Source: Candidatus Omnitrophota bacterium
GTDB taxonomy: Bacteria; Omnitrophota; Gorgyraeia; JAHJTE01
DNA: 64,000 nt
NCBI GenBank assembly: GCA_040753675.1
Contig: JBFMEB010000004.1
Span: 4,288 to 68,287 of the forward strand
Direction: 5' to 3'
Shown: positions 1 through 64,000 of the stretch, one piece after another
How positions within the stretch are numbered: position 1 is the first letter of the stretch
How the letters are laid out: each line of letters starts with the position of its first letter
Program-made: the position numbers and the translations under genes
The notes under the pieces: generated by a model
What the model saw: only the letters and a program-made list of their open reading frames with translations
Database searches by the model: none
What the model was told of the DNA's origin: nothing

Positions 1-2125
1 CCATAACCTCGGGTATTTTCTTGGCTATGCCTCGTCGTAACATATCTGCTTGAGATAGGCTAAATCCAGCCAAGTCGCTTGCTATGCGCATAACCTGTTC
101 TTGGTATACGATTATGCCATAAGTCTCCTCTAAGATAGCTTTTAATGCCGGATGTTCATAATGTATAGAGACCTTACCATGTTTTCTATTAATAAAATCA
201 TCCAGCATCCCGCTTCCGATAGGGCCCGGGCGATATAAAGCCAGAAGAGCAATTAAATCTTCAAAGCGGCTTGGGATTGTCCGCTTTAATAGATCGCGCA
301 TACCTGAACTTTCTAACTGGAAAATGCCGATTGATTTTGCACTGGCTAGCAACTTAAATGTCTTTGTATCATCTAAAGGAATTTGTTCAAAATTAATATC
401 GATATTGCGTCTCTGCTTTATAATTTTTATAGCATCTTCTTTCACTGTAAGTGTTCTTAAGCCCAGAAAATCCATTTTTAAAAGACCGATTTTCTCTAAG
501 GCAGTCATAGAATATCCAGTGGTAATCTGTTCATCAGTCTTAAATAAAGGGGCGTATTCGGTAAGAGGACGGTCAGAAATTACTACCCCGGCAGCATGAG
601 TCGATGCATGCCTGGTTAAGCCCTCTAAAACTTTAGCAGTATCAATAAGTTTGGTTATCTGCTTATCTTCGTCATAAAGCTTTTTGAGTTCAGGTTCTTG
701 CTTTACTGCTTCAGATAAACTTATATTCGGATCAGGCGGAACCAATTTTGCAATTCTGTCAACATCTGCATAAGCAATACCCATAACCCTGCCTACATCT
801 CGAATCGCCGCCCGCGCCTGCATTGTCCCAAAGGTAATGATTTGCGCTACGTTATTAACAGAATATTTTTTCGTCACGTAATCAATTACTTCCTGCCTTC
901 GTTCGTAACAAAAATCAATATCTATATCCGGCAGGCCCAAACGCGCAGGATTTAAGAAACGTTCGAAAATCAGACTGTATTTTAAAGGGTCAATATCAGT
1001 AATCCCTAATAAGTAGCTTACAAGACTTCCCGCTGCAGAACCGCGTCCCGGACCAACTGGGATATGTTGTTCCTTTGCATAACGAATAAAATCCCAGACG
1101 ATTAAAAAGTAACTGGTAAATCCAGTTTTTTCTATAATTTCTAACTCGTGCTTAAGACGTTCTTCTACAGCAGCGGTTGGATTCGGATATCTTTTTTTTA
1201 AGCCCTCTTTACATAAATTTAGTAAAAAGTCCTGCTTGCTTTTGCCATTCGGCACTTCAAAATGAGGCAAGTGAATCTGAGAAAAATCAAATTCAAGGTT
1301 GCATTTCTCCGCAATGACAATGGTATTAGTTAACGCCTCTGGGCAATAGGAAAAACGCTGTTTCATCTCCTGCGCACTTTTAAAATAGAATTCATCTGTC
1401 TGAAATTTCATCCGATTCGGATCTTGTAAGGTAGTCTGTGTTTGTATGCATAAAAGTGCCTCATGAGCAGGTGCGTGCTCTTTTAAAGGATAATGCACGT
1501 CATTTGTTGCAACCACTGGAATATTCAGTTCTTTTGAAATCTTGAGCAGTCCTTCGTTTACTTTTGACTGCTCTGGGATCTTATTTTCTTGGATTTCTAA
1601 ATAAAAATTCTCTTTGCCAAAAATCTGATAATATTCATCAGCTACCTTGAAGGCATCATTCATACGTTTGAAATTTATTAGATACGCAATTTCGCCTTTC
1701 AGGCAGGCACTTAAACCAAGTAGGCCTTCGCAATATTCGCTTAAAGTCTGTTTATCAATTCTTGGCCGGTAATAAAAACCCTCCAGATAACCGATGGAAA
1801 TCAGCTTCATTAAATTCTTATAGCCAATTTCATCCTTGGCTAATAATATTAAGTGGTATGCTGCTTCTTCATTTAAAGATATTGTTCTATCCCGCCTGTC
1901 TTTGGGAGCAACATAAACTTCGCTACCAATAATTGGTTTGACCCCGGCATTCATAGCTGCAAGGTAGAAATCTATTGCACCAAACATATTGCCGTGGTCG
2001 GTTATGGCTAAGGCAGGCATTTTATACTGTTGGGCAAGCTTTACTATTTCGCTGATTCGGCAGGCGCCGTCTAAGAGGCTATATTGGGTGTGCAAATGAA
2101 GGTGGACAAAATCAGAGTGCTGCAT
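1..2125 (-). CDS. dnaE: DNA polymerase III alpha subunit, N-terminal ~708 aa (PHP domain and polymerase core); C-terminus lies beyond the window start
   Basis: Minus-strand ATG at 2125-2123 reads MQHSDFVHLHLHTQYSLLDGACRISEIVKLAQQYKMPALAITDHGNMFGAIDFY..., a typical DnaE PHP N-terminus. My own translation stays open to position 1. Not in the ORF track because it is truncated by the window edge. Confidence 0.85.
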   Translation of the reverse strand, partial: MQHSDFVHLHLHTQYSLLDGACRISEIVKLAQQYKMPALAITDHGNMFGAIDFYLAAMNAGVKPIIGSEVYVAPKDRRDRTISLNEEAAYHLILLAKDEIGYKNLMKLISIGYLEGFYYRPRIDKQTLSEYCEGLLGLSACLKGEIAYLINFKRMNDAFKVADEYYQIFGKENFYLEIQENKIPEQSKVNEGLLKISKELNIPVVATNDVHYPLKEHAPAHEALLCIQTQTTLQDPNRMKFQTDEFYFKSAQEMKQRFSYCPEALTNTIVIAEKCNLEFDFSQIHLPHFEVPNGKSKQDFLLNLCKEGLKKRYPNPTAAVEERLKHELEIIEKTGFTSYFLIVWDFIRYAKEQHIPVGPGRGSAAGSLVSYLLGITDIDPLKYSLIFERFLNPARLGLPDIDIDFCYERRQEVIDYVTKKYSVNNVAQIITFGTMQARAAIRDVGRVMGIAYADVDRIAKLVPPDPNISLSEAVKQEPELKKLYDEDKQITKLIDTAKVLEGLTRHASTHAAGVVISDRPLTEYAPLFKTDEQITTGYSMTALEKIGLLKMDFLGLRTLTVKEDAIKIIKQRRNIDINFEQIPLDDTKTFKLLASAKSIGIFQLESSGMRDLLKRTIPSRFEDLIALLALYRPGPIGSGMLDDFINRKHGKVSIHYEHPALKAILEETYGIIVYQEQVMRIASDLAGFSLSQADMLRRGIAKKIPEVM

Positions 2126-2131
2126 GGTGAG

Positions 2132-3673
2132 TTATTCCCACTCAATTGTAGCAGGAGGCTTTGAGCTGATATCGTAGACTACGCGATTTACGCCCCTTAC
2201 CTCATTTATTATTCTGTTTGAAATCTTTTCTAAGAGTCTAAAAGAGAGTTTTGCCCAGTCCGCAGTCATACCATCTAGGCTAGTCACGCAGCGAATAGCC
2301 ACAACATTTTCATAAGAACGCTTATCGCCCATTACCCCGACTGTCTTTATAGGTAAGAGTACTGCAAATGCCTGCCAGATCTGGTGATATTTTTTTGCCT
2401 TCTTAATCTCCTCAATAACAATATCATCTACTTCTCTTAAGAGATCTAACCGCTCTTTAGTAACCTCGCCAATAATCCGTACTGCCAAGCCCGGCCCTGG
2501 AAAAGGATGCCGTTGCGCAATATGCTCTGGTAAGTCTAAAACCTTAGCAATCTCTCTTACTTCATCTTTAAATAATTCTCTCAATGGCTCAATAAGTTTT
2601 AATTTGAAATTTTTAGGTAAGCCTCCGACGTTATGATGGCTTTTTATCCTTGCGCTGGGTGAGCCGATAGGAGAAACAGATTCTATAACATCTGGATAAA
2701 GAGTTCCTTGGGCTAAGAATTTTGCATCTTTAAATTTTACTGCCTCTTTCGTAAAAACCTCGATAAATTCTTTGCCAATAATCCTGCGCTTCTGTTCAGG
2801 GTCAATCACTCCTTTTAATTTATCCAAAAATCTGCTTTGTTCATTTACAAAGTCAATATTAAGGTTGAGATTATCCTGGAATACTTCCTTAACCCTTTTT
2901 GCCTCATCCTTTCTTAATAGGCCGTTATCTACAAATATGCATTTTGACTTATTCCCAATCGCCTTATGCAATAGTAGAGCCAAAACCGAAGAGTCCACGC
3001 CGCCAGAGAGGCCACAGATAACCTCCCCCTCTTTAACTTTTTCTCTAATCTGGTTAATTGCCTCACTTACAAAAGACTCTATCTGCCAATTGCCACGGCA
3101 GCGGCAAATTTCAAATAGAAAATTTGCCAAAATATTTTTTCCCAAAGGGGTGTGCACTACTTCCGGATGGAACTGCACGCCAAAAATTTTATTTTTAGTG
3201 TTGCTGACAGCAGCAAATTTAGAATTTTTAGTGTGGGCGATTGACTTAAAATCAGGTGGTAATTTCTTTAAAGAATCTCCGTGGCTCATCCAGCATGTAA
3301 TTTTTTTTGGTATGCCCCTAAATAGACCCTTTGCATCATTTATAAAAAGTGTTGCCTTGCCATATTCGCGCTTAATTCCCTGATTAACCTCACCGCCTAA
3401 ATTCTGGCCGATTAATTGCATCCCGTAACAAATGCCTAAAATCGGTAATCTTAATTTAAAAATTCCTTTGTTTGGATGTGGCGAGCCTTTATCGTAGACG
3501 CTGGAAGGACCTCCGGAAAGAATAATGCCTTTAGGATTAATTTTGCGAATGGTAGAGACTGAGATATTGAAAGGGACAATCTGACTATAGACTTTAAGTT
3601 CTCGAATTCTACGAGCAATTAACTGAGTATATTGAGAGCCAAAGTCTAAGATAATGACGGTTTCACGCAACAC
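2132..3673 (-). CDS. guaA: GMP synthase (glutamine-hydrolysing)
   Basis: 513 aa with a GATase-1 N-terminus ([18 protein letters not shown]...CYGMQ) and an ATP-PPase motif (SGGVDSSV) followed by the GMP synthase C-terminal domain (PATIEWE end). Confidence 0.95.
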
Positions 3674-4846
3674 TTACTTTCCCATCCCTACGCGCTGCAC
3701 TGCCTGGAAAATTTTTCCTTCTGTCTGAATCGAGGGAGCAATGATTATTTCTACATCGTGCATCTGTTTTATATTAGCAGCACCTAGCGACCCCATAGAA
3801 GTAGCAAGAGCTCCCATTAAATTCTGAGAGCCGTCATCTACCTTTGCCGGCCCAAAAAGTATCTCTTCCAATGAACCAGCAGTGCCTACTTTGATCCGTG
3901 TGCCGCGAGGTAGGTTTATATTGCTTGTGGCCATGCCCCAATGAAATCCTTTTCCCGGTGCTTCCTTAGCCCTGGCAAAAGAAGAACCAATCATTACTGC
4001 ATCTGCGCCGCTGGCAAATGCCTTACAAATATCTCCTCCGGTACGCATACCGCCGTCACAAATAATAGCTATATATTTTCCAGTTCGCTTATAATAATAA
4101 TCTCGCGCTGCAGCTGCATCTATGGTTGAGGTTACCTGAGGCACACCAATTCCTAAAACACCTCGTGTGGTGCAGGCTGCGCCAGGTCCTATTCCGACTA
4201 GTACTCCAGCAATGCCAGTACTAAGTAGCTCTAAGGTAACTTCATAAGTAACACAATTCCCGAGTAATACTGGAACTCTCATACTTCTTACAAAGGCGGC
4301 AATGTCTAATGACTTATATGCCTTAGAAATATGGCGCACAGTGGTAACTGTGGACTGAACTACAAAAAAGTCAACCCCTGCTTCCTGAGATATCCTGCCA
4401 AAACGCTCTGCGTTAGCAGGCGTGCAACTCACTATTGCACAAACACCTTCTTTTTTTATCTGGCTTATTCTTCTGGAGATAAGTTTTTCTTTAATCGGCT
4501 CTTTATAAATTGCCTGAACTAATTTTGTTGCCTGTTCAGTGCTGGCTTTGGCGATTTTGCCTAAAACCGTAGCAGGATTTTCATACCTGGTCTGCACGCC
4601 TTCAAGATTTAAGACTGCTAAGCCACCTAACTTACCCATAGTAACGGCAAAATGCACATCAACCACGCCATCCATTGCTGCGGCGATAATTGGAACTTTA
4701 AATTTCTTGCCGTCTAATGTAAAACTGGTATCTACATCCTCTGGATTTATGGTTATTGTTCCCGGCGCTAAAGCAATTTCATCAAAGCCATAACAGCGCC
4801 GTGCTCGCCTTCCTATTCCAACCCATTCTGCCATATAATACCTCAC
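3674..4846 (-). CDS. guaB: IMP dehydrogenase family protein, short form lacking the CBS pair (catalytic Cys loop present)
   Basis: 390 aa TIM-barrel IMPDH fold with the catalytic loop GIGPGAACTTRGVLGIGVPQ and the motif GGMRTGGDICKAFASGADAVMIGS. Lies immediately upstream of guaA. Confidence 0.75.
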   Translation of the reverse strand: MRYYMAEWVGIGRRARRCYGFDEIALAPGTITINPEDVDTSFTLDGKKFKVPIIAAAMDGVVDVHFAVTMGKLGGLAVLNLEGVQTRYENPATVLGKIAKASTEQATKLVQAIYKEPIKEKLISRRISQIKKEGVCAIVSCTPANAERFGRISQEAGVDFFVVQSTVTTVRHISKAYKSLDIAAFVRSMRVPVLLGNCVTYEVTLELLSTGIAGVLVGIGPGAACTTRGVLGIGVPQVTSTIDAAAARDYYYKRTGKYIAIICDGGMRTGGDICKAFASGADAVMIGSSFARAKEAPGKGFHWGMATSNINLPRGTRIKVGTAGSLEEILFGPAKVDDGSQNLMGALATSMGSLGAANIKQMHDVEIIIAPSIQTEGKIFQAVQRVGMGK

Positions 4847-4907
4847 CTCGCTAATGACTATTTTTATTTAAAAAAACATTTTATCTGAAATCGTTAGTAG
4901 TGTCAAT

Positions 4908-4943
4908 TTAAAAAAAATAAGGGCGGGATTTCTCCTGCCCTTA
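4908..4943 (-). terminator. Rho-independent terminator downstream of groEL
   Basis: GC-rich hairpin AAGGGCGGGA-tttc-TCCTGCCCTT at about 4917-4942. It is followed, in the minus-strand transcript, by a run of U (plus-strand A-run 4908-4916). Confidence 0.6.
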
Positions 4944-4975
4944 TTTTTAGCTTTACGCTTTGCGTTTTTCGCTTT

Positions 4976-6607
4976 TTAATACATTCCTCCGCCCATTCCA
5001 CCAGGAGGCATTGCTGGCATAGCTGGCTTCTCCGGATCTGGTTTATCTGCCACCAAGCTTTCAGTAGTAAGTAAAAGCGCTGCAATACTGGAAGCATTCT
5101 GTAATGCAGAACGAGTAACCTTAGTTGGATCAATTACCCCTGCATCTATCATATCAACATATTTGTCCTGGTTAACATCATAACCCTCGTTAGTGGATAG
5201 TTCTTTGATTTTCTGCACAACCACCGAGCCTTCCAGCCCAGCATTAAAGGTAAGTTGGCGAACCGGCTCTTCCAAAGCGCGCTTAATTATATCCACGCCA
5301 ATCTTCTCATCGCCTTTAAGTTTCAATTCATCTAATGACTTAATTGTCCTCAGTAATGCAACGCCGCCGCCAGGGACAATTCCTTCTTCTTTAGCAGCTC
5401 TAGTAGCATGCAAGGCATCTTCTACACGGGCTTTCTTTTCTTTCATCTCGGTTTCCGTAGCTGCGCCAACGTTAATAACTGCTACTCCGCCGGCAAGTTT
5501 TGCTAAACGTTCCTGCAATTTCTCTTTATCATAATCAGAATCGCTAGTCTCAATCTGCTTTTTAATTTGAGCGATTCTGCCGTTTAAAGTGGAAGTTTTT
5601 CCAGCTCCTTCAACGATTGTGGTATTATCCTTGTCTATCTTCACTCTCTTTGCCTTGCCTAAATCATCTAAATTAACGTTTTCTAATTTTATGCCTAAAT
5701 CTTCGGTAATTGCCTTACCGCCGGTCAATATGGCAATATCTTCTAACATTGCTTTGCGTCTGTCGCCGTAACCAGGGGCTTTTACTGCCACGCAGTTTAA
5801 TGTTCCGCGAATCTTATTAACTACTAAGGTAGCTAATGCCTCACCTTCAACATCCTCGGCAATAATAAGCAAAGGTGAACCTATTTTGGCAATCTGCTCT
5901 AAAAGGGGCAATAAATCTTTTAAGGAGCTAATTTTTTTCTCATAGATAAGAATAAGCGGATTATCCAGAACGCATTCCATGCGCTCGGCATCAGTAACAA
6001 AATAGGGTGACAAATAACCTTGGTCAAATTGCATGCCTTCTACCAAGTCTAATGTAGTAGCCATTGATTTTGCTTCTTCTACGGTTATAACGCCATCTTT
6101 ACCGACTTTTTCCATGGCATCGGCAATTAAATCTCCGATAACCTTATCGCAGTTTGAGGCAATATAACCAACTTGTGCGACTTCCTTTTTATCCTTGATA
6201 TCTTTGGATAATTTTTTCAATTCCTCAATTACCCTTTCAACTGCCTTTTCAATGCCGCGCTTTAAAGCCATTGGGTTTGCGCCGGCAGTGACGTTTCTTA
6301 AGCCCTCTTTATATATTGCCTCAGCTAAAATAGTCGCGGTAGTAGTTCCGTCACCGGCAATATCCGAGGTTTTTTCTGCAACCTCTTTAACCATCTGAGC
6401 GCCCATATTTTCATAAGGGTCCTCAAGCTCGATTTCCTTTGCTACAGTGACACCGTCCTTAGTAATAGTTGGCGAACCGAATTTCTTATCCAGAATTACA
6501 TTTCTTCCTTTTGGTCCCAGGGTTACTTTCACTGCTGCGGATAATTGTTCTATACCGCGCAAAATAGCCTGCCGGGCTTCTTCTCTAAATGCTAACTGCT
6601 TTGCCAT
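4976..6607 (-). CDS. groEL: Chaperonin GroEL (Hsp60)
   Basis: 543 aa; [14 protein letters not shown]... with a C-terminal GGM repeat tail ([11 protein letters not shown]). Confidence 0.97.
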
Positions 6608-6620
6608 AATAATCCTCCTT

Positions 6621-6865
6621 TAATGAACAGATAATTTATGGAACGATAGTGACATAAATTATAGTCCCGAAGTTTCGGGACGTCTGTGAATTAAACCCCC
6701 ACACCATATTTTACAGAAAAAATTGGCTTTCAAATAAAACGTTTTTTTCGGATTCAACTTTTTATATTTAATATAAGACATCTTGGTAAAATTGGTGTGG
6801 GGGTAAATTTAACCATACAACTTAGCTTCACCTAATGCTTGTTCGCTAAGTTGTGGCTTCATTTA
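6621..6865. mobile_element. MITE-like repeated intergenic element, copy 1 of 3, inserted between groES stop and groEL start
   Basis: Shares its termini with the copies at 38408-38639 and 47909-48187: AATGA(A/G)CAGAYAAYTTATGGAA at one end and TTCCATAAGTTGTGGCYTCAYTTA at the other. These form imperfect ~16-bp terminal inverted repeats. The internal long stem uses a different, compensatory sequence here (AAACCCCCACACCATATTTTAC / GTAAAATTGGTGTGGGGGT). Confidence 0.6.
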
Positions 6866-7153
6866 CTTTATAATCGCCAGTATATCCTCTTCGCGCATAA
6901 TAATATATTCTTCGCCGTCTTTTGTGGTAATCTCGTTTCCAGCGTATTTTCCATATAATACCTTATCGCCAACCTTGACTTCTAATTTCGCAACTGTGCC
7001 GTTGTCTAAAATCTTGCCTTTACCAACTGCAATTACTTTACCTTCCTGCGGTTTCTCTTTTGCAGTATCAGGCAATACTATGCCGCCTTTTGTCTTGTTC
7101 TCTGCTTCTAATGATTTTATTACTACCCTGTCTCCTAATGGCTGTATATCCAT
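6863..7153 (-). CDS. groES: Co-chaperonin GroES (Hsp10)
   Basis: 96 aa; [44 protein letters not shown]. Confidence 0.95.
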
Positions 7154-7186
7154 TTCCTACACCCCCTTATTTTGCTTCGCAAAATT

Positions 7187-7277
7187 CACAGATTAGCACA
7201 GATTAAGGAGCGACAGATTAACACAGATAAAATTATCTGTGATCATCTGTATCTTTTAATCTGTGATTATCTGTGTG
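7187..7277. repeat. Palindromic repeat array: CACAGATTA x4 direct, then TAATCTGTG-type x4 in inverse orientation
   Basis: Read directly in the groES upstream spacer. Includes the near-perfect palindrome CACAGATAAAATTATCTGTG. Confidence 0.55.
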
Positions 7278-7288
7278 TCCTCACTTAA

Positions 7289-7315
7289 TTAGCACTCTTT
7301 TTTGTTGATTGCTAA
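7289..7315. promoter_or_regulatory. CIRCE-like HrcA operator upstream of groES
   Basis: TTAGCACTC-N9-GATTGCTAA, against the consensus TTAGCACTC-N9-GAGTGCTAA (one mismatch). It lies about 135 bp upstream of the groES start. Confidence 0.6.
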
Positions 7316-7345
7316 TATTACTGGAAAAAATATTTTACATAATTT

Positions 7346-8140
7346 TTAAATTTTGTCAAGCAAAATCTGAGCAAGTAAAGCAATGCCTCGCAAGGTCAAG
7401 GTCTGGTCTATAAAGTCGACACTTTTCTTTAAAAACGGTATCATTAATTTTGCATCCCCGCCAGTCAAAATTACCTTTGTATCTTTGCCTAAAATATGTT
7501 TTAATTCTCTAATCAGGCCTTTAATCATTAAAGAAGAACCAATCATTACTCCGCTATATATACTTTCACAAGTCTCTGTTCCAATAAGCTTAAATTTCTT
7601 ATTTGCTTTAGGTAATTGTAATTTGGGAAGTAAGGCTGTGCCTTTATCCAAAGCATCAAGGCTCAAATTTAAGCCAGGAGCAATTATACCTCCAAGATAT
7701 TCACCTTTCTTAGAAACAATATCAAAAGTAATTGCAGTACCCATATCAATAATAATTAGCGGCTTGCCATAGATTGTTTTGCCTGCAAAGGCATTGATGA
7801 GCCTATCCTCTCCAACTGATTTTGGTTTTTTGTATAGATTTTTTATAGGAACAATAAGATCCTTACCCAAAATCAATACCTTAATGTCAAAAGTTTTCTT
7901 TAACAATTTAGCTAAAGGATAATTCATATGCGGCACAACGCTACAAATTATTGCACTACTAGTTCTAAAGTGCCTTCTTTTTATTGATAAACCAAAGTGA
8001 GCAATATTCTCCTTAAGTCTTGAGCGACTAATCTTGGTAGGAATTCTAATTTGTGAAATCAATTTGTTGGCTTTAAACAGCCCTAAGTGAATACTGGTAT
8101 TACCTATATCTATGGCGATTATTATTAATTTATGTTTCAT
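7346..8140 (-). CDS. coaX: Type III pantothenate kinase
   Basis: 264 aa; IIAIDIGNTSIHLGLF at the N-terminus, GEDRLINAFAG, and the Fumble/CoaX fold motifs IIDMGTAITFD and LTGGDAKL. Confidence 0.8.
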   Translation of the reverse strand: MKHKLIIIAIDIGNTSIHLGLFKANKLISQIRIPTKISRSRLKENIAHFGLSIKRRHFRTSSAIICSVVPHMNYPLAKLLKKTFDIKVLILGKDLIVPIKNLYKKPKSVGEDRLINAFAGKTIYGKPLIIIDMGTAITFDIVSKKGEYLGGIIAPGLNLSLDALDKGTALLPKLQLPKANKKFKLIGTETCESIYSGVMIGSSLMIKGLIRELKHILGKDTKVILTGGDAKLMIPFLKKSVDFIDQTLTLRGIALLAQILLDKI

Positions 8141-8228
8141 ATTTTTAACGCTAATTCTCGCAAATGTAACGCGAATCTACGCTAATAAAATTAGCGATTA
8201 TTGGCGTGTAATTAGCGACTATTCGCGT
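8141..8228. repeat. Long imperfect palindrome built from ACGCTAAT / CGCGAAT motifs and their reverse complements
   Basis: Left half: AACGCTAAT...CGCAAAT...AACGCGAAT...ACGCTAAT. Right half: ATTAGCGAT...ATTAGCGAC...ATTCGCGTT. Same architecture and related motifs as 51181-51295. Confidence 0.45.
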
Positions 8229-11200
8229 TTAATTAGTTAACGCATTTCTCATTTCCTTAATCCTATCCCGCAGCTGGGCGGCGCGCTCAAACTGCAGGTT
8301 ACGCGCTGCTATAGTCATTTCTTTTTCCAAATCTGCGATTAAGAGCTCTTTTTCAAAATCCCGGCTATTTAAATCAACTGATTTTCTTAAGAGCTCTTCT
8401 GCCTCGTATTCTTTCTCAATGCCCTCAACAATGGCCTTTTTTATTGAGCGGGGAGTTATTTTATTGCGCTGATTAAATTGGATCTGTTTTTTTCTGCGGC
8501 GGCTACTTTCATTCATTGCCGAAGCAATCGAATCTGTTATTGTATCCGCATACATAATAACCGTTCCGTTGATATTCCGGGCTGCTCTACCCGCGGTCTG
8601 GATTAAAGTTGTCTTGGAGCGCAAAAAGCCTTCTTTATCCGCATCTAAAATTGCCACCAAGGAAACCTCGGGCAAATCCAGACCTTCCCTCAATAGGTTG
8701 ATACCCACCAAGCAATCAAATTTTTTCTTTCTTAAATCCCGCAATATCTGGCTGCGCGCAATTGTATCAATCTCTGAATGAAGATAGTTAACCTCCAATC
8801 CTTCTTCCTTAAGATAAGTGGAGAGATCTTCAGCCATTCGCTTTGTTAAGGTAGTTACTAAGGTTCGTTCAGACTTATCTGCCCTTGCCTTTATTTCTTT
8901 TATAAGGTCATCAACCTGACCAGTAGTTGGCCGGAGGATAATTTGTGGGTCAACTAGTCCGGTTGGCCTAATAATCTGCTCAATAATTTTACCATTAGAG
9001 TGCTTTATTTCAAAGTCAGCTGGCGTGGCTGAGACATAAATTGTTTGATTCATTAAGGGTAAAAATTCTTCGAATTTTAAAGGCCGATTATCCAGACAAG
9101 AGGGCAGGCGAAATCCGTATTCCACCAAAGTTTGTTTGCGAGATTTATCGCCTTCGTACATCCCTCTTATCTGAGGTACGGTTACGTGCGACTCATCAAT
9201 TATAGTTAAAAAATCAGAGGGAAAATAGTCAATAAGGCAATATGGCCGGCTGCCGGCTGGCCTACCTGATAAATGTCTGGAATAATTTTCAATTCCTTGG
9301 CAGTAACCTGTTTCTTTGAGCATTTCCATATCGTATTTTGTGCGCGTGGCTAATCTATGTGCCTCTAAGATTTTACCTTGTTCCTTCAATTCTAAGCACC
9401 TTTGTTTTAATCCCGCCTTAATCGAGACTAAGGCAGAATTTATTTGCTCATCAGCTACCATAAAATGTTTTGCCGGTAAGATAGAAATCCTCTCTAATCT
9501 TGAGATTACTTTAGAATTTAAAGGATCTAGGGTGAATAAAGCCCGGACATTTTCTAAATCCAGCTGGATTCGGTAAGCGAACTGCATATAGCCGGGAAAA
9601 ACATCAATAAAATCCGCCCGGATTCTAAAACTGCCGGGCTTAAAATCAAAATCATTACGCTCATATTGTAAGCCCACTAAATCTTGGGCTATTTTAATTT
9701 TATCGCATTTTTCGCCGATCTGGAAATTCAATATTGAACTCTTATATTCTTGGGGTGAACCCAAATTATATATACAGGAGACAGATGCCACTATTAAACA
9801 ATCGCGCCGGGACATTAAAGAGCTGGTGGCGCTAAGCCGTAGCCGGTCTAAGCGCTCATTAATAGAAGCGTCTTTCTCTATATAGGTATCGGTAGCCGGT
9901 ATATAGGCCTCCGGCTGATAATAATCATAATAACTGACAAAATATTCAACAGCATTCTGAGGAAAAAATTCTTTAAATTCAGTGTAGAGCTGAGCTGCCA
10001 AAGTTTTATTATGCGAAATAACCAAGGTTGGCAGATTTAGCTTTTCAATCACATTTGCAAGGGTAAAAGTATTATGTATAAATAAACCTCCCTGACCAGC
10101 TAAAAAAGTTTCGTTATCTTTTACGCTTATGTCGTATATGTAAGGTCGTTTATAGTCTAAGGGTTTTATTTCCACCACAGGCGTCCAGCGACAATTCGAC
10201 AACTTGCTAATCTCTTCGATTAACTGTTTAGCCAAAAGATTATTTTTGGAATACTTATCAAGTACCGCAATTATCTTTTTAAATGTCCTGACTTGCGGGT
10301 TACGAATACCTGATTCTATCATAGAAATAGCCGAACGATCTATCCCCGCCGCTTGCGCAATAATATCTTGACTGATTTTTAAAATATTACGTATTTGCCG
10401 CAGCTTTGGACCTACGCCAAAAATAAGGTCTAGATTATGGTGTGGATTACGCAAAATTTCGGTTTTTAGCTTATCCTGCTTGTCTTTTGAAATAAAACCT
10501 ATATTTTTGGCAAAAATTCTTAGATTTTCTTGATTGTAAAATGAAACTCTCCAATACCAGTCTCCTTTATGAGAAGAATTCAACGCTCTCTTAAAAACCT
10601 TCTTAACCCGTGCCCAGATACCAAAACGCAATAATGCATAGGCAATATCAGAGGCTAACTCTCTACTAGCCGTAGTCATGCTAACGCCCTTACCTCTTTC
10701 AATGGTGCCGTCACCATCAAAATATGCGCGTAAAAGCACTGCCAACTGCTTCTGGGATAAAGCAGGCCAAAACCCCGGCAATCTTTTATTTCTTGCATTT
10801 TTTCCCACTAAATTACAGATAAAAGAAGCTAATAATGAAGACGAAATCTGAAAGTCAGAATTTTTTCTTATTGAGTAACGAAAATTTAATCTCTTAAAAA
10901 TTGATTTTAATCTCTTTCTGGTTTTATTATCAAAAGACGTAATCAAAATATATTTATCTTCGCTATGCCCTTCGGCAATAAAGTATCCCAAGAAAGACAA
11001 TATATATTTATTTACCGATAGCATAGCAGATAAATATTGTCTAGAATTTGTTTTAGGAGTTATCTTGATTTTCCGCAATTGGGCATGATTCAATTTATAA
11101 TTGAATCTATCCAATAACACAGAAAAGACTTTAGCTGGAATCCTCTTTCCTTTTATCCCGCGAGATATACAATAAAGTTTATTATACCCACATTTAAAAT

Positions 11201-11876
11201 AACGAGAAAAGATGGTAACAATCTTATCTTTGCCAAATCTAAATATCAACTTTCTTAATAACTTTTCTGCCTCTAGATAAAATCTCTCGTTGTTGTGTAA
11301 ATATTCTAAAACAGGCACAAAAAGCAGATCTTCCTTCACCCGAGGCAACTCTTTAGGTAAAGGTATATAATCTGTATTTTTTATTTGCTCTGTGCGAATA
11401 AGCATCAACTTGCCATCTCGCAATACCCAAAAGTTATGGTGGGAGCTGACAATAATCTCTCTACCACACGATGTCGTCATCAAAAACATTTTTTTTGAGG
11501 ACTGATGACGGATAAAAGAGTTTATCGACTTTAGCTCTGATTTATAATTTTTGGGATTAAAACTTAAGGTATAATACCTAAGTTTTGACGAGGCAATAAT
11601 CTCTGCATGGCGAAATCGGGTTTTCTCTTTCTGATTTTGCTTTATAATTTCATCGATAAAGTCTCCTATTTTAACTAACGCCGCCGAGAAAGTGTTTTTG
11701 TCTGTCTTCTTAAATATTAAAATTTTTTCATCTCTATCTAGGCTTTTACCTGAACCCGTCACCCCCAAAAGCACTTGACTCTTAACGCCATTTTTTAAGT
11801 TATCCACTAACTTCTCAATCGCCTGGGGCTGATCACCGCAAGGCTTAAAATTGGATACTAATTTGAATTTATCCAT
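8229..11876 (-). CDS. uvrB: Excinuclease ABC subunit B interrupted by a 558-aa intein in the P-loop
   Basis: N-extein ends ...LLGVTGSGK. C-extein starts TFTLANVIEKLN...AAQLYTEFKEFFPQNAVEYFVSYYDYYQPEAY and is 613 aa by my count. The exteins are collinear with UvrB, including the C-terminal UvrB/UvrC interaction region. Confidence 0.9.
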   Translation of the reverse strand: MDKFKLVSNFKPCGDQPQAIEKLVDNLKNGVKSQVLLGVTGSGKSLDRDEKILIFKKTDKNTFSAALVKIGDFIDEIIKQNQKEKTRFRHAEIIASSKLRYYTLSFNPKNYKSELKSINSFIRHQSSKKMFLMTTSCGREIIVSSHHNFWVLRDGKLMLIRTEQIKNTDYIPLPKELPRVKEDLLFVPVLEYLHNNERFYLEAEKLLRKLIFRFGKDKIVTIFSRYFKCGYNKLYCISRGIKGKRIPAKVFSVLLDRFNYKLNHAQLRKIKITPKTNSRQYLSAMLSVNKYILSFLGYFIAEGHSEDKYILITSFDNKTRKRLKSIFKRLNFRYSIRKNSDFQISSSLLASFICNLVGKNARNKRLPGFWPALSQKQLAVLLRAYFDGDGTIERGKGVSMTTASRELASDIAYALLRFGIWARVKKVFKRALNSSHKGDWYWRVSFYNQENLRIFAKNIGFISKDKQDKLKTEILRNPHHNLDLIFGVGPKLRQIRNILKISQDIIAQAAGIDRSAISMIESGIRNPQVRTFKKIIAVLDKYSKNNLLAKQLIEEISKLSNCRWTPVVEIKPLDYKRPYIYDISVKDNETFLAGQGGLFIHNTFTLANVIEKLNLPTLVISHNKTLAAQLYTEFKEFFPQNAVEYFVSYYDYYQPEAYIPATDTYIEKDASINERLDRLRLSATSSLMSRRDCLIVASVSCIYNLGSPQEYKSSILNFQIGEKCDKIKIAQDLVGLQYERNDFDFKPGSFRIRADFIDVFPGYMQFAYRIQLDLENVRALFTLDPLNSKVISRLERISILPAKHFMVADEQINSALVSIKAGLKQRCLELKEQGKILEAHRLATRTKYDMEMLKETGYCQGIENYSRHLSGRPAGSRPYCLIDYFPSDFLTIIDESHVTVPQIRGMYEGDKSRKQTLVEYGFRLPSCLDNRPLKFEEFLPLMNQTIYVSATPADFEIKHSNGKIIEQIIRPTGLVDPQIILRPTTGQVDDLIKEIKARADKSERTLVTTLTKRMAEDLSTYLKEEGLEVNYLHSEIDTIARSQILRDLRKKKFDCLVGINLLREGLDLPEVSLVAILDADKEGFLRSKTTLIQTAGRAARNINGTVIMYADTITDSIASAMNESSRRRKKQIQFNQRNKITPRSIKKAIVEGIEKEYEAEELLRKSVDLNSRDFEKELLIADLEKEMTIAARNLQFERAAQLRDRIKEMRNALTN
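10071..11744 (-). mobile_element. Intein (Ser1 ... His-Asn, +1 Thr) with a LAGLIDADG homing-endonuclease core and an internal HTH
   Basis: Inserted between GSGK and TFT of the Walker A motif. Two LAGLIDADG-like motifs (LGYFIAEGHS and LLRAYFDGDGTI), an XRE-type HTH (ISQDIIAQAAGIDRSAISMIESGIRNP), and a C-terminal ...LFIHN followed by T. Boundaries computed from my residue counts. Confidence 0.8.
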
Positions 11877-11934
11877 ATTTATTTACCCAGTTAGAAAACC
11901 TCGTCCCGTTAGAAACGAAATTTTCTAACGAGAT
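11877..11934. repeat. GTTAGAAA direct repeats followed by inverted copy (CGTTAGAAA-cgaaat-TTTCTAACG)
   Basis: Read directly in the spacer upstream of uvrB. Confidence 0.45.
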
Positions 11935-13119
11935 TTACTTTGCTTGGAAATCTTTCCAGTGGTAGGGTTTTGTCTGATAAGGTCGTTTGAGACTCTGGAT
12001 AGGCCGACCAGGACCAACTACGTCATCTTCTAAATCAATCCGTGCAAGATATGATCCATCTAACTTACTTTCCAAAAACCAGTTACCCGGAAAGGAAATA
12101 CCAACTTCATGCACACCAATAGTCTTCGGAATTTGTGCTGATACAATAGGCATCATCGCTTGCGCTCTTGGGTCAAGATTAGACGATAATCCTATAAACT
12201 GTCCAGAAGCATTGTTTAAAAAGCCACTTAAGGAATAACTCCCCTGTGTATCAAAAACCTCTACTTCAACCAGAATATTCAATGCTTCAAACTTTCCATT
12301 ATTATCAACGTCAGCCGCTACTTCCCTCACCTTGCCTGTTAAACAAGCTGTTTGTTTAGACGCATAAACTTGTGTCCAACCAATACGCTGGAAGGTCTTT
12401 GTATCTGTGGCGTTGATGTAAATTGTATACTGGTCTGGTCTATCAAACTTCAGGGTAGCAGTATAAATACCGTCGTCTAAAACAAGGTCGCCATCTAACG
12501 CGTTATCCTTAAATATAAGCTCTTGTTCTTTATTAGTATTAAAAGAGCTTGATTTACCTGTTACTGATGCTTTTAAACATGGTTGGCCATGTTTCCTTAA
12601 TCTTACTTCAATGCGCACAGGTTCACCTAATCTAATTAATTGAATCGGCGGAACTTGCAGCATATAATCTGGTTTTTCTGATGAAATATTAATACTGTAA
12701 TTAGTTATTTTCTCTCCCTTGGCCAGATTTAATTCAATCCGCCAAAGACCCGAAATAGGCCTGTCGAAAACGAGTGTATGAGACTTCATACCCTTGCCCT
12801 TGGCAGTGATTTTTTCTATCCTAATAGAATAATCTGATGATAGATCTGTTGGATCAATGCGTCTGCCATCAGGTAGAATAAAAACTACCTTTACTTTGCC
12901 AAGGTCAAATCCAAAAGAGGGTCCAAAAGAAAGCAAGCCGCTGGTGACACTAACTCTTATACGTAACTGCGAAGCCGGATCAACAAGAAATTGATGTACA
13001 ATTGTCTGGTCAGGTAAAATCTTACCACTTATCTCTGCAATTTGTTCAGCAAATACTAATTTAGGCGTCAAAAAAAATAGAATGTTTAACAAAAATAAAA
13101 TACTTAATTTTTTGTTCAT
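11935..13119 (-). CDS. Secreted hypothetical protein (signal peptide, beta-rich)
   Basis: 394 aa; N-terminal MNKKLSILFLLNILFFLTPKLVFA signal peptide. No recognisable catalytic motif. Confidence 0.5.
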   Translation of the reverse strand: MNKKLSILFLLNILFFLTPKLVFAEQIAEISGKILPDQTIVHQFLVDPASQLRIRVSVTSGLLSFGPSFGFDLGKVKVVFILPDGRRIDPTDLSSDYSIRIEKITAKGKGMKSHTLVFDRPISGLWRIELNLAKGEKITNYSINISSEKPDYMLQVPPIQLIRLGEPVRIEVRLRKHGQPCLKASVTGKSSSFNTNKEQELIFKDNALDGDLVLDDGIYTATLKFDRPDQYTIYINATDTKTFQRIGWTQVYASKQTACLTGKVREVAADVDNNGKFEALNILVEVEVFDTQGSYSLSGFLNNASGQFIGLSSNLDPRAQAMMPIVSAQIPKTIGVHEVGISFPGNWFLESKLDGSYLARIDLEDDVVGPGRPIQSLKRPYQTKPYHWKDFQAK

Positions 13120-14000
13120 TTTATCCCCCTGGTAACAATCTCTAAAGCAAGATTAACGGCTTTGGCAGAATGGGTTAAACTACCTACAGAAATTAAATCT
13201 ATTCCAGTTTTAGCTATTCTTTCAACATTTTCTAAATTTACGCCGCCAGAAACCTCAAGAAGTGTTTTACGAAGCGATAAATCATTTCTAATTCTGACCG
13301 CCATTCGTATTAAATCGACATTGAAATTATCTAACATTATAATATCAGGTCTTGCTTTTAATGCTGCATTAAATTCACTTAAATTAGCTACCTCAATCTC
13401 TACTATTTTGCCTTTTGCATTTTTCCTCGTAGAATAAATTGCCTCTTTAATAACCTTCTCTTTAAAGTTATCGCTCTTTAGTAATAACCTAAGATGATTT
13501 GTCTTTATTAAAACTGCTTCAGAGAGACTCTTACGGTGATTAAAACCTCCCCCTACGCGCACAGCATATTTCTGTAAAGTTCTTAGTCCAGGTATCGTTT
13601 TACGGGTATCCAGTATTTTTACGTTATTAGGATAAACTCTTCTAACAAACTCATGGGTCTGGGTAGCAATTCCGGAAAGATGCGACAGGTAATTAAGCGC
13701 GACTCTTTCTGCAGAAAGTATTGCCCTGGCCTTGCCAAAGATACTTAAAACCTTTGTATTCTTCTTTATCTGGTCCGCGTCGCAATAATAAGCTTTAAAA
13801 TTTATTTTTGGGTCAATTGTTTTAAAAGTGCTCTTGACTAAAGAAAGTCCAGCTAAAATGCAGTCTTGCTTAACGATTATATCTGCGCGCACCTTTAAAT
13901 TAGCCTCAATTAAGTTTTGTGTAGTTATATCAGAGAACGCAGCATCTTCTTTTAAGGCAGCTTTAAGAATATTTTTAAAATCAGCTTGCTTTAAGTGCAT
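13116..14000 (-). CDS. nadC: Nicotinate-nucleotide pyrophosphorylase (quinolinate phosphoribosyltransferase)
   Basis: 294 aa; EDAAFSDITTQNLIE..., ILDTRKTIPGLR, and the C-terminal TIM-barrel part (IMLDNF, VEVSGGVNLENV). Confidence 0.85.
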   Translation of the reverse strand: MHLKQADFKNILKAALKEDAAFSDITTQNLIEANLKVRADIIVKQDCILAGLSLVKSTFKTIDPKINFKAYYCDADQIKKNTKVLSIFGKARAILSAERVALNYLSHLSGIATQTHEFVRRVYPNNVKILDTRKTIPGLRTLQKYAVRVGGGFNHRKSLSEAVLIKTNHLRLLLKSDNFKEKVIKEAIYSTRKNAKGKIVEIEVANLSEFNAALKARPDIIMLDNFNVDLIRMAVRIRNDLSLRKTLLEVSGGVNLENVERIAKTGIDLISVGSLTHSAKAVNLALEIVTRGIK

Positions 14001-16731
14001 CGAGAATCCTTTTTAATTTCTCCAAACTATTTTTATTAAATTCTAACTTTTCTTTTTGGGCATCCACAACCTCCTGAGGCGCTTTTTTTAAAAATTCATT
14101 ATTCCTTAGCTGCTTATCTATACCTAAAATTAAGCTATTTAGTTCAATCTTTTTCTTTTCAATTCGCTTAATTTGCTCTACAACATCTCCTAAGTCTGAT
14201 AAGGGCACATAAATACTAAAACCTGCTTCTACGTCGGCAATTGCTTTTTGGGGTTTTTCAGCACTTTGCTTAAAAGTTACTGAACTAGATTTTGCCAAGA
14301 TTTTAAATTTATTAGCTAGACTTTGCAAAAATTCACAATCCTCTTTAGCCCCTCCTACAATTTGGCACTCAATTAATTGCGAAGGCGCTAAGGATAGCTT
14401 AGCTCTCAAATTCCTGACTCGGCTGACTAAAGAAATAAATTTGTCAAACTGAGCTTCCAATTCTAAATCAACAAATTCTTTTTTGTAAACTGGATATTGA
14501 GCTATCATTATTGAACCTGCTCTGCTGGAGAGTCGAGAGAATATTTCTTCGCTGATAAACGGCATAAAGGGATGTAATAATTTTAAAAACTCAACTAAAC
14601 AATATATTAGAACCGATTTTGTAATCTGGCGGTGAGGCAGACAATCATCTTTTGCCATTTCAATAAACCAATCGCAAAATTCATGCCAGAAAAATTCATA
14701 TAATAGCTTAGAACTTTCATTAAAATCAAAATTATCTAATGCAGCAGTTACATTTTTAATCGTCCTATTTAGCCGACTTAAAATCCAACGCTCCTGAATA
14801 TTTAATTCTTCGCTTTTTAGGGCAGGCAAGGCATCTACTTTAAAATTCATTAATATAAATCTAGAGGCATTCCAAATCTTGTTGGCAAAATTTCTGCCCA
14901 TCTGAAATTTTTCGGCCGATAAGAAAACATCCTGGCCGGTTGCAGTTATCGACACTAAACTAAACCGCAATGCGTCAGCCCCGAATTGCGAGATAATTTC
15001 CAATGGGTCAATAACATTGCCTAAAGACTTTGACATCTTCTTGCCTTCAATATCCCTGACCGTACCGTGGATGTAGACATTGCGAAAAGGCACATCTGCA
15101 ATGAATTCCAATCCAGCCATAATCATACGTGCTACCCAGAAGAAAATTATTTCTGGCGCCGTAACTAATACAGAAGTTGGATAGAAATACTTTAGGTCTT
15201 CTTCGTCTCTCGTCTCTCGTCTCTCGTCTCTCGTCTCAAACGGCCAGCCAAACGTAGCAAAAGGCCATAACCAACTCGAAAACCAAGTATCCAACACATC
15301 TTCATCCTGGACAATGTTACTGCCGCTGCAATTCGGGCATTTTTCCGGCTTTATTTTCGAGACAATGATTCCCTTTTTGTTTACAGTTGGCTGTTTACTG
15401 TTTACAGTAAAAGATTTTTCTGTTAACTGTTCACTGTTAACTGTACACTCGTTTGCCTGTTTTAAACAGTCTTTACAATAATAGACAGGCAAACGATGTC
15501 CCCACCAAATCTGGCGTGATATACACCAGTCTCCAATATTTTGCATCCAATTTAAATAAACCTTTCGCCAGCGAGATGGATGGAATTTAATTTTGCCTTT
15601 CTTTACCGCCTCTATTGCCGGTTTTGCCAAGGGTTTCATTTTCACAAACCATTGCTTTGATAAATATGGTTCAATTATAGTGTGGCATCTATAGCAATGG
15701 CCAGCGGATAAAGGATAATCTACTATTTTTTCTAAGTTTCCCCTTGTCTTTAAATCCTCTAAGACAATCTCTCTCGCTTTAAATCTGTCTAAGCCGCAAT
15801 ATTTACCAGCATTGCCATTCAAAATTCCATCTGGCTGCATAATATTTATGAATTGGAGATCATGCTTTTTCCCTAATAGATAGTCGTTATGATCATGGGC
15901 CGGCGTTACCTTAACCGCTCCTGTTCCAAACTTCATATCTACCATATTATCAGCAATTATTTTTATTTCTCTATTTACTAAAGGCAGAATCAGGGCTTGA
16001 CCGATAAACTTTTTATAACGTTTGTCTTTTGGGTTAACTGCAACCGCGCTATCACCCAACATTGTCTCAGGCCGAGTAGTAGCAACTACTATAAACTCTC
16101 TTTTATTTTCTTTGAAAGGATACTTTAAATAATAAAGATGTCCGCGTAACTCGCTATGCGGCGCCTCTTCATCTGAAAGAGCAGTTTGACATCGAGGGCA
16201 CCAATTGATGATATAATCACCCTGATAAATTAAACCCTTGTCGTAAAGGCGTGCGAATACCTCGCTGACCGCTAGAGAATAGCCTTCGTCCAGGGTAAAA
16301 CGAGTCCTCTCCCAATCACAAGAAGCGCCTAATTTTTTAAGTTGATTTATAATAGTTGTGCCATATTGTTTCTGCCAAACCCAAACCATCTCTAAGAATT
16401 TTTCCCTACCCAACTGCTGGCGCTTAAGGGACTCTTTTGCAAGTTGTCGCTCAACCACATTTTGAGTAGCAATGCCAGCATGGTCGGTTCCCGGCATCCA
16501 GAGAGCCTCTTTATTTTTCATACGCTGATAACGAATAAGAATATCCTGAATTGTATTATTTAGGGCATGTCCCATATGCAGTATTCCCGTGATATTAGGC
16601 GGAGGGATAACTATAGAGAATGGTTTTTTTGAAGGGTCAGGCTTTGCGCTAAATAGATTATTGGCCTGCCAGAAGCTATACCACTTATCCTCTACTTCTT
16701 TAGGATTGTATTGCTTAGATAGTTCATCCAT
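13981..16731 (-). CDS. valS: Valine--tRNA ligase
   Basis: 916 aa; HMGHALNNTIQDILIRYQRM (HIGH region), KMSKSLGNVIDP (KMSKS), and a C-terminal coiled coil. Contains two low-complexity insertions encoded by tandem heptamer repeats. Confidence 0.95.
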   Translation of the reverse strand: MDELSKQYNPKEVEDKWYSFWQANNLFSAKPDPSKKPFSIVIPPPNITGILHMGHALNNTIQDILIRYQRMKNKEALWMPGTDHAGIATQNVVERQLAKESLKRQQLGREKFLEMVWVWQKQYGTTIINQLKKLGASCDWERTRFTLDEGYSLAVSEVFARLYDKGLIYQGDYIINWCPRCQTALSDEEAPHSELRGHLYYLKYPFKENKREFIVVATTRPETMLGDSAVAVNPKDKRYKKFIGQALILPLVNREIKIIADNMVDMKFGTGAVKVTPAHDHNDYLLGKKHDLQFINIMQPDGILNGNAGKYCGLDRFKAREIVLEDLKTRGNLEKIVDYPLSAGHCYRCHTIIEPYLSKQWFVKMKPLAKPAIEAVKKGKIKFHPSRWRKVYLNWMQNIGDWCISRQIWWGHRLPVYYCKDCLKQANECTVNSEQLTEKSFTVNSKQPTVNKKGIIVSKIKPEKCPNCSGSNIVQDEDVLDTWFSSWLWPFATFGWPFETRDERRETRDEEDLKYFYPTSVLVTAPEIIFFWVARMIMAGLEFIADVPFRNVYIHGTVRDIEGKKMSKSLGNVIDPLEIISQFGADALRFSLVSITATGQDVFLSAEKFQMGRNFANKIWNASRFILMNFKVDALPALKSEELNIQERWILSRLNRTIKNVTAALDNFDFNESSKLLYEFFWHEFCDWFIEMAKDDCLPHRQITKSVLIYCLVEFLKLLHPFMPFISEEIFSRLSSRAGSIMIAQYPVYKKEFVDLELEAQFDKFISLVSRVRNLRAKLSLAPSQLIECQIVGGAKEDCEFLQSLANKFKILAKSSSVTFKQSAEKPQKAIADVEAGFSIYVPLSDLGDVVEQIKRIEKKKIELNSLILGIDKQLRNNEFLKKAPQEVVDAQKEKLEFNKNSLEKLKRILDALKAS
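15203..15237. repeat. Perfect heptanucleotide tandem repeat (TCGTCTC)x5 inside valS coding sequence
   Basis: Read directly. Encodes ETRDERRETRDEE inserted before the conserved YFYPTSVLVT segment. A second imperfect array (CTGTTAA/CTGTTCA/CTGTACA) at about 15380-15470 encodes TVNSEQLTEKSFTVNSKQPTVN. Confidence 0.8.
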
Positions 16732-16790
16732 GTTTAATCTTATTAGTGAATATTATGATTTTTGGTAGGCCTTTAAAAGAAAAAAGATAA

Positions 16791-18404
16791 TCAGGTATTA
16801 TTAATCTTATCCTTAATGAGTTTATACTCCACGCTATCGACTAACGCCTGCCAGCTCGCTTCAATAATGTTCTCAGATACTCCCACTGTGCCCCAAGACT
16901 CTTTTTCATCCTGCGATTGAATTAATACCCGCACCTTTGCTGCGGTACCAGATTTTGCGTCAAGCACTCGCACTTTAAAATCTGTCAAGCGCATCTTGGA
17001 TAGTGACGGATAAAAGCCTTTAAGCGATTTCCTTAAAGCATTATCTAAGGCATTGACCGGGCCATCGCCTTCAGCCGTGGTATGTTCCTGAACTTCATTC
17101 ACTTTTAATTTAATTGTCGCTTCGCTAACTAATTTGCCGTGCTCTTTTTTCTCGATAATAACCCGAAAGCCCTCTAAATGGAAAAATTGTTTATATTTCT
17201 TAAATGCCTTCTCTAAAAGTAAGGCAAAGGAGCCGTCTGCGGCCTCAAATTGATATCCTTTATGCTCTAGGTCCTGGATAAGTTTTAGTAACTGTTTTGC
17301 TTGGGGCGACTTTTTATTAAGATCAAACTCTAATTCCTTAGCTTTGATTACCAAAGGAGTTTTACCTGCCAACTCCGAGACGAGAATTTTTCGAGAATTC
17401 CCAACTCTCTCTGGCTCGATATGCTCATATGTCTTGGGATTTTTCATCATTGCATCTATGTGCACGCCACCTTTATGAGCAAAAGCGCTATGGCCCACAA
17501 AAGGAAGATTATCTGGATGTTTGATATTAGCTACTTCGCTAATAAACCTAGCCACTTCAGTAAGTTTTTTAAGCTGGCTGTCACTAATGCAATCAATATT
17601 TAACTTCAATTGAGCTATTGCAATTATCGCACAAAGGTCAGCATTGCCGCAACGCTCACCTAAGCCATTAAAAGTTCCCTGGACTTGAAGACATCCTGCC
17701 TGGATTGCCGCGATTGAGTTAGCCACCGCTAAACCCATATCATTATGAGTATGAATTCCTAACGGTAGACTAATGATATTTTTAACGTCGTGAATAATCT
17801 TAATCAAATCCGAAGTGAGGGTTCCCCCGTTCGTATCGCAAAGAACGATTACGCTTGCACCAGAAGAGGCTGCGATACGCAAAGTTTCTAACGCATAAGT
17901 ACGATTTGATCTATAGGCATCGAAGAAGTGTTCGGCATCATAGAAAACTGTAAGTTTCTTGGAAACCAGAAATTTAATACTGTTTGAAATTATTTTAAGA
18001 TTATCCTCTAAGCTCACTTTCAGCACATCTTTAACATGCAGATCCCAAGATTTACCGAATATGGTAACTGTTTTTGTGCCCGCATCTACTAATCTGACTA
18101 AATTCTCATCAGTGCTTGCCTTTTTATCTACCCTATGTGTAGAGCCAAAGGCAACTAACTGGCTAAAGGCCAAAGGGTGTTTCTGGAAATATTTAAAAAC
18201 TTCTCTATCTTTAGTATTAGAAGGCCAACCTGCTTCAATGTAATGGATGCCTAACTCGTCCAACACAGAGGTAATTCTAATCTTATCTTCCAAAGAAAAG
18301 GAAACTCCCTGTGTTTGAGCGCCATCGCGCAATGTCGTATCATAAAGCATTAATTGTTTTAAGCTCATCGAATTCCTCTTTTTTATAATAATAGGGCGTC
18401 GCAA
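16791..18404 (-). CDS. 2-isopropylmalate synthase / (R)-citramalate synthase family protein
   Basis: 537 aa; N-terminal DTTLRDGAQ HMGL-like TIM barrel with HTHND, plus a C-terminal LeuA dimerisation/regulatory domain. Confidence 0.8.
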   Translation of the reverse strand: MRRPIIIKKRNSMSLKQLMLYDTTLRDGAQTQGVSFSLEDKIRITSVLDELGIHYIEAGWPSNTKDREVFKYFQKHPLAFSQLVAFGSTHRVDKKASTDENLVRLVDAGTKTVTIFGKSWDLHVKDVLKVSLEDNLKIISNSIKFLVSKKLTVFYDAEHFFDAYRSNRTYALETLRIAASSGASVIVLCDTNGGTLTSDLIKIIHDVKNIISLPLGIHTHNDMGLAVANSIAAIQAGCLQVQGTFNGLGERCGNADLCAIIAIAQLKLNIDCISDSQLKKLTEVARFISEVANIKHPDNLPFVGHSAFAHKGGVHIDAMMKNPKTYEHIEPERVGNSRKILVSELAGKTPLVIKAKELEFDLNKKSPQAKQLLKLIQDLEHKGYQFEAADGSFALLLEKAFKKYKQFFHLEGFRVIIEKKEHGKLVSEATIKLKVNEVQEHTTAEGDGPVNALDNALRKSLKGFYPSLSKMRLTDFKVRVLDAKSGTAAKVRVLIQSQDEKESWGTVGVSENIIEASWQALVDSVEYKLIKDKINNT

Positions 18405-18548
18405 AAGCTCCGCCCTTGATTACATTGATTAAATTGTAGATTACGCAGATTAAAAACATCTTCTGCTTTTTTATCTGTGTAATCTTTTTTTAAAATCTGT
18501 GTAATCATAGGCTGGAACGTTTTTTAGTGACAGCCTTTTTAAAATAAG
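18405..18548. repeat. Palindromic repeat spacer (GGGCG..CGCCC hairpin; CGCAGATTA direct then ATCTGTGTAATC x2 inverted; GGCTG..CAGCC hairpin)
   Basis: Read directly between the lysC stop and the leuA-family start. Same architecture as the groES upstream array. Confidence 0.4.
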
Positions 18549-19805
18549 TTAGCGCAGCTTATTCAACCCAAATTTAGAATGTAATACCCGCATTGCCCGA
18601 TTGGCATGCTTTTTCTTAATAATACAGGATATGCTTATCTCGCTGGTAGAAATCATTTCGATATTAATTTTTTCTTTTGCCAATATTTCAAACATCTTCG
18701 CTGCTACGCCCGGATAAGACTTCATCCCTACGCCAACAAGAGAGACACGCGCAATATCCTCATCACTAATACAATCGCCTGCGCCAATCGACGCTGCCAC
18801 GTTTCTGGCAATCCTCATTGCCTTGGGTAATTCATTTTTAAAAACCGTAAAGGAAATATCTGTAGCTCGAGTGCGGCTAACATTTTGAACTATCATGTCC
18901 ACATTAACATCTGCACTGGATATGCGTTTAAAAAGTTTTGCCGCTATGCCCGGCCTATCTGGAACATCGCAAACAGTAATTTTTGCCTCTCCCTTATTTA
19001 AAGTAATTCCTCTGATTAGGGCATCTTCCATCTCGCCTACCTCCTTAATCTTCAAACTCTTTAAATCAGAAATAGATTTTGCAATATACGAGCCGTCATT
19101 TTTATGAAACGAGGAACGCACATGAATCGGAACATTGAATTTCTTAGCTACCTCAATCGAGCGTACTTGCATAACTTGTGCGCCCAAAGAAGCTAACTCC
19201 AGCATCTCATCATAATTAATAAATGATAATTTTTTTGAGTCTTTTACAATTCTCGGATCAGCAGTAAATATACCTTCTACGTCAGTATATATCTCGCACA
19301 TATCTGCATTAAGCGCTTTTGCCAAAGCCACCGCAGTCAGGTCTGAACCGCCACGGCCTAAGGTAGTGATATCGTTCTCTGAAGTCACTCCCTGAAAACC
19401 AGCAACTATGACAATGTAACCTTGCGCCAAGTGTTTATTGATTCTGCGGGAATCAATTTTTAAAATGCGTGCTCTAGTATGATGCCGATCAGTAACAATG
19501 CCTACTTGCGAACCAGTTAAAGACAATGCTTTAAAACCCAGTTTGTGTATCGCCATTGCCAGAAGTGCGACAGAAATCTGCTCACCGGTAGAAAGCAACA
19601 TATCCATTTCTCGTTCCGAAGGATTGGTATTAATCTGGCTGGCTAAATCCACCAATTCATCGGTAGTATCCCCTAAAGCAGACACAACTGCCACAACATT
19701 GAAATTTTTCTTTTTATATTCCACCACGCGCCGGGCAACGCGCTTAATCCTCTGGGGATTAGCAACAGAAGAGCCGCCAAATTTTAAAACCACTAATTTA
19801 TGCAT
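18549..19805 (-). CDS. lysC: Aspartate kinase
   Basis: 418 aa; VLKFGGSSVANPQRIKRVA, an amino-acid kinase fold, and two C-terminal ACT domains. Confidence 0.9.
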   Translation of the reverse strand: MHKLVVLKFGGSSVANPQRIKRVARRVVEYKKKNFNVVAVVSALGDTTDELVDLASQINTNPSEREMDMLLSTGEQISVALLAMAIHKLGFKALSLTGSQVGIVTDRHHTRARILKIDSRRINKHLAQGYIVIVAGFQGVTSENDITTLGRGGSDLTAVALAKALNADMCEIYTDVEGIFTADPRIVKDSKKLSFINYDEMLELASLGAQVMQVRSIEVAKKFNVPIHVRSSFHKNDGSYIAKSISDLKSLKIKEVGEMEDALIRGITLNKGEAKITVCDVPDRPGIAAKLFKRISSADVNVDMIVQNVSRTRATDISFTVFKNELPKAMRIARNVAASIGAGDCISDEDIARVSLVGVGMKSYPGVAAKMFEILAKEKINIEMISTSEISISCIIKKKHANRAMRVLHSKFGLNKLR

Positions 19806-21405
19806 TTTTAACTCTCCTTAAAGAGTCCATCAGTCTAAACGCATCCCAGGATAAAATTAACGCCAAACCGACCAAAATAACAGAAATAATCAATAATAAA
19901 AAATCATGGCTATTAAAATAATTAATACTGCCTACTACAAGCGCTGCGATTGTAGTTAAAAGCATAATAGCCGCGGGAATAAGGGTGTAGATAACTTTTT
20001 TTCCTTTGCTAAGCAACCAAGATGATATAACTAAAAGTGTCAATGCTGCAACCAACTGATTTGAAGCTCCAAAGGCCGGCCAGATTCTATTCCATTTTCC
20101 ACTTAAGGCTAGAAAAGAAGCAGCCAAAAGCATAATTGATGTAGAAATAAACTTATTTTTTACCAAGGTAATCTCTTCAAAAATATAACGCGAAATTCTT
20201 ACGGCAGTATCTAAGGTAGTTAATATAAAAGCATTGAGAGTAATAATGGCTATAAATGACCCGAATCTGCCAATAATCCCTTGCGAGATTATTCCAAAAC
20301 CTTTTCCAAAAACCCCTACCGGGCTGGATGACTTCAGTACCGCTAATAAATCTATATTCTTATCAAAAGCGCTGATTGCTAAGACACAAATAACAGCCAA
20401 TAAGGCAACCAGACCTTCTGCTACCATTGCACCATAGCCAATTTTTTTTGCGTCTAATTCAGATGATATCTGTTTGCTACTCGTGCCGCTGGCAATTAAG
20501 GCATGGAAGCCTGAAATTGCGCCGCAAGCCACGGTAACAAAAAGCATTGGCCAGACAAAACCTTCATTAGAAGATAAAGCAACAACCGGCGGCTGATTAA
20601 TTATTGGCCGAGAAAAAATAATCCCCAAATAGCCTAAACCAAGAGTAAAAAATAAAAGATAACTTGAAAAATAATCTCTGGGCTGTAATAAAATATTTAC
20701 GGGTAAAATCGAAGCAAAAAAACAATAGACAATTAAAACTAACGACCAAACCAGCATAGGGTTAGCACCAGCGTTAATAGGCATTACCTGGCCTAATAAT
20801 ATCAAACACAATAAAGAAATTAAGCCAAACAAAGTCACCAGGGCTATATTTATCTTCCGGGCATAAATTAGAAAACCCGCCACCATTGCCACAGGTATAA
20901 GCCCTAAAGACGGTAGAACTATTTTTGGTTCTTCAACAAATGTTTTAGCGCAAAGGTGAATAAAAACCGCCACAACTAAAATTAAAGCCAAGAGAACAAA
21001 ACTACTAAATATTATCCTTGCCCTCTTAGAAATTATTTCTTGAGATATGTCAGCTATGGATTTACCTTTATGGCGCACAGAAATCATGAGAGCGCAAAAA
21101 TCATGTACACCGCCAATGAATATAGTACCAAATACTATCCAGATTAAGGCAGGTAGCCACCCCCAAAGAATAACTGCTATTACAGGACCTATAATAGGAC
21201 CTGCACCGGCAATCGAAGCAAAGTGATGACCAAAAAGAATTAACCAGTTTTTTGCAGGGACATAATCTATGCCGTCTCTTAAAGTATGCGCCGGAGTAGG
21301 CCGGTTAGCATCTACCTCAAAGAGACGTTCAAATTTAGAAGCATAAAATATATATCCAACTGCAAAAGCCAATAATGATATTAATACAATAGGTAATGCG
21401 CTCAT
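19798..21405 (-). CDS. cstA: Carbon starvation protein A family transporter
   Basis: 535 aa polytopic membrane protein with the CstA N-terminal signature ...NWLILFGHHFASIAGAGPIIGPVIAV.... Confidence 0.8.
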   Translation of the reverse strand: MSALPIVLISLLAFAVGYIFYASKFERLFEVDANRPTPAHTLRDGIDYVPAKNWLILFGHHFASIAGAGPIIGPVIAVILWGWLPALIWIVFGTIFIGGVHDFCALMISVRHKGKSIADISQEIISKRARIIFSSFVLLALILVVAVFIHLCAKTFVEEPKIVLPSLGLIPVAMVAGFLIYARKINIALVTLFGLISLLCLILLGQVMPINAGANPMLVWSLVLIVYCFFASILPVNILLQPRDYFSSYLLFFTLGLGYLGIIFSRPIINQPPVVALSSNEGFVWPMLFVTVACGAISGFHALIASGTSSKQISSELDAKKIGYGAMVAEGLVALLAVICVLAISAFDKNIDLLAVLKSSSPVGVFGKGFGIISQGIIGRFGSFIAIITLNAFILTTLDTAVRISRYIFEEITLVKNKFISTSIMLLAASFLALSGKWNRIWPAFGASNQLVAALTLLVISSWLLSKGKKVIYTLIPAAIMLLTTIAALVVGSINYFNSHDFLLLIISVILVGLALILSWDAFRLMDSLRRVKNA

Positions 21406-22598
21406 TGTCGAATGAAATGTTCTATTAATTCATGGCCTTTTTCAAAAAATAACCCAGATTGACCTGCAACTTTCTCGCTAAAATAAGTCGTGCTATCAGG
21501 CTCAATGCCCTCTCCGCACATGGCAAAGGGTACTGGGCCATCCGTATGCGTGCGTAAGCTTATAGGCGTAGGGTGATCTGGAACCAGTAAAACACGAAGC
21601 GAAGATAAGCTTTTTGTTTCCTTTAAAACCTGGCCTACAACTTGACTATCAAAGCGTTCAATCATGGCAATCTTTTGGCGCAGATCTCCGTTATGGCCTG
21701 CCTCGTCAGTAGCCTCAACATGTATAAATACGAAATCAACCTTCTTGAGTGCCTCGACAGCATATGAAGCCTTGCCTAAAAAATTAGTGTCATAATAACC
21801 TGTTGCGCCTGGCACCTCTATAACTTTAAGGCCAATTATTTTACCAATTCCCTTAATGAGATCAACCGCAGAAATTACGGCGCCAGTTAAGCCAAAAAGC
21901 GTTTTAAAGTCCGGCATTGTAGGAGGCCGGCCTTCGCCCCAGAGCCAAATCATATTTGCCGGATTCTCGCCTAAATCAATGCGCACTTGATTAATCGCCT
22001 GGTCTTTTAAGAAATTTCGCGAGTCTTGCATTAGCTTAATTAATAATTGCGAGCCAATGCCTTTTGGCAAATTATCTTTTAATGGCATTCCCATTATATC
22101 ATGGGGAGCTTTAGCTGAAATTTCGCCTTTCTTGCCAAAAGCAGAAAGCTTAATTACAACGATATGCCTATAGCTTGTACCGGGAAAAAAGCGAATATCC
22201 TTATTCCCAAGTTTGTCATTTAAGACTTTAATCAGTACTTGCGCCTCCTTGGTAGTTATGTGGCCAGCGCTATAATCAATTAATTTTTGCTCATCGGCAG
22301 TAACTAAATTACAACGAAATGCTACTTCATCCTCATTTAAATTTATGCCCATATGTGCAGCTTCCAGGGCTGCCCTTCCAGTATAATATTCTATCGGATC
22401 GTAACCAAATAGGGAAAGATTAGCAACATCAGAAGCAGGAGATAGTCCCTTAGGAATAGTCCTCACCATGCCTATCTTGCCGGAACTTGCTATAAAATCC
22501 ATATTTGGCGTCTTGGCTGCTTCCAATGGGGTACGGCCATCTAATTCTACTATCGGTATATCTGCCATACCATCTGGAACAAAGATGATATATTTCAT
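21402..22598 (-). CDS. apgM: Cofactor-independent phosphoglycerate mutase, archaeal type
   Basis: 398 aa; MKYIIFVPDGMADIPIVELDGRTPLEAAKTPNMDFIASSGKIGMVRTIP and a metalloenzyme C-terminus (PDHPTPISLRTHTDGPVPF). Confidence 0.85.
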   Translation of the reverse strand: MKYIIFVPDGMADIPIVELDGRTPLEAAKTPNMDFIASSGKIGMVRTIPKGLSPASDVANLSLFGYDPIEYYTGRAALEAAHMGINLNEDEVAFRCNLVTADEQKLIDYSAGHITTKEAQVLIKVLNDKLGNKDIRFFPGTSYRHIVVIKLSAFGKKGEISAKAPHDIMGMPLKDNLPKGIGSQLLIKLMQDSRNFLKDQAINQVRIDLGENPANMIWLWGEGRPPTMPDFKTLFGLTGAVISAVDLIKGIGKIIGLKVIEVPGATGYYDTNFLGKASYAVEALKKVDFVFIHVEATDEAGHNGDLRQKIAMIERFDSQVVGQVLKETKSLSSLRVLLVPDHPTPISLRTHTDGPVPFAMCGEGIEPDSTTYFSEKVAGQSGLFFEKGHELIEHFIRQ

Positions 22599-23227
22599 AT
22601 TTTTTCCTCTAAGATAGAAATTAATTTTCTTGCCAGCCCTAATCTGGAATTTGATTTTGCCAACATTCCTTGATGATTAAGGATAAAAGATTTTAGGCGG
22701 TTATTTTTAAATTTGTTTGCAACAATAATATCTGCCGCGGCTTTCTCCTGTGCGGTTCTCGCCCTTTTTATTAATTGGGTATCTGAAACATTAGGCTCCA
22801 ATTTAAACATTACCAAAAAAGAATTGGAAGCACATTTTTTTATTTCATTAATAATTTTAGGTGCACGGATAAGTTTTAAAGAAAATTTAGTTTTGTTTGA
22901 ATCTAATTTCTTTTTCGATTCTTTCTCTAGCAAAAAATCAGAAACAGCAGCATTGTGAATTATGCAATCAAATTTATTTTTTTTTATTTCATCCTTAACT
23001 AAAGAACGAAGTTGCTTAAAATACCTAAATGATTTTAATCGGATTCCTTTTATTCTTTCTTTAGGCGCAGCCAACAATAGAGTGACTTTAGCCCCTCTCT
23101 CTTTTGCTAACTTTGCCAACAATCTACCAGTTTCGCCAGTAGCTATGTTGCTGATTGCCCTCACAGGGTCGATTTTTACCTGGGTAGGACCTGCTGTAAT
23201 AAGGATTTTTTTATTTTTTAAGGTCAT
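22595..23227 (-). CDS. coaB: Phosphopantothenate--cysteine ligase (stand-alone CoaB domain)
   Basis: 210 aa; ILITAGPTQVKIDPVRAISNIATGETG matches the CoaB half of Dfp. No CoaC flavoprotein domain. Confidence 0.7.
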   Translation of the reverse strand: MTLKNKKILITAGPTQVKIDPVRAISNIATGETGRLLAKLAKERGAKVTLLLAAPKERIKGIRLKSFRYFKQLRSLVKDEIKKNKFDCIIHNAAVSDFLLEKESKKKLDSNKTKFSLKLIRAPKIINEIKKCASNSFLVMFKLEPNVSDTQLIKRARTAQEKAAADIIVANKFKNNRLKSFILNHQGMLAKSNSRLGLARKLISILEEKI

Positions 23228-23387
23228 TTACATTTAGGTTACTATTAGTTACTAACAGTTTCTAATAAAAATTCAAAAACAACGAATCGGTTACTAACAG
23301 TTACATTTTTGCAACCAATAGTAACTATTAGTAACAAACTCAGCATCTTGCTTCCCCATTTGCTTTAGTAACCATTAGTAACTATTA
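23228..23387. repeat. Operator-like repeat array: GTTACTA(A/T)(C/T)AGTTAC x2 direct, then TAGTAAC(T/C)ATTAGTAAC x2 inverted
   Basis: Read directly upstream of coaB and downstream of thrC. Overall dyad symmetry centred near 23305. Confidence 0.5.
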
Positions 23388-24467
23388 TTAATAACCTATT
23401 TCTTTCAATACTGTTTTTAAATCTGCTTTGACGCTCTTTGGCTTTTCTATTGTTTTGATAGCCCGGTCGGGGTCTTTAAGGCCATGTCCGGTTAAGATGC
23501 AGACTATCTTTGTAGTTTGTAGTTTGTAGTTTGTAGTTTGTTTAAAATAATTTTTCTTAGCCAATTTAAGTAACCCAGCGACTGAAGCGGCTGAGGCAGG
23601 CTCAACAAATACACCATCTTTTTCTGCTAATAGCTTGTAAGCACTCAAGATATCTTTATCAGTCACAGAGTCAATCAAGCCACCTGATTCATCGCGGGCT
23701 TGTTCTGCTTTTTTCCAGCTCGCGGGATTGCCTATCTTAATTGCAGTAGCAATTGTTTTTGGCTCTTTGATTATCTTCCCTTTAACAATCGGTGCAGCAC
23801 CTTCTGCTTGAAATCCCAACATCTTTGGTAGTTTGCTTATCTTTTTTAAGTTGAAATACTCCTGGTATCCTTTCCAATAGGCGGTGATATTGCCGGCATT
23901 GCCAACTGGCATTACCTGAAAATCGCAAGCTCCTTCCAAAGCATCGCAAATTTCAAATGCAGCTGTTTTTTGGCCTTCGATACGATAAGGATTTAAAGAA
24001 TTAACTAACTGGATTGGAAATTTTGCGCTGATTTCGCACACCAGCTCTAATGCAACATCAAAATTTCCTTTAACTGCCAGAACTTTCGCATTATGTATCA
24101 TTGCCTGCGATAATTTACCTAAGGCAATTGCACCATCAGGTATAAGCACGAAGCATTTTAAATTAGCCTTAGCAGCATAGGCAGCGGCTGACGCTGAAGT
24201 ATTGCCAGTAGAAGCACAGATAACCGCAGCCTTTCCTTCTTCTTTTGCTTTGGAAATAGCAACAGTCATACCCCTATCTTTAAAAGAACCAGTGGGGTTT
24301 GCACCTTCAAATTTTAAATAAACCTTAAATCTTTCTCCTAGACAACTAGTTAGATAGGGAGAAAAAATCAGAGGTGTATTGCCTTCGCAAAGACTAATTA
24401 TCGGCGTCTTTGTGGTAACCGGCAATAGATGTCTGTACTTATCAATCACTCCGTTATATTTGCTCAT
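23388..24467 (-). CDS. thrC: Threonine synthase
   Basis: 359 aa; the PLP Lys motif FEGANPTGSFKDRGMTVAISKA, and the glycine-rich ICASTGNTSASAAAYAA. Confidence 0.9.
   Translation of the reverse strand: MSKYNGVIDKYRHLLPVTTKTPIISLCEGNTPLIFSPYLTSCLGERFKVYLKFEGANPTGSFKDRGMTVAISKAKEEGKAAVICASTGNTSASAAAYAAKANLKCFVLIPDGAIALGKLSQAMIHNAKVLAVKGNFDVALELVCEISAKFPIQLVNSLNPYRIEGQKTAAFEICDALEGACDFQVMPVGNAGNITAYWKGYQEYFNLKKISKLPKMLGFQAEGAAPIVKGKIIKEPKTIATAIKIGNPASWKKAEQARDESGGLIDSVTDKDILSAYKLLAEKDGVFVEPASAASVAGLLKLAKKNYFKQTTNYKLQTTKIVCILTGHGLKDPDRAIKTIEKPKSVKADLKTVLKEIGY
23511..23538. repeat. Perfect heptanucleotide tandem repeat (TGTAGTT)x4 inside thrC
   Basis: Read directly. Encodes QTTNYKLQTTK in frame. 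Confidence 0.8.
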
Positions 24468-25855
24468 ATTATTTTAATAAATTTATTCACTACTTCTTGG
24501 TCAAAATGACTGCCAGCAAATTTTTTAAGCTCTTCCTTTGCCTGCTCATTGCTCATTGCTTTACGATAAGGCCTATCCGAGGTCATGGCATCAAAAGCAT
24601 CTACCACCGATAAAATCTTTGCTAATAAAGATATCTCGTCCCCTTTAAGTCCATCTGGGTAACCGCTACCGTCTAACCACTCATGGTGATGTCTGACCAA
24701 ATCACAAAGCGGCCTCAACGATGCTATGGGCTTTAAAATATTTTCGCCGATTTTTGCATGTTCCCTGACAATCAATAATTCTGCCGGAGTTAAACGCTCG
24801 CCTTTTCTTAAGATTTCATCGCTAATGCCGATCTTTCCAACATCATGCAATACGCTAGCATCACTTAAAAGTTTTTTCGATTTTTCATCCAGACCAAAAG
24901 CATCTGCGAGTCGAAGAGAATATTCTGCCATACGCTTACAATGGCCTCGGGTATATGGATCGCGTGCCTCAACCGCCATAGCCAAAGCAGAAATCGTCTG
25001 AATATAAGTAGTTTGCGCATCTTTATGAAGGCGATAATTTTCTATTGCCGAGGCGGTTTGAGTAGCCAACTCAGAAAGTAACACTAAATCATCGTTGTTA
25101 AAAGACTGATTGATCTCTTTATCTTCAACAACTAATACTCCTACGATCTTATTGGCGTATTTTAAAGGTACAGCAACCAAAGAAGACCCTTTGTCTATTG
25201 CCGGAACAATAATCGGCTTTCCTGTCTCTGCTACCGAGCCAATTAGGCCTTCGCCAATCGCAATTTTCTCTTCATAAACCCCTGGGCCGAAAGATGCCTT
25301 GATAAAGAGTCTATTTAAACTGTCATCAATCAAAAAAAGTTTAGCCTTTTTTGCCCGTAAAGACTTACTCACAGTCTCAATAATCAGATTTATGAATCTA
25401 TCGATATCTTCAAAAGAAGTAATTGCCTCGCTAACTTTTAAGGCAATTGTCTGAAGCATTTCTTTTGATGCTTCCAGCTCTTTAATATTATCTTGGAGTT
25501 GCTTGGTTATGCGATTAAACGATAGTGCTAATTCTTTAATCTCATCCTCTTCGCTTAATTCTATTTTTTCTATATCAGTATTGCCTTCGGTAACTGCCTT
25601 AACGCGCTGGTTTATCATCAAAACTGATTTTATAATTCTCCTAATAATTTCAAAACCAACTAAACTAGAAACAACTAACAAAGCAATTGTAAGTTTTATG
25701 TATTTGAATGAATAAGTGATTAAGTTATCAGAGAAAAATAATATGTATATTACAACTAAAATCGGCACCAAAGAAGTCAATAGGAAAGACAAGCCGATTT
25801 TGCGCATTAAGCTATCATTCTTAATTGATTTGATTTTAAACAAATCTTTTTTCAT
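24464..25855 (-). CDS. Membrane sensor with GAF domain and HD-GYP c-di-GMP phosphodiesterase domain
   Basis: 463 aa; N-terminal TM segments, a GAF region, then HD...HDVGK...HHEWLDGSGYP (HD-GYP signature). Confidence 0.8.
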   Translation of the reverse strand: MKKDLFKIKSIKNDSLMRKIGLSFLLTSLVPILVVIYILFFSDNLITYSFKYIKLTIALLVVSSLVGFEIIRRIIKSVLMINQRVKAVTEGNTDIEKIELSEEDEIKELALSFNRITKQLQDNIKELEASKEMLQTIALKVSEAITSFEDIDRFINLIIETVSKSLRAKKAKLFLIDDSLNRLFIKASFGPGVYEEKIAIGEGLIGSVAETGKPIIVPAIDKGSSLVAVPLKYANKIVGVLVVEDKEINQSFNNDDLVLLSELATQTASAIENYRLHKDAQTTYIQTISALAMAVEARDPYTRGHCKRMAEYSLRLADAFGLDEKSKKLLSDASVLHDVGKIGISDEILRKGERLTPAELLIVREHAKIGENILKPIASLRPLCDLVRHHHEWLDGSGYPDGLKGDEISLLAKILSVVDAFDAMTSDRPYRKAMSNEQAKEELKKFAGSHFDQEVVNKFIKII

Positions 25856-27144
25856 CTACCCTCAATCCTTAAGGCAACCGGAAACCTTTTAATGACCGCA
25901 AACTGAAAAATCTGTTTTAACGCCAGTTGCAAATCTTTCTCTCTTGCCTCATGGGTAAGTATAACTACTGGAACAACCTTGGCTCGCCTTCTTTCCTTCT
26001 GAGTGACTGAGGCAATGCTAATCTTATGTTTGCCTAAAATACTAGAAATCTTGGACAATACTCCTGGCTTATCAATTGCCATAAATCTAAGATAATATCT
26101 GCAGACTATATCCTGCATTTTAATTAATCTGGGGCTTGAAACAAGAGGCAAAACCGGCAATCTCTGGCCAGTATCGCATTTAATATTTAAAGCAACATCT
26201 ACAATGTCGCTTATCACTGCTGAGGTAGCAGGAAGCTGGCCTGCGCCCCGGCCATAAAGAAGCATATCGCCCACTAAATCTGCAGATAAAAATAGGGCAT
26301 TAAATACTCCGGAAACTGAAGAAAGCGGATGCTTAGCTGGTAAAAGGGTAGGGTGAACCCTAACCTGAAGCTTACCATCTTCAATCTTTGCAATACCTAA
26401 TAATTTTAAGCAATAGCCTAATTCTTTAGCATATTGAATATCTACCGCAGAAATATCCTTAATCCCCTCCACAAAAATCTCCTCTAAATTAACTGATTTG
26501 CCAAACGCCAGATGAGTCAACAATGCTAATTTATGGGCGCAATCAACGCCGCCGATATCTAAACTCGGGTTTCTTTCGGTGTAGCCCCTTTTTTTAGCAA
26601 TGGCTAAAGCATGACTAAAATCCAGCCCTTCGTCGGCCATCTTTGAAAGAATGTAATTCGAGGTGCCATTAATAATTCCGTAAATAGCATTAATCTTATT
26701 TGCCACCAACCCTTCGCGCAGCACTTTAATAATCGGCACCCCACCCATAACCGAACCTTCAAAATAAATATCTCTGTTAAATTTCTTAGCTAATTTAAAA
26801 AGCTCTCCTCCAGCCAAAGCCAAAAGTGCTTTGTTGGCAGTAACGACAAATTTAGCGTTAATAATAGCCTTCTCAATATACTCTTTTGCAGGATGGATGC
26901 CTCCTATAAGCTCAACTATGATATCTATTTCAGGATCAATAATTAATTCATTTGCACTATCAGCAATTATTTTTTTCGATACCGAGACTTTGCTAAAAAT
27001 TCGTTTATTTAAATCAAAAACTTTTTTCAGCCTAATATCTATGCCAAATTTAGATTTAAAAAAGGCACTACGGCTAATCAATAGCTTATATACACCTCTG
27101 CCCACAGTCCCTAATCCGATTAGACCCACATTTATTTTTCTCAT
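25852..27144 (-). CDS. hom: Homoserine dehydrogenase
   Basis: 430 aa; VGLIGLGTVGRGVYKLL NAD-binding motif, a catalytic domain, and a C-terminal ACT domain. Confidence 0.9.
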   Translation of the reverse strand: MRKINVGLIGLGTVGRGVYKLLISRSAFFKSKFGIDIRLKKVFDLNKRIFSKVSVSKKIIADSANELIIDPEIDIIVELIGGIHPAKEYIEKAIINAKFVVTANKALLALAGGELFKLAKKFNRDIYFEGSVMGGVPIIKVLREGLVANKINAIYGIINGTSNYILSKMADEGLDFSHALAIAKKRGYTERNPSLDIGGVDCAHKLALLTHLAFGKSVNLEEIFVEGIKDISAVDIQYAKELGYCLKLLGIAKIEDGKLQVRVHPTLLPAKHPLSSVSGVFNALFLSADLVGDMLLYGRGAGQLPATSAVISDIVDVALNIKCDTGQRLPVLPLVSSPRLIKMQDIVCRYYLRFMAIDKPGVLSKISSILGKHKISIASVTQKERRRAKVVPVVILTHEAREKDLQLALKQIFQFAVIKRFPVALRIEGR

Positions 27145-27184
27145 AGCAACCTCTATTTAAACAATTAAGAAATCAATTTTCAAA

Positions 27185-27259
27185 TCGGGGCGGACAGACT
27201 TGAACTGTCGACCTCTTGAACCCCATTCAAGTGCTCTAGCCAAACTGAGCCACGCCCCG
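27185..27259 (-). tRNA. tRNA-Pro (anticodon GGG)
   Basis: Manual fold: acceptor CGGGGCG/CGCCCCG, D-arm GCTC..GAGC, anticodon stem CTTGA/TCAAG with loop ATGGGGT, T-arm GACAG-TTCAAGT-CTGTC, discriminator A. No encoded CCA. Confidence 0.85.
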
Positions 27260-27328
27260 TGATTTGCTAGCTATTTTCTATCGGCAAATCATCCCGAGTC
27301 CCAAAACTTCGGGACGAGGGATTAATTT

Positions 27329-28318
27329 TTATTCCGGCTTCAACTTCCTAGACATCAAATCATTAACTGCCTTAATAGCAGATTTACCTCTATAAATAAC
27401 CTGGTAAATTTCTTTAGTAATCGGCATTTCTATATTATATTTTAGGCTCAAAGAATGAGCTGACTTTACTGTAGTAACACCTTCAGCAACCATCTGCATT
27501 TTAGATACAATTTTTTTAATAGGTATCCCCTTTGCTAACTGCTCTCCTACAAAACGATTTCTGCTAAATTTGCTAACACAAGTCGTAACTAAATCACCCA
27601 ACCCGCTAATACCATTAAGGGTTTCTCCTCTGCCTCCCATTGCTACTGCTAATTTACGCATCTCATTTAAGCCTCGTGAAAGGATTGCTGCTTTAGAATT
27701 AGTGCCAAAACCCAAGCCATCCGAGATTCCGCAGGCAATAGCAATTATATTTTTTAAACTTCCACCTAATTCCACTCCCACAACATCTGTATTTGTATAA
27801 ACCCTAAAGCGCGGCCCCGTAAAAAGATGCTGTAGAAATCTTAAATCGCTTTCGCATCTACCAGCAATAACCGCGGTAGTTGGATGATCCTTTGCTACCT
27901 CTCTAGCTATGGTTGGGCCAGAAAGAACAGCTATTCTAAGTTTGCCTAATTCTTCTATTATAACCTCACTCATGCGCCTTAAGGTATTTATTTCTATACC
28001 CTTTGTTACGCTAACAAATAGATTCTTGTTTATCTTGGGGATATTCTTTAATCTTTTTACGACTTTACGTAAATAAATCGATGGTATAGCAACAATAACT
28101 AAATTAGCATCAGCGACTGCTTCATTTAAATTTGCAGTTATTTTTATCTGGGAAGGAATCTTTATACCAGGAAGAAATCTTGGATTCCTTCTATATTTAT
28201 CAAGATAACGAGCATATGTCTTTGAGACGCTCCACAATGCAACATCTTTATTCTTCTTATTAAGAAGAATTGCCAGAGTGGTACCCCAACCACCGTCACC
28301 TAAAACTGTAATTTTCAT
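27329..28318 (-). CDS. gpsA: NAD(P)H-dependent glycerol-3-phosphate dehydrogenase
   Basis: 329 aa; MKITVLGDGGWGTTLAILL Rossmann start with GpsA family conservation throughout. Confidence 0.9.
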   Translation of the reverse strand: MKITVLGDGGWGTTLAILLNKKNKDVALWSVSKTYARYLDKYRRNPRFLPGIKIPSQIKITANLNEAVADANLVIVAIPSIYLRKVVKRLKNIPKINKNLFVSVTKGIEINTLRRMSEVIIEELGKLRIAVLSGPTIAREVAKDHPTTAVIAGRCESDLRFLQHLFTGPRFRVYTNTDVVGVELGGSLKNIIAIACGISDGLGFGTNSKAAILSRGLNEMRKLAVAMGGRGETLNGISGLGDLVTTCVSKFSRNRFVGEQLAKGIPIKKIVSKMQMVAEGVTTVKSAHSLSLKYNIEMPITKEIYQVIYRGKSAIKAVNDLMSRKLKPE

Positions 28319-28320
28319 AA

Positions 28321-28716
28321 TCAGCGCATCTGTTTATTCAATCGATTACAAAGTTCAATAAAATCTTCTTTCTCGTCTCGGGTTAAAAAGCAAATCCCGA
28401 CATCAAAACATCCATCTTGCCGCTCGACTACTCGAACTACTTTCCCCAGTACGCCTTTTTGAATAATCAGGCTTCGGGACTCTATTTCTTTGCAGATGGT
28501 CAAAACGTTCATATCGAATGACAACCAAAGAATTGCCTCTATGGGAATCGGCTCTTTCAATTTACATAATAGCCCTGATTGGCTTATATTCTGCGTATAA
28601 CCATCAAAAAGTTTAGTTATTGTTTCGGCCTTACAAACCTTGTATTGCAGTGGCTCTGAAAAATCTATGCGTACAAACTGTCTACGCTCAATACCTGAAT
28701 AATTTTTCTGCTCCAT
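28321..28716 (-). CDS. PilZ domain protein (c-di-GMP receptor)
   Basis: 131 aa; RRQFVR (RxxxR) and NISQSG (D/NxSxxG) motifs. Confidence 0.7.
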   Translation of the reverse strand: MEQKNYSGIERRQFVRIDFSEPLQYKVCKAETITKLFDGYTQNISQSGLLCKLKEPIPIEAILWLSFDMNVLTICKEIESRSLIIQKGVLGKVVRVVERQDGCFDVGICFLTRDEKEDFIELCNRLNKQMR

Positions 28717-28790
28717 TTTAGAACCTATTGTTTAAAACTTTATGACAATTTAGCATAACTTTATTATTATAGATAAGTTATGAACTGTTT

Positions 28791-29537
28791 TCAATATTTG
28801 ATTTGCAGATTGGTTTTCATTGTGCGCATTTTGGCAAGTTCCCACGAATATTCATAAAGATGCAAACCCTTGCTTACTGCGATAATCTCCCCATCTTGCA
28901 CGCCTATTTCGCTGGCCATATATTGTTTTACCAGTTGTAATCCACCTAGATTTGAAGGAAAGCCGCCCCATAAATCCCAAGAACGAAAATAGAGAACAAA
29001 GTGCAACTTCCCATAGCGGACGCGTGTATCAATTAAACGCAGGCAAGGTGGGTCTTGCAATTTTATATCTGAAGGCATACCAATCTCCATAATTGCCTGA
29101 TTAGTGCCATGGCCTTGCGTCTTGTATATCTTAATAACCTCTTCAACTTGGTTGACATTTAGCGGTAATTCCTTGTATTTAGCAGTATCTGTCTCTATCT
29201 TAACTTTAATGCGCGGGTCAACCAACCGCTCGCCATAAGTATAGTCTTCTGTTTCAGTTTTTGTTCCGGTCAATAGATAAGAAAGATAACCTTGCACATA
29301 ATCCATATCAGTCGGAGCAGGAATATTCATACCCTCAGGAATTATCGGTATAATCTGATGGCTGGGGTTTCTAACCCTTACTACGCAAAAATCAAATTCC
29401 AAGCGGCGCTGCCCCTCGTAACTTCCGCGCGTAATAGTATACACAAAGCCTTTTTCCAAAATAGCATTTAAGGTTTGAAACCAGGCGTCATCTAAATCAA
29501 AGGCATCAATAAAAACCGGATTTAATTGTTGGTCCAT
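28791..29537 (-). CDS. Thymidylate synthase family protein (short ThyA-like)
   Basis: 248 aa; YTYGERL, PPCL...GKL..LYFRSWDLWGGFPSN..........HLYEY. The Cys-containing motif aligns with the ThyA PCH...LYQRSCDVFLGLPFN...HLY active-site region. Confidence 0.55.
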   Translation of the reverse strand: MDQQLNPVFIDAFDLDDAWFQTLNAILEKGFVYTITRGSYEGQRRLEFDFCVVRVRNPSHQIIPIIPEGMNIPAPTDMDYVQGYLSYLLTGTKTETEDYTYGERLVDPRIKVKIETDTAKYKELPLNVNQVEEVIKIYKTQGHGTNQAIMEIGMPSDIKLQDPPCLRLIDTRVRYGKLHFVLYFRSWDLWGGFPSNLGGLQLVKQYMASEIGVQDGEIIAVSKGLHLYEYSWELAKMRTMKTNLQIKY

Positions 29538-29652
29538 AATTTTTTAAGGTGTAAATTCCGCTTTCATTGTATTGCCATCCAACTGAAATGTCAATTTTAA
29601 TCCTATAGGATTGTTTTTACCACAGACAAAGCAAAAATAATCATCCTGAAGA

Positions 29653-30435
29653 TTAATCTTCCTTTTCAGTCTCATACTTAGTCATCATCATAACTGCAGG
29701 TGCCAAAGACACCACGCCCTCTACTTTCAAGGGCAATCTTTTCTCATCAGCGCTAAACCAGAATTTAAATTTGTTAGGGATGCTCTCAATGTAAAAGGCC
29801 TTAAATTTTCCAGCAGGCACTTCAACTTCCTCAATTCTTTTAACCTGCAGTTTAAGTTTATATAGGGGTAAATTTAAAACGAGTTCATTGCCTACTTCGA
29901 AATCTTCCAGCGTGCGATAATAATAAATACTGGAAATAATATGCTGAAAAGGAGCGTCCGAAGTTATGGTTCTGGCATTTTGAAATTTTTTATTCTTAGT
30001 AATGACGACACTGTTTCGTTTTGAAAAATAATCCTCTTCGATTGTTTCTTTTCTGATAATCAGGGAAATTTTCCGTACTACGAACAAAGGATTAAACGTC
30101 TCTAAATCTATATATATATTTTCAAGGTCCTTAAAATTAGCCACGTCAGCCAAAAAGCTGACTAAAACACCTGTGAGGCCATTTTTCGCGACAATTCCTT
30201 TATAAGACATTTTAGCAGTGCCAATCTTAAAACCACGCAATTTTACATCATAATTAATTGTCTCGCCTTTTTTGAAAATAAAATTAGCCCCAAAATTCGG
30301 CTCTTCAGGAGAAGAAAATAAAAAGAAGCCATTTTTGTAGATTCCATTTGAAAATTTATTTGAAAGAAAACAATAAGTTATAAGGATACCAACGGCAATT
30401 ATAAGTATTAGCAAAAATAAACTATTTTTTTTCAT
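29653..30435 (-). CDS. Hypothetical exported/membrane-anchored protein
   Basis: 260 aa; N-terminal hydrophobic signal/anchor MKKNSLFLLILIIAVGILITYCF. Confidence 0.4.
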   Translation of the reverse strand: MKKNSLFLLILIIAVGILITYCFLSNKFSNGIYKNGFFLFSSPEEPNFGANFIFKKGETINYDVKLRGFKIGTAKMSYKGIVAKNGLTGVLVSFLADVANFKDLENIYIDLETFNPLFVVRKISLIIRKETIEEDYFSKRNSVVITKNKKFQNARTITSDAPFQHIISSIYYYRTLEDFEVGNELVLNLPLYKLKLQVKRIEEVEVPAGKFKAFYIESIPNKFKFWFSADEKRLPLKVEGVVSLAPAVMMMTKYETEKED

Positions 30436-30451
30436 AGAAGTCTCTTAAAAC

Positions 30452-31024
30452 TTAATCGGATAATGCTGCCAGTGCTATTCTTGCTACCTGTTTTTCCAGA
30501 CCAGGAAAATCTAAGATTTCACCCTTTCTATCAATCTTAGCAAATAATAATTCTCCGCAATACTGTGTATTAATGACTTGAAAGAAAAGCCTGACGATTT
30601 GCTTTGCATTTTCGAAAAATTCATTTTTAGCCGCAGCTGCTATTAAAATCAAAAATCCTTTTTTTCTTTTTATATCAGTTTTTCCTTTTCTGATCTTTGC
30701 CAGCCAGAATGGCTGCATACGGTCTATAAGCATCTTGGCCTGGGCAGTAAGGCTGCCAAAATAAATGGGCGAACCAAAAACTATTGCGTCAGATTCAATT
30801 ATCTCTTTATAAATTGGTCTTAGGTCATCTTGTAAAATACAACATTCATCTCTATCGCAACCTCCACAGACCTGGCAAGGTTTAAAGTTCAGGTTATTTA
30901 TATCTATCTTGGTAACCCTAGCGCGACCTCCGATAGTCTGCCTGATTTTCTCTAAAACAATATCAGTATTGCCCCCAACTCTGGGGCTGGCATTTAGAAG
31001 TAAAATTAATTTTCCTTTATGCAT
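30452..31024 (-). CDS. Flavodoxin-like NAD(P)H-dependent FMN reductase / iron-sulfur flavoprotein family
   Basis: 190 aa; KLILLLNASPRVGGNT, a Cys cluster CQVCGGCDRDECC, and FGSPIYFGS. Confidence 0.7.
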   Translation of the reverse strand: MHKGKLILLLNASPRVGGNTDIVLEKIRQTIGGRARVTKIDINNLNFKPCQVCGGCDRDECCILQDDLRPIYKEIIESDAIVFGSPIYFGSLTAQAKMLIDRMQPFWLAKIRKGKTDIKRKKGFLILIAAAAKNEFFENAKQIVRLFFQVINTQYCGELLFAKIDRKGEILDFPGLEKQVARIALAALSD

Positions 31025-31038
31025 ATAATCGCGCCTTT

Positions 31039-32556
31039 TTAAATTTTATTCATCCTTAATTGTTCTTTATCAATTTTACCTGATCTATTTTTAGGTAAGG
31101 CATCTCTAAATTCAAAATAATGCGGAATTTTAAAATGCGCTAAATGCTCGCGACAAAAATAACGTACCTCATCTTCGCTAAGAGAGCTGCCTTCCTTTAA
31201 TGCTATAAATGCCTTAGGAACCTCTCCGCGTAAGCTATCTTTCACGCCGACAACAGCAACTTCGCAAACACCAGGATGTTTTTGTATTACTGCTTCGACT
31301 TCCGGCTCAAAAACAATTTCACCGGCAACCTTAATCATCTCTTTTTTTCTTCCTACAATATAGAGAAATTTTTCTGCATCAAACTTACCTAAATCACCTG
31401 TGAAAAACCAGCCATTGCGCATTACCTGTTTAGTAGCTTCTGGGTCCTGGTAATAACCGTCTGTTACCACCCAACCACGAACAGCTATTTCTCCAACTGT
31501 GCCTATGGCAACCTCTTTATCTTCCTTGTCGAATATTTTCACCTCTATCCAAGGCGCAGGTATTCCTACGCTTTCGATCTTTTTTGAATTAATTGGCAAA
31601 ACTGTAGTAGGAGCGTTTGTTTCAGTCAGACCCCAGCCGTTGACTAATACTACGTTCGGGCAAAATTGATTAAATTTACGAAGCGCATCAGGAGAACTTG
31701 ATGCGCCAAAAGTGACGATCCAGCGCAGGTGAGACAAATCAAAACTTTCAAATTCTTTTAATTGTAGGACTGCATAATACATTGAAGGTACAATCCAGAA
31801 ACAAGTTATCTTATATTTTTGGATATTTTTTAAGAATTCCAAAGGTATAAATCTCTCCATTAAAACTATTGTTATCCCATAGAATACACAATTTTGCAGA
31901 TAGATTAAACCTCCAGTATGAGAAAATGGCAAAGCGCAAAGGGCAATGTCTTCCTCTTTTAATTCGACAAAAAACTCCATAGATTTTGGCGCGGCTGTCA
32001 ATTGTAAGTAATTTATTAAGACGCCCTTGGGTTTACCTGTTGTGCCTGATGTGTAAAAAATTATTGCATAATCTTTATCGCTTGCCGCAACCGCGGGTGG
32101 ACTATCCTCACCTTTTCGTAATAACTCTTGAAAAGCTAAGAATCCTTCTGAATTTTCAGCGCAGACTACAATCTGTTTCAAGCTTGGGCACTTTTCCTTG
32201 ATAGCGGCTAGTGAAATATTCTGCTTAGGCTTAATAATCAGCAATTTTGCCTGAGAATGCGTTATGCAGGAAACAACCTCTTCTTCGGTAAGCATAAAAT
32301 CCAACGGAACGCAAGTTGCGCCAGCGCACCATAACGCTAAATAACTATAGGCATATTCTAAACAATTAGGCAGATAAATAGCTATTATTTCAGATTTATT
32401 TATTCCTATTTTTTTTAGAGCGCTGGCCAGCTTAAAAGCCGAAGAGCGAAGCTGGCTAAAAGTTACTGACTCTTCTTTAAAAATTATTGCCTTTTTGTCA
32501 GCAAATTTCTTTGCTTTTTCATCTAAGATATTAGCAATATTCATAATCCATACCAA
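31039..32556 (-). CDS. AMP-dependent synthetase/ligase (acyl-CoA synthetase)
   Basis: 505 aa; YTSGTTGKPKGV AMP-binding motif and a C-terminal GKIDKEQL. Confidence 0.8.
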   Translation of the reverse strand: MVWIMNIANILDEKAKKFADKKAIIFKEESVTFSQLRSSAFKLASALKKIGINKSEIIAIYLPNCLEYAYSYLALWCAGATCVPLDFMLTEEEVVSCITHSQAKLLIIKPKQNISLAAIKEKCPSLKQIVVCAENSEGFLAFQELLRKGEDSPPAVAASDKDYAIIFYTSGTTGKPKGVLINYLQLTAAPKSMEFFVELKEEDIALCALPFSHTGGLIYLQNCVFYGITIVLMERFIPLEFLKNIQKYKITCFWIVPSMYYAVLQLKEFESFDLSHLRWIVTFGASSSPDALRKFNQFCPNVVLVNGWGLTETNAPTTVLPINSKKIESVGIPAPWIEVKIFDKEDKEVAIGTVGEIAVRGWVVTDGYYQDPEATKQVMRNGWFFTGDLGKFDAEKFLYIVGRKKEMIKVAGEIVFEPEVEAVIQKHPGVCEVAVVGVKDSLRGEVPKAFIALKEGSSLSEDEVRYFCREHLAHFKIPHYFEFRDALPKNRSGKIDKEQLRMNKI

Positions 32557-34025
32557 TAATTAACCAGCGGCTTGGAATCTTTGGATTTATCAGTCACCAG
32601 GGTTTTTAATCGGGTGTATTCCAAAAAACCTTCCCGGCCTAATTCCTTGCCAAAACCGCTCTGCTTAAATCCGCCGTAAGGTAACTCATTATAAAACATT
32701 CCATAGGTATTAATCCAAACTATACCCGCATCTATTTTACCAGCCAATTCTTTGGCTTTCGAGATATCTTTTGTCCAGATACAGAGCGCTAACCCAAAAT
32801 CAGTTGAATCTGCCAACCGGACAGCCTCTTCTTGATCAGAGAATTTGCCTAAAGTTACCACTGGACCAAAAACCTCTTGCTTAAAAATTGCCATTTCCGG
32901 TGTTACTTCCTCAAATATAGTTGGCTCAAAGAAAAATCCCTTTTTTAACTTCGCATCTTTAGGGATCTCGCCCCCCCAAAGTAATTTAGCGCCATCTGCC
33001 TTGGCCTTATTAACATAGTCTAAAACTTTTTTACGCTGCTCATTAGAGATTAAAGGCCCCATCTGGGTCTCATGGTCTAGGCCCTCTCCCAATTTAATAC
33101 GCTTAGCCTTCTCGCTAAATTCAAATCTAAATTTATCGTATAAAGCATCCTCAACAAAAATCCTAGACATCGCCGTACACATTTGGCCCTGATTTAAAAA
33201 TATAGAACATAAAGAGCCGTTAACCGCAGCTTCTAAGTCTGCATCTTTAAAGATTATGCTCGCCGACTTACCGCCTAATTCCATAATCAGTTTCTTTACC
33301 TGATTCGCAGACGAGCTAATAATTTCTTTGCCGACTTCGTTACTGCCAGTAAAAGAAACCAAATCCACTCTTTTGTCCGAGCATAGAGCCTTGCCGATTC
33401 TCTCTCCGCTTGCGTTAATAATATTCACTGCCCCTTTAGGCATTCCAATCTTATCAATAATTTTGGCTAATTCAAAAACACTTAAAGGCGTCAAGCTCGA
33501 TGGTTTTAAGATAACCGTGTTACCAGCAGCAAGTGCCGCAGCTAATTTCCAAGAAGCTATTAATAATGGATAATTCCAAGGCACGATTAAGACTGCGACT
33601 CCCAAGGGCTCTCGGATAAGCCCGCCTTCTGCTTGAGAATCTAGCTTTAATGTATTCTCTACTAAAAAATTTTCCAAATTATTGGCAAAGTATTCAAACG
33701 TTTTTGCCGCAGAAGGGATATCCATAAAAGTCGATTCCTTAATCGGCTTACCTGTATTTAAAGTCTCCAGATTTGCCAGTTCAGCTGCATTCTCCAGAAT
33801 TGCTTGGGAAATTTTTAAAAGAAAATTTTTGCGCTCTTCTAAAGATATTGTTCGCCAAGGCCCTTCGTCAAAAGCTTTACGGGCCGCATCAATGCTCGAA
33901 TAAATTTCGCGTTCGCCAGCTACTGCCACTTCGGCTATTAAATCGCCTGTGCTGGGATTGATAATCTTGCTCCAATTTCCAGAATCCTTGAACTGGCCAT
34001 TAATAAATAAACTGAAACGTCTCAT
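32541..34025 (-). CDS. NAD(P)-dependent aldehyde dehydrogenase
   Basis: 494 aa; ELGGKSA, catalytic Cys in QGQMCTA, and the typical ALDH length. Confidence 0.9.
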   Translation of the reverse strand: MRRFSLFINGQFKDSGNWSKIINPSTGDLIAEVAVAGEREIYSSIDAARKAFDEGPWRTISLEERKNFLLKISQAILENAAELANLETLNTGKPIKESTFMDIPSAAKTFEYFANNLENFLVENTLKLDSQAEGGLIREPLGVAVLIVPWNYPLLIASWKLAAALAAGNTVILKPSSLTPLSVFELAKIIDKIGMPKGAVNIINASGERIGKALCSDKRVDLVSFTGSNEVGKEIISSSANQVKKLIMELGGKSASIIFKDADLEAAVNGSLCSIFLNQGQMCTAMSRIFVEDALYDKFRFEFSEKAKRIKLGEGLDHETQMGPLISNEQRKKVLDYVNKAKADGAKLLWGGEIPKDAKLKKGFFFEPTIFEEVTPEMAIFKQEVFGPVVTLGKFSDQEEAVRLADSTDFGLALCIWTKDISKAKELAGKIDAGIVWINTYGMFYNELPYGGFKQSGFGKELGREGFLEYTRLKTLVTDKSKDSKPLVNYWYGL

Positions 34026-35035
34026 TATTTTATACTCACCTCTTTAAATAACGCGAATAATTTGCTGAACGGCACATACCAACGGGAGAGCTTGCCGAGT
34101 TCGCCTTTTAATTTCATCTTGCCTTGCATAACCGCAACAAAAGGATCGAGTTTGCCTAAAAATACCAATTTCCAAATATCAGCCGGAGCAGAAATTATAA
34201 ACGGCGCATTGTCATTGAAATCTAACTTTTTAATCTCGCCTTTTTCAAAAGAGAATTTAAAGGCATTATCTGCGCCGTCTATCTTAATCGCCAACTCTAA
34301 GGTCAAGTCTAACTCCTTGCCTTTATTGCGGATATATTCGTCTTTATTAACCAAATCTACTATTGCCTGAATATGCTCCTTAGAGAACATGGTATAAATA
34401 TTATCGCTGCCTAACGTCTCTTTCAATTCCTTATCAAGCTCATCCAGAATTCCTTTCTTAAAAATCCTAGCCACTGCTACTACTTTTACTGCCTCTTCCA
34501 AAGTTTCGATTAAACTCAGCGCATCTTTAAAATTCTGGGCAATTGAAACCACGCCGTGATTCTTAAGCACTACCTGGTTATTACATTTTAACGCCTCGAT
34601 TACAAGTTCAGGCCTGCTAACAGCCGGTGTGTCCTGTTCGATAACCGGAATGTTACCTAAAGAAAGCTTGGTTTCAAAAGTTAAGGCTTTAATATCAGAG
34701 TAAAGGGCAAAATAGGCATTTATTAAAGCCGGGTGGCAATGCACAATAACCTTATTATCAGGAAAGCTTTTATATACAAGATGGTGCAGCGGAAATTCGC
34801 TGGTAAGTCGGCTGTTTGCTAAATCTTGCGGCCTATTTAGATTTACCTTGATGATATCATAATTTTTTAAGTCTGATAGTGAGGCGCCGGTTGAGGTAAC
34901 CAGTATATTATCCTGGTCTAACTTAGCGCTTAAGTTTCCCGCGCGGCCGACCACTAAGCGCATCTGGTATAGTCTTTTTCCTATATAAATTATTTCCTCT
35001 TTCAGCTCTTTTTCCCTGCCAAAAAACATATTCAA
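34025..35035 (-). CDS. Class II aldolase/adducin family protein fused to a C-terminal SCP2 sterol-carrier domain (candidate methylthioribulose-1-phosphate aldolase)
   Basis: 336 aa; N-terminal LVVGRAGNLSAKLD...HCHPALINAYF (class II aldolase metal ligands) and a C-terminal KLDPFVAVMQGKMKLKGELGKL (SCP2). Confidence 0.7.
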   Translation of the reverse strand: MNMFFGREKELKEEIIYIGKRLYQMRLVVGRAGNLSAKLDQDNILVTSTGASLSDLKNYDIIKVNLNRPQDLANSRLTSEFPLHHLVYKSFPDNKVIVHCHPALINAYFALYSDIKALTFETKLSLGNIPVIEQDTPAVSRPELVIEALKCNNQVVLKNHGVVSIAQNFKDALSLIETLEEAVKVVAVARIFKKGILDELDKELKETLGSDNIYTMFSKEHIQAIVDLVNKDEYIRNKGKELDLTLELAIKIDGADNAFKFSFEKGEIKKLDFNDNAPFIISAPADIWKLVFLGKLDPFVAVMQGKMKLKGELGKLSRWYVPFSKLFALFKEVSIK

Positions 35036-35955
35036 ATCTCCAAATAAATATGCTTAGTAATCAAATCCCTGGGGGTAATATCAAAAGCAGGATAATATGC
35101 CTTTATCCCTTTCGGGGCAAGCCGAACCCCGTCAAAATTTAATAATTCCTTTTGCGGCCTAATCTCGATTTTAATATCTTTACCGGTTTTTGTTTTTGAG
35201 AAAGGAGGACATAAAACATAAAAGGGTATCTTAAAATGGTTGGCTAAAACCGCTATCTGATAAGTCCCGATTTTATTGGCAATGTCGCCATTCTGCGCTA
35301 AATGGTCTGCGCCAACAATAACCTTATCAATCTTACCCTCTGACATAACCTGGCCTATCATATTATCCGTAATTAAGGTAACCGGGAAATCCTCTCTTTT
35401 TAATTCCCAGGCGGTTAAGCGCGAACCCTGTAAATAAGGTCGAGTCTCCGGAACAAAGAAACTAACCTTTTTATTGTCTTTTCGGCAAAATTCTCCTATA
35501 AGAGGCATAAGCCCGCTGACATTGCAATAGGTCAATATCACATCATTATTTTTAATCAAAATACTTGCTTTCCTTGCCTGCTCTATGCGCTTACTTTTAA
35601 GCATTTCTAAAAATCCGAATATATTTTTTTCCAGATCAGCTCCTGATTTAACCCAGCCTAAAACTAAATCAGTTAGATATTTAAAAGACAATGTTGGCCG
35701 GCTCGTATTTATTGCCTTGGCAATATGCTCTAAATGCGAAAAACTCCTATCCTTAGCTAATTCTAAAATAAAAACATACATTACCAAAAGCACCTGGCCT
35801 ACTGCGCGCGTCTTCATCTCTTTTATAGCCTTAACTGCCTGTTTATAATCCTTTATTTTTATATAGGATAATTTAAATGGGAGGCTAGTTTCATCTAAGA
35901 CATATATAATATTACCCTTTAACTGAACTGGCCAAAAAAGCGGCGATAGTCTCAT
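35032..35955 (-). CDS. mtnA: S-methyl-5-thioribose-1-phosphate isomerase (eIF-2B alpha/beta/delta family)
   Basis: 307 aa; IF-2B family fold with VIVGADHLAQNGDIANKIGTYQIAVLANHFKIPFYV. Confidence 0.8.
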   Translation of the reverse strand: MRLSPLFWPVQLKGNIIYVLDETSLPFKLSYIKIKDYKQAVKAIKEMKTRAVGQVLLVMYVFILELAKDRSFSHLEHIAKAINTSRPTLSFKYLTDLVLGWVKSGADLEKNIFGFLEMLKSKRIEQARKASILIKNNDVILTYCNVSGLMPLIGEFCRKDNKKVSFFVPETRPYLQGSRLTAWELKREDFPVTLITDNMIGQVMSEGKIDKVIVGADHLAQNGDIANKIGTYQIAVLANHFKIPFYVLCPPFSKTKTGKDIKIEIRPQKELLNFDGVRLAPKGIKAYYPAFDITPRDLITKHIYLEI

Positions 35956-36701
35956 TTGCCCTCAAGTCTTTTTACAGTTTCTAAAGCAATTTCTATTAAT
36001 TTACTTTCCGCCATATAATAAAGCGGATTCATAAAGCCCATCTCTCCGGTAATCACATTATCGCTTACTGCCAAAATAGAGCCAGCTTTAATCTTGTAAA
36101 CTGCGGCAATAGTTAATAGACTTGATGATACCATATCTACGGATATTGCACCCATTTTTCGTTTTGCCTCAACTACCTCTCTGGTTTCTCGCAATAACGC
36201 ATCCGTTGTCCAAACAATGCCCCGATGGATATTCGTGCCTAAATCCTTTGCCACGTTAAAAAGTGTATCTGAAATTTTCTTATCTGCGGCTGTTTTGAAA
36301 CTATTATCAACATAATAAGGCGTAACCCCGTCTCCTCTTATAACCTCGTCAGCAATTACCAAATCGCCAATCTTTATATCTTCGCTCAATGACCCGCAAG
36401 TTCCTATGCGTATAATATTACTGATTTGCGCATTACACATGACTTCTGCTGTAATAGCTGTATCAGTAGAAAACCTTCCGCCATTCATTGCTGTGATTTT
36501 AATCCCCTGATATGAGCCGGTATGCATGGTATATTCCATAAAGGAAAAGTTTCTGACCGGATTTTCTAATTTTTTAATCAATACCTCTAATCTGTCTTTT
36601 GGCCCAGGAACAATTGCGTATTTACCAACATCCTGCGGCCGCAACTGCACCATATCAGTTAAATCTTTTCCAGTCAGATGAATATCCTTTTTCATCTCCA
36701 T
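35952..36701 (-). CDS. Nucleoside phosphorylase family 1 protein (candidate 5'-methylthioadenosine phosphorylase)
   Basis: 249 aa; PNP/UDP-1 fold (YAIVPGPKDR, IRIGTCGSL, DMVSSS). Assignment as MTA phosphorylase is by context, next to mtnA and the aldolase. Confidence 0.6.
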   Translation of the reverse strand: MEMKKDIHLTGKDLTDMVQLRPQDVGKYAIVPGPKDRLEVLIKKLENPVRNFSFMEYTMHTGSYQGIKITAMNGGRFSTDTAITAEVMCNAQISNIIRIGTCGSLSEDIKIGDLVIADEVIRGDGVTPYYVDNSFKTAADKKISDTLFNVAKDLGTNIHRGIVWTTDALLRETREVVEAKRKMGAISVDMVSSSLLTIAAVYKIKAGSILAVSDNVITGEMGFMNPLYYMAESKLIEIALETVKRLEGK

Positions 36702-37103
36702 TACTTTCTCCTTATAATTGTCTACTAATATTAAGCGGATTTAGCGGGTCCTGCCGAGCCTTGTTTTCGTAGCAACGCTACTCAAATCAAGTCTCGTCAC
36801 CCGCTAAATTAACCTTAATGAAACTGGCAATTTTCGAGCATTTTACAATTGACTTGGCAAGTTTTGAGCAAGACGTCAAAAATTCTTCTCTATTTTTACT
36901 TCCCCAAAGATGAAACTGGCAATTTTCGAGCGAATAGAGATTTTAGCCAAGGAAGCTTGAGCATTTCGGGAATCCCGTACTTTTGGATGGCGAGGATGTT
37001 TGAGTCCGTCCTGGCGAAAGCCGACGGACGAGTTCCGCAGCCACCGAAATGCGAAAGACCCTTGGCGTTAAAAAATCGAACTGAAGCGAGAAAATTGCCA
37101 GTT
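36702..37103. promoter_or_regulatory. 400-bp non-coding leader/spacer with candidate structured RNA and a 19-mer repeat (AAACTGGCAATTTTCGAGC x2 direct and x1 inverted)
   Basis: 11-bp stem ATTTAGCGGGT...ACCCGCTAAAT encloses GTAGCGTTGCTAC immediately upstream of the phosphorylase start. A GC-rich hairpin GTCCGTC..GACGGAC lies near 37000-37060. The track ORFs 36849-37124 (+) and 36896-37111 (-) overlap each other and are probably not coding. Confidence 0.4.
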
Positions 37104-38012
37104 TCATCCAAGCACCCTCTCTAAATTCCCTCCTAAAATATCTTCTTTATCTTCTTGTTTTATAGCCAAATCTTTGACTGCCTTAATTGAACCAATTATA
37201 TCCTTTTTTGCTGGCCAGTCGCTACCCCAAAGAAGATGTTTGGGTCCTAATAATTCTAAGGCGGAAAGGAAATTTGTCTTAGATATATCTCCGCTTGTAT
37301 CTACATAAATATTTTTTAAATAAGCAGTAGGGTTATCTTTCAAATCTTTTACGAAATTTATGCCTCTTAACATTTTATAGGTTGCGTCAAAACGCCCAGC
37401 AATATGGCAAGTAATTCCTCCAAAATAGGCAAATATAAATTTGACATCGCAATATTTACGCAAGATATCAGACATCAAAAGCTTTCCTATACAAATGGTG
37501 GTATCAAAGATATATTCAACTACCGGAGTAAGCAAGGGATCATTAACTCTTTCATAACCGATAGGATTAATTATCTGAGAGTGCACAAAAATTGGTATTT
37601 CTTGTTTCAGGGCAATGTCATATATAGGAATAAATGAATTATCATCCAAATATACGCCGTTATAGCTGCTAGCCAGACAGATTGCCTTAAATCCTAAGCC
37701 TTCTCTTGCGCGTTTTAATTCAACTATCATCTGCTCTCGGTTACCATCTGGTAAAACAGCAGCAGCAATGAATCTTTTAGGATAACGCTTAATAATCTTT
37801 GCTATATTATCATTATAAATATGGGCTAACTTCTCCTGCCCACCCAGTTTTAGATGCGCATCAGAAGTTGGATATGTTAACAGCGCCTTATCGATGCCTG
37901 CCTCATCCATCATCTTAAGATGGGCTTCTATATCTGACCAGGCCTTAGAAAAAAAGTGGGCATTTGCTACAATTTCTTCTGGCAACCAATGGCTATGGCT
38001 ATCAATAATCAT
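37104..38012 (-). CDS. Amidohydrolase-2 family metal-dependent hydrolase/decarboxylase
   Basis: 302 aa; N-terminal IIDSHSHW metal-binding HxH, a TIM barrel, and a C-terminal WGSDWP. Confidence 0.75.
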   Translation of the reverse strand: MIIDSHSHWLPEEIVANAHFFSKAWSDIEAHLKMMDEAGIDKALLTYPTSDAHLKLGGQEKLAHIYNDNIAKIIKRYPKRFIAAAVLPDGNREQMIVELKRAREGLGFKAICLASSYNGVYLDDNSFIPIYDIALKQEIPIFVHSQIINPIGYERVNDPLLTPVVEYIFDTTICIGKLLMSDILRKYCDVKFIFAYFGGITCHIAGRFDATYKMLRGINFVKDLKDNPTAYLKNIYVDTSGDISKTNFLSALELLGPKHLLWGSDWPAKKDIIGSIKAVKDLAIKQEDKEDILGGNLERVLG

Positions 38013-38404
38013 TTGTGGTCCGTGCTTTTTAGAATTCGCTCAATCATCTCTTTCTCATAAAGAGATTTTATTTCTTTTAAGCCTGCTCTTCCTAATACCT
38101 TAACTATGGCCTTTTCAATCGCCTTTAATTTAAATACTAGGAAACTATATTGCGGATGGAAAGCCTTATCCTCAAATTTTAAATTAAGCCCCTCTTTTTC
38201 CTTATTTTCGATATAAAGAGAAAACTCATCAATAAATTTACCTATTTCTTTTTTACTTCTGTGCCTTTTTAATTCTTTTAGCAAAAATTTATCAATCGAA
38301 AGTTGAGTAAATTTCCTCTCAATTCTGTCTAAGGATTCTTTAGTAGTCTTATACAACCAGATTAAATACCTTTTCTTTAAATCTTTTATATCTGCTTTTT
38401 CCAT
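38009..38404 (-). CDS. Hypothetical protein
   Basis: 131 aa, charged and helical. No motif recognised. Confidence 0.4.
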   Translation of the reverse strand: MEKADIKDLKKRYLIWLYKTTKESLDRIERKFTQLSIDKFLLKELKRHRSKKEIGKFIDEFSLYIENKEKEGLNLKFEDKAFHPQYSFLVFKLKAIEKAIVKVLGRAGLKEIKSLYEKEMIERILKSTDHK

Positions 38405-38407
38405 TTC

Positions 38408-38639
38408 AAATGAGCAGACAACTTATGGAAGCTTTAGCGACGTAAGTTGTAGACCTTCGGTCGTCTGCGAATTTGACCCAGCACTTATTTTACTGCCAGT
38501 CTTAGCATTAAAATTTTAAGTTTTATTAAAATAAAAACTTCCTTTTTATTACCCAGCTTTTTAGTAAAATAAGTGCTGGGTAAGTTCGGCCAGACAACTT
38601 ATGTCGTCCTTTATGATCCATAAGTTGTGGCCTCACTTA
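38408..38639. mobile_element. MITE-like repeated intergenic element, copy 3
   Basis: Termini AAATGAGCAGACAACTTATGGAAG ... CATAAGTTGTGGCCTCACTTA, with an internal long stem ACCCAGCACTTATTTTAC / GTAAAATAAGTGCTGGGT. It abuts the start codon of the 38009-38404 gene. Its TAA (within CACTTATT) is the stop codon of the SDR gene. Confidence 0.6.
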
Positions 38640-39413
38640 TTCCTTAGGATGGTCTTGTTTATAGGGTATTACTGGTTTTGTCCAAGGCGTCTGCTGGTTA
38701 ATTACGGCAATTTCCAAAGGGCAGACATTGGCCGGAACAGTTAAGGCAAATCTTACCGCATTCTCAATCGCTTCCGTAGTCATAAGGCGCGAGCTATCGG
38801 TAGTTATTTCTTGCAATTTCCCGGTAAGGTCTGTGTCGGTTACACCCGGCAATATCGAAGTTACTTTTATGCCGTGGTCGCGTAATTCCCAAAATAGCCC
38901 TTTAGAAAAAGCCCGTAAACCGACTTTCAAGGAACTATAGACAATGAAATTCCTTGGTAAGGGATCGCAAAGAGTAGAACCGGAAACCATATTAATAATT
39001 GCACCCTCTTTGTTTTTTATCATATCATTTATGACTAAACGGATAAGCCGAACATAACCCAAATAGTTTGTATGGCTGAGTTTTTCAAAATCTTCAAGGG
39101 GCTGTTTTTCAAATGGGTACTGGCTAGAGACTCCGGCGTTGTTTATCAAGATATCTATTGAATGAAATTTCTCTTTAGTTTTATTAACCAAATTCTGGAG
39201 GTCTTCTAATTTAGTTACATCGCAAGGAATAGTTAAAATCTCTACTTTGTATTTTTTCTTAATTTCATCTGCTGTTTCAATTAGAGGGCCTTCCTGACGC
39301 GCGGCAAGACTCAAATTAATGCCTAAACTTGCCACGGTATTAGCTATGGCCTTTCCTATTCCCCGACTTGCACCGGTAATGATTGCGGTTTTTCCTTTTA
39401 GATTAACACTCAT
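38637..39413 (-). CDS. SDR family oxidoreductase (ketoreductase-like)
   Basis: 258 aa; TGASRGIGKAIA, NNAG, and the S...YxxxK catalytic spacing. Confidence 0.85.
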   Translation of the reverse strand: MSVNLKGKTAIITGASRGIGKAIANTVASLGINLSLAARQEGPLIETADEIKKKYKVEILTIPCDVTKLEDLQNLVNKTKEKFHSIDILINNAGVSSQYPFEKQPLEDFEKLSHTNYLGYVRLIRLVINDMIKNKEGAIINMVSGSTLCDPLPRNFIVYSSLKVGLRAFSKGLFWELRDHGIKVTSILPGVTDTDLTGKLQEITTDSSRLMTTEAIENAVRFALTVPANVCPLEIAVINQQTPWTKPVIPYKQDHPKE

Positions 39414-39428
39414 AATTCCTCCGATTTT

Positions 39429-40550
39429 TCAATTATTGCCTAATAATGGTTTTGTTAAGGATAGCAAACATACCAGGCATATACCAAAAATAACGAAACC
39501 AAAATTAAAATTCCTCTGCATCAATAAGCCGCCTAAGCCTACTCCGATGCTGCCGGAGAGGAAACGTATACTGCTGTTTAGACTTGCCGCTTCATTTAAG
39601 AATTCTTTTGGCAAATCAGTAAGCAAAGTCGAGATACCAGCGTGATTAAAAGTCCAACCCAGACCCCAGACAATCATAATCAGCGCTAAAACAATAATAG
39701 GCCATTTAGCGGTTAGTAAAAATATGCTGATAGTCATTAAGATAAGGCCTAAATTTACAATTTTTAGCCGTCCAACAAAATCAGAAAACCAACCACCCAA
39801 TACTTCTCCAAATATTCCACTTAAGCTTACCGAGGTAATAAGCATGCTAATTGACAATTGGCTAAAGCTGTATCTAACTGAAAAATAAACTCCTAACCAT
39901 TGCTGCAAGCCATGATAAAACAAACTAATTAAAAATATGTAGGCGAAGATAAAGATTATTTTCTTGGCTTTAAAGAGTGTTAAATAATTAAACTTAAAAC
40001 CAATGGCAATTTCTTTAAAACTTGGGAGATAAAAATAAATATGTATCCAGAGAATAAAACCCAATATCGCCGGGATTAAAAAAATTAGCCGCCAAGGTAT
40101 AAAACCAGTTAAAAATAGTCCTACGAGTGAAGCCACAAATGTACTTGAAAAAAAAGTGCCCACTAGCTTACCCCTATTAGTATCTGAAGCATAATGGGAA
40201 ATCAATATAAGAACAAGAGGTATAACCGAGGCGCCAAATAAGCCCATAAAGAATCTGGCAATAAAGAGCATATTTAGATCTTGAGAAAGAGCAGCTATGA
40301 GATTTGCTAAGGAAAACAGGAAAAAACAAACTAATTCTATTTTTTTTGCATCAATTACTCTAACCAATGGACCGTAAAAAAGCGCAGCCAGGCCATAAGG
40401 AAGCATGTAAAGCCAAATTATATTGCCGGCAATAAACTGTGAAGTTTTGAATTCCTGAGAAATCGATGGAATCAAAGCTGAACAGGCGGCAACATTAAAA
40501 GAAAGAAGCGCACCCTCTAAACAAAGTATTATAAATGTGGTTTTCTTCAC
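39429..40550 (-). CDS. MFS transporter
   Basis: 373 aa with about 12 predicted TM helices. Confidence 0.75.
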   Translation of the reverse strand: MKKTTFIILCLEGALLSFNVAACSALIPSISQEFKTSQFIAGNIIWLYMLPYGLAALFYGPLVRVIDAKKIELVCFFLFSLANLIAALSQDLNMLFIARFFMGLFGASVIPLVLILISHYASDTNRGKLVGTFFSSTFVASLVGLFLTGFIPWRLIFLIPAILGFILWIHIYFYLPSFKEIAIGFKFNYLTLFKAKKIIFIFAYIFLISLFYHGLQQWLGVYFSVRYSFSQLSISMLITSVSLSGIFGEVLGGWFSDFVGRLKIVNLGLILMTISIFLLTAKWPIIVLALIMIVWGLGWTFNHAGISTLLTDLPKEFLNEAASLNSSIRFLSGSIGVGLGGLLMQRNFNFGFVIFGICLVCLLSLTKPLLGNN

Positions 40551-40987
40551 TCGCCGGCTTCTTTTTCGATAACGGATTTAAAAATCTTTAAATTTTCCTG
40601 GGAATGCTTATTTATAAAACCCTCTATTTGGTTGTCATTGAATTTTGCTTTTTCATCCATCTGGAAATGCTGTATCCAAGTCATTTCTACGCCTTCCGGT
40701 TTAGGCGTATAAAGCCAGATAATCTTCATATATTTAAAAGGAAATTTTGGCTCTTCTCTTTCTGAATAAGTAAAATATTTTTCTTTAAAAAGCAGCCGCC
40801 AAGACTGCCAGGATTTATCCTCATCATCAGTCAGACGAAAGGTTATCTTGTTCCCTTCTTTTTTTAAAACCTCGGATTTTTTATATTCTCCACCAAATAA
40901 TTCTGTCCAGCGCGGTATATCATTAGATATATCAAAAACTTTATTGTAATCTGCATTGATGAGAATTGAATTACAGGTATGTCCCAT
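40547..40987 (-). CDS. SRPBCC (Bet v1-like polyketide cyclase/aromatase-type) domain protein
   Basis: 146 aa; size and beta-grip/helix pattern consistent with the SRPBCC superfamily. The domain call is by inference. Confidence 0.55.
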   Translation of the reverse strand: MGHTCNSILINADYNKVFDISNDIPRWTELFGGEYKKSEVLKKEGNKITFRLTDDEDKSWQSWRLLFKEKYFTYSEREEPKFPFKYMKIIWLYTPKPEGVEMTWIQHFQMDEKAKFNDNQIEGFINKHSQENLKIFKSVIEKEAGE

Positions 40988-41008
40988 GAATTTCTCCTTT
41001 CAGTAAAC

Positions 41009-41809
41009 TTATAAGATAGCGACCACCCTCGCCCAGCCAGCACCGGCATTTCTAATCTTTACCGGAAAGCAACTTACCTTAAATCCAAAGGCTACAGGTA
41101 TTTTATCCAGATTAGCCAATCTTTCAATATGCGCATATTCGCGCCTGCGTCCTAAAAAATGCGATGGCCAGAGAACAGATTTATTTTTGGTTTTTAGAAA
41201 TTCCGTAAACATATCCGGGCAAGGTCGATCAAGGCCCAAGGTATCAATACCTATCATTTTAATGCCAAAATCCAGAAGATATTCGATTGCTTCTGGTAAG
41301 ACGCCAACGTATTTATTCACATATTCAGGTTTTCCTATAAATTTATCAGCACCTGTATTAAATAAAATAATGTCTAGGGGCTTTAATTTATAATTAATTT
41401 TATTTAGCGCGTTAACCACATCTTTATGGTTAATAATCTCAGGATATTTTTTATACTTAAAATCCAAAACTACTCCATCGCAATAGCACCACTCTAACGG
41501 CAAATCATTTATATATTTAGAGGGTTTGCCTTCGGATTTGCTTCCATAGTGATATGGCGCATCAACATGGGTGCCCATATGTACTGAAGAATTTACAATC
41601 TCTAAAGAAAGGAGTTCCTCATCAGGAACATCACCCGGCGCTATTAATCTCTCGCCTCTTTTAAACTTTGCCTCAGATACCCTATCTTTACTCATCAGCA
41701 CCCAATTTAGATGTTCAACTCCCTGGCTGTGGCTTATCCGCTGGATATTCGCAGCATGAGTCTCATCTAAAGTATCGTCAATCGGCAGACTCAAGTCAAT
41801 TATTTGCAT
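41009..41809 (-). CDS. Cyclase family protein (kynurenine formamidase-like fold)
   Basis: 266 aa; hallmark HMGTHVDAPYH motif. Confidence 0.75.
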   Translation of the reverse strand: MQIIDLSLPIDDTLDETHAANIQRISHSQGVEHLNWVLMSKDRVSEAKFKRGERLIAPGDVPDEELLSLEIVNSSVHMGTHVDAPYHYGSKSEGKPSKYINDLPLEWCYCDGVVLDFKYKKYPEIINHKDVVNALNKINYKLKPLDIILFNTGADKFIGKPEYVNKYVGVLPEAIEYLLDFGIKMIGIDTLGLDRPCPDMFTEFLKTKNKSVLWPSHFLGRRREYAHIERLANLDKIPVAFGFKVSCFPVKIRNAGAGWARVVAIL

Positions 41810-42045
41810 TATGCACCTAATTTAAGATTAATAATCTTCTCGATATCATTAACACTCGAAAATTTTGTAACTTCTTTTGCGCTCAATTTAATATTAAATG
41901 CCTTCTCCAAAGCAATTACTGCCTCTACCATTTCCGTAGAATCAACGCCTAACCCAGACTCAAGGGCTATATCATCTTTTAATTCCTCAGGTCTAATCCT
42001 TAATAGTGTAATTAGGGTATCTTTTATTTTTGCTTTAGTATCCAT
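41809..42045 (-). CDS. Acyl carrier protein
   Basis: 78 aa; LGVDSTEMVE with a Ser at the phosphopantetheine attachment position. Confidence 0.85.
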   Translation of the reverse strand: MDTKAKIKDTLITLLRIRPEELKDDIALESGLGVDSTEMVEAVIALEKAFNIKLSAKEVTKFSSVNDIEKIINLKLGA

Positions 42046-42064
42046 ATATTTGTCTCCTTCAATA

Positions 42065-43540
42065 TCAGACGTGCACTTCGCCTTTTGTCGCGCCTGCCTC
42101 CCATTTGCCTACACCAGCCATAACATCCTGAAAACAAAGTTTGGCCAATATATCAAAATTACTTTCCATAATTCTGTTTATCCGGCCTGGCTTAGAATAA
42201 AATTCCCGCATGCACCAAGAACCTAACCTTCCTAATTCTTCGATAGATAAATGGTCAGTAGGAATAACCGGATGCAAAAAATCCCATTGGCTAAAATCTA
42301 TTTTCTTGGGATTAATCCAGTTTTTCTTCAGGCCTATTCTCCACATGGGAGAATTCGGTGCCGGTGTAACATAGCCAATCCAAAGGATGTCCGGGTCAAC
42401 CTCATCAGTAAACTCATATCTCTGTTTTATAATCTGTTCATTATCATAGTCGAAACCCATCATAATATCAGCAACAACTGCAATATCGTTTTTGCACAAA
42501 ATCTCAATTGTCTTTTTAATCTGGTCAATTGTGATACCCTTGGCGATTTTCTTTAATTCTTCCGGAGTGGTAACTTCTATTCCAAACACGCCGATAAAAA
42601 GCCCCGTCTCTTTCATAAGAGGCAATATGGACTCGCAATTAACCCAATCTATTGCCCTGCCCAAAGACACCCATTTAACCGGTATGCCCTTCTCTTTTTT
42701 TAATTCACAGAATTTCTTTACTCTCGCCGGGTCAACATTGAAATTATCATCCTGGATAACTACGACTTTAACTCCGTATTTTTTATGCAAAAGCTCTAGC
42801 TCTTCTATCACCCTTTCTGGCGACTTTGCCCGCCATTTAAGAAAGTCGGAAGGTGAACGCGGGTCATATTGGTCCCATTCATAGCAAAAAGTGCAGGCAG
42901 AAGGGCATCCCCGCGATGTTACCATATCTACAAATGGTTTCCAATGAGTATGGCCAACGTATTTATCCATAGGAAACAGATCATAGGCTGGCAAGGGCAG
43001 CTTATCCAGCTCTTCTAATAATGGCTTGTGCGGGCCCATAACAATCTTGCCGTTGATTCGGGAAGTAACTCCCGCTACATCTTTTAAATTTTCACTTTTA
43101 TCAATTGCATTAATCAAATCATAAAACGATTCTTCTTCACCCATAACCACAAAATCAACAGCTGGATTTTCTTCTAATGTAGGAACTGGCATTGCAGAAT
43201 ACCAGAGCCCGCCGAATATAATTTTAACCTTAGGCAGTACTTGTTTTATTCTGGGAGCTATTTCGTTAAAATGCCGCAAGACGCCGTAACCGCCGTAAGA
43301 ATGAAGCTGCTCGCCTAAAACAACTATATCCGGATTTTTCGCCTTTACTTTAGCAACCATTTCGTCCATAGGTATTTCCAACGCCTTGCCGTCTATAACC
43401 TCCACATCTTCATAGCCCTTCTCCCGTACAAAGCTCGCCCAGTGGGCGTACAATTGATTTGGAGCAACATGTTTTCCATGCGTTGCCCAAGAACCAACCT
43501 TAGGCATAACGAACAATATCTTCATTTTAACCTCCCTCAA
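42065..43540 (-). CDS. B12-binding-domain radical SAM enzyme (class B radical SAM)
   Basis: 491 aa; N-terminal cobalamin-binding Rossmann region, then CPSACTFC (CxxxCxxC). Confidence 0.85.
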   Translation of the reverse strand: MREVKMKILFVMPKVGSWATHGKHVAPNQLYAHWASFVREKGYEDVEVIDGKALEIPMDEMVAKVKAKNPDIVVLGEQLHSYGGYGVLRHFNEIAPRIKQVLPKVKIIFGGLWYSAMPVPTLEENPAVDFVVMGEEESFYDLINAIDKSENLKDVAGVTSRINGKIVMGPHKPLLEELDKLPLPAYDLFPMDKYVGHTHWKPFVDMVTSRGCPSACTFCYEWDQYDPRSPSDFLKWRAKSPERVIEELELLHKKYGVKVVVIQDDNFNVDPARVKKFCELKKEKGIPVKWVSLGRAIDWVNCESILPLMKETGLFIGVFGIEVTTPEELKKIAKGITIDQIKKTIEILCKNDIAVVADIMMGFDYDNEQIIKQRYEFTDEVDPDILWIGYVTPAPNSPMWRIGLKKNWINPKKIDFSQWDFLHPVIPTDHLSIEELGRLGSWCMREFYSKPGRINRIMESNFDILAKLCFQDVMAGVGKWEAGATKGEVHV

Positions 43541-43658
43541 TCGCTAAAACGCAAAATAAGTTATTACAATATCTAAAATAACACCGCTAAATCGCAAAAA
43601 TTTATTTTGCGTTCTCTGCTGACTAAATTATATTTCTTGTAGTTTTGCGTTTTTGCGG
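43541..43658. repeat. Palindromic repeat spacer (CGCTAAAACGCAAAAT x2 direct, then ATTTTGCGTT / GTTTTGCGTTTTTGCGG inverted)
   Basis: Read directly between the rSAM start and the KS-beta stop. Confidence 0.45.
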
Positions 43659-44888
43659 TCATGCTTTCTCCACTACCAATACTGAATTAATCCCGCCTCT
43701 GCCACGAGAAATTATCAACGCCTTATTTATCTTATAATCAATTGCTTCTCTCTTGATATAATTTAGACCTGCTTGAACCGGTTCTGCCAAATTTATAGTA
43801 GGCGCCACTACACTATGTTCCATAGAAAGAATGGTAATTATCAAATCAACAGCACCTGATGCGCCAAGCAGATTGCCAAACATTGATTTAGGGCAACTTA
43901 TAGGTATATCTTTAACTCTTTTGCCAAAAACATTTTTTATTGCTTCTAATTCTGAGTTATCCCAAATGTCTAATGCCAAACCATCCAAGCTTATATAATC
44001 TATTTTATCAGGTTCAACTTTCGCATCTATTAGTGCCATTTTAATAGACCTTGCCAATTCTTTACCGTCTGGGGATGGGTTAATCCTATCAGCTCCATCA
44101 CAGGTAGTGCCATAACCGCTGATAAAACCCCAAATATTGGCGCCTCTCGCTTTTGCACGGTTAATAGACTCCATAACAACAATGCCTGCGCCCTCTCCTA
44201 TAACACATCCGTCGCGCTTATTATCAAAAGGCCTGTATGCGCTTTGCGGGTTAAGATTATTTTTAGAAAGCGCGCCGTAACTATTGCAACATAAAAGCGC
44301 GTAAGGAGTAACCGGGGCCTCCATGCCGCCGGCTAAAATCATATTAAGTTTATTCTTGCTCAAAACCTTACGGGCATAGCCAATTGCCATTAAAGAACTT
44401 GCCCGGTCAGCAACAACTGTCTTACTAAATCCTTTTATACCATAATAAATAGAAACCTGGCCTTGCGGCGCAGCCGGAAACCAGGCCGAGGCCATATAAG
44501 GAGAAACGCCATTGCGGCCCTCAAGATATAAATCGCGCAACTCTGTTTCTGCATACATCCACCCGCCTAAGGCATTACCTAAGAAAATTCCTATGAGATT
44601 AGGATCTTCATTTTTAATGTCAATACCTGCATCTTCTAAGGCAAGCTCTGAGGCAATAAGAGCCATATGAGAAAATGCGTCTATTTTTTTTAGAAGGCGT
44701 TCTGAGATATTAGAATATTTTTCCAAATCGTCAATCTGGCCGGCTATATGCGAAGGGTATTTACTTGACTCGAAACGGGTAATTTCTTTTATAAAAGACC
44801 TTCCCGCTTTTATATTTGCCCAAAACTGGCGCTTACCAATACCAGAAGGCGCAACCACGCCAATGCCTGTAACAGCGATTTTCTTCAT
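43659..44888 (-). CDS. Ketosynthase-like protein lacking the catalytic triad (KS-beta / chain-length-factor-like)
   Basis: 409 aa thiolase fold. Active-site positions read ADRASS (Arg in place of the Cys of TACxxG), GYGTTCDGAD (Tyr in place of the His of NAHGTST), and KSMFGNLLGASGA (Asn in place of the His of KSxxGH). Confidence 0.75.
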   Translation of the reverse strand: MKKIAVTGIGVVAPSGIGKRQFWANIKAGRSFIKEITRFESSKYPSHIAGQIDDLEKYSNISERLLKKIDAFSHMALIASELALEDAGIDIKNEDPNLIGIFLGNALGGWMYAETELRDLYLEGRNGVSPYMASAWFPAAPQGQVSIYYGIKGFSKTVVADRASSLMAIGYARKVLSKNKLNMILAGGMEAPVTPYALLCCNSYGALSKNNLNPQSAYRPFDNKRDGCVIGEGAGIVVMESINRAKARGANIWGFISGYGTTCDGADRINPSPDGKELARSIKMALIDAKVEPDKIDYISLDGLALDIWDNSELEAIKNVFGKRVKDIPISCPKSMFGNLLGASGAVDLIITILSMEHSVVAPTINLAEPVQAGLNYIKREAIDYKINKALIISRGRGGINSVLVVEKA

Positions 44889-45040
44889 ATTAAATGGTTA
44901 AACTCTAAACTCAAAACTCTAAATCCTAAATAAACCCAAAAGCAAAAATAAAAATGTCCAAAATAGCATTTTTGAGTTTTATGTTTTAGGTTTTGGATTT
45001 GTTTAGAGTTTAGGATTTGTGATTTAGGATTTAATTTCAT
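44889..45040. repeat. Heptamer-periodic palindromic array (AAACTCT/AAACTCA/AAATCCT direct, then AGGATTT/TAGGTTT inverted)
   Basis: Read directly between the KS-alpha and KS-beta genes. Confidence 0.5.
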
Positions 45041-46312
45041 TCATCCACCGTATCTCCTCATCACCAATGATGAATGTATTCCCGAAAATCCACTTGAGGT
45101 TTTGAGAATTGTATTTACTTTCTTCTCTCTCGCCACATTTGGAATATAATCTAAATCGCAAAGAGGGTCTTTTTCTTCCTGATTTATTGTGGGAGGCAGA
45201 ATATTTTCCTTAAAAATCATAGAACATACTGTCAACTCTACTGCATTTGCCGCAGCCAAAGGATGGCCAATCATAGATTTAAGCGAGCTAATAGGCAATT
45301 TATAAGCATAATCGCCAAAAACCGTCTTGTAAGCATTTGTTTCAAATATATCATTCATGCGAGTAGAAGAACCATGGGCATTAATATAATCTATATCTTT
45401 AGGCCTGAACCTCGCATCTTCCAAAGCCAAGCGTATGCAATTTGTCATTGCTGTCCCGTCTTGCGGAAGATCGGTCATATGAAAGGCATTACAACTTGTG
45501 CCAAAACCAAGAACCTCGCAATAAATACGAGCTGAACGCTTTAATGCATGATTTAATTCCTCTAGCACTAATATGCCTGCGCCCTCAGATAAGACAAAAC
45601 CATCGCGCTTATTATCAAAAGGCCGGCTTGCTGCAGCTGGATTATCATTACGAACAGATAAAACATTAACCACATCAAACGCGCCAAAGGTAATTGGTGT
45701 AATTGGCGCTTCAGCTGCGCCGCTAATCATAACATCTTGTTCTCCATCCTGAATTGTCTCAAAAGCAAAACCAATAGAATCTGTACCAGCAGTGCAACCA
45801 GTAGACAATGTATTGCATATCCCTTTTAAACCATATTTGGCGCTAATCTCGATAGACGGAGTATTAAACATTGCTGCATCGTATAAATCAGGCCTTGCTT
45901 TCCCTGGATCGATGGCTTTCTTACCGTCTTCCGTCACTAATGCAAATTCCTCTTCCATATATTTTGTTCCGCAAATAGCATTAGCAAGGCAGACGCCGAT
46001 GCGCTGATGGTCTTCTTTAGAAAAGTCTAAGCCGCTATCCTTTATTGCCATCTCACCTGCCAGGACAGCAAACTGCACATATCTATCCATACGCATAACA
46101 TCATCGTGACTAAGGCCTAATTTAAACGGATCAAAATCCCTGACCTCTGCGGCAATTTTGGTATTAAATACAGAAACGTCAAAGCCATCAACTAATTCAA
46201 TCCCTGATTTACCTTTAATCATCGCGTTATAAACATTTTCCTTGCCTATGCCGTTTGGGGATATGACGCCGATACCAGTAATTACCACTCTTCGTTTTTT
46301 CATATTAATCAA
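45041..46312 (-). CDS. Beta-ketoacyl synthase (KS-alpha; FabF/type II PKS KS family) with intact Cys-His-His triad
   Basis: 423 aa; catalytic Cys in CNTLSTGCTAGTDSIGFA, NAHGSSTRMND, and KSMIGHPLAAA. Confidence 0.85.
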   Translation of the reverse strand: MINMKKRRVVITGIGVISPNGIGKENVYNAMIKGKSGIELVDGFDVSVFNTKIAAEVRDFDPFKLGLSHDDVMRMDRYVQFAVLAGEMAIKDSGLDFSKEDHQRIGVCLANAICGTKYMEEEFALVTEDGKKAIDPGKARPDLYDAAMFNTPSIEISAKYGLKGICNTLSTGCTAGTDSIGFAFETIQDGEQDVMISGAAEAPITPITFGAFDVVNVLSVRNDNPAAASRPFDNKRDGFVLSEGAGILVLEELNHALKRSARIYCEVLGFGTSCNAFHMTDLPQDGTAMTNCIRLALEDARFRPKDIDYINAHGSSTRMNDIFETNAYKTVFGDYAYKLPISSLKSMIGHPLAAANAVELTVCSMIFKENILPPTINQEEKDPLCDLDYIPNVAREKKVNTILKTSSGFSGIHSSLVMRRYGG

Positions 46313-46899
46313 TCTTCTACCCTTGTTACTTTAAAAACTATATTCCCTCCGTCTGGACAGGTAACTGTATCGATTGAGTCAGGGTCACTCATAAAGAAAA
46401 ATTTTGCGCCGAAATTAAGCGCAAAAAGCGCCGGGAACGCTGTATGGAATGCAGCTCCGCAAAAGTTAGGTATACACTTGAGGCCTTGAGTTTCCCATTT
46501 ATCTCCTACCTGGTAACCAAAGGTGCATTTGCCTTTTGCTTTAACCACCTCAATAAGCATCTTCTTAGGTTTGGGACCCTTGAAATTTTCATCTTTGGGA
46601 ATAAATTCGACTTTGCCATTTTTATCCAAAATTTCTGCCTTAAACTCTAATTTTCCACCGTCAGGGCAAGTAACCAATAAAGAACGCTGATTATCCCGAA
46701 AGGGGAATTTTGCGCCAAAACTTAAGGCATATATAACCGGAAAAAGAGCATGGGCGAGTCCTAAGCAAAAATGTTTTGGAGGATGAGTAAAATCTTCCAA
46801 AATTAACTCATCGCCTTTCTTATATCCGTGATAACAATGACCAGCAACTTCGTTTACAGTAAGTTTTAACTTTGGAAATGGTGAATTAATCTCGCTCAT
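46309..46899 (-). CDS. Hypothetical protein made of two tandem ~95-aa Cys/His-containing repeats
   Basis: 196 aa. Repeat 1 (..CYHGYKKGDEL...HFCLGLAHALFPVIYALSFGAKFPF....VTCPDGGKLEFK) aligns with repeat 2 (..CTFGYQVGDKW...NFCGAAFHTAFPALFALNFGAKFFF....VTCPDGGNIVFK). Confidence 0.5.
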   Translation of the reverse strand: MSEINSPFPKLKLTVNEVAGHCYHGYKKGDELILEDFTHPPKHFCLGLAHALFPVIYALSFGAKFPFRDNQRSLLVTCPDGGKLEFKAEILDKNGKVEFIPKDENFKGPKPKKMLIEVVKAKGKCTFGYQVGDKWETQGLKCIPNFCGAAFHTAFPALFALNFGAKFFFMSDPDSIDTVTCPDGGNIVFKVTRVED

Positions 46900-46900
46900 A

Positions 46901-47905
46901 TTAATTAAATAACTCCTTTGTGTTATTAATCAATTCTTCTTTAGTAAAAAATTTATTTTTTCGTTCAACTTCATGAACCATATCAACTAATTTCTTATTT
47001 AAGAATGCATTAATATTATTTTCCTCTGCAATTCTTACAAATTCACCATTTATATAATCTATTTCTGAAAGCCTGCCCCGTTTAATGCTCTGCAATATTG
47101 AGCCATACAATGGTTCCTTGCTTAAATTAGCCATAATAGAAGAAAATATCTTGGCTGCTTCTAGATTAGAGAGAGAAGTTAATTTAGTCAATCTTTCTAA
47201 CGGAAAATCAGGCAATGAAACTAAATTTATGCCGGCTTTATTGATAACTTTAAGCCCTTCTTTCCATATTGCAATACTTATGCGGCTAATCTCAATATCA
47301 GAAAAGGCCTCTTGCATACTCACGCCTAATATTGCGCTTATACAGTTATTTGCATTTACAAACATTTTCAAATACTTCATTCCTTTTATGTTATCAGAAA
47401 CAATTACCGGAAAAATTTTATTTAGGATTCTACTAATTTCTGTTACTATTTCGTCATTTTTATTAAAAGTCCTGCCGATTATCCAACTACCTTCAAAATT
47501 ATGCACTACCTTAGCCGGCTCTAAATACGTAGAGCCAAACATAACAATACTTGAGATAATATTATCTTTGGAGATATATTTTGCAACTATTGTTTCTGCC
47601 TGAATGCCGTTCTGGGTTGTCAATATAAGCGTATCTTTAATCAGATTTATATTTTCTTTTAATGCTGTCTCTATATCCTGTGTCTTAGTTGCCAAAATTA
47701 TTAAATCAGGCCTGTGGTTTAATTTTTCATAAGCCTCTATTCCTATTTTAAAATCTCCCTTTACTCCTGAGATCTCTAAGCCCTTTTCTTTTATTGCCTT
47801 AACTGAACTCTTATGGCCGACTAAAGATATCTCTTCGCCCTTAGATTTTAAATATCCAGCTACAAGACAACCAATTGCTCCAGCTCCAATTACTGCTATT
47901 TTCAT
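46901..47905 (-). CDS. Ketopantoate reductase (ApbA/PanE) family NAD(P)-dependent oxidoreductase
   Basis: 334 aa; MKIAVIGAGAIGCLVAGYL Rossmann start and ApbA-family length. Confidence 0.75.
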   Translation of the reverse strand: MKIAVIGAGAIGCLVAGYLKSKGEEISLVGHKSSVKAIKEKGLEISGVKGDFKIGIEAYEKLNHRPDLIILATKTQDIETALKENINLIKDTLILTTQNGIQAETIVAKYISKDNIISSIVMFGSTYLEPAKVVHNFEGSWIIGRTFNKNDEIVTEISRILNKIFPVIVSDNIKGMKYLKMFVNANNCISAILGVSMQEAFSDIEISRISIAIWKEGLKVINKAGINLVSLPDFPLERLTKLTSLSNLEAAKIFSSIMANLSKEPLYGSILQSIKRGRLSEIDYINGEFVRIAEENNINAFLNKKLVDMVHEVERKNKFFTKEELINNTKELFN

Positions 47906-47908
47906 ATT

Positions 47909-48187
47909 AAATGAGCAGATAATTTATGGAACGTAAGTGACATAAATTATAGCCCCGCCCTTTTATTAATCCATATTTAGACGAACCCAGCCCAAAAGGG
48001 CGGGGCGTCTGCGAATTTAACCCAGCACTTATTTTACTAAAAAGCTGGGTAATAAAAATTAAGATTTTATTCAAAGAAAATTTATTTTATTTCAAATTAA
48101 AGCCTGGCAATAAAATAAGTGCTGGGTAAGTTCAGCCATACAACTTATGTCGTTCTTACGAACTTCCATAAGTTGTGGCTTCACTTA
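47909..48187. mobile_element. MITE-like repeated intergenic element, copy 2
   Basis: Termini AAATGAGCAGATAATTTATGGAACG ... TTCCATAAGTTGTGGCTTCACTTA, with internal CCCCGCCC..GGGCGGGG hairpin and the ACCCAGCACTTATTTTAC / GTAAAATAAGTGCTGGGT long stem. Its TGA (within CTTCACTT) is the stop codon of the 48181-48438 gene. Confidence 0.6.
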
Positions 48188-48438
48188 GGAAAGCCATACT
48201 TTTTATAATCAAAACCTGTCTGCTCTAAGAGCCGAACCATCATGCTATAAAATGGGGACGGCACGTCTGAAAAAAATGCGCTTATAACATCCAATTCTTC
48301 AACTAAAGAAGAATTCCTAAGCCTCGCATTTTCTTCTGCCCTTTTAGTAACAACCTGCTCAGTAATGTGCCGATGGAAAACAGGAATCTTTGAAATCATC
48401 AGTTTGAGCTTTTCTTGAGTTTTGCTTTCCCAGTCCAT
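48181..48438 (-). CDS. Small hypothetical protein
   Basis: 85 aa. No motif recognised with confidence. Confidence 0.4.
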   Translation of the reverse strand: MDWESKTQEKLKLMISKIPVFHRHITEQVVTKRAEENARLRNSSLVEELDVISAFFSDVPSPFYSMMVRLLEQTGFDYKKYGFPK

Positions 48439-48453
48439 AGGCCTATCCTCTTT

Positions 48454-48481
48454 AAAATATAGTAAAATTTTACTATATTTT
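48454..48481. promoter_or_regulatory. 28-bp perfect palindrome AAAATATAGTAAAATTTTACTATATTTT (candidate PadR operator)
   Basis: Read directly. It lies between the padR stop and the first gene of the downstream cluster. Confidence 0.45.
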
Positions 48482-48490
48482 CCTATTTAG

Positions 48491-48994
48491 TCAAGACAAA
48501 AACTCAAGCAAAGACTCTATCTCTGATTCTAATAATTTGAGGTTGTGCCGAAGGATATTTATAAGGTTGGATGGTTTTGGTTTTGTAGTCTTGATTAAAT
48601 CTAATAGTTGGCCTTTAAGCCGCCTTAACAGGTTTAACCTTGTATTAAGCCGCCTCTTAGCCAGGCGTGGACTAAGGTAGGAAATAAAATAAAGACCGAG
48701 GTCAATGCTAAAAAATGGCCGTTCTATTCTAATAAGACTATCCTGAAGAAGCCTTTTAAACCTAACTTCTCCTCTAGGGGTGAGGCTATATACGTATTTT
48801 TCAGGCCGTTTACCTGCCTGAGTGGTGCTTTTCTTAATAAGGCCTTGTCTTTCTAATTGCCTAAGCGGATAGTAAATCGAGGTAGAATCAACTTTGAAAA
48901 ATGTGTTAATTTCTTCTTTAATTAAGCGCTTTATTTCATAGCCATGTTTAGGGCCGCCTTTAAGCAGGCCTAAGAAAAGAAGTTCATTTTCCAT
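48491..48994 (-). CDS. PadR family transcriptional regulator
   Basis: 167 aa; N-terminal winged helix LLFLGLLKGGPKHGYEIKRLIKEEINTFFKVDSTSIYYPLRQLERQGLI. Confidence 0.85.
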   Translation of the reverse strand: MENELLFLGLLKGGPKHGYEIKRLIKEEINTFFKVDSTSIYYPLRQLERQGLIKKSTTQAGKRPEKYVYSLTPRGEVRFKRLLQDSLIRIERPFFSIDLGLYFISYLSPRLAKRRLNTRLNLLRRLKGQLLDLIKTTKPKPSNLINILRHNLKLLESEIESLLEFLS

Positions 48995-49011
48995 AAACTA
49001 ATAGTCTCTAC

Positions 49012-49082
49012 AGCGGGCAACGGGGATCGAACCCGTGTAGGTGGCTTGGAAGGCCACTGCACTACCGCTGTGCTATGCCCGC
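49012..49082 (-). tRNA. tRNA-Gly (anticodon TCC)
   Basis: Manual fold: acceptor GCGGGCA/TGCCCGC, D-arm GCAC..GTGC, anticodon stem GTGGC/GCCAC with loop CTTCCAA, T-arm ACGGG-TTCGATC-CCCGT, discriminator T. Confidence 0.85.
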
Positions 49083-49088
49083 ATGGCC

Positions 49089-49334
49089 CTACAGAAGATG
49101 TCTCTTTAAAAATGCTCTTCCTGAACCAGTCTTAAAATATCTCTCTAGATTAACTGCCAATCGTAGGTTTTTAATACCGATATAAGAAATTAATTCGAAT
49201 GGTCTATAGTTAGCGGTAGATAATTTACTATTTTCTGAGTTGTGTTCTTCTAATCTTCTCTCTAAATTATTGGTATAACCAGTATAGGTATAACTCTGCT
49301 TCTTTATACTTTTAAGGAAATAAACATACCACAT
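49089..49334 (-). CDS. GIY-YIG nuclease family protein
   Basis: 81 aa; WYVYFLKS...YTGYTNNLERRLEEHN (GIY-YIG motif). Confidence 0.75.
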   Translation of the reverse strand: MWYVYFLKSIKKQSYTYTGYTNNLERRLEEHNSENSKLSTANYRPFELISYIGIKNLRLAVNLERYFKTGSGRAFLKRHLL

Positions 49335-49394
49335 TAGTTATCTCTTAGTGTCCGCCTTCGTCTTCCAAAGAGAATTTAATCACTTGACTACGGC

Positions 49395-49671
49395 GGACAT
49401 TCGCCGAAGCCAAACGCAAAGCATTTGGCGAAGGCGAATGGACAGGAGAGGATTTGAACTTACCATAGGGGCTCTCTGCCCCTCCATGGCGTCGTCACCC
49501 CAAGGCTGACTCCTGTCACCCCGTAGTGTAACTAAAGTTAGCTATTCTTGAGGGGAAAATCATCTTTTCCCCTCAAGCTCCTCTTTTGTTCAAATCCTTA
49601 CTGGCGTTAAATTCTTCGAAGCTTAAACATGAAGCGAACGCAGTGAAGCGAAATATTTAAGCGTAGTAGAG
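49395..49671. mobile_element. Small inserted element (212-bp core at 49460-49671) flanked by a duplicated tRNA-Tyr 3' end
   Basis: TGGACAGGAGAGGATTTGAAC occurs at 49439-49459 and again as the real tRNA-Tyr 3' end at 49672-49692. A diverged duplicate of the tRNA-downstream flank lies at 49395-49438. The core carries hairpins AGGGGCTCTGCCCCT and GGGGAAAATCATCTTTTCCCC, also found at 58206-58430. Confidence 0.5.
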
Positions 49672-49753
49672 TGGACAGGAGAGGATTTGAACCTCTGAAG
49701 CTATGCGCAACAGATTTACAGTCTGCCCCCTTTGGCCACTTGGGTACCTGTCC
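49672..49753 (-). tRNA. tRNA-Tyr (anticodon GTA), long variable arm
   Basis: Manual fold: acceptor GGACAGG/CCTGTCC, anticodon stem GCAGA/TCTGT with loop CTGTAAA, long variable arm, T-arm AGAGG-TTCAAAT-CCTCT, discriminator A. Confidence 0.8.
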
Positions 49754-49842
49754 GTTAAAAAAATTATTGCTAAATTGCTATCTGCTAAATTGCTTTTTAT
49801 ATGACAATTTAACAATGGAACAATATAGCAATTTATATTTTA

Positions 49843-49918
49843 TGGAGCCGACGAGAGGAATTGAACCCCCGACCCAGGGTTTACAAAACCCTTGCTCTAC
49901 CAACTGAGCTACGTCGGC
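49843..49918 (-). tRNA. tRNA-Thr (anticodon TGT), CCA encoded
   Basis: Manual fold: acceptor GCCGACG/CGTCGGC, D-arm GCTC..GAGC, anticodon stem AGGGT/ACCCT with loop TTTGTAA, T-arm CGGGG-GTTCAAT-TCCTC, 3' TCCA. Confidence 0.8.
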
Positions 49919-49991
49919 ATATTTAAATTGTCAAATTGTCGAATTGTTAATTGTTATTTTCGATGCTAAAACAGTCTAACAATTTAGCAGT

Positions 49992-50870
49992 TTAGCAATT
50001 TAACTTTTTTCTGCTACTTCTCTTTATGGCTTCTGGAATCTTTTCAATCAAATCCGAAGCAATTAAACCTAATTCGCCTTTTTCTTTTGCCGCCAAATCT
50101 CCTGCAAGGCCATGTATATATGCACCGAATTTTGCAGCGGAAAAGCTATCCAGGCCTTGGGCTAAGAATGCACCTACAATTCCAGTCAGGCAATCGCCCA
50201 TTCCTGCGCTAGCCATTCCCGGATTTCCGGTTCTGTTAACGTAACAATTTTTTGAATCTGCTACTAGTGTATTGTGCCCCTTTAAAATTAAAGTCACTCC
50301 AAACTCTTTGGCAAATTTAGTTGCAACAGATTTTCTATTTTCCTGGATATAGGAAACAGTTTTTCCTGTTAGCCTCGCCATTTCGCCAGGATGCGGAGTA
50401 AGTATTCGCGTATTGCGTATAGCGTGTTGCGTATTGCGTAAAATATTTAAGTGGCCGGCAAGTGCATTAATAGCGTCGGCATCAATTACCATAGGAAGCT
50501 TGCAGGTCTTGATAATTTTTCGCACTAACACTTGAGTCGACGAATTAGCAGACAAACCCGGACCTATGGCTAAACAATCGCACTTTTCTAAAAAATTATT
50601 TATTTTTTTATAGGCCTTATCGCTTAACGTCTGGTTTTTAGTTTCAGGCAGCGCTAAAGTCATTACTTCAATTAATTGCTTTTCAAAGACCTCAATTAAA
50701 GTTTCCGGTACACCTAGCGTAACTAACCCTGCGCCTGCCCGTAGACAAGAGCGCGCTACCATAACAGCTGCTCCGGTTAAGCCAGATGAACCAGCTAAGA
50801 GGAATAAATGGCCAAAATCGCCCTTATGCGAGTCTTTCTTTCTTTTCAACAACTGCGCTGGCAACCGCAT
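49992..50870 (-). CDS. nnr: ADP-dependent NAD(P)H-hydrate dehydratase (YjeF C-terminal domain family)
   Basis: 292 aa; SHKGDFGHLFLLAGSSGLTGAAVMVAR and GPGL motifs. Overlaps the acpS 3' end, as is common. Confidence 0.85.
   Translation of the reverse strand: MRLPAQLLKRKKDSHKGDFGHLFLLAGSSGLTGAAVMVARSCLRAGAGLVTLGVPETLIEVFEKQLIEVMTLALPETKNQTLSDKAYKKINNFLEKCDCLAIGPGLSANSSTQVLVRKIIKTCKLPMVIDADAINALAGHLNILRNTQHAIRNTRILTPHPGEMARLTGKTVSYIQENRKSVATKFAKEFGVTLILKGHNTLVADSKNCYVNRTGNPGMASAGMGDCLTGIVGAFLAQGLDSFSAAKFGAYIHGLAGDLAAKEKGELGLIASDLIEKIPEAIKRSSRKKLNC
50408..50440. repeat. Imperfect heptamer tandem repeat (CGTATTG/CGTATAG/CGTGTTG/CGTATTG) inside nnr
   Basis: Read directly. Encodes LRNTQHAIRNTRI in frame. 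Confidence 0.6.
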
Positions 50871-51180
50871 ATTTTTCTATATGAGCAATGGAGATTGAAA
50901 CATTAAAACCATTGCGGTTCAGGCGGCAAAACGGCCTGCCTACATCATCATTTAATATCTCGATATCTTTGAAATTAAATTGCCCACGGCTAAATGCCTT
51001 CAAAACTGCCTCTTTTGCAGCGAATCTTCCTGCCAAATGCATACTGGATAGTCTTTTTGTTTTTGCATATTCAACTTCGCGCTGGGTAAAAATTCGTTTT
51101 AGAAAATCATCGCCATTTCTTTTAATCGCAGTTTCTATGCGCTCAACTTCAACAATATCAATGCCGGTGCCGACTATCAT
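50824..51180 (-). CDS. acpS: Holo-[acyl-carrier-protein] synthase
   Basis: 118 aa; MIVGTGIDIVEVERI with the AcpS fold. Confidence 0.85.
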   Translation of the reverse strand: MIVGTGIDIVEVERIETAIKRNGDDFLKRIFTQREVEYAKTKRLSSMHLAGRFAAKEAVLKAFSRGQFNFKDIEILNDDVGRPFCRLNRNGFNVSISIAHIEKYAVASAVVEKKERLA

Positions 51181-51295
51181 AAAGAAGCCTCTTTAAAAAG
51201 TAAAACATTAAACGCAAATATACGCTAATCTAACGCAGATATTCGCAAATAATTTTTATCTGCGTTAATTGGCGTTAGATTTGCGAGAATTCGCG
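51181..51295. repeat. Long imperfect palindrome (ACGCTAAT, AACGCAGATA...TATCTGCGTT, CGCAAAT...ATTTGCG, ATTCGCG)
   Basis: Read directly. Motifs are related to the 8141-8228 spacer. Confidence 0.45.
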
Positions 51296-52027
51296 TTAAA
51301 TAGAACTATAAATATTTTCTCTGTCGATTAACTTACGCATTTCGCTCACTGCGTTTTCTAATCCTACAAAAACTGCGTGGCAAATAATTGAATAACCGAT
51401 ATTTAATTCTTCTATCTCCCGAATTTTTACCACATCTGCGGTATTAGAATAATCAAGGCCGTGGCCTGCAGCTACAACAAAACCTATATCTTTAGCAAAG
51501 ATTGCAGCATCTTGTAATTTGGCTAAGTATTTTTCGCTTCCCTTCTTACTTTTAGTATCGGCATATTTACCAGTATGTAACTCTATTATATCTGCACCTA
51601 TCTTTTTCGCTGTCTCTATCTGCTTTTTTACAGGGTCAATAAATAAACTCACCCTTATTCCAACGGATTTTAACTTCTCTATCGCCTTTGCAATTTTTTT
51701 TTCATAAGTAATTACGTCTAAGCCACCCTCTGTAGTTAATTCCTTGCGCCTTTCCGGCACTAATGTCGAAACATCTGGCTTAATGCGTCGAGCAATATTT
51801 ACTATATCCTTATTAATAGACATCTCTAAATTAAAATGCTTGGCAGTTTTCCTTAAAGTTACAACATCAGCATCTTGAATATGGCGCCGGTCTTCGCGTA
51901 AATGCGCTACAATAGAATCTGCGCCTGCTTCCAAACAGGTTTTCGCTGCTTCAATCGGGCTGATAAGGTTAATGCCTCTTGCCTGGCGCAGGGTAGCTAC
52001 GTGGTCAATATTTACGCCTAATCTCAT
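51296..52027 (-). CDS. pdxJ: Pyridoxine 5'-phosphate synthase
   Basis: 243 aa; MRLGVNIDHVATLRQARG. Confidence 0.9.
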   Translation of the reverse strand: MRLGVNIDHVATLRQARGINLISPIEAAKTCLEAGADSIVAHLREDRRHIQDADVVTLRKTAKHFNLEMSINKDIVNIARRIKPDVSTLVPERRKELTTEGGLDVITYEKKIAKAIEKLKSVGIRVSLFIDPVKKQIETAKKIGADIIELHTGKYADTKSKKGSEKYLAKLQDAAIFAKDIGFVVAAGHGLDYSNTADVVKIREIEELNIGYSIICHAVFVGLENAVSEMRKLIDRENIYSSI

Positions 52028-52141
52028 TTTTAGAAATAAAATCCTTTTTTTATTTCGCTGGTGATATAAATCCAGCTAATAATGGCTAAAATTAAAGAGA
52101 TCGCCTTAAGCCATAGGTTATGTATGAGCCAATTTTTCATA

Positions 52142-52900
52142 TTATTTTTGTTTATATAATAAATTTTTTATTGTGCTGTCTAATTTTTCTATCTCTAATT
52201 TGGAATTCAGTCGTCCATTAAGCGCTAAAGAAATTTCTCCCCTTTCTTCGGAAACTACAATTACTACAGCATCGGTTTCCTCGCTTAAGCCAATGGCAGC
52301 GCGATGTCGGGTGCCGAATACAGGAGATAACCCCTGTTGCTGAGTTAGAGGAAAAAGGCAGGCTGCTGCTACAATTCTATTACCTGTAATAACAACTCCT
52401 CCGTCATGAAGAGGAGTGCCGTGAGCAAAAATTGTATGCAATAATTCCGTGCTAACGATACTGTCTAATTGTACCCCGCTTTCTGTAAATGTCCTTAACT
52501 TCTGCTGCCTCTCTAAAGCAATAATTGCGCCGACATGCTCATAGGAAAACCTGCGTATTGCCTTAACCAGTTCTTTTATCATCTGATCTAATTCTTCTTC
52601 TTTGGGAGGCAGATAAAACAGATGCTGCTGGCCTAAACGCGCAAGGCCATGGCGCAGTTCGGGTTGAAATATTACAATTATAGCTATCAACCAAAAAGCG
52701 AATAATTTAGTCAATAGCCATTCGATTGCCAAAAGACCTAACTTCTGAGAGACAAAAAATGCAATAATCAAAATTATAATGCCGCGCAAAACATTTACCG
52801 CGCGGCTGCCTTCGAAGAAAACGAGCATCCGATAAAATATAAACCATAAGATGAGAATTTCTAGGGCCGGCCGCCAATTTAAAAAAATGTAATCTAACAT
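52142..52900 (-). CDS. cdaA: Diadenylate cyclase (c-di-AMP synthase, CdaA type)
   Basis: 252 aa; N-terminal TM helices and a DAC domain with HDGGVVI, GTRHRAAIG, and DAVVIVVSEE. Confidence 0.85.
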   Translation of the reverse strand: MLDYIFLNWRPALEILILWFIFYRMLVFFEGSRAVNVLRGIIILIIAFFVSQKLGLLAIEWLLTKLFAFWLIAIIVIFQPELRHGLARLGQQHLFYLPPKEEELDQMIKELVKAIRRFSYEHVGAIIALERQQKLRTFTESGVQLDSIVSTELLHTIFAHGTPLHDGGVVITGNRIVAAACLFPLTQQQGLSPVFGTRHRAAIGLSEETDAVVIVVSEERGEISLALNGRLNSKLEIEKLDSTIKNLLYKQK

Positions 52901-53787
52901 GCTGGATAATTAGAAGGGTTTAAAATTGCATCAGTTAGATGTGCTACTTGCTGCATTTCTCTTACATCATGAACACGCACTATGTGTGCGCCGTTCGCAA
53001 TGGCTAAAGCAACTGATGCTGCAGTGCCAAACAGTCGATTTTTTTCATCGAGATTTAGCACTTTACCGATAAAAGACTTACGGGATACCCCAATGAGAAT
53101 TGGCCTGCCTAAACTCGCAAATTCAGCTAAACGCTTTATTATCTCTAAGTTCTGACTCAAGGTCTTTGCAAAACCAATACCAGGGTCAATAATTATATTT
53201 TTAAAAGAAAGCCCTGCCTGTTTAGCTACGGCAATGGCTTTTTTTAATTCGTTTTTTATATCGGAAATCAAAGAACCGTACTTCGTATATTGTTGCATAT
53301 TTAGAGGAACACCGCGCATATGCATTATTATCAATGCCTTATTTTTTTTTGCGCAGAGTGTTGCAATTTTTCTGTTTATTTTGGCATCGCAAGCCTTAAT
53401 ATTATTAATTATACTTGCACCGGCTTCTATTACCTTAGTTGCCACTTCAGACTTATAGGTATCTACGGAAATAGGGATATGTAACTGGTTATCAATGCTC
53501 TCAATTACCGGGATGAGTCTTTTTAATTCTTCTCTCGCTGATATCGGTTTTGCGCCTGGCCGAGTTGATTCTGCTCCTATGTCGATAATATCTGCACCGC
53601 TGGCTTTCATCTTTTTAGCCAAATCCAAAGCACTTCTACTTACCAAAGAACAATTATTAATATTTTTCAATAATCCATCTTTGCTGAACGAGTCTGTTGT
53701 TATATTAATAATCCCCATTATCAAGGTGCGGCTGCCTAACTCTAACGCAAATTTACCAGCGGGGACAATAAAGGACTTTCTTTTCAC
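52894..53787 (-). CDS. folP: Dihydropteroate synthase
   Basis: 297 aa; [44 protein letters not shown], and RVHDV. Confidence 0.9.
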
Positions 53788-55688
53788 GAGATATTGAGAA
53801 GCTTCCTTATCTCATCAACTGCCAATACTTCTTTCTCTAATAAAGTGCTGGCTAAAAGTGATAATTTATCTTTATTCTCTTCTAAAGTTTTCTTGGCTAT
53901 TTTATATCGTTCTTCCACAAGACGCTTGACTTCTACGTCAATCTCCCTTGCTGTATCTTCGGAATAATTGCGCTCCTCAGTCAGGTCCTTGCCTAAAAAC
54001 AATAGGCCACGCCTGCGGCCAAATGTCAAATGGCCTAATTTTTCGCTCATTCCAAATTCACAAACCATTCGCCTGGCTAATTCAGTGGCTACTTCTAAAT
54101 CGTTCTCTGCGCCTGTTGTGACTTCGCCGAATATAAGCTCTTCGCTGGAACATCCCCCTAAAAGTACGGTCAAGCGAGCTAAAAGTTCTGATTTGGTCAT
54201 AATATATCTATCCTGCAGGGGCAATTGCATAGTATAACCTAAAGCAGCAGTGCCGCGCGGAATAATCGAAACTTTATGCAAAGGATCAACGTCTGAAACC
54301 AAAAGAGACAATAACGCATGGCCTGCTTCATGGAAAGCCACAATCTCTTTTTCCTTTTTGGAAATTACCCGGCTTTTTCGTTGTGGACCGGCAATAACCC
54401 TCTCTATTGACTCCTGCATTTCTTCCATGCCGACTTTTTCTTTATTGCGCCGAGCAGCAAGTAGAGCTGCCTCATTGGCTAAGTTGGCCAAATCTGCTCC
54501 AGAAAAACCCGGCGTTTGCCGGGCTATAGACTCTAAACTCACATCCTCTGCTAATTTAATATTACGCACATGCACTTTAAGAATTGCCTCTCTGCCCTTG
54601 ATATCAGGCCTGTCAATAACAATCTGACGGTCGAATCTTCCAGGCCTAAGCAGCGCAGGATCTAATGTATCAGGCCGGTTTGTTGCTGCTATTAATATTA
54701 AACCTTCTTGCGTTGTAAAGCCGTCCATCTCAACTAGAAGGGCATTCAAAGTCTGTTCGCGCTCATCGTGGCCTCCGCCGATGCCTGAAAAACGCAAACG
54801 TCCCACGGCATCAATCTCATCAATAAATATAATGCAACCCTTACCGCTTACTTTAGCAGCCTGCCTTCCTTGTTCGAACAAATCTCTTACCCGAGAAGCG
54901 CCAACGCCTACAAACATCTCCACAAAATCAGAACCACTTATGGAAAAGAATGGCACTCCTGCTTCTCCAGCCACTGCCTTTGCTAAAAGCGTTTTTCCTG
55001 TACCAGGAGGACCGACTAACAAGACTCCCTTTGGAATTTTACCGCCTAAACGCTGGAATTTCTTAGGGTCTTTTAAAAATTCTATAACCTCTGTTAGTTC
55101 TTCCTCTGCTTCGTCCACACCAGCTACATCGTCAAAGGTAAATCTCTTTTGTTCCTTAACATCTGATGCCAATTTTGGCCTGATCTTACTAAAAGACCAG
55201 ATTCGATTTCCCATTTGATTGCCACGAAAAGAAAGATACCAAAGAGCAAAAATTAAAAGAATTGGACCGCCTAAGTTAAATAAAAGATTTGCTAATAGTG
55301 TGCGGGGGAGCCTAATTTCGAAGTTACTTACCTTCTGGCGCATTAGAGGAATGATTTCTTCATCTTGGATAGGAATATATAAGTTAAATTGTGAGCCGTC
55401 GCTAAATTCTCCCTCTATCTTATTCTCGTCCACAGTAAGAACGAGGCTTTTAATTTTATTAGTCTTATCATTATCAAGTAATATCTTATAAAACTCGCTA
55501 TAATTTATTTGCTGTGGCGGTTTTTTTACAACAAAAGGAAACCTTACTATACTCGAAAAATAAAATACCAAAAAAATAATCACGAACCAAAATAAGTAAG
55601 GATTATTAAATATCGACTTTTTGGCCTTGTTGTTTTTCTTTCCAGTTTCTTTTTTTTGTTTTTTTGGCTCTAAAATATCCATAATCAC
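53784..55688 (-). CDS. ftsH: ATP-dependent zinc metalloprotease FtsH
   Basis: 634 aa; Walker [12 protein letters not shown] region, and HEAGH zinc motif. Confidence 0.95.
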
Positions 55689-55798
55689 CTCGAGTTAATT
55701 ATTATATATCAATATAAACACAAAAATCAACTATTTTCAAACCGCAAAGTCCGCAAAATCAGTAACGCAAAAACGCAAAAATTGCATCTTGACGGCAA

Positions 55799-56794
55799 CT
55801 ACTTTCTCAAGTAAAAAACGAGTTTTTCTTTTATCTTTTTTACTGATAGCCCCTTAGGCAAGTCTACTACAGAATCTATCGGCCTATTTCGAATTAAATC
55901 CTCTATTTCCTGCCAATGGCGATAATCAAATTTGCGGGTTGAGCCTAAAATGTGACTTATTGCCATACGTATAATCATTCTTTGTATAGCTATATGTAAT
56001 TTCAAAAACTTTTTCAAATCAAAACTTACTTTAGACTTTGTTTTAGTTGTCACAGTTGTATCTAATCTCGTTTTTGCAGCAGTTTCTAAGTATTGGTAGT
56101 CCAAAGATAAAATCTGCGCTAAATTTGCAAGATGTTTTTTAATATTTCTATCAAAACCTGATTCCAAAAAAGGAATAAGCCTATTCCTAATCTTATTTCT
56201 AAAAAAAGTATTCTCAAGGTTAGATGAATCTGTGCAGGGCTTAACTTTTATACGCTTTAAATATGAATTTATATCAGACCGAGAAACCTCAAGCAGCGGA
56301 CGGACAAAAGTTAAGCCTTCAAGAAGGCGATTTGGAACTATCCCCTGCAGGCCATAAAGGCCGCTTCCCCGTATCAGACGCATCAAGACAGTCTCTGCCT
56401 GATCATCCTGATTGTGACCCAGTGCAATTTTTTTAATAGAACATTTCCTTACTATTTCTCTAAAAAATTTATGACGCTCTTTTCTGCTAAATTCTTCAAC
56501 AGAACCTTTGTTTGCAAGCTTAGATATATTAACTATTTTTAAATCAATTGGGATATTTAATTTCTTGGCAGTTTTTTTAACGAATTCCATATCTCTGTAA
56601 GATTCGGTTCTACGCAATAAATGATTTAAGTGCGCAAGTCGCAAGGTTATTTTCAACTCTTTTTTTAGCGAATTAAGCACATATACAAGCGCTGTTGAAT
56701 CAGGCCCGCCAGACGCGCCGACCAAAACAGAATCGCCTTTCTTAAACATTCTGAATTTTTTTATTGTAGCCAGGACTTTCTGCTTAAAAGGCAT
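55799..56794 (-). CDS. tilS: tRNA(Ile)-lysidine synthetase
   Basis: 331 aa; PP-loop VGASGGPDSTAL. Confidence 0.85.
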   Translation of the reverse strand: MPFKQKVLATIKKFRMFKKGDSVLVGASGGPDSTALVYVLNSLKKELKITLRLAHLNHLLRRTESYRDMEFVKKTAKKLNIPIDLKIVNISKLANKGSVEEFSRKERHKFFREIVRKCSIKKIALGHNQDDQAETVLMRLIRGSGLYGLQGIVPNRLLEGLTFVRPLLEVSRSDINSYLKRIKVKPCTDSSNLENTFFRNKIRNRLIPFLESGFDRNIKKHLANLAQILSLDYQYLETAAKTRLDTTVTTKTKSKVSFDLKKFLKLHIAIQRMIIRMAISHILGSTRKFDYRHWQEIEDLIRNRPIDSVVDLPKGLSVKKIKEKLVFYLRK

Positions 56795-56848
56795 GTTTTT
56801 TAATGGTTAATAAAGGCAGGTAAAATATGGCAGGAAAACGTATATTAA

Positions 56849-57034
56849 CTACCAACCTCTCCTTTTTAATTCTTCCCAATTTCTTTTGCTCTGTAAAGGT
56901 GTAATCTTATTAAGAAATTTATTAATTTCTGCTAACCACTCTAATCTCTGGGCATAGGAAGTTTTTAAGTAATCAGCAAGATGCTCATCAGCTTCGAACT
57001 TTGTCTCTTTACATCTACGTTTTCTATTTTTCAT
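56849..57034 (-). CDS. Small hypothetical protein (possible partner of upstream nucleotidyltransferase)
   Basis: 61 aa, basic. Overlaps the 3' end of the 57024-57524 gene by 11 nt. Confidence 0.3.
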   Translation of the reverse strand: MKNRKRRCKETKFEADEHLADYLKTSYAQRLEWLAEINKFLNKITPLQSKRNWEELKRRGW

Positions 57035-57524
57035 TTTTGCTTAACTTAGTAATTGCCTTTAAATTAGCCAAATCGATTAAATCTTTTGCCCGACCTGCTT
57101 TCTCTTTAAGTTTTATCAAATGTTTTAGAGAAAGCAAAGGAATGGTTATACCCGCGACTTTAATCTTTTTCAAACTTTTTTTGATAATGTCAAACTTTAT
57201 TGGCTCATCAATAAATACATCGATTAATTTTAGGTGCTCTTTTGGATGAAAAAAGCTAAATACTATCATTCCTTTTTCTTTGCGCCACAGGCTTCTTTGC
57301 TTTTTATCTTTAAATTGTTCTTTGGTAACTGGCACTTTTGGTAGATATCCTAATTTAGTTAAAGTGCCAAAAAACTTATCCACGTTTTTTTCATCTAAAC
57401 ACACAATTAAATCTAAGTCTGCAGTGAAACGCACATAGCCATAGAGAACCACTGCCATTCCACCTACTACGGCATATTTAACGCCTTCCTTATTTAATGC
57501 CTTAAAAACTTCTGCGTATAACAT
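57024..57524 (-). CDS. Nucleotidyltransferase-fold protein (MNT/AbiEii-like)
   Basis: 166 aa; VVGGMAVVLYGYVRFTADLDLIV resembles the minimal nucleotidyltransferase G[GS]...D.D signature. Confidence 0.5.
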   Translation of the reverse strand: MLYAEVFKALNKEGVKYAVVGGMAVVLYGYVRFTADLDLIVCLDEKNVDKFFGTLTKLGYLPKVPVTKEQFKDKKQRSLWRKEKGMIVFSFFHPKEHLKLIDVFIDEPIKFDIIKKSLKKIKVAGITIPLLSLKHLIKLKEKAGRAKDLIDLANLKAITKLSKNEK

Positions 57525-57656
57525 ATTAGATAAAATGGTGCTCTACTACGCTAAATTACTTCGTCGCTTCGCTCCTTCGTGTTTAGCTTCGAAGAGCACT
57601 CTTCGAAGCTCAAACGTGAATGAGCGATAGCGAAGAAACATTTGAGCGAAGTAGAG

Positions 57657-57704
57657 TGACGGCGAGTGGAATTGAACCACTGACATAGCGGGTATGAGCC
57701 GCTG
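57657..57704 (-). pseudogene. tRNA fragment: 3' half of a CAT-anticodon tRNA (anticodon arm, T-arm, acceptor 3' strand) without a 5' half
   Basis: Minus strand reads AGCGGCTCATACCCGCT (anticodon stem-loop, CAT), then AGTGG-TTCAATT-CCACT, then CGCCGTCA. No GACGGCG acceptor 5' strand is present. The adjoining downstream flank (57590-57656) is homologous to the tRNA-Tyr downstream flank at 49605-49671. Confidence 0.5.
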
Positions 57705-57759
57705 AAAATTGTCTTAAACAACTAGTGTTTGCCCGCTATAGCAGTTTCTCCTTTTTTAA

Positions 57760-58101
57760 TTATCTCTTTTCCAATTTGGCACCACATTTTGGACAAAATT
57801 CAATCTTCCAATTTAAAAGATTCGGATATAATGTCCTACCACATGAATCGCAAAACTGCGTTAATTTAAGATTAAGAGCTGAAATTAAAACCACCGCTGG
57901 AATAACCAATAACAAAACTTCAACTCTTATACCAGCTATCCAAATAACAAATGCAATAAATAAGACTCCTGTTCCAACTATTAACCATGGTTGCAGTTTT
58001 CTCTTTAACTTTACATCTTTATTAAAAATATAAAAAAAACCACTTGAAATTCCTAAAGCTACCCAAATAACAAAAAAAATAAAAAATTTAGTCTGTTCCA
58101 T
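57760..58101 (-). CDS. Hypothetical membrane protein with C-terminal CxxC...CxxC zinc ribbon
   Basis: 113 aa; three hydrophobic helices, then CDSCGRT...CPKCGAKL. Confidence 0.4.
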   Translation of the reverse strand: MEQTKFFIFFVIWVALGISSGFFYIFNKDVKLKRKLQPWLIVGTGVLFIAFVIWIAGIRVEVLLLVIPAVVLISALNLKLTQFCDSCGRTLYPNLLNWKIEFCPKCGAKLEKR

Positions 58102-58117
58102 TTAACTATTTTTAAGA

Positions 58118-58194
58118 TGGTGGCGGGGGAGGGATTTAAACCCTCGACCAATCGGGTATGAGCCGAATGCTCTATCGGGCTGAGCTACCCCGCC
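58118..58194 (-). tRNA. tRNA with CAT anticodon (elongator Met or lysidine-Ile2), CCA encoded
   Basis: Manual fold: acceptor GGCGGGG/CCCCGCC (1-72 paired), D-arm GCTC..GAGC, anticodon loop CTCATAC, T-arm GAGGG-TTTAAAT-CCCTC, 3' ACCA. The anticodon stem lacks the three consecutive G:C pairs of initiator tRNA. Confidence 0.75.
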
Positions 58195-58205
58195 GTCGTT
58201 CGCTA

Positions 58206-58430
58206 ATTATCTAATCAATGTGCGCACGCAAAAAATATTTATTGATTTATCTATTAATTTTCTCATTATCGGATGACGCTCACTCCCCATAGGGGCTCTG
58301 CCCCTCTGGCGGTCGCTACGCTCCCTGTCACCCCGAAAACATGGGGAAAATTCTTTCCCCATACCCCTTTGGTTCTCGGCTGTATTAAAAGCTAAATCCT
58401 GCTTCGCAGGATAACAGCCTACGAACCTCT
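58206..58430. mobile_element. 225-bp inserted element related to 49460-49671, flanked by 11-bp direct repeats GTCGTTCGCTA
   Basis: Direct repeats at 58195-58205 and 58431-58441. The second copy overlaps the acsE stop codon. Shares CCATAGGGGCTCTGCCCCTC, GGCGGTCG, CTCCCTGTCACCCCG, and GGGGAAAATTCTTTCCCC with the tRNA-Tyr-adjacent element. Confidence 0.45.
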
Positions 58431-58438
58431 GTCGTTCG

Positions 58439-59227
58439 CTACTTTTTCCTATACGCGCTCAAGAAAGAATCACAATAGATATTTTTATTTAAAAGTAATT
58501 CTGCAGTAATTACCGCATCCATCAAGTCTTTATCTAACGGGTCAACTATTGCTGCATCAAGACCGTATGCAGTTGCCATGGTTAAAAATATTCTATTTAT
58601 AATATTTCTTTCACAAGTGCCCTGAGAAACATTGCTTAAACCTACGATTGTCTTTGGCGCAGGTTCGGAGATTACTTTAAACTCATGCAAAACTTCTAAT
58701 AATATTTTTAGCTGTGACTGGGCAACATTAACTGGCAAAACTATTGGGTCAAGATAAATTTTATTAATATCGAAATTTTTCTCTTGGCAAAATGCTAAAA
58801 TTTGCGCTGCTAATTCTAAGCGCCGGTCTTTATCCTGAGGCACGCCTTTTTTATCCATAGTTAACGCAATTAACGATGCATTATATTTAATAGCCATATC
58901 AACATAAATCTCAAGCCGCTCTAAATCAGCGCTTGTAGAATTAATTATAGCATTTCCTTTACTTAGCTCTAAGCCTGCTTGAATTACATTTGGCTTAGTG
59001 CTGTCAAGGACAAGGGGTAATTTCGATGCCTTTTTAATTGAATTTATTAACCACGTCATGTCGCCAAGTGGATCTTTGGATAACGGCCCACAGTTAACAT
59101 CAAGCGCATTTGCTCCAGCTTCCTCCTGGTCTTTTGCTAACTTAATAATGGCACTTTCGTCTTTTTTAGCAATTGCCTCTCGAACATTTTTATACATCCC
59201 GTTAATCAGTTCACCAATTATAAACAT
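58439..59227 (-). CDS. acsE: Methyltetrahydrofolate:corrinoid iron-sulfur protein methyltransferase (pterin-binding, MeTr)
   Basis: 262 aa; MFIIGELINGM...ALDVNCGP...INSTSADLE...DPIVLPVNVAQ...GLSNVSQG. Colinear with Moorella AcsE, which I recall as MLIIGERINGMF...NVGP.... Confidence 0.85.
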   Translation of the reverse strand: MFIIGELINGMYKNVREAIAKKDESAIIKLAKDQEEAGANALDVNCGPLSKDPLGDMTWLINSIKKASKLPLVLDSTKPNVIQAGLELSKGNAIINSTSADLERLEIYVDMAIKYNASLIALTMDKKGVPQDKDRRLELAAQILAFCQEKNFDINKIYLDPIVLPVNVAQSQLKILLEVLHEFKVISEPAPKTIVGLSNVSQGTCERNIINRIFLTMATAYGLDAAIVDPLDKDLMDAVITAELLLNKNIYCDSFLSAYRKK

Positions 59228-60189
59228 TATTTCTCCATCAGTTTATCAATAAACTTCTCAACCTGCTTGATTGCTTCAGGATGGCGCATAATTAATAAAT
59301 CAGCGCCTGCCTGCAAAAACGTTGAGGCAGTTAACGCTTCCCAGAGCGGCCCCCGTTGCGATTGCTGACCCCAAATAGAAACCTCTTCATCAGTTGCCTT
59401 TGCCTCTTTTGCTCTCCAGGCCTCATGGCCGACAAAACAAATAAACGGCATAGCTAACATTGTATCTCCGGCAAAAGCAGCTAACCGCGCCCGTTCCATT
59501 ATTGAATAAGCATACTCTAAACCGTAGCCAAGAGCTCCCACTGTAGGATTTATAACAAGCCGGCTTACCGCCAATCCCATATCTGAAATAAGTATATTAA
59601 GTTGTTTTGCGATGTTTATATCTATAGGAGATTCGGCAATAATACTATGGCCGTCAGCAAGCACAGCAGCGGTCAAGGTTTTATAATTATCCTGTGTGGC
59701 ATCGCCAAAAAGTAACTTCTCTCCCTTTGTGACCTCGGAAATTTTTGGCAATACTGAATTATCCTTTGCATCATCTCCGCAACCTAAGATAATTAACGGT
59801 AAATCAACTGTCTTTAACAAATCTTCAACCAATTTAGCCAAATCACTAACTTGCTTATTGCCATAATCAGGATGCCCGCCCATTAATCGTAAACACAAAG
59901 CTTTAGCATTAAATTTTTCCTTACAAACCTTGGCCCAATCAAGCGGATTTTTTAAACATGAGCCATAACTAGATTTTAAGATATCCGGCCAGTCCGGCTC
60001 AACATCCCAGACTTCAAATGCAATCTGCGGTTTATTCGGAATATTTGACTCGCTATGCAAAAAAGGTAAACCGGTTTCGCCGCCAATCTTAATATTATTT
60101 GTCCGGCTACCTCCTTCTTGGCTGGTTGCGCCAATATTAACTGCATTAATATGCCCTGACCAAGATTCTTTAATTAGCTCTAAAGCCAT
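59227..60189 (-). CDS. acsD: Corrinoid iron-sulfur protein small subunit (CO dehydrogenase/acetyl-CoA synthase delta, TIM barrel)
   Basis: 320 aa. Size and position match: between the cooC-like ATPase and acsE, as in acs operons. Confidence 0.7.
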   Translation of the reverse strand: MALELIKESWSGHINAVNIGATSQEGGSRTNNIKIGGETGLPFLHSESNIPNKPQIAFEVWDVEPDWPDILKSSYGSCLKNPLDWAKVCKEKFNAKALCLRLMGGHPDYGNKQVSDLAKLVEDLLKTVDLPLIILGCGDDAKDNSVLPKISEVTKGEKLLFGDATQDNYKTLTAAVLADGHSIIAESPIDINIAKQLNILISDMGLAVSRLVINPTVGALGYGLEYAYSIMERARLAAFAGDTMLAMPFICFVGHEAWRAKEAKATDEEVSIWGQQSQRGPLWEALTASTFLQAGADLLIMRHPEAIKQVEKFIDKLMEK

Positions 60190-60928
60190 ATTCTTGCCTA
60201 AACTCCTCTATCTTCTTAAAAACCATGTTCGTTTTTTTAATGTCAGGGGTTGGTTTACCTTTAATGCTAAAATCAAATAATTCTTCATCAAAAGGAAGCT
60301 GATAGATTTTGTCAAAATTTACTCTTTCTATTTCAGGAATTAATTTGACGTTACCTTCTGCCTTATTGATAAAAAGAAAAATTTTTTTGAATTTAAAATC
60401 CATCTCGTCAATCAGACTTCTGATTCTTGCTGCTGAACGCATCCCGACTACTGTTGGGTCACTTACAACAATAAAAAAATCTGCCTCTCTGGTCGTTCTG
60501 CGCGACAAATGCTCCATTCCTGCTTCATTATCAATTACACAAAATGCATATTGTTTAATAATCTTACCTACGATATCTCTTAACACATTGTTGGCATAGC
60601 AATAACAGCCTGGCCCTTCGGGCCTGCCCATTGACAACAAATCAAAACTATTTCCTTCAGACAGCGCCTCGTTAACCTTTAACTCAATAAATTCATTCTT
60701 GGACATGCCTACCGGAATAGACTTAGGGGTTTTGGCAATAGAGTCAATAATCTCTCCTATCGAAACAGTAGAATCTAACCCTAAATTTAACGCTAAATTA
60801 CTATTAGGGTCAGCATCGATTGCCAGACAAGTTCCCAGCTTATTGTCTCTAATAGTCTTTATAAGTAAAGCAGCTATGGTTGTCTTGCCGCTACCGCCCT
60901 TTCCTGCCACTGCAATGGTAAATGCCAT
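60170..60928 (-). CDS. cooC: CooC/AcsF-type nickel-insertion ATPase (MinD/ParA family)
   Basis: 252 aa; deviant Walker A IAVAGKGGSGKTT. Confidence 0.8.
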   Translation of the reverse strand: MAFTIAVAGKGGSGKTTIAALLIKTIRDNKLGTCLAIDADPNSNLALNLGLDSTVSIGEIIDSIAKTPKSIPVGMSKNEFIELKVNEALSEGNSFDLLSMGRPEGPGCYCYANNVLRDIVGKIIKQYAFCVIDNEAGMEHLSRRTTREADFFIVVSDPTVVGMRSAARIRSLIDEMDFKFKKIFLFINKAEGNVKLIPEIERVNFDKIYQLPFDEELFDFSIKGKPTPDIKKTNMVFKKIEEFRQEYGFRAN

Positions 60929-60934
60929 GTTAGT

Positions 60935-62869
60935 TTATAACTTCACGCTGGGAAACTTGCTCCTGTCGGTATGCGGAAAAAACAAGGCTGCAGTATATTC
61001 ATCCATATAAGAGCTTTCAGTAGAAAGTTCAAAATATGTAATTTTTTTCGCAATCTCTTCTGCCTGGTTCATTGCCTGAGAGGAAAGCAGGATTTCCCGC
61101 GCTCCAGCCAAAGAACTGTTTCCTACAAAAAGGAATCTCTGCTTATCTAAATCCGGCAATAATCCGATGGCTATGGCTTTTTGAATATCAAGATATGTGC
61201 CAAAGCCGCCGGCAATAAAAATCTTTTTTATATCATTCAATTTAATTCCCATATGCCTTACAAGCGTAGCGGCTGCGGCAAAAATTGCTGCCTTGGAGCG
61301 CTTTAAGTTATCTATATCCTCATCAGTTATCACAATATCATTTCCTGAACCTGAATTTTCTCCCTTTACAACAACAAATGCCTTAGCTGTATCTGTGTTT
61401 ATTATCTTTGAAGAATCTCTTTTAGGATTTATCTTACCTGAGCCGTCAATAATTCCTGCATAAAGCATTTCTGCAAGCAAATCAATATAACCTGAACCGC
61501 AAATACCGACAGGTGCTGCATCAAGGATAGTTTCGTATTTAGCCTCTAAAGTATTTTTATCTATACTTACTCTCTGAATCGCTCCCTTTGTGGCGCGCAT
61601 ACCGCAACTTACCCCGCTACCTTCAAAAGCAGGCCCTGCCGAAGCTGCACAGGCAACAAGCCAGTCCTTATTACCCAGCACAATCTCACCATTAGTGCCA
61701 ACATCAATAAGAAGAGTTAATACTCTACTCTTATCAATACCGCAGGAAACAATTCCCGCCACAGTGTCGCCTCCCACATAGCTTGCAACAGAAGGCACTG
61801 TTGCTAAGAGACCTCTGGGGTTTATTTTTATTCCTGCTTCAGAAGCTCTTATCACCGGAATAAAATTTGCCGTAGGCACATAAGGTTCTCGCCTGATGTA
61901 AGTGGGATCAATCTTTAAAAGCAAATGCATCATAGTTGGATTTCCAGCACATAGACAGCAAGTAACATCATTTAAATCAATTGAATTTGCATTAATTAAA
62001 TCGCGAATCATATCATTCATCACATCAATCACTGCATGGTGCAATCTTTCTAAGCCTTCAATATTTTTAGCAAAAACTATTCTGGAGATAATATCTGTGC
62101 CGAAACTGGCTTGTTTATTATGAGAAGCCTTTGTCCCTAAAATAGTCCTAGCATTTAAGTCTATTAATTGGCCAGAAACCGTGGTGGTTCCTATATCAAA
62201 AGCAAAACCATAGTTTTTATTTGAAGTATCACCCGGCTGAACTAAAACCACTTCGTTTGTGCCGCCGCGCCGTCCGAGCGTTACAGTAATATCCCAGTTA
62301 CTGGAGCGCAAAATTTCACCCAATCGTCTGATGTTAGCGAGGCCAGTCTGCATAATCTTTAAGTCTTCTTTTTTTCTTATCTCTCTATAGACACGCTCTA
62401 GGTCACTCGTCTTATCTTCAAGCGTAGCCGGCTCTAATTTAAGGAATAATTTAGTAGCCAAAGGAGAATGACTAAAGATATCGCTTTTGACAAAAGAAAC
62501 AGCCCTGTCAATGTCTTCTGCCTTACTAAACATGCCTTTAAGTCTCTGGGCAAAAGCTTCCTCCTCACTAATCTTATCAAATTCGAGCCGAGACTCAGGC
62601 GGTATCTCTACGACAATATTGCTCTCAATCACAGATAAACATGCTAGGCAATACCCTTTTTCTCTCTCTTCTTTGCTAACTCTTCCAGACGGGGCAGAGC
62701 TTGCTTTTCCTTCTTTAATAATTACCTTACATCTACCGCAGACACCTTCTCCGCCGCAGCTGGAATGGATATAGACACCAGCTGATATTGCTGCATCAAG
62801 AATGGTTTTGCCCACGGGAACGTTTATCTTGATATTATCCGGTAAAAAGGTAACATTAAATTCAGCCAT
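60935..62869 (-). CDS. Reductive activator of corrinoid protein (RACo; [2Fe-2S] ferredoxin domain plus ASKHA ATPase domain)
   Basis: 644 aa; N-terminal plant-type ferredoxin CGGEGVCGRCKV...C, then a large ASKHA-like domain (DIGTTTV, DVGTNGEIVLG). Confidence 0.75.
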   Translation of the reverse strand: MAEFNVTFLPDNIKINVPVGKTILDAAISAGVYIHSSCGGEGVCGRCKVIIKEGKASSAPSGRVSKEEREKGYCLACLSVIESNIVVEIPPESRLEFDKISEEEAFAQRLKGMFSKAEDIDRAVSFVKSDIFSHSPLATKLFLKLEPATLEDKTSDLERVYREIRKKEDLKIMQTGLANIRRLGEILRSSNWDITVTLGRRGGTNEVVLVQPGDTSNKNYGFAFDIGTTTVSGQLIDLNARTILGTKASHNKQASFGTDIISRIVFAKNIEGLERLHHAVIDVMNDMIRDLINANSIDLNDVTCCLCAGNPTMMHLLLKIDPTYIRREPYVPTANFIPVIRASEAGIKINPRGLLATVPSVASYVGGDTVAGIVSCGIDKSRVLTLLIDVGTNGEIVLGNKDWLVACAASAGPAFEGSGVSCGMRATKGAIQRVSIDKNTLEAKYETILDAAPVGICGSGYIDLLAEMLYAGIIDGSGKINPKRDSSKIINTDTAKAFVVVKGENSGSGNDIVITDEDIDNLKRSKAAIFAAAATLVRHMGIKLNDIKKIFIAGGFGTYLDIQKAIAIGLLPDLDKQRFLFVGNSSLAGAREILLSSQAMNQAEEIAKKITYFELSTESSYMDEYTAALFFPHTDRSKFPSVKL

Positions 62870-62874
62870 GGTCT

Positions 62875-64000
62875 TTAGTTAAAGTTCTTTAAAAATCCAG
62901 TTATGCCTGATGCTTCGCGAGGCCCAACTAATACTTGCCAGCCACTTTTCTCTTCTAAGTCTGCGCTCATAACTGCGACATAGCCCGGAATAATTATTAT
63001 TTTATGCTCCACTAAATTGCCAGCATCATATTGTTTTATGGATTGAGAAATTTTTTCCGCAGTAAATTTCTCAGCTGCCCAGGCAGTTAATACAGACATG
63101 CCTTCTGTATCCACGCTTAAAATATAAGAAGAAATTTTGCTCGCCTCCACTTCAGAAAGCACAGTATAGTAGGTAAGAGAAAAATTAGTGGTAACTAGAA
63201 GTGGGGAACGCTTAGTCGGCGAACCAATCTGGTAAATTTTAGGCTCAACCTGCAATGGTTTCTGCGGATCAGAATAGATATTCTGACGTAAGGTAAGTAG
63301 GGATAGAATCTGCGCAACAGTTGTTCCTTCCAAAAGGATTATCGAGGCATACTTAACCAAAAGCGCTCCGGCAGAAAGCGTATCATTAAATAAGTCGCCT
63401 TTTTTTATAACTGCAAGAACGGGAAATCCAAACAACCTAAAATTTCTCTTTAGAGCAAGCCGGCGTATCTGAGTAAGATTTTCTAAATTTTGAGAAATTT
63501 TATCTTCCTTTATATTTAAAATTAAATCTTCCACCTTTAGTTCGCTTATACTTTTTATAACTTCAGATAGCAAGTCCAAATTATTAGAAGAAACAGCCAA
63601 GGGCAGGCTTAACTCTTTAGCTAGTTTTGCCACGTCTAAGATATTCTTCTCATTTGTAGGAAAAATAAGGGGTCTTCTGTCTTTAGCTATTTTGATACCT
63701 TCATGCATTATTTTCAGTTCATCTGCCATTAAAACCAGATTAAGTTTAGAATTTTCTATGACAAATTTTATTGTCGCACTAAATTTATCCGAATCTCCTG
63801 ATACGTTTTTTACGGCGATTAAACTGGCACTTAACTTCTGGCCCACTCTTTCAAATTGCAATTTGTTGATAAAATCTACGGATTCCTTTAGTTTACTTTC
63901 AGAAAGATTGTCTTCCAATATCAGACCGAGGCCTGCGGGATTGCGGAATTTTTCTTCATGGCGAAATAATACAGTTTCATTTCCTACTGCTAAAGCATCG
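62875..64000 (-). CDS. acsC: Corrinoid iron-sulfur protein large subunit, C-terminal part; ORF remains open to the window edge
   Basis: The track ORF starts at an internal TTG (63918). The frame upstream (..DALAVGNETVLFRHEEKFRNPAGLGLI..) has no stop through position 64000. The C-terminus has a B12-binding-like Rossmann region (KIIIIPGYVAVMS...VLVGPREASGI). Confidence 0.65.
   Translation of the reverse strand, partial: DALAVGNETVLFRHEEKFRNPAGLGLILEDNLSESKLKESVDFINKLQFERVGQKLSASLIAVKNVSGDSDKFSATIKFVIENSKLNLVLMADELKIMHEGIKIAKDRRPLIFPTNEKNILDVAKLAKELSLPLAVSSNNLDLLSEVIKSISELKVEDLILNIKEDKISQNLENLTQIRRLALKRNFRLFGFPVLAVIKKGDLFNDTLSAGALLVKYASIILLEGTTVAQILSLLTLRQNIYSDPQKPLQVEPKIYQIGSPTKRSPLLVTTNFSLTYYTVLSEVEASKISSYILSVDTEGMSVLTAWAAEKFTAEKISQSIKQYDAGNLVEHKIIIIPGYVAVMSADLEEKSGWQVLVGPREASGITGFLKNFN

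Follow-up and report, generated by a model that had tools for sequence, protein, structure and literature searches.

A gene cluster of Candidatus Omnitrophota, located in a stretch of 64,000 nucleotides from a metagenome-assembled genome (MAG; hereafter, the window), quite probably encodes a polyketide synthase (PKS) of type II, ancestral in architecture, that makes an aromatic, polyphenol-type polyketide under anoxia and is adjoined by by-product salvage genes. Across Omnitrophota, an uncultured anaerobic phylum, the genes of the set are inherited together, always with a B12 radical SAM enzyme and genes that would process its by-product alongside. The aromatic type II PKS reading, already put forward in a first-pass annotation of this DNA, is borne out by the placement of both ketosynthases in KS-alpha and chain-length factor (CLF) clades at 100% bootstrap support, by a TcmN-like aromatase/cyclase (ARO/CYC) and by conserved synteny. 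In this window, whose GC content is 35–42%, all of the 14 open reading frames listed by that annotation at 37104–48994 were found on the minus strand, in the same direction and with the coordinates first given (Table 1), and their named domains were confirmed by both Pfam and NCBIfam. Intergenic distances range from –4 to 275 nt, and stop and start codons overlap at several junctions. An AcpS gene lies 2 kb upstream of the cluster (50824–51180). The same genome carries, as had been noted, Wood-Ljungdahl genes (58439–63918) for an AcsE-like methyltransferase, three CdhD-family corrinoid Fe-S proteins, a CooC-like ATPase and RACo.

Table 1. Genes of the PKS cluster and of the adjoining downstream set, in order of transcription.
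Product	Coordinates	Strand	Evidence and remarks
PadR-family regulator	48491..48994	-	PF03551, E 2.4e-16; facultative, fewer than half of related loci
85-aa conserved protein, function unknown	48181..48438	-	DUF2621 match only, weak
ApbA/PanE-family NAD(P)H oxidoreductase	46901..47905	-	PF02558 + PF08546
Tandem TIGR04076 protein, function unknown	46309..46899	-	98.5 bits, cut-off 33
KS-alpha, catalytic ketosynthase	45041..46312	-	PF00109/PF02801; C173/H313/H350
KS-beta/chain-length-factor homologue, catalytically dead	43659..44888	-	PF00109/PF02801; R162/D302/N339
B12-binding radical SAM enzyme, BchE/HpnJ-like	42065..43540	-	PF02310 + PF04055; C212xxxC216xxC219
Acyl carrier protein (ACP)	41809..42045	-	PF00550; Ser36 in DSTE motif
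PF04199 'cyclase'	41009..41809	-	HxGTHxDxPxH metal motif, H77MGTHVDAPYH87
Monodomain TcmN/WhiE-type aromatase/cyclase (SRPBCC)	40547..40987	-	PF03364/PF10604
MFS transporter, putative exporter	39429..40550	-	PF07690; facultative, about half of loci
SDR oxidoreductase, tailoring reductase	38637..39413	-	Domain match
131-aa hypothetical protein	38009..38404	-	Omnitrophota loci only
Amidohydrolase_2, ACMSD/LigW/gamma-resorcylate decarboxylase type	37104..38012	-	Putative aromatic-acid decarboxylase
Udp/DeoD-type nucleoside phosphorylase	35952..36701	-	PF01048; proposed 5'-deoxyadenosine phosphorylase
MtnA-like (IF-2B family) sugar-1-phosphate isomerase	35032..35955	-	TIGR00524, 209.9 bits, cut-off 185.85
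Class II aldolase with C-terminal SCP2 lipid-binding domain (fusion)	34025..35035	-	PF00596 + PF02036
NAD(P)-dependent aldehyde dehydrogenase (ALDH)	32541..34025	-	PF00171, E 3e-165
AMP-forming acyl-CoA/ACP ligase, 505 aa	31039..32556	-	PF00501

The ketosynthase residues were numbered by alignment to E. coli FabF (C163/H303/H340). KS-alpha retains the intact C-H-H triad (C173/H313/H350), as first read, and KS-beta carries R162/D302/N339 at the same positions, a triplet found unchanged in 121 of 121 homologues. The early description of KS-beta as having lost all three catalytic residues therefore stands, but the residues are Arg162, Asp302 and Asn339 and not R/Y/N; it also lacks the characteristic Gln of CLFs, as had been pointed out, but the Arg found there is not unique, being shared by homologues from Clostridium, Bacillus, Ktedonobacter and Deltaproteobacteria. 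In a neighbour-joining tree of 39 sequences (200 bootstraps), which is distance-based, limited in sampling and unresolved at the deeper nodes inside the CLF clade, KS-alpha falls in a clade of 100% bootstrap support with the KS-alpha of actinorhodin, those of S. lavendulae and Clostridium, and AntD, while KS-beta falls in another, equally supported, with the actinorhodin and S. lavendulae CLFs. The five FabFs included lie outside both clades with 100% support; grouping with FabF/FabB, which the first-pass annotation had named as one result that would speak against it, was not found. Furthermore, the best PDB matches of KS-alpha are the actinorhodin KS-alpha (1TQY_A, 382 bits) and AntD (371 bits), followed by the best FabF (362 bits), and it has the loop of these two proteins that is five residues longer than that of FabF. 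The pair belongs to the type II PKS KS-alpha and CLF clades and not to FabF. A 2023 catalogue (PMC10132072) already lists KS-CLF pairs of Candidatus Omnitrophica but does not describe them.

The similarity to FabF is nevertheless strong: KS-alpha scores 472 bits on the FabF model, near its equivalog cut-off of 493.75, KS-beta scores 374 bits, and the top PDB matches of KS-beta are FabFs. Together with the very strong conservation across the lineage, this could suggest two housekeeping FabF paralogues serving fatty-acid synthesis amid unrelated neighbour genes. Such an origin is extremely improbable, being contradicted by the dead KS-beta of all 121 homologues, by the exclusion of FabF from both clades and by the co-inheritance of the cluster with polyketide cyclases in three phyla; in addition, Pfam and domain annotation revealed no FabH, FabD, FabG, FabZ or FabI gene within the cluster.

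Both proteins expected to act on the chain after its synthesis matched their families, where a failure of domain searches had been considered an argument against the PKS reading. In particular, the significant PDB matches of the SRPBCC protein are all TcmN/WhiE ARO/CYC (E about 1e-21), in agreement with its first assignment as aromatase/cyclase type; TcmN Tyr35, Ser67 and Arg69 align to its Y35, S62 and R64, so that the catalytic Tyr and Arg of TcmN are kept. The PF04199 cyclase would take the position of the OxyN-type second-ring cyclase. Since it is also 40–45% identical to 'cyclase family' proteins of non-PKS contexts, its polyketide role is argued mainly from its adjacency to the SRPBCC gene, which is kept in Clostridium, Priestia, Deltaproteobacteria and loci L073 and L081. 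The amidohydrolase matches ACMSD, LigW and resorcylate decarboxylases and has an orthologue in the clusters of Clostridium, Deltaproteobacteria, L073 and L081.

The radical SAM enzyme, with its CxxxCxxC motif at residues 212–219, scores 199 bits against BchE, 151 bits against HpnJ and at most 102 bits against any methylase model, all of these values being below cut-off. It is indeed a B12-binding radical SAM enzyme, as first annotated, but 'C-methylase' is not the best guess, because the BchE and HpnJ models outscore the methylases, to which its sequence shows less resemblance. The enzyme also matches, weakly, the 'lipid biosynthesis B12-binding/radical SAM' family TIGR04072 (70.5 bits), which brings to mind a different product, an unusual lipid (a ladderane-like, cyclised or methyl-branched fatty acid) built by FabF-derived ketosynthases, ACP, reductases and the B12 radical SAM enzyme, in the way suggested for the anammox ladderane loci of the related PVC superphylum. 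The FabF scores of both ketosynthases are in line with this, and hydrophobic molecules are hinted at by the SCP2 domain and by an MMPL transporter that the version in Deltaproteobacteria carries; moreover, antiSMASH-based surveys reported expressed 'ladderane'-type gene clusters in Omnitrophota and Desulfobacterota MAGs, possibly at other loci (bioRxiv 10.1101/2022.12.20.521206). We consider it improbable, as the TIGR04072 cut-off is 360 bits, the ketosynthases lie within PKS clades, domain annotation found neither dehydratase nor enoyl reductase within the cluster, the SDR is dispensable in related clusters (it is missing from the Deltaproteobacteria and L073 versions), and the conserved core includes, besides a TcmN-type ARO/CYC whose catalytic residues are kept, a cyclase together with a homologue of aromatic-acid decarboxylases.

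Among the accessory proteins, the ApbA/PanE-family oxidoreductase is a candidate for the reduction of a polyketide or a quinone; in NCBIfam it exceeds the cut-off of the TIGR00745 subfamily but that of no equivalog. Its gene immediately precedes those of TIGR04076 and KS-alpha in the clusters of Omnitrophota, Deltaproteobacteria and L073/L074. The two halves of the tandem TIGR04076 protein are 41% identical, with conserved Cys/His positions in each, and the last 4 nt of its gene are shared with the start of KS-alpha; the protein has no sequence match in the PDB, and a fold search gave no convincing match. In contrast to this tandem gene, L073/L074 have two separate genes and Clostridium has a TIGR04076-ACP fusion with a second, single-domain gene. 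The MFS transporter matches efflux families weakly. The 131-aa protein, without family match in Pfam and NCBIfam, is 46–66% identical between Omnitrophota loci, and the 85-aa protein 58–81% across Omnitrophota and 45–50% in L051, L052 and L074.

About 55 species-representative genomes of Omnitrophota show this gene order, so the arrangement is not due to chance, and the genes are co-localised in every relative examined, a point on which the initial reading had made itself vulnerable. Identities to the window proteins are 78–86% for KS-alpha, 70–84% for KS-beta, 80–88% for the radical SAM enzyme, 76–88% for TIGR04076, 70–87% for SRPBCC and 72–89% for the SDR. The same cluster is found in Deltaproteobacteria MAGs (KS-beta 59% identical). 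Of the named relatives, the closest is a locus that Clostridium beijerinckii and C. puniceum, both producers of clostrubin, have in common; clostrubin in C. beijerinckii had been suggested at the outset as a precedent in an anaerobe. Seven components are shared by this locus and the Omnitrophota cluster, namely KS-alpha (47% identity), KS-beta (46%), cyclase (51%), SRPBCC (45%), amidohydrolase (33%), ACP (36%) and TIGR04076 domains (42%), as is the Arg at the CLF active site; unlike the Omnitrophota cluster, that of Clostridium has no radical SAM enzyme. We infer that this locus is the published clr cluster, because it is common to both producers and the dendrubin paper names ClrB from both. 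The KS-CLF-ACP-TcmN-OxyN set is regarded as the ancestral architecture, with clostridial ClrB in an early-branching clade (PMC7693217).

Downstream of the 14 genes lie the phosphorylase, isomerase, aldolase-SCP2, ALDH and ligase genes. The first four border on the cluster in three or more distinct arrangements: downstream in the window, L001–L003 and the Deltaproteobacteria locus, upstream beside the radical SAM gene in L051/L052, and upstream of the cluster in L027/L036; the remaining flanking genes vary from genome to genome. A nucleoside phosphorylase adjoins the PKS genes in every such locus compared, and ALDH follows the aldolase in the window, L013, L016, L027, L034, L036, L039, L051 and L052. 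The clusters of Clostridium, Bacillus and Priestia, none of which has a radical SAM enzyme, lack the four genes. By NCBIfam, the phosphorylase is closer to Udp/DeoD than to MtnP, and the class II aldolase reaches no curated cut-off; the SCP2 fusion is kept in Omnitrophota homologues and in the Deltaproteobacteria locus. The AMP ligase scores highest, still below cut-off, against a fatty-acid-CoA-ligase subfamily. Within Omnitrophota its gene is located close to the cluster in three arrangements, that of the window and two others (homologues 54–63% identical), and it was not seen in the 10-kb flanks of the Deltaproteobacteria and L051/L052 loci; in Priestia, an AMP-binding gene lies inside the cluster. 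Since the four genes stay near the cluster and the ligase is nearby, the functional unit probably extends to 31039, with the ligase as a probable part of it, possibly activating a starter unit.

The set recalls the 5-deoxyribose/DHAP-shunt paradigm (PMC6079011, PMC10986504), although the SCP2 fusion and a medium/long-chain-type ligase are unexpected under plain acetaldehyde/acetate salvage. Alternatively, the five enzymes could supply the PKS starter unit: a 5'-substituted 5'-deoxyadenosine from SAM, either 5'-deoxyadenosine or an adduct arising from addition of the adenosyl radical to a substrate by the radical SAM enzyme, would undergo phosphorolysis, isomerisation and aldol cleavage to DHAP and an aldehyde X-CH2-CHO; oxidation of the latter would give the acid, which the ligase would then activate. 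This scheme mirrors the fluoroacetate route, with a fluoroacetaldehyde precedent for the same enzyme order (PMC6079011). It would agree with the 16-nt overlap between the ALDH and AMP ligase genes, with a ligase that resembles those of medium/long-chain or aryl acids and not acetyl-CoA synthetase and that is kept near the cluster in three arrangements, with the conserved lipid-binding domain of the aldolase, which suggests a hydrophobic substrate, and with a KS-beta devoid of the priming Gln. The route to chloroethylmalonyl-CoA from 5'-halo-5'-deoxyadenosine is another parallel. We judge the starter-unit scheme unlikely, however: the radical SAM enzyme is BchE/HpnJ-like, and to our knowledge the enzymes that add adenosyl radicals, such as MqnE and HpnH, have no B12 domain; the ligase was not seen in the 10-kb Deltaproteobacteria and L051/L052 flanks mentioned above; and salvage by itself accounts for the phosphorylase-isomerase-aldolase trio.

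For the favoured aromatic polyketide pathway with salvage, holo-ACP would probably be made by AcpS and malonate loaded by the housekeeping FabD, and the KS-alpha/KS-beta heterodimer would produce an unreduced poly-beta-keto chain. Because KS-beta has Arg in place of the priming Gln of actinobacterial systems, chain initiation probably follows another route, for which the linked AMP ligase is a candidate. The TcmN-type cyclase would close and aromatise the first ring (C9-C14 type), the PF04199 cyclase a further ring, the amidohydrolase would remove the terminal carboxylate, and the ApbA-type reductase and the SDR would perform reductions. The radical SAM enzyme may catalyse a radical step that needs no O2, which could be oxidation/ring chemistry or C-methylation; it would use SAM and release 5'-deoxyadenosine, an inhibitory compound that the phosphorylase, isomerase, aldolase and ALDH would clear, much as in the DHAP shunt or 5-deoxyribose salvage. 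Where present, the MFS pump would export the product and PadR would regulate the operon.

Compared with the first reading, the BchE/HpnJ-like character of the radical SAM enzyme and the salvage-type genes and AMP ligase tied to the cluster are new. The high identity at which the lineage maintains the cluster suggests an important physiological role, perhaps in redox or oxygen protection or in host interaction, and not a sporadic antibiotic.

The 14 co-directional minus-strand genes that the first-pass annotation had read as one cluster are all present in the ORF listing, and Pfam and NCBIfam searches confirmed every domain it had named. From PadR downwards, they encode a PadR regulator, an 85-aa protein whose sole domain match, to DUF2621, is weak, an ApbA/PanE reductase, a tandem TIGR04076 protein, two ketosynthases (KS-alpha and KS-beta, both PF00109/PF02801), a radical SAM enzyme (PF02310 and PF04055), an acyl carrier protein (ACP), a PF04199 cyclase, an SRPBCC protein (PF03364/PF10604), an MFS transporter, an SDR, a 131-aa hypothetical protein and an Amidohydro_2 enzyme, with intergenic gaps of -4 to 275 nt. 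The ACP (PF00550) is a discrete protein with its phosphopantetheine attachment residue, Ser36, within a GVDSTE motif, and the TIGR04076 protein scores 98.5 bits against a curated cut-off of 33, with two stretches matched. Promoter and terminator scans gave counts not above those of shuffled sequence, and an Rfam scan of the window returned tRNAs only. Three tRNA genes, with a small GIY-YIG ORF among them, lie directly upstream of PadR; the upstream flanks of all other genomes examined are different. An AcpS gene beside PdxJ is located about 2 kb upstream of the cluster and, since ACPS genes are found inside the Bacillus and Clostridium clusters, it probably activates the ACP of the cluster. 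Elsewhere in the window, a UvrB gene is interrupted by an intein.

Positions of the features discussed, in the window and in related loci
Sequence	Positions	Strand	Feature	Family or remark
Window	8229-11876	-	UvrB gene (1215 aa)	Intein with LAGLIDADG homing-endonuclease and HTH_3 domains
Window	30452-31024	-	FMN_red gene	NADPH-dependent FMN reductase family; follows AMP ligase
Window	31039-32556	-	AMP-forming ligase	Overlaps aldehyde dehydrogenase by 16 nt
Window	32541-34025	-	Aldehyde dehydrogenase	
Window	34025-35035	-	Class II aldolase fused to C-terminal SCP2 lipid-binding domain	PF00596; no curated cut-off reached
Window	35032-35955	-	MtnA-like isomerase	PF01008; passes TIGR00524
Window	35952-36701	-	Udp/DeoD-type nucleoside phosphorylase	PF01048
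Window	37104-48994	-	Type II PKS-like cluster	14 genes
Window	49012-49918	-	tRNA-Gly, tRNA-Tyr, tRNA-Thr	
Window	49089-49334		Small GIY-YIG ORF	Between tRNA genes
Window	50824-51180	-	AcpS	PF01648
Window	51296-52027	-	PdxJ	
Window	58439-63918	-	Corrinoid module	AcsE-like pterin-binding methyltransferase, three CdhD-family (corrinoid Fe-S protein) genes, CooC-like ATPase, RACo reductive activase
L052 (divergent Omnitrophota)	7910-8374		DUF4440 (NTF2-like) protein	Upstream of KS-alpha
L062 (Spirochaetales MAG)	14090-15292		B12-binding radical SAM gene	Near KS/KS-beta pair
L069 (C. beijerinckii)	11260-11787		TIGR04076-ACP fusion	175 aa
L069 (C. beijerinckii)	15638-15946		Second TIGR04076 domain	Stand-alone
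L071 (Deltaproteobacteria MAG)	4851-6824		Aldehyde:ferredoxin oxidoreductase	Tungsten-type
L071 (Deltaproteobacteria MAG)	14177-16156		Aldehyde:ferredoxin oxidoreductase	Tungsten-type
L071 (Deltaproteobacteria MAG)	20878-21242		Aldolase-SCP2 fusion	
L073 (related cluster)	5897-6730		FMN_red-family gene	Same position as in L081
L074 (related cluster)	1222-3093		Aldehyde:ferredoxin oxidoreductase	Tungsten-type
L075 (metagenomic lineage)	20519-21242		B12-binding radical SAM gene	Near KS/KS-beta pair
L081 (related cluster)	about 2813-3088		Distant homologue of window FMN_red	30% identical

In alignments with E. coli FabF, KS-alpha keeps an intact Cys-His-His triad (C173/H313/H350). The residues given at first for KS-beta, R/Y/N, contained a small error: the actual ones are R162/D302/N339, invariant in 121/121 KS-beta homologues. 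KS-alpha ranks actinorhodin KS-alpha first among PDB chains (1TQY_A, 382 bits), followed by Photorhabdus AntD (371) and by FabFs (362 or less), and it contains a loop 5 residues longer than that of FabF which is also found in actinorhodin KS-alpha and AntD. For KS-beta, the FabFs are at the top of the ranking (299 bits) and the actinorhodin chain-length factor (CLF) comes next (251 bits). Against TIGR03150, the FabF equivalog model with a cut-off of 493.75, the two window ketosynthases score 472.4 and 374.5 bits, both below it. A neighbour-joining tree was built from 39 sequences with 200 bootstraps and E. coli FabB as outgroup; the sample comprised the window pair, other Omnitrophota pairs, the Deltaproteobacteria, L073, L075, Clostridium and Bacillus pairs, actinorhodin and S. 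lavendulae KS/CLF, AntD, five FabFs and single-domain representatives. All KS-alpha proteins, including those of Omnitrophota, formed one 100% clade with the actinorhodin, S. lavendulae, AntD and Clostridium sequences, and all KS-beta/CLF proteins a separate 100% clade with the actinorhodin and S. lavendulae CLFs; the tree is distance-based with modest sampling, and its deep nodes inside the CLF clade are unresolved. Since the FabFs lie outside both clades, the pair stands apart from FabF/FabB, in line with the first-pass annotation, and a housekeeping FabF identity is excluded by the tree together with the triad lost throughout the KS-beta homologues. The active-site Gln that serves decarboxylative chain initiation in actinobacterial CLFs is absent, Arg162 aligning with the Gln of the actinorhodin and S. 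lavendulae proteins. The same Arg occupies the lost Cys position in the Clostridium, Bacillus, Ktedonobacter and Deltaproteobacteria homologues, so that Arg-for-Gln is a trait of this non-actinobacterial clade.

The SRPBCC and PF04199 ORFs, whose assignment had been made from the sequence alone, both pass Pfam domain searches. All seven significant PDB matches of the SRPBCC protein are TcmN/WhiE ARO/CYC chains (E about 1e-21), the two others listed having E >0.05, and its Y35, S62 and R64 align with TcmN Y35, S67 and R69, residues whose numbering and roles (Tyr35 and Arg69 catalytic) we take to be those of the structure work on TcmN ARO/CYC. The PF04199 protein (99.8 bits) has an intact HxGTHxDxPxH metal motif and shares 40-45% identity as well with “cyclase family” proteins in non-PKS settings. 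The order cyclase-then-SRPBCC is kept in six cluster types, including those of Clostridium, Priestia, Deltaproteobacteria, L073 and L081, and this conserved adjacency makes the PF04199 protein a candidate OxyN-type second-ring cyclase. The amidohydrolase matches ACMSD, LigW, and the gamma-resorcylate and dihydroxybenzoate decarboxylases; these matches make non-oxidative decarboxylation of an aromatic acid its most likely activity. As regards TIGR04076, literature searches returned nothing functional. In C. beijerinckii, one such domain is fused to an ACP, which links TIGR04076 with this PKS clade's carrier protein, and a search with the fusion found 3 proteins only. TIGR04076 can be described as a conserved accessory protein travelling with this PKS clade. 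In the two divergent Omnitrophota loci, the doublet is replaced by a DUF4440 protein (L052) or is absent with no replacement (L051).

The radical SAM protein, with its N-terminal B12-binding domain, PF04055 core and CxxxCxxC motif (C212/C216/C219), is by its domains a class B (B12-binding) radical SAM enzyme. The host handles corrinoids, which is relevant to a B12-dependent enzyme: the Wood-Ljungdahl context noticed at first reading is real and takes the form of a corrinoid module in the same window. The best curated matches are BchE (198.8 bits, TIGR02026 cut-off 481.35) and HpnJ (150.6 bits, cut-off 578), and the best methylase model is HpnR (101.8 bits), all three scores being below cut-off; PDB relatives are distant. 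BchE and HpnJ are known or proposed catalysts of oxidative cyclisation and ring rearrangement. Since they score above the methylase models, an O2-independent oxidative or ring-forming step is favoured for this enzyme, and C-methylation, which the first-pass annotation had named as typical of the class, becomes the second-ranked alternative.

Directly downstream of the cluster, a nucleoside phosphorylase, an MtnA-like isomerase and an aldolase of class II are encoded by consecutive overlapping genes, followed by an aldehyde dehydrogenase, an AMP-forming ligase and an FMN_red gene, the last with relatives in the L081 and L073 clusters. Phosphorylase, isomerase and class II aldolase form the trio of the 5-deoxyribose/DHAP-shunt route that clears the 5'-deoxyadenosine released by radical SAM enzymes (PMC6079011, PMC10986504). 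The position of the set varies: it is downstream in the window, in three Omnitrophota loci (L001-L003) and in the Deltaproteobacteria cluster, upstream and immediately before the radical SAM gene in L051/L052, and upstream with the ligase ahead of it in the Omnitrophota loci L027/L036. In four further Omnitrophota loci (L014, L024, L026 and L059) the ligase is upstream of the cluster, the phosphorylase set of L024 being downstream. Other flanking genes are not common between genomes, and the phosphorylase/isomerase/aldolase set is absent from the Clostridium, Bacillus and Priestia clusters, which have no radical SAM gene. As the set is kept beside the PKS genes in varied arrangements and is missing from those clusters, the functional unit probably extends to about 31039. 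The aldolase-SCP2 fusion, unexpected for a 5-deoxyribulose-1-phosphate aldolase, recurs in the Deltaproteobacteria locus and in the majority of the Omnitrophota homologues, of which 120 were listed; Omnitrophota orthologues filled this list, so that no new lineage appeared among the matches listed. One of the aldolase homologues is encoded on a contig of 2.16 Mb.

The KS-beta of the window has a 100% match in a protein of a Candidatus Omnitrophota MAG and is 79-85% identical to the 119 next-best 90%-identity clusters listed, most of them metagenome sequences and all of those with names belonging to Omnitrophota/Omnitrophica. With each GTDB species represented by a single genome, scanning turned up about 55 loci whose KS-beta is 62-84% identical to that of the window, nearly all labelled Omnitrophota with a few auto-labelled “uncultured Planctomycetales” MAGs, below which the next matches drop to 36% or less. 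In tblastn searches with all window proteins, gene order was the same throughout the Omnitrophota loci, with identities of 78-86% for KS-alpha, 70-84% for KS-beta, 80-88% for the radical SAM enzyme, 76-88% for TIGR04076, 70-87% for SRPBCC, 72-89% for the SDR and 53-60% for the cyclase. Housekeeping genes in shared synteny upstream, which would have given a baseline for these identities, were not found. PadR and MFS are facultative, and many Omnitrophota genomes carry an extra CBM_11-like gene together with CrcB/DUF190 genes; the window lacks these, and no remnants of them were detected in its intergenic gaps.

Relatives outside the phylum were sought in a set of 1.84 billion representatives clustered at 50% identity, and the matches were then looked up by name; as multi-KS type I PKS giants made up most of the list, single-domain matches alone were used. 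The nearest KS-beta proteins are those of Deltaproteobacteria MAGs (59%), one further lineage (47%), a protein common to C. beijerinckii and C. puniceum (46%), Chitinivibrionales (41%) and Ktedonobacter (39%), and a metagenome scan with the L073-type KS-beta found two loci only. In the Omnitrophota, Deltaproteobacteria and L073/L074 versions, KS-alpha comes after an ApbA-type reductase and a TIGR04076 pair. Aldehyde:ferredoxin oxidoreductases take the place of the SDR in the Deltaproteobacteria and L074 versions, in which aldehyde/acid redox chemistry appears to recur, and amine-oxidase-like flavoproteins are added in the Deltaproteobacteria and L073 versions; an MMPL transporter gene lies upstream in L071. 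Distant B12-binding radical SAM genes (23% identical) near the KS/KS-beta pairs of L075 and L062 suggest that this association may recur among anaerobes.

Among known systems, the closest in content is a C. beijerinckii/C. puniceum locus with the order KS-alpha, KS-beta, TIGR04076-ACP fusion, PF04199 cyclase, SRPBCC, ACPS, CMD, DUF362, DUF169, small TIGR04076 ORF, ACPS, Amidohydro_2, ACP, two hydrolases and KSIII, whose proteins are 47% (KS-alpha), 46% (KS-beta), 51% (cyclase), 45% (SRPBCC), 33% (amidohydrolase) and 36% (ACP) identical to those of the window. We infer that it is the published clr (clostrubin) cluster, because it is common to both known producers and the ClrB of both species is cited (PMC7693217). 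The two share a strictly anaerobic host, Arg at the lost KS-beta Cys, two TIGR04076 domains, and a PF04199 cyclase directly followed by a monodomain TcmN-type SRPBCC protein. Unlike the window, the clostridial locus is devoid of the B12 radical SAM enzyme, ApbA reductase, SDR and phosphorylase/isomerase/aldolase set, and it alone has KSIII, two ACPS, CMD, DUF362, DUF169, two hydrolases and the TIGR04076-ACP fusion; furthermore, it has been recorded in a few species, against a lineage-wide presence of the Omnitrophota version.

With the actinobacterial minimal type II PKS the window shares the KS-alpha/CLF clades and a TcmN-type cyclase (tetracenomycin) with Tyr35/Arg69; in particular, KS-alpha aligns nearly gap-free with actinorhodin 1TQY, and Asp stands at the first His position of the CLF in both. 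It differs in its CLF Arg instead of Gln, in the absence of O2-dependent oxygenases and class I methyltransferases, in the addition of TIGR04076, ApbA reductase, B12 radical SAM enzyme and salvage-like genes, and in its host, an anaerobic, uncultured, PVC-related phylum. In the dendrubin study, the ancestral organisation of type II systems is taken to be KS-CLF-ACP-TcmN-OxyN, and the ClrB of clostridia belongs to a clade that branches early (PMC7693217). This core, with the PF04199 protein as the candidate OxyN, is common to the window, Photorhabdus ant/AQ-256, dendrubin den and the Bacillus/Priestia plasmid clusters. The latter resemble the window in KS pair (43-49% identity in Bacillus), cyclase and SRPBCC, Priestia also having an AMP-binding gene; unlike it, these aerobic relatives carry cupins and class I methyltransferases as tailoring genes (in Bacillus also a FAD oxidoreductase) and no TIGR04076, radical SAM, ApbA reductase or salvage-like genes. 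The downstream set has the operonic phosphorylase, MtnA-like isomerase and class II aldolase of the 5-deoxyribose/DHAP shunt (DrdK/I/A; MtnP-MtnA-Ald2), from which it differs in that the phosphorylase is Udp/DeoD-like, the aldolase is SCP2-fused, an aldehyde dehydrogenase and AMP ligase come next, and the whole is physically tied to one biosynthetic cluster containing a radical SAM enzyme. The latter enzyme has the domain order of the BchE/HpnJ group and aligns with it over near full length, yet it scores far below the cut-offs and stands in a polyketide rather than a bacteriochlorophyll/hopanoid context.

A ladderane-like or other lipid pathway, instead of an aromatic polyketide, has to be considered, since KS, ACP and B12 radical SAM genes are co-localised in a PVC-superphylum anaerobe here as in the anammox ladderane candidates. 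Expressed “ladderane” BGCs have been listed in Omnitrophota and Desulfobacterota by antiSMASH surveys (bioRxiv 10.1101/2022.12.20.521206) and may be this very locus. This pathway is nevertheless disfavoured: the radical SAM enzyme fails the ladderane-type lipid family TIGR04072 (70.5 bits, cut-off 360), the ketosynthases fall in PKS clades, aromatic cyclases are present, and the cluster has no dehydratase or enoyl reductase genes.

Clade membership, catalytic residues, conserved composition and linkage are observed, and from them we infer the steps of an aromatic polyketide pathway. The ACP would be activated by AcpS and loaded with malonate by the housekeeping FabD; KS-alpha/KS-beta would build an unreduced poly-beta-ketone, to be folded and aromatised by the TcmN-type and PF04199 cyclases and decarboxylated by the amidohydrolase. 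The ApbA reductase, SDR and radical SAM enzyme would perform O2-free tailoring, the 5'-deoxyadenosine formed by the last being cleared by the adjacent phosphorylase, isomerase, aldolase and aldehyde dehydrogenase, and the product would be exported by the MFS protein where present. As KS-beta is devoid of Gln and the cluster of KSIII, the linked AMP ligase is a candidate priming agent. In a bolder proposal, which we consider improbable, the radical SAM enzyme and the five downstream genes would feed a SAM-derived, two-carbon-extended acid as starter to this Gln-less PKS, the five genes turning a SAM-derived 5'-substituted deoxyadenosine into the starter acid, and the polyphenol or quinone so formed would be a central Omnitrophota molecule (redox carrier or oxygen protectant) and not a dispensable antibiotic. 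The SCP2 fusion and the fatty/aryl-type ligase, which poorly fit plain acetaldehyde/acetate salvage, keep this proposal alive, and the fluoroacetaldehyde route offers an analogue (mentioned in PMC6079011). If true, it would represent a new priming mode for type II PKSs and a lineage-defining metabolite of an uncultured phylum.

KS-CLF matches in Candidatus Omnitrophica are listed in a 2023 catalogue in which the cluster is not described (PMC10132072), and one precedent exists for a radical SAM methylase in a type II PKS, of class C (HemN-like) (PMC9714029). Literature searches found nothing on how the cluster is composed and conserved, or on any type II PKS with a class B radical SAM enzyme. 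What stands out is the lineage-wide conservation, the anaerobic tailoring set and the linkage to SAM by-product genes, not categorically new enzymology. Genes for by-product processing are seldom tied so firmly to a single biosynthetic radical SAM enzyme. O2-free tailoring of aromatic polyketides may use a BchE/HpnJ-like radical SAM enzyme and an ApbA-type reductase, to which relatives add aldehyde:ferredoxin oxidoreductases, the aerobic counterparts being cupins, flavin oxidoreductases and class I methyltransferases; compact enzymes are on offer for the anaerobic synthetic biology of these compounds. Type II PKSs are usually viewed as actinobacterial antibiotic machinery with a patchy distribution, and Omnitrophota are uncultured, anaerobic and often ultra-small-celled. 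Here, an early-branching type II PKS, also found in Deltaproteobacteria MAGs, is kept in conserved order in about 55 species-level Omnitrophota genomes with core enzymes 70-88% identical, which suggests that its product matters to the basic biology of its hosts.

Follow-up and report, generated by a model that had tools for sequence, protein, structure and literature searches.

The glutamine of the CLF is commonly taken as a hallmark of type II PKSs and is tied to decarboxylative priming. The 64,000-nucleotide stretch of Candidatus Omnitrophota DNA analysed here (the window) raises the question of what an arginine does in its place: a reverse-strand open reading frame (positions 43659..44888, 409 amino acids) lies immediately downstream of the gene for an intact KS-alpha (45041..46312) and reads as its CLF (KS-beta), with Arg at the position of the catalytic Cys. 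The first-pass annotation of the window had regarded this Arg as unusual, on the ground that known CLFs retain Gln, and had suggested a different mechanism of priming or chain-length control. All features described below are encoded on the reverse strand.

The predicted protein contains the N- and C-terminal ketoacyl-synthase domains (Pfam PF00109 and PF02801; E = 5e-45 and 1e-26), and its AF2 model (pLDDT 88.5, with low order confined to residues 101-140 of the monomer) adopts the full KAS-II fold, superimposing on FabF with a TM score of 0.96 and on actinorhodin CLF with 0.93. Fold alone did not separate CLF from KS, because FabF, actinorhodin KS and actinorhodin CLF all scored TM 0.93-0.96 (AF2 versus PDB). 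Residue-level HMMER alignment to FabF structures (3o04, 1j3n) placed Arg162 ('TVVAD-R-ASS', codon 44403-44405) over the catalytic Cys, a MAFFT alignment with the neighbouring KS-alpha gave the same register, and Arg162 matched exactly Gln161 of actinorhodin CLF ('LVAE-Q-AGG', 1tqy_B). In the AF2 model Arg162 starts helix 161-177 after strand 155-158, which is the position of the KS nucleophile (local pLDDT ~95); with the preceding Asp161 it forms a 'DR' motif (44403..44408). The replacement of the second catalytic His by Asn was also borne out, as FabF 'KSMTG-H' aligns with 'KSMFG-N' and thereby puts Asn339 (43872..43874) at a position occupied by Arg in actinorhodin CLF. The first His had been assigned to the Tyr of 'GYGTTC', but this block (residues 258-263, 44100..44117) aligns with FabF 'GYGATG' (within 'GYGATGDAYH') upstream of the His, and FabF 'YINA-H-GTS' instead aligns with 'YISL-D-GLA', so that the residue at the first-His position is Asp302 of 'ISLDGLA' (43983..43985; compare 'FADG' in actinorhodin CLF) and the triad reads R/D/N rather than R/Y/N. 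The alignments thus agree with the first-pass annotation that neither Cys nor Gln occupies the active-site position, while correcting its placement of the first-His motif. Because Cys and both His are gone, its description of a thiolase/KAS-fold partner unable to perform Claisen condensation holds, and the adjoining KS-alpha retains Cys173, His313, His350 and Lys345.

FabF enzymes share 36-38% identity and the retained Lys334 (43887-43889, invariant among homologues) with the CLF, and whole-protein PDB sequence searches ranked FabF above CLFs; only searches with segments brought out how it aligns with actinorhodin CLF and with AntE, the CLF of the Photorhabdus anthraquinone PKS (6SMO chain C). 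The protein nevertheless differs from FabF in lacking the Cys-His-His triad, in having 'GRGG' for the 'GFGG' gating loop, in scoring below both family cut-offs (TIGR03150, 374.5 against 493.75; NF005589, 358.4 against 387) and in sitting inside a PKS cluster. A housekeeping FabF is ruled out by the missing triad and the PKS context. The CLF-type signatures of solved CLFs, absent from FabF, are present in alignments to 6smo_C and 1tqy_B, namely Asp at the first-His position and an 'AWFPAA' block (44472..44483) that reads 'AWFPAA' in AntE and 'AWFYA' in actinorhodin CLF; this block served as the pattern for the GTDB scan, and the GTDB hits number roughly 491. The Gln that marks actinobacterial CLFs as a 'chain initiation factor' is replaced by Arg162, and with an R/D/N triad the protein likewise lacks the combination of Gln and both catalytic His that defines KS-Q decarboxylases. 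Mining rules built on actinobacterial CLF motifs will tend to miss such proteins or to call them FabF.

Actinorhodin CLF (ActI-ORF2, 1TQY chain B) is likewise a KAS-II-fold partner of a KS-alpha, with the 'AWF' block, Asp at the first-His position ('FADG' versus 'SLDG') and one acidic and one basic residue among its three vestigial triad positions. It differs in carrying Q/D/R rather than R/D/N, that is Gln161 for Arg162 and Arg for Asn at the second-His position, and shares only ~34% identity. The gate helix aligns with it without gaps in HMMER alignments: Trp110/Ala113/Leu117 (44538..44561, invariant in Omnitrophota) correspond to Phe109/Thr112/Phe116 of actinorhodin CLF and Trp107/Ile110/Val114 of AntE, so the gate reads W/A/L against F/T/F. 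These positions reportedly control chain length in actinorhodin CLF. The first 80 residues of the window CLF match AntE at E = 2e-22 through a common 'GGW...AWFPAA.QGQ' block; AntE is the best solved match to this interface region, with near-identical 'GN.(F/L)GGW' and 'AWFPAA.QGQ' blocks, and among solved structures its partner AntD ranks second as a match to the window KS-alpha. AntE is also non-actinobacterial and lacks the Gln, but it is shorter (371 residues) and divergent in its C-terminal third, whereas the window protein is a complete 409-residue FabF-like fold. At the Gln position AntE has Asp, not Arg (Cummings 2019, PMC6638757, S2 Fig legend), so the generalization that known CLFs retain Gln fails for a CLF that has been both characterized and crystallized.

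The genes surrounding the pair point to an aromatic polyketide as the product class. Downstream of the CLF gene follow a B12-binding radical SAM enzyme resembling BchE/HpnJ, under the family cut-offs (42065..43540), an ACP with a DS(36) phosphopantetheine site (41809..42045, Pfam), a PF04199 cyclase (41009..41809, Pfam) and a monodomain TcmN/WhiE-type aromatase/cyclase of the SRPBCC superfamily (40547..40987; Pfam; PDB matches 2rez and 3tvr, E ~1e-21), so that a dedicated ACP and aromatic polyketide cyclases cluster with the CLF. Next come an MFS transporter found in about half of the related loci (39429..40550, Pfam), an SDR/ketoreductase (38637..39413, Pfam/NCBIfam) and, at the syntenic end of the cluster, a 131-residue protein with an Amidohydro_2 enzyme (37104..38404) that, judging solely by its family, may act as a decarboxylase. 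On the other side of KS-alpha (nearest solved structures, actinorhodin KS and AntD) lie a tandem TIGR04076 protein (46309..46899; NCBIfam, alignment and AF2), a syntenic PanE/ApbA-family NAD(P)H reductase (46901..47905, Pfam/NCBIfam), an 85-residue conserved protein that is the first gene of the operon and whose homologues weakly match DUF2621 (48181..48438), and a PadR-family regulator (48491..48994). The order KS-alpha then CLF is kept in Omnitrophota, deltaproteobacterial MAG, Clostridium, Nitrospirota-type and Leptolyngbya loci, and both the TcmN/WhiE-type aromatase/cyclase and the PF04199 cyclase are present in all related clusters examined. In a published catalogue of type II PKSs, Candidatus Omnitrophica appears as one of the phyla that possess KS-CLF pairs (PMC10132072); the text supplements to the catalogue do not refer to them.

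A type II PKS with an Arg-type CLF is conserved across Omnitrophota. Synteny of the cluster holds in at least 80 species of the phylum, and over 83 loci CLF identity (~80%) is close to that of KS-alpha (~82%); the B12-radical SAM gene and the SDR are conserved at ~83% and ~84% across related loci. Among 120 Omnitrophota homologues 152 of the 409 CLF columns are invariant, most densely in the N-terminal half, and these include Asp161, Arg162, Asp302, Lys334 and Asn339. At 86 homologous loci Arg162 is written in six synonymous codons (CGG 37, AGG 28, CGC 11, CGT 5, AGA 3, CGA 2), indicating purifying selection on the residue. At this level of conservation, in an uncultured and largely anaerobic phylum, the cluster is a good target for heterologous expression.

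Beyond the phylum, Arg occupies the Cys position in CLFs of Clostridium beijerinckii and C. puniceum, Ktedonobacter racemifer, Sorangium, Archangium and Leptolyngbya and in deltaproteobacterial MAGs, and recurs in at least five phyla. Multi-KS type I PKSs dominated the exhaustive representative search, leaving only ~27 informative proteins among the 150 listed. Arg was the majority state among the sampled non-actinobacterial CLF-like proteins. Arg is therefore the usual state of a large non-actinobacterial branch, a family trait and not the oddity it had been taken for, and since Gln is missing from AntE and most sampled non-actinobacterial CLFs, Gln defines an actinobacterial subgroup rather than the family and cannot be a general requirement for a working type II PKS. 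No statement on Arg at the CLF Gln position was found in the literature searched. To this branch belong producers of known compounds as well as CLFs that engineering work has already used. The Clostridium beijerinckii cluster shares five components with that of the window, with 47% identity for KS, 46% for CLF, 51% for the PF04199 cyclase, 45% for the SRPBCC protein and 33% for Amidohydro_2 (a gene also found in deltaproteobacterial MAG clusters), and with an ACP also present; it lacks the B12-radical SAM, TIGR04076 and PanE genes. Its CLF, like that of C. puniceum, comes from a strict anaerobe and has the same 'DR' motif, but the triad is R/E/H, with the second His kept and Glu instead of Asp at the first. 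Both species are named in the literature as clostrubin producers, and from organism names and cluster type this CLF is probably ClrB of the clostrubin PKS. The K. racemifer CLF (Chloroflexota, 38% identity) has Arg at the Cys position and a W/A/L gate but keeps both His (R/H/H); this KrKSCLF has been expressed in E. coli, in a study that does not comment on the residue at the Cys position (bioRxiv 10.1101/2020.05.18.102780). Arg offers a simple sequence marker of the clade when choosing E. coli-compatible KS/CLF pairs. Natural KS-CLF fusion proteins also exist, and one (P0144) has Arg in its C-terminal half.

Across the branch Arg usually has an acidic counterpart where the first His once stood. 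When homologues were grouped at 60% identity, 15 of 23 clusters had a basic residue (Arg or Lys) at 162 together with an acidic one (Asp or Glu) at 302 (Fisher p 0.017, without phylogenetic correction, in a small sample drawn from top-hit lists biased towards Omnitrophota). Both charges were missing from four of the 23, and one had the acidic residue only; like actinorhodin CLF, it carries Arg at the second-His position. Arg without an acidic residue at 302 was found in three lineages (R/H/H in Ktedonobacter, R/A/N and R/N/H), and R/D/N, S/N/N and C/N/N coexist inside one group of >60% identity. Nitrospirota-type relatives combine Ser at 162 with Asn at 302, and an S/N/N CLF lies in a related cluster with the order PanE, two small unannotated ORFs, KS, CLF, ACP, cyclase and SRPBCC.

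Taken together, these data make it probable that the ORF is the non-catalytic CLF of a minimal type II aromatic PKS in which an Arg162-Asp302 plug closes the old active site and priming falls to KS-alpha. Judging by its homology with actinorhodin KS/CLF and AntDE, the CLF would pair with the adjacent KS-alpha as a heterodimer and set the chain length, its N-terminal half forming the dimer interface and, through Trp110, Ala113 and Leu117, the closed end of the polyketide tunnel. Arg162 is most likely structural rather than catalytic, given the loss of both His and the covariation with position 302. Most likely it is engaged in a buried salt bridge with Asp302, a contact that we infer solely from the known proximity of the triad residues in KS enzymes, and perhaps also with Asp161, which would fill and stabilize the vestigial pocket; the positive charge would then sit at the Cys position here, as against the second-His position in actinorhodin CLF. 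KS-alpha would most likely decarboxylate malonyl-ACP to supply an acetyl starter, the TcmN-type aromatase/cyclase and the PF04199 cyclase would fold the poly-beta-ketone, and the SDR, the B12-radical SAM enzyme and the Amidohydro_2 enzyme would then tailor the product under anoxic conditions. A different mechanism of priming or chain-length control, as first suggested, finds no support. Between the PadR gene and Amidohydro_2 there is no gene for a KSIII, an acyltransferase or a ligase, and the same holds for the corresponding part of the three Omnitrophota loci inspected; AntDEF, also without the Gln, is reported to make an acetyl-primed octaketide; the gate-helix positions are present and invariant; and a closely related cluster operates with Ser/Asn/Asn. 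An AMP-binding ligase encoded at 31039-32556, ~5 kb downstream, is a conceivable source of a starter other than acetate.

It is unlikely that Arg162 is instead functional, binding a carboxylate in a still accessible CLF pocket, whether that of malonyl-ACP or of some other acidic starter or intermediate, and so providing a means of chain initiation or chain-length sensing distinct from the Gln-type 'chain initiation factor'. Such a role would account for the invariance in the 120 Omnitrophota homologues of Arg162, Asp161, Lys334 and the arginine-rich 'SRGRG' loop that replaces the FabF 'GFGG', and it fits with the selection on the residue, with its recurrence across phyla and with a C-terminal half that is still FabF-like and full length. 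It sits poorly with the loss of both His residues, which perform the decarboxylation in KS and KS-Q enzymes, with the way the Arg co-varies with an acidic neighbour in the triad, as a charge pair would, with Ser, Cys, Ile or Met at this position in close relatives from a related cluster, and with AntE, which has Asp here and supports acetyl priming with neither Gln nor Arg. A more far-reaching version, which we consider somewhat less probable still, holds that 'Asp-Arg' marks a distinct and ancient CLF class in which Arg162, Lys334 and 'SRGRG' bind a carboxylate, and that the cluster makes a near-core, anaerobically tailored aromatic metabolite of Omnitrophota; a 'dead' CLF subunit would then take part in initiation or chain-length sensing, and the product, instead of being a sporadic antibiotic, might be a redox-active compound such as a polyphenol or quinone.

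There is only a slim likelihood that the KS pair is a FabF derivative making a lipid-type or highly reduced product (ladderane-like, polyene or fatty-acyl), with the B12-radical SAM enzyme acting on an acyl chain. The higher scores of the CLF against FabF structures than against actinorhodin CLF point that way, as do the weak match of the radical SAM enzyme to TIGR04072 ('lipid biosynthesis B12-binding/radical SAM protein'), the assignment by NaPDoS2 of many non-actinobacterial CLF matches to type II FAS (PMC10132072) and the 'ladderane' BGC calls reported for Omnitrophota MAGs (PMC9902471). Against this, the cluster contains no dehydratase or enoyl reductase, the two aromatic cyclases accompany every related cluster examined, KS-alpha is nearest to actinorhodin KS and AntD, and five components are common to the Clostridium type II PKS cluster. 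That the ORF is a degenerating KS paralogue without a remaining role, as loss of the entire catalytic triad might suggest, is effectively refuted, since the CLF is under selection and not decaying: it is as conserved as the active KS-alpha over at least 80 species, the gene is intact, full length and in syntenic position wherever it was examined, and the interface region of the protein does not vary.

Further observations concern the surroundings of KS-alpha. For the TIGR04076 protein, an AF2 model built from close homologues (pLDDT only 73) gave no significant PDB fold match and the literature search returned nothing relevant; the end of its gene overlaps the start of KS-alpha by 4 nt, and translational coupling of the two is possible. 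The 152-nt spacer between KS-alpha and CLF (44889..45040) folds as a long hairpin (z -3.8) that is specific to this genome, the two genes abutting in locus L001.

The ORF at 43659-44888 (- strand) encodes a protein of 409 aa in which both ketoacyl-synthase Pfam domains are present. Its catalytic triad was placed in register by residue-by-residue comparison with the FabF structures 3o04 and 1j3n and by alignment with the adjacent KS. Arg162 ('TVVAD-R-ASS') occupies the position of the catalytic cysteine, Asp302 ('YISL-D-GLA') that of the first histidine (FabF 'YINA-H-GTS') and Asn339 ('KSMFG-N') that of the second (FabF 'KSMTG-H'), and the KS lysine is retained as Lys334. The first-pass annotation had proposed Arg, Tyr and Asn; the arginine and the asparagine stand, but the tyrosine was mis-registered, because 'GYGTTC' (residues 258-263) pairs with FabF 'GYGATG' some 40 residues upstream of the first histidine. 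The triad thus reads R/D/N rather than R/Y/N and, at the level of sequence, the earlier observation is partly confirmed. In the adjacent KS-alpha (45041-46312, -), encoded by the upstream gene, Cys173, His313, His350 and Lys345 are intact, supporting the proposal that the Arg162 protein is the catalytically dead member of the pair.

A segment search of solved structures aligned Arg162 exactly with Gln161 of the actinorhodin CLF ('LVAE-Q-AGG', 1tqy_B), so that arginine at the active-site position is upheld against both the FabF cysteine and the CLF glutamine. The actinorhodin CLF carries 'FA-D-GAG' and 'TTTG-R-LYS' at the first and second histidine positions, giving Q/D/R against R/D/N; both triads therefore contain one aspartate and one arginine, the latter lying at the second histidine position in the actinorhodin protein. 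The same search found aspartate in AntE ('TFSTS-D-VAG', 6smo_C). Non-Gln CLFs are already on record: the aspartate of AntE has been noted, together with its missing hallmark and gatekeeper residues, and the presumed product of the ant minimal PKS is reported to be an acetyl-primed octaketide (Cummings et al. 2019, PMC6638757).

Arginine at this position had been considered unusual, a view that was not borne out by 124 CLF-like sequences among the matches listed (nearest 50%-identity representatives plus a profile search). R/D/N occurs in Omnitrophota at 58-85% identity and in delta MAGs, R/E/H in Clostridium and Leptolyngbya (one example of the latter within a conventional aromatic PKS cluster), R/D/H in Sorangium, Archangium and Polyangia, and R/H/H in Ktedonobacter racemifer. 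The states K/D/H, I/A/N and M/N/N are also present, as is a single actinorhodin-like A/D/R sequence. Nitrospirota-type MAGs (P0305-P0326), at ~52% identity, carry S/N/N, with one member (P0312) reading C/N/N, a cysteine without either histidine. At least one of the S/N/N proteins, P0315 (locus L087), is encoded in a related cluster of PanE, two small unannotated ORFs, KS, CLF, ACP, cyclase and SRPBCC. Arginine thus appears to be a clade trait of the sampled non-actinobacterial CLFs. We found no mention in the literature of arginine at the CLF Gln position, and the 'DR...D/E' charge pair seems to be an unremarked signature of these proteins. Nine relatives (P0122, P0144, P0159, P0163, P0164, P0198, P0217, P0241 and P0255) are natural single chains of ~800-870 aa that fuse an N-terminal KS bearing Cys/His/His to a C-terminal CLF-like half; the Cys position of this half is variously Thr, Arg, Gly, Ala or Trp, while P0164 has Cys there.

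In KS enzymes such as KAS II, the side chains of the triad contact one another. In an AF2 model of the CLF (pLDDT 88.5; local pLDDT ~95), Arg162 lies at the nucleophile position, starting helix 161-177 after strand 155-158. When sequences were grouped at 60% identity, residues 162 and 302 were basic and acidic, respectively, in 15 clusters; four had neither charge, three had only the basic residue, and one had only the acidic residue, with an arginine at the second histidine position like the actinorhodin CLF (Fisher p 0.017, not corrected for phylogeny). Since R/D/N and S/N/N coexist within one >60%-identity group, the two charges are lost together. From this covariation, the triad contact and the nucleophile position, we infer that Arg162 and Asp302 form a buried salt bridge that would plug the defunct pocket. 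It is also possible that Arg162 is functional and binds a carboxylate: Arg162, Lys334 and a 'SRGRG' loop (residues 394-398; 43695-43706) are all invariant in Omnitrophota, the loop standing in place of the 'GFGG' gating loop of FabF (NSFGFGGHN) and being frequent throughout the Arg-type clade. However, both histidines are lost, positions 162 and 302 covary, and S/N/N relatives exist.

The cluster encodes a type II aromatic PKS, whose CLF is the Arg162 protein. [quoted passage not shown] Five components are shared with the type II PKS cluster of Clostridium beijerinckii: KS (47% identity), CLF (46%), cyclase (51%), SRPBCC (45%) and Amidohydro_2 (33%). The Clostridium CLF is very probably ClrB, because its sequence cluster holds members from both C. 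beijerinckii and C. puniceum, the clostrubin producers named in the literature. A 2023 catalogue lists Candidatus Omnitrophica among phyla with KS-CLF pairs and notes that NaPDoS2 assigns many non-actinobacterial CLFs to type II FAS (PMC10132072). A lipid or ladderane-type role for the pair is suggested by the resemblance of the full-length CLF to FabF in whole-protein comparison with solved structures (fold comparison did not separate FabF, KS and CLF), a weak TIGR04072 match in the cluster and published 'ladderane' BGC calls for Omnitrophota, but is contradicted by the cyclases and by the lack of any dehydratase or enoyl reductase in the cluster.

That the CLF is a decaying relic is excluded by its conservation. 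It is 100% identical to a protein from a Candidatus Omnitrophota MAG, and Asp161, Arg162, Asp302, Lys334 and Asn339 are invariant among the 120 homologues listed (79-100% identity). Across 86 homologous loci Arg162 is written with six different codons and never replaced. Median identity is similar for the CLF (79.9%) and the catalytically intact KS-alpha (81.7%), CLF conservation being strongest in the N-terminal half. A GTDB scan (one genome per species) found a relative in 491 genomes, the best 80, at 78-82% identity, all carrying an Omnitrophota label (or a mistaken Planctomycetales one); the homologue sets (best 120, 150 and 80 matches listed) are weighted towards this phylum. At least 80 Omnitrophota species keep the type II PKS cluster at ~80% identity, with anaerobe-type tailoring genes.

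We found no evidence for the new priming or chain-length mechanism proposed earlier. Ungapped alignment places Phe109/Thr112/Phe116 of actinorhodin CLF at Trp110/Ala113/Leu117, the equivalents in AntE being Trp107/Ile110/Val114; W/A/L is invariant in Omnitrophota and frequent across the clade. Chain length is therefore probably set through the canonical gate helix, as judged from these residues. From the PadR gene to Amidohydro_2 the cluster encodes neither a KSIII nor an acyltransferase nor a CoA ligase, so the simplest reading is that KS-alpha would prime by decarboxylating malonyl-ACP.

The - strand operon comprises, in order, a PadR regulator, an 85-aa protein, a PanE-like reductase, a tandem TIGR04076 protein, KS-alpha, CLF, a B12-radical SAM enzyme, ACP, a PF04199 cyclase, a TcmN/WhiE-type ARO/CYC (E 1e-21 to 2rez and 3tvr), an MFS transporter, SDR, a 131-aa protein and Amidohydro_2. 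Gene order is identical at other Omnitrophota loci and present with variations in a Deltaproteobacteria MAG (L085; CLF 59% identical) and a Nitrospirota-type MAG (L087). The radical SAM enzyme (42065-43540, -; ~83% conserved) lies between the CLF and ACP genes, its best NCBIfam matches, BchE and HpnJ, being far under cut-off. In the related clusters the stretches of interest for tailoring are 3366-4832 in L085 and 2151-3593 and 4335-6236 in L087; both clusters encode aldehyde:ferredoxin oxidoreductases, and L087, where the stretch read contains no radical SAM gene, also encodes a U32 peptidase-family protein. These enzymes suggest oxygen-independent tailoring of the aromatic polyketide.

The TIGR04076 protein (46309-46899, -; 196 aa, ~84% conserved) has three invariant Cys (with 'CPDGG') and one invariant His in each repeat, and its AF2 model (pLDDT 73) gave no significant PDB fold match. 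The last 4 nt of its gene overlap the start of KS-alpha; at this position L087 has two small ORFs without annotation, of 95 and 89 aa. When folded, the KS-alpha/CLF spacer (44889-45040; 152 nt) gives a long, imperfect hairpin (-33 kcal/mol, z -3.8), and the window contains no second copy of it; since the two genes abut in the Omnitrophota locus L001, the spacer has the look of an insertion peculiar to this genome. A candidate PadR operator is the perfect 28-bp palindrome AAAATATAGTAAAATTTTACTATATTTT (48454-48481), in the gap that separates the PadR gene from the first biosynthetic gene. Further intergenic inverted repeats of the cluster lie between CLF and the radical SAM gene (43548-43613; 23-nt arms), between the 131-aa and SDR genes (38476-38581; 52-nt arms) and downstream of Amidohydro_2 (36909-37108; perfect 19-nt arms, 162 nt apart).

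Upstream, the cluster is bounded by tRNA-Gly, tRNA-Tyr and tRNA-Thr (49012-49918), with an 81-aa ORF (49089-49334), putatively GIY-YIG-like by eye, between the first two; on this side the neighbours vary from one Omnitrophota genome to another, L001 having AccA and L003 type II secretion genes. Directly downstream (30452-36701, -) lie a PNP_UDP_1 phosphorylase, an IF-2B/MtnA-like isomerase, a class II aldolase-SCP2 fusion, an aldehyde dehydrogenase, an AMP-binding ligase and an FMN reductase. The first three of these (phosphorylase, isomerase and aldolase) recur after the cluster in other Omnitrophota (L001-L003) and in the delta-MAG L085 (18447-21242), despite only 59% identity between the CLFs. 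As a trio they resemble the 5'-deoxyadenosine/MTA 'DHAP shunt', a salvage route for the radical-SAM by-product. Alternatively, activation of a starter unit could be the task of the AMP-binding ligase.

Follow-up and report, generated by a model that had tools for sequence, protein, structure and literature searches.

The tRNA-Tyr gene in a 64,000-nucleotide stretch of DNA from Candidatus Omnitrophota (contig JBFMEB010000004.1, analysed at its full length and referred to here as the window) is followed by a second copy of its own 3' end, which raises the question of what the DNA between the two copies is and how it arrived there. The repeated sequence, TGGACAGGAGAGGATTTGAAC, occurs exactly twice in the window (49439-49459 and 49672-49692) and yields no match in 100 shuffles; the copies are offset by 233 bp with 212 bp between them, and the one at 49672-49692 is the reverse complement of tRNA-Tyr G53-A73. 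The initial annotation had read this arrangement as an insertion of 212 bp at the 3' end of tRNA-Tyr, accompanied by a 21-nt duplication and too short to code for an integrase, and all three points hold: the duplication is exact, the 212 bp contain no gene for any enzyme and no ORF with a Pfam match, and an empty site is present in a related Omnitrophota genome (locus L087), where tRNA-Tyr is continued directly by the sequence located behind the second repeat of the window. The empty site, which was reached via a homologue of the neighbouring GIY-YIG gene and belongs to a more distant relative, aligns with the right repeat and its flank, the right repeat copy coinciding with the true tRNA-Tyr 3' end of L087. 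A metagenome scan for the empty tRNA-Tyr site of the exact species of the window gave no match, and neither did exact-protein look-ups of three window proteins.

The element is built in a fixed order of tRNA, spacer, an inverted copy of the T-arm of the host tRNA (antiT), core, GGTTC, and the copy of the tRNA 3' end, and the core itself is composed of a purine arm, hairpin P1, the invariant block GGGGTGACAG, a variable hairpin P2, hairpin P3, and a further hairpin or linker (Table 1). Since the unit lies between the intact tRNA and the displaced second copy of the 3' part of the same tRNA, the host tRNA stays functional. An 11-bp inverted repeat missed by the initial annotation, AGGATTTGAAC (49449-49459) / GTTCAAATCCT (49588-49598), closes the core, and the antiT of the tRNA-Tyr copy can pair with either GTTCAAATCCT copy. 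The leader hairpin beyond the right repeat is conserved directly after tRNA-Tyr in L087. As judged by eye only, the start of the spacer looks like the leader of a GIY-YIG cassette; the leader motif CTACGCTAAAGCTTCG of such cassettes is seen in L087 and L089.

Table 1. Positions in the window of the two element copies and of the features adjoining them.
Feature	Position	Strand	Remarks
GIY-YIG nuclease gene, 81 aa	49089..49334	-	PF01541, E=1.9e-14; separate tRNA-end cassette
Leader hairpin of the adjoining GIY-YIG cassette	49398..49440	-	inverted repeat I3; outside the 212-bp element
Right repeat copy, tRNA-Tyr 3' end G53-A73	49439..49459	-	displaced fragment without the 5' strand of the T-stem
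Hairpin P3	49463..49489	-	minus-strand CCATGGAGGGGCAGAGAGCCCCTATGG; includes the 20-mer of the initial annotation
Variable region P2	49490..49512	-	tRNA-Tyr copy: second GGGGTGAC inside
GGGGTGACAG, invariant single-stranded block	49513..49522	-	(nearly) invariant columns in 61 sequences
Extra small hairpin AGCUAACUUUAGUUAC, this copy only	49528..49543	-	from the fold; not in the family consensus
Hairpin P1, 13-bp perfect stem	49547..49577	-	inverted repeat I6
Purine arm	49578..49587	-	minus-strand AAAAGAGGAG; mirrors the 5' strand of P1
antiT, inverted copy of tRNA-Tyr T-loop and T-stem	49588..49599	-	minus-strand AAGGATTTGAAC; inverted repeats I11, I12
Element spacer, ~71 nt	49600..49671	-	starts CTCTACTACGCTTAAA...TTTAAGCTTCG
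tRNA-Tyr (GTA), intact	49671..49753	-	ARAGORN; Rfam tRNA 59.1 bits; last 21 nt are the left repeat copy
11-bp direct repeat GTCGTTCGCTA, tRNA-Met-side copy	58195..58205	.	adjoins the tRNA-Met 5' end
Second copy, degenerate right part	58206..58286	-	diverged linker and AT-rich stretch ending at tRNA-Met; no model match
Second core copy	58287..58383	-	AAAGGGG, P1 58341-58362, GGGGTGACAG 58325-58334, P2, P3 58287-58309; covariance model 90.9 bits
Second copy, left part	58373..58430	-	AGAGGTTC-GTA, hairpin GGCTGT...ACAGCC (58378-58419), then GAGAACC
11-bp direct repeat GTCGTTCGCTA, far copy	58431..58441	.	overlaps the stop codon of a pterin-binding (AcsE-like) ORF, 58439-59227

The window holds one further copy, as already proposed from the recurrence of the core near tRNA-Met. 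A covariance model of the family detects only these two (49463-49562 with 29 bits and 58287-58383 with 90.9 bits), which share the core 20-mer with a 2-nt indel between them (49463-49484 and 58287-58306) as well as CTGTCACCCCG (49513-49523 and 58325-58335); they were aligned by BLAST and an anchored alignment, plain MAFFT having misaligned them. Of the 58206-58430 assigned to the recurrence before, only 58287-58383 is homologous core. The proximity to tRNA-Met is likewise correct, but the copy lies at the 5' side of that gene (minus strand, 58118-58194) instead of its 3' side, and the 11-bp direct repeats flanking it are exact at both positions. Its left part occupies the place of a tRNA 3' end and antiT, giving the layout of the Omnitrophota-type copies.

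The core 20-mer, for which the initial annotation had proposed a search, was recovered at 86 loci of a species-level genome set, where ~4 are expected by chance, in members of the Omnitrophota, Planctomycetota, Nitrospirota, Zixibacteriota, and others. Adjacency to a tRNA is the rule without being universal: 58 of the 85 copies follow a tRNA or tmRNA gene at a distance of 40-340 nt on its sense strand and 8 further ones lie at contig ends, while core variants also exist at non-tRNA sites, one of them in frame within a 1360-aa ORF (L029). The 20-mer is thus not scattered over many non-tRNA loci without duplications, the family being overwhelmingly tRNA-linked. Its host targets comprise 12 tRNA species and tmRNA, with each subfamily confined to tRNAs that have one common 3' end, such as three tRNA-Ser isoacceptors. 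An exact repeat of the tRNA 3' end follows the element over 14-41 nt in ~45 loci, repeat lengths reaching 71 nt; typically, it runs from G57 of the T-loop to between -1 and +4 nt from the tRNA end. Two seemingly additional repeats, in L058 and L081, were explained by a second tRNA gene and a masked stretch. Carriers of the element include the complete genomes CP070830.1, CP070678.1, and OY970359.1 as well as an 87.7-kb Omnitrophota contig. The 212 bp are one copy of a family of ORF-less insertions of ~150-250 bp at tRNA and tmRNA 3' ends. Phage and plasmid records as well as viral contigs gave no match, no paper was returned when the full text of the literature was searched for the 15-20-mers, and keyword searches for GIY-YIG with tRNA or for miniature tRNA-linked elements yielded only mitochondrial, phage, or unrelated work; such a family of gene-less, hairpin-rich elements apparently has not been described so far.

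Related genomes differ in whether they contain the element, which has spread across phyla. Apart from the empty site, L049 contains the same Thr-Tyr-Gly tRNA cluster with the element behind tRNA-Thr instead of tRNA-Tyr, tandem copies occur in L003, L025, and L059, and truncated ones in L038, L049, L053, and L005. In L005, two tmRNA-end repeats enclose 4.46 kb of cargo, the right end of the element adjoins the second of them, and this segment codes for a LamG-domain ORF only and for no integrase. A mobile, non-autonomous family of tRNA-end insertions is therefore very probably at hand.

The hairpin-rich nature of the core noted initially proves to be a set of conserved, strand-specific hairpins shared across phyla, which also disposes of the suggestion of a decayed att-site remnant. 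Three pairs of P1 show 24, 26, and 13 compensatory double changes among 61 sequences, the additional pairs that lengthen this helix are of the G-U type only when read on the tRNA-sense strand, and the helix of P3 is retained in the L060 variant through compensatory G/C strand swaps. Across the family, antiT agrees more closely with its own tRNA (9.8) than with others (7.0). The mirror repeat of the purine arm is likewise general in the family, with 6.75 of 9 positions compared to 5.17 +/- 0.14 in shuffled sequences; a G-quadruplex can be discarded, as just two of four G runs covary. The sense strand folds with a mean energy of -78.8 kcal/mol compared to -69.4 kcal/mol for the antisense strand, carries 57 GNA versus 4 TNC triloops, and is the richer in G of the two strands in 53 of 78 loci and all 5 non-tRNA variants, although the orientation of the tRNA genes confounds what strand and GC skew indicate. 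Because it is G-rich and co-oriented with the genes in the window, the tRNA-sense strand is probably the lagging-strand template.

As to the mechanism, we give even chances to the combined reading in which this tRNA-end insertion family would consist of non-autonomous mobile DNA acting as a folded single strand (the tRNA-sense strand), would depend for its movement on an enzyme whose gene lies elsewhere in the genome, and would find its best-fitting enzyme class in the HUH single-strand transposases of the IS91 kind. Action as a single strand, taken alone, is likewise evenly poised, and the assignment of the enzyme to the IS91 type is tentative and rather unlikely to be correct when considered by itself. 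The tRNA 3' part, in some copies together with a terminator, would be carried along by the element, so that only insertions into cognate tRNAs would survive. The IS91 type is suggested by the ends: the left junction follows GGTTC of the T-loop, and the right ends are GGTTC, GCTAAGTTC (3 copies), or AACTTG (2 copies), each directly after a hairpin. This corresponds to the target GTTC/CTTG at one end and to GTTC/CTCG with a subterminal palindrome at the other end of IS91-type elements. Since GTTC is part of the T-loop of every tRNA, only the five non-tRNA copies represent independent evidence, namely three from Zixibacteriota with unrelated flanks, which all end at GCTAAGTTC, and L029 and L054, which end at AACTTG. 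These non-tRNA variants also lack any target duplication, while the tRNA-type copies are flanked by the tRNA-end repeat. Of the enzymes considered, an IS91-like one would also fit best with the size of a minimal pair of ori and ter ends and with the co-mobilised neighbouring DNA; 89 and 82 bp of the ends are enough for transposition of IS91 (PMC13181058, from which all IS91 family properties used here are taken).

Several features do not agree with an IS91-like enzyme. The tRNA-end repeat is not made by IS91-type transposition, and an extra capture of the tRNA 3' part must be assumed. As the left ends change with the tRNA species, they cannot be a sequence-defined origin, and the left cleavage site would fall inside the potential duplex of tRNA T-arm and antiT. 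In L026, it is the right repeat copy and not the left one that looks foreign to the tRNA, a misfit with the simple model of an element carrying the left copy. Within 3 kb of ~80 copies, transposases and recombinases of whatever type fail to recur, and for this reason we can only infer the enzyme.

The miniature integrative element of the initial annotation survives with regard to the tRNA-end insertion and its duplication, but not with regard to an integrase, none being encoded beside ~80 copies. Such an element may be pictured as a solo attP, on which a tyrosine, Xer-like, or integron-like recombinase would act in trans at the tRNA T-arm; recombination could involve a circle or, as with integron attC and CTX phage, a folded single strand, the element would bring the tRNA 3' part with it, and the displaced native 3' part could represent attR. 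We regard this as unlikely, even though repeats of variable length at tRNA and tmRNA 3' ends that always reach the end of the gene are the classic signature of integrases, the tandem arrays are consistent with repeated integration, and the restriction of subfamilies to tRNAs with one 3' end (as in the three tRNA-Ser isoacceptors) points in the same direction. Also in its favour, the element supplies a terminator after the rebuilt tRNA in L051, L053, and L060, antiT and repeat would form a target-like duplex with a perturbed centre (a hairpin, G57C, or a 3-nt bubble) like those of attC and CTX attP, and the cargo of L005 is enclosed by tmRNA-end repeats. What speaks against it, besides the missing integrase within 3 kb of the copies and in the L005 segment and the lack of matches in phage, plasmid, or viral collections, is that the T-loop of the right repeat is mostly interrupted exactly where a 7-bp overlap region would need to be intact, that the non-tRNA variants have no flanking repeat, and that the T-loop sequence GTT-C-RRRY differs from the integron core site GTTRRRY. 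Given the absence of an adjacent integrase, the conserved hairpin core, and the non-tRNA variants, an integrase is one of several possible engines.

It is decidedly unlikely that the family represents a new class of element, in which antiT would serve as an antisense T-arm guide and the folded single strand would insert at the T-loop and supply the replacement 3' end; such a retargetable, protein-free element would use an enzyme or chemistry not yet linked to transposition, and the purine mirror repeat next to P1 could contribute an intramolecular triple helix to its active fold.

The GIY-YIG nuclease gene, whose presence in the same tRNA cluster is correct, lies outside the repeats of the element, and its product has a 100% identical counterpart in an Omnitrophota MAG. 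Genes for small GIY-YIG proteins constitute a tRNA-end cassette of their own, which is far commoner, bears the same kind of duplication (59 of 65 loci behind a tRNA, 50 with a repeat of the tRNA 3' end), and does not generally co-occur with the core. One may nevertheless ask whether the element is a passenger of GIY-YIG homing, with the nuclease cutting the 3' part of the tRNA gene and break repair copying in both the cassette and the ORF-less element. GIY-YIG is the sole non-syntenic protein family that recurs beside the element, adjoining the right repeat of the window copy and of those in L078 and L079 and lying in the vicinity in L076 and L081, and in L078 the cassette even sits in the loop of the T-loop hairpin of the element, with its own 25-nt repeat. 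A precedent is provided by SegB of phage T4, which is reported to be a GIY-YIG homing endonuclease within a tRNA gene cluster (PMC2330249). Yet the core gives at most one weak match (17.6 bits) and no convincing one in 80 GIY-YIG loci, L087 has the cassette at tRNA-Tyr without the element, allele-to-allele homing would leave 13 kinds of targets, each with its own antiT and repeat, unexplained, and a catalytic domain of 80 aa has no obvious means of sequence recognition; we therefore hold this explanation to be very unlikely.

Improbable enough to be placed last is a structured ncRNA that would be transcribed together with the tRNA and set free when the latter is processed, the repeat being the folding partner of antiT and no footprint of insertion. 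The element is always on the sense strand of the tRNA and just downstream of it, invariant unpaired blocks are kept across phyla, variable hairpins at fixed positions are typical of RNA, and the G-U pairs and loop bias are strand-specific, with the G-U pairs fitting RNA and single-stranded DNA equally well; an RNA would also be compatible with mobility of the element. These observations are opposed by hairpins followed by T runs, resembling intrinsic terminators, between tRNA and core in L034, L051, L053, L060, and L078, by right repeats that decay like pseudogenes (L002, L010, L043, L073, L080) or in some cases extend into the flanking DNA, and by copy numbers and host tRNAs that differ among relatives. 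In addition, C-GNA-G triloops are known as exceptionally stable mini-hairpins of DNA rather than as RNA motifs. The Rfam scan suggested initially, which covers tRNA-like RNAs, ribozymes, riboswitches, and transposon guide RNAs such as HEARO and IS605-orfB, identified no family for the core, as tRNAs alone appeared at gathering thresholds and at E<=10, the best other model being Clostridiales-2 with 22.2 bits compared to a threshold of 58.6. Further candidates were rejected outright: protein coding (ORFs of 51 and 53 aa without Pfam match, not conserved between the two window copies), a tmRNA, permuted tRNA, or tRNA-like fold (negative with ARAGORN and Rfam, 5' strand of the acceptor absent), a group I intron (no match of the element to the model), and an intrinsic terminator or promoter (consensus scans at background level). 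Real group I introns do occur in the anticodon loops of some host tRNAs.

Large integrative elements classically land in tRNA and tmRNA genes; in the present case, a gene-less DNA of ~200 bp inserts and rebuilds the gene, and it is conserved nearly base for base across Omnitrophota, Planctomycetota, Nitrospirota, and other phyla that have scarcely been studied experimentally. Being compact and defined in sequence, it lends itself as a substrate in the search for the enzyme that acts on tRNA-gene DNA, and it should be watched as a source of mis-annotation in the form of spurious ORFs, tRNA fragments, and assembly breaks. Should targeting indeed be directed by the antisense T-arm, this would be a natural case of retargetable site selection. 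The observation that small GIY-YIG genes are overwhelmingly cassettes behind tRNA-Ser with a tRNA-end repeat may be the more general biological finding.

A view on known systems shows partial likeness to each of them. MITEs and palindromic repeats (Correia, RPE, REP/BIME, and the PATEs of IS200/IS605) are equally short, ORF-less, hairpin-rich, multi-copy, and non-autonomous, and the L029 variant resembles the in-frame ORF insertions of RPE. The element differs from them by the lack of a target duplication of fixed length (14-41 nt and up to 71 nt, 11 bp for the tRNA-Met copy, none for the three Zixibacteriota copies), by inverted repeats that copy the host tRNA target and not the element, by the lack of an autonomous relative among the sequences found, by its strict preference for tRNA 3' ends, and by being shared between phyla instead of belonging to one lineage. 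Free-standing GIY-YIG genes such as T4 segB and the small cassettes behind tRNA-Ser share the position on the same strand directly after a tRNA with duplicated 3' end, whereas the 212-bp element encodes nothing and shows no general co-occurrence with them. With integron attC and the folded attP of CTX phage it has in common a single-stranded fold that rebuilds a duplex recombination site with an imperfect centre, and inverted GAAC...GTTC boxes closing a variable structure; however, its boxes (ATTC-G-AAC / GTT-C-GAAT) are one base longer than RYYYAAC/GTTRRRY, its core is conserved in sequence, and there is no cassette array.

The integrative elements targeting tRNA and tmRNA genes, namely phages, ICEs, and islands with tyrosine integrases together with derivatives lacking an integrase (CIMEs, and IMEX using host Xer), resemble the family in inserting into the T-loop or 3' part, in restoring the gene, in displacing a 3' fragment as direct repeat, and in forming tandem arrays. 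Of the hallmarks of tyrosine-integrase elements, the bounding repeats of the tRNA or tmRNA 3' part are present, and the integrase gene inside the element, adjoining one att site, is absent. The family is further set apart by its size of 0.2 kb, its lack of genes and of any integrase-bearing relative among those found, its conserved strand-specific hairpin core, and the usually interrupted T-loop of the right repeat. From the IS91 family (IS91, IS801, IS1294; HUH Y2 rolling-circle or single-strand transposons and their mini derivatives) it differs in that no Y2 transposase recurs within 3 kb of its copies, that its sequences, as far as tested, show no relation to the known ends of IS91, that the tRNA-type copies carry a long tRNA-end repeat of a kind that IS91 does not make, and that its left end is derived from the target and varies from tRNA to tRNA. 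It is alike in the tetranucleotide 5'-GTTC/5'-CTTG of the target abutting one end, in the other end finishing with GTTC and having one palindrome just inside, in the palindromes inside the ori end, in strand specificity, in the co-mobilisation of neighbouring DNA, and in a length that lies within the range of sufficient IS91 ends (PMC13181058).

The short element behind tRNA-Tyr is one of a family of units that insert at the 3' ends of tRNA and tmRNA genes with preservation of the gene, have spread across phyla and encode no enzyme, and their core hairpins are conserved and strand-specific. The duplication from which the initial annotation had postulated an insertion is real, since the 21-nt sequence TGGACAGGAGAGGATTTGAAC, the reverse complement of the tRNA-Tyr end, is found at exactly two sites in the 64-kb window, separated by 212 bp, versus zero matches in shuffled sequences. 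The corresponding empty site is found in another Omnitrophota genome (L087), which shares the order of an NAD(P)H-hydrate dehydratase gene, tRNA genes and a GIY-YIG gene. Its tRNA-Tyr 3' end directly abuts TTCGCCTTCGC...GGCGAATG...ATGTGGTATGT, which in the window is the sequence after the right repeat; the window therefore carries 233 extra bp (212 + 21). Another locus with the same Thr-Tyr-Gly tRNA cluster (L049) carries the element behind tRNA-Thr instead, and its tRNA-Tyr is followed, in the 52 nt before tRNA-Gly, by a spacer, its own inverted T-arm and a T run without the core, representing either an element remnant or a terminator made from the tRNA's own T-arm. Tandem copies are present in L003, L025 and L059, while the second copies of L038 and L053 are incomplete and break off at ...GAGAACC(N)AAA, as does that of L049 after GGGGTGACAG. 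Moreover, a copy truncated at its 5' end lies in L005 at a distance of 4.46 kb from the tmRNA gene and has a tmRNA-end repeat of its own. The 4.46-kb segment between the two tmRNA-3'-end repeats, the second of which adjoins the truncated copy, encodes a 1100-aa LamG-domain protein; it could represent either a relative that carries cargo or an insertion that came later.

A family scan with the pattern CCATAGGGGCTCT(0-3 nt)GCCCCTC, using one genome per species, yielded 86 loci compared with about 4 expected by chance. As judged from the surrounding sequence, L001, L007, L028 and L077 look like chance matches; the remaining loci belong to Omnitrophota, Planctomycetota (Pirellulales, Phycisphaerae, Sedimentisphaerales), Thermodesulfovibrionia and Zixibacteriota, with further hosts in NPL-UPA2, FCPU426, CSSED10-310 and one Desulfobacterota MAG. 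The proposed linkage of the 20-mer of the core to tRNA genes held up, and the scan did not reveal many non-tRNA loci without duplications. On the tRNA-sense strand (M strand), which is the reverse complement of this 20-mer, 58 of the 85 copies follow a tRNA or tmRNA gene at a distance of 40-340 nt, 5 more lie behind tRNAs missed by ARAGORN, in some cases on account of group I introns, and 8 are cut by contig ends. The hosts are genes for tRNA-Ser (17), Gln (9), Arg (8), Met (6), Asp (4) and tmRNA (4), as well as tRNA-Thr, Glu, Val, Gly, Asn, Cys and Tyr. No Rfam family matched the element at threshold, and no match was obtained in viral contigs, phages or plasmids. A protein-coding function was rejected, as both short ORFs lack Pfam matches and conservation from one window copy to the other. 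Group I introns (76-80 bits) split several tRNA genes hosting the element or a GIY-YIG cassette; that of L087 is located in the tRNA-Tyr anticodon loop, and an HNH-like ORF ends upstream of that in L034. L087 also contains a tRNA-like sequence (GCTGGCGTAGCTCAG...TTGGTAGAGC) with a hairpin of about 50 nt interrupting the D-loop, and a stray tRNA-Thr 3'-end fragment after the intact tRNA-Thr.

Read on the M strand, the intact tRNA is followed by a 5-70-nt spacer (in L034, L051, L053, L060 and L078 with a terminator-like hairpin ahead of a T run) and by antiT. The latter is an inverted T-arm copy that has diverged somewhat and has GAACC(C) or GAGAACC as its end; its mean local complementarity score is 9.8 to its own tRNA versus 7.0 to other tRNAs. 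Then come a purine arm, AAAGGGGU, hairpin P1, the motif G(U/C)YKUY, the invariant GGGGUGACAG, the variable hairpin P2 and hairpin P3, (G/A)CCA-GAGGGGC-AGA-GCCCCU-AUGG. P3 is followed in the Planctomycetota type by a hairpin AAAYYYGC...GCRRRUUU and in the Omnitrophota type by a purine-rich linker, GGAGCGAACG...GAGCGAC. The last part is a second tRNA copy that begins near position 50 and extends to the discriminator base. This right copy repeats the tRNA 3' end exactly in about 45 loci (14-41 nt, in one case 71 nt), with identity most commonly starting at T-loop G57 (ggttc|GAATCC...). Right copies starting there consist of xGGTTC, YAR, a small hairpin, G and then GAATCC..., or alternatively show G57C; the T-loop is unbroken in L015, L021, L027, L031, L042 and the window, where the repeat extends further left. 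The repeat ends between -1 and +4 nt relative to the tRNA end, leaves out the encoded CCA in L037, L079 and L081, and continues at some loci 7-38 nt into the flank. Decayed right copies, as expected of a displaced fragment, occur in L002, L010, L043, L073 and L080. In many copies, a TAG-preceded hairpin lies precisely at the boundary of TTC and GAA in the right-repeat T-loop. A small palindrome, CCTGCCTGC...GCAGGCAGG, appears at differing positions in L025 (right-repeat T-loop), L083 (P1 to GGGGTGACAG) and L044, as would a tiny hairpin that is mobile in its own right. In the MAG UBA9089, tandem short units consisting only of GGGGTAACAG, P2 and P3-like parts (CCATAGGGGTGAAACCCCTTGG) adjoin a tRNA located on the opposite strand.

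The second core of the window does share the core 20-mer (with a 2-nt indel between the copies), the motif CTGTCACCCCG and the hairpin GGGGAAAAT...TTTCCCC with the first, but the homologous part is confined to 58287-58383 instead of the initially annotated 58206-58430, and the copy adjoins tRNA-Met on its upstream (5') side. The reported 11-bp direct repeat, GTCGTTCGCTA, is exact, its left member overlapping the stop codon of the neighbouring gene. With the order AGAGGTTC-GTA, hairpin GGCTGT...ACAGCC, GAGAACC and core, this copy is of the tRNA-less kind, like the non-tRNA variants (three Zixibacteriota, L029, L054), in which an own 34-nt palindrome replaces the tRNA-plus-antiT hairpin and no flanking repeat is present. 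The variant of L029 lies in frame and without a stop codon within a 1360-aa PAS-domain ORF. In the tRNA-Tyr copy, the core is closed by an 11-bp inverted repeat, AGGATTTGAAC / GTTCAAATCCT, overlooked initially. Short TGCTAAATTGCT / CAATTTAGCA-type repeats, direct and inverted, occur on both sides of the window tRNA-Thr, and similar CAATTGAGCAAT- or CAGTTGAACAG-like repeats come after the elements in L033, L040 and L072.

Coordinates of features in the window and in numbered loci of other genomes
Feature	Position	Remark
tRNA-Tyr(GTA)	49671-49753	minus strand; Rfam match
21-nt repeat	49672-49692; 49439-49459	first copy within tRNA-Tyr; exact match
Core 20-mer	49463-49484; 58287-58306	
Core motif	49513; 58325	
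Mirror repeat partners	49578-49587 with 49547-49577; 58363-58371 with 58341-58362	family alignment A2
11-bp direct repeat	58195-58205; 58431-58441	
GIY-YIG ORF	49089-49334	minus strand
Short repeats around tRNA-Thr	49760-50000	
Group I introns	L087:1566-1794; L078:2647-2921; L034:2192-2498	Rfam RF00028
tRNA-like sequence; stray tRNA-Thr fragment	L087:1081-1160 and 1330-1390	
Core-less tRNA-Tyr tail	L049:2617-2668	
Segment between tmRNA-end repeats	L005:2752-7132	
In-frame variant	L029:1451-1544	within ORF 528-4610 (-)
Tandem short units	L047:5900-6193; L013:270-350	UBA9089

RNAalifold, run on 61 sequences, revealed compensatory double changes at three pairs of P1 (24, 26 and 13), and a three-pair extension of P1 (GGU with GYY) consists of G-U or G-C pairs on the M strand only. 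The P3 sequence was imposed by the search pattern; in a copy retrieved from L060 with a covariance model, CC-GACCCCGC-AUAU-UGCGGGGU-AUGG, G/C swaps maintain the helix. M strands fold with a mean energy of -78.8 kcal/mol versus -69.4 kcal/mol for their complements and contain 433 G-U pairs versus 193. Among 109 triloops of the variable hairpins on the M strand, 57 are GNA (36 of them C-GAA-G) and only 4 TNC. Because C-GNA-G loops of the GCGAAGC type are known as unusually stable DNA mini-hairpins, the probability of a single-stranded DNA form of the element is no lower than that of an RNA form. Of the two strands, M is the G-rich one at 53 of 78 loci and in each of the 5 non-tRNA variants; the orientation of tRNAs and genes confounds this count. 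The window has a G-rich minus strand over its whole length, which bears most genes and would be the lagging-strand template. The 5' strand of P1 is mirrored by the purine arm (AAAGGGGT-N-TGGGGAAA) with covarying run lengths and 6.75 of 9 matches, versus 5.17 +/- 0.14 with arms shuffled between sequences, and as judged from these sequences, the two together have the layout of an intramolecular triplex (H-DNA-like).

The GIY-YIG gene noted earlier in the same tRNA cluster indeed encodes a GIY-YIG domain protein, whose 81 aa are 100% identical to an Omnitrophota MAG protein (P0001). Its homologues lie directly behind tRNA genes and are flanked by tRNA-3'-end repeats in L087, L089-L093 and L094. 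Of 80 metagenome loci, 65 extend far enough upstream for this to be judged, and 59 of these have a same-strand tRNA at a distance of <=400 nt; tRNA-Ser predominates, the others being tRNA-Pro, Arg, Met, Ala, Gln and tmRNA. A tRNA-end repeat of at least 11 nt follows about 26-35 nt past the ORF in 50 loci. As indicated by this adjacency and the repeats, the GIY-YIG cassettes are a second, much commoner kind of tRNA-end insertion, of which a literature search yielded no description. Their repeats (L087, L089-L094, L095-L174) are 11-25 nt long, and their leader forms a hairpin in which the tRNA end ...GCCA plus 3 nt pairs with NNNTGGC, the pairing covarying. Since the core was absent from the 80 metagenome loci except for one weak match (17.6 bits), and L087 contains the cassette without the element, their adjacency in the window is mostly due to a landing site that both use. 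Interaction between them is nevertheless possible: L078 has a cassette, bearing a 25-nt repeat of its own, inside the loop of the element's T-loop hairpin, and the spacer of the window element resembles a cassette leader.

The element would be non-autonomous and active as a folded single strand, and an IS91-like HUH enzyme ranks first by analogy among the known engines that may drive it. Weak points of this model are the extra capture step required for the tRNA-end repeat and locus L026, which is at odds with its simple form. The repeats and tandem arrays would be accounted for best by a rival, a trans-acting recombinase with a folded or circular att site as its substrate; no recurrent integrase, transposase or reverse transcriptase was found within 3 kb of the copies. 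A further rival is a co-transcribed RNA, which would be compatible with mobility. Homing driven by the small GIY-YIG gene, the only recurrent neighbour within 3 kb not accounted for by synteny, has to be weighed against the near-absence of the core from the cassette loci.

As to the IS91-like enzyme, members of this family insert beside 5'-GTTC or 5'-CTTG without target duplication, have palindromes within the ori end, move via single-stranded circles, often take neighbouring DNA along and need only 89 + 82 bp of ends for transposition; IS801, IS1294 and IS1294b have a GTTC end beside a single subterminal palindrome, and IS91 itself a CTCG end (PMC13181058). Likewise, the left junction of the element comes after the T-loop GTTC, its right end lies immediately after a hairpin and reads GGTTC, GCTAAGTTC (three copies with unrelated flanks) or AACTTG (two copies), and the whole unit spans 150-250 bp. 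Further weak points of this assignment are that no transposase was seen within 3 kb of the copies and that the left ends vary with the tRNA. Elements that enter tRNA genes and rebuild the 3' end are already known, as are miniature elements of the non-autonomous kind, and a literature search for the element sequence retrieved no paper. As far as can be told, new is the combination of a gene-less unit of about 200 bp with a structured core that is conserved and strand-specific, an inverted T-arm derived from the target and a host range of 12 tRNA species plus tmRNA in several phyla, which makes the element relevant to specialists in mobile DNA.
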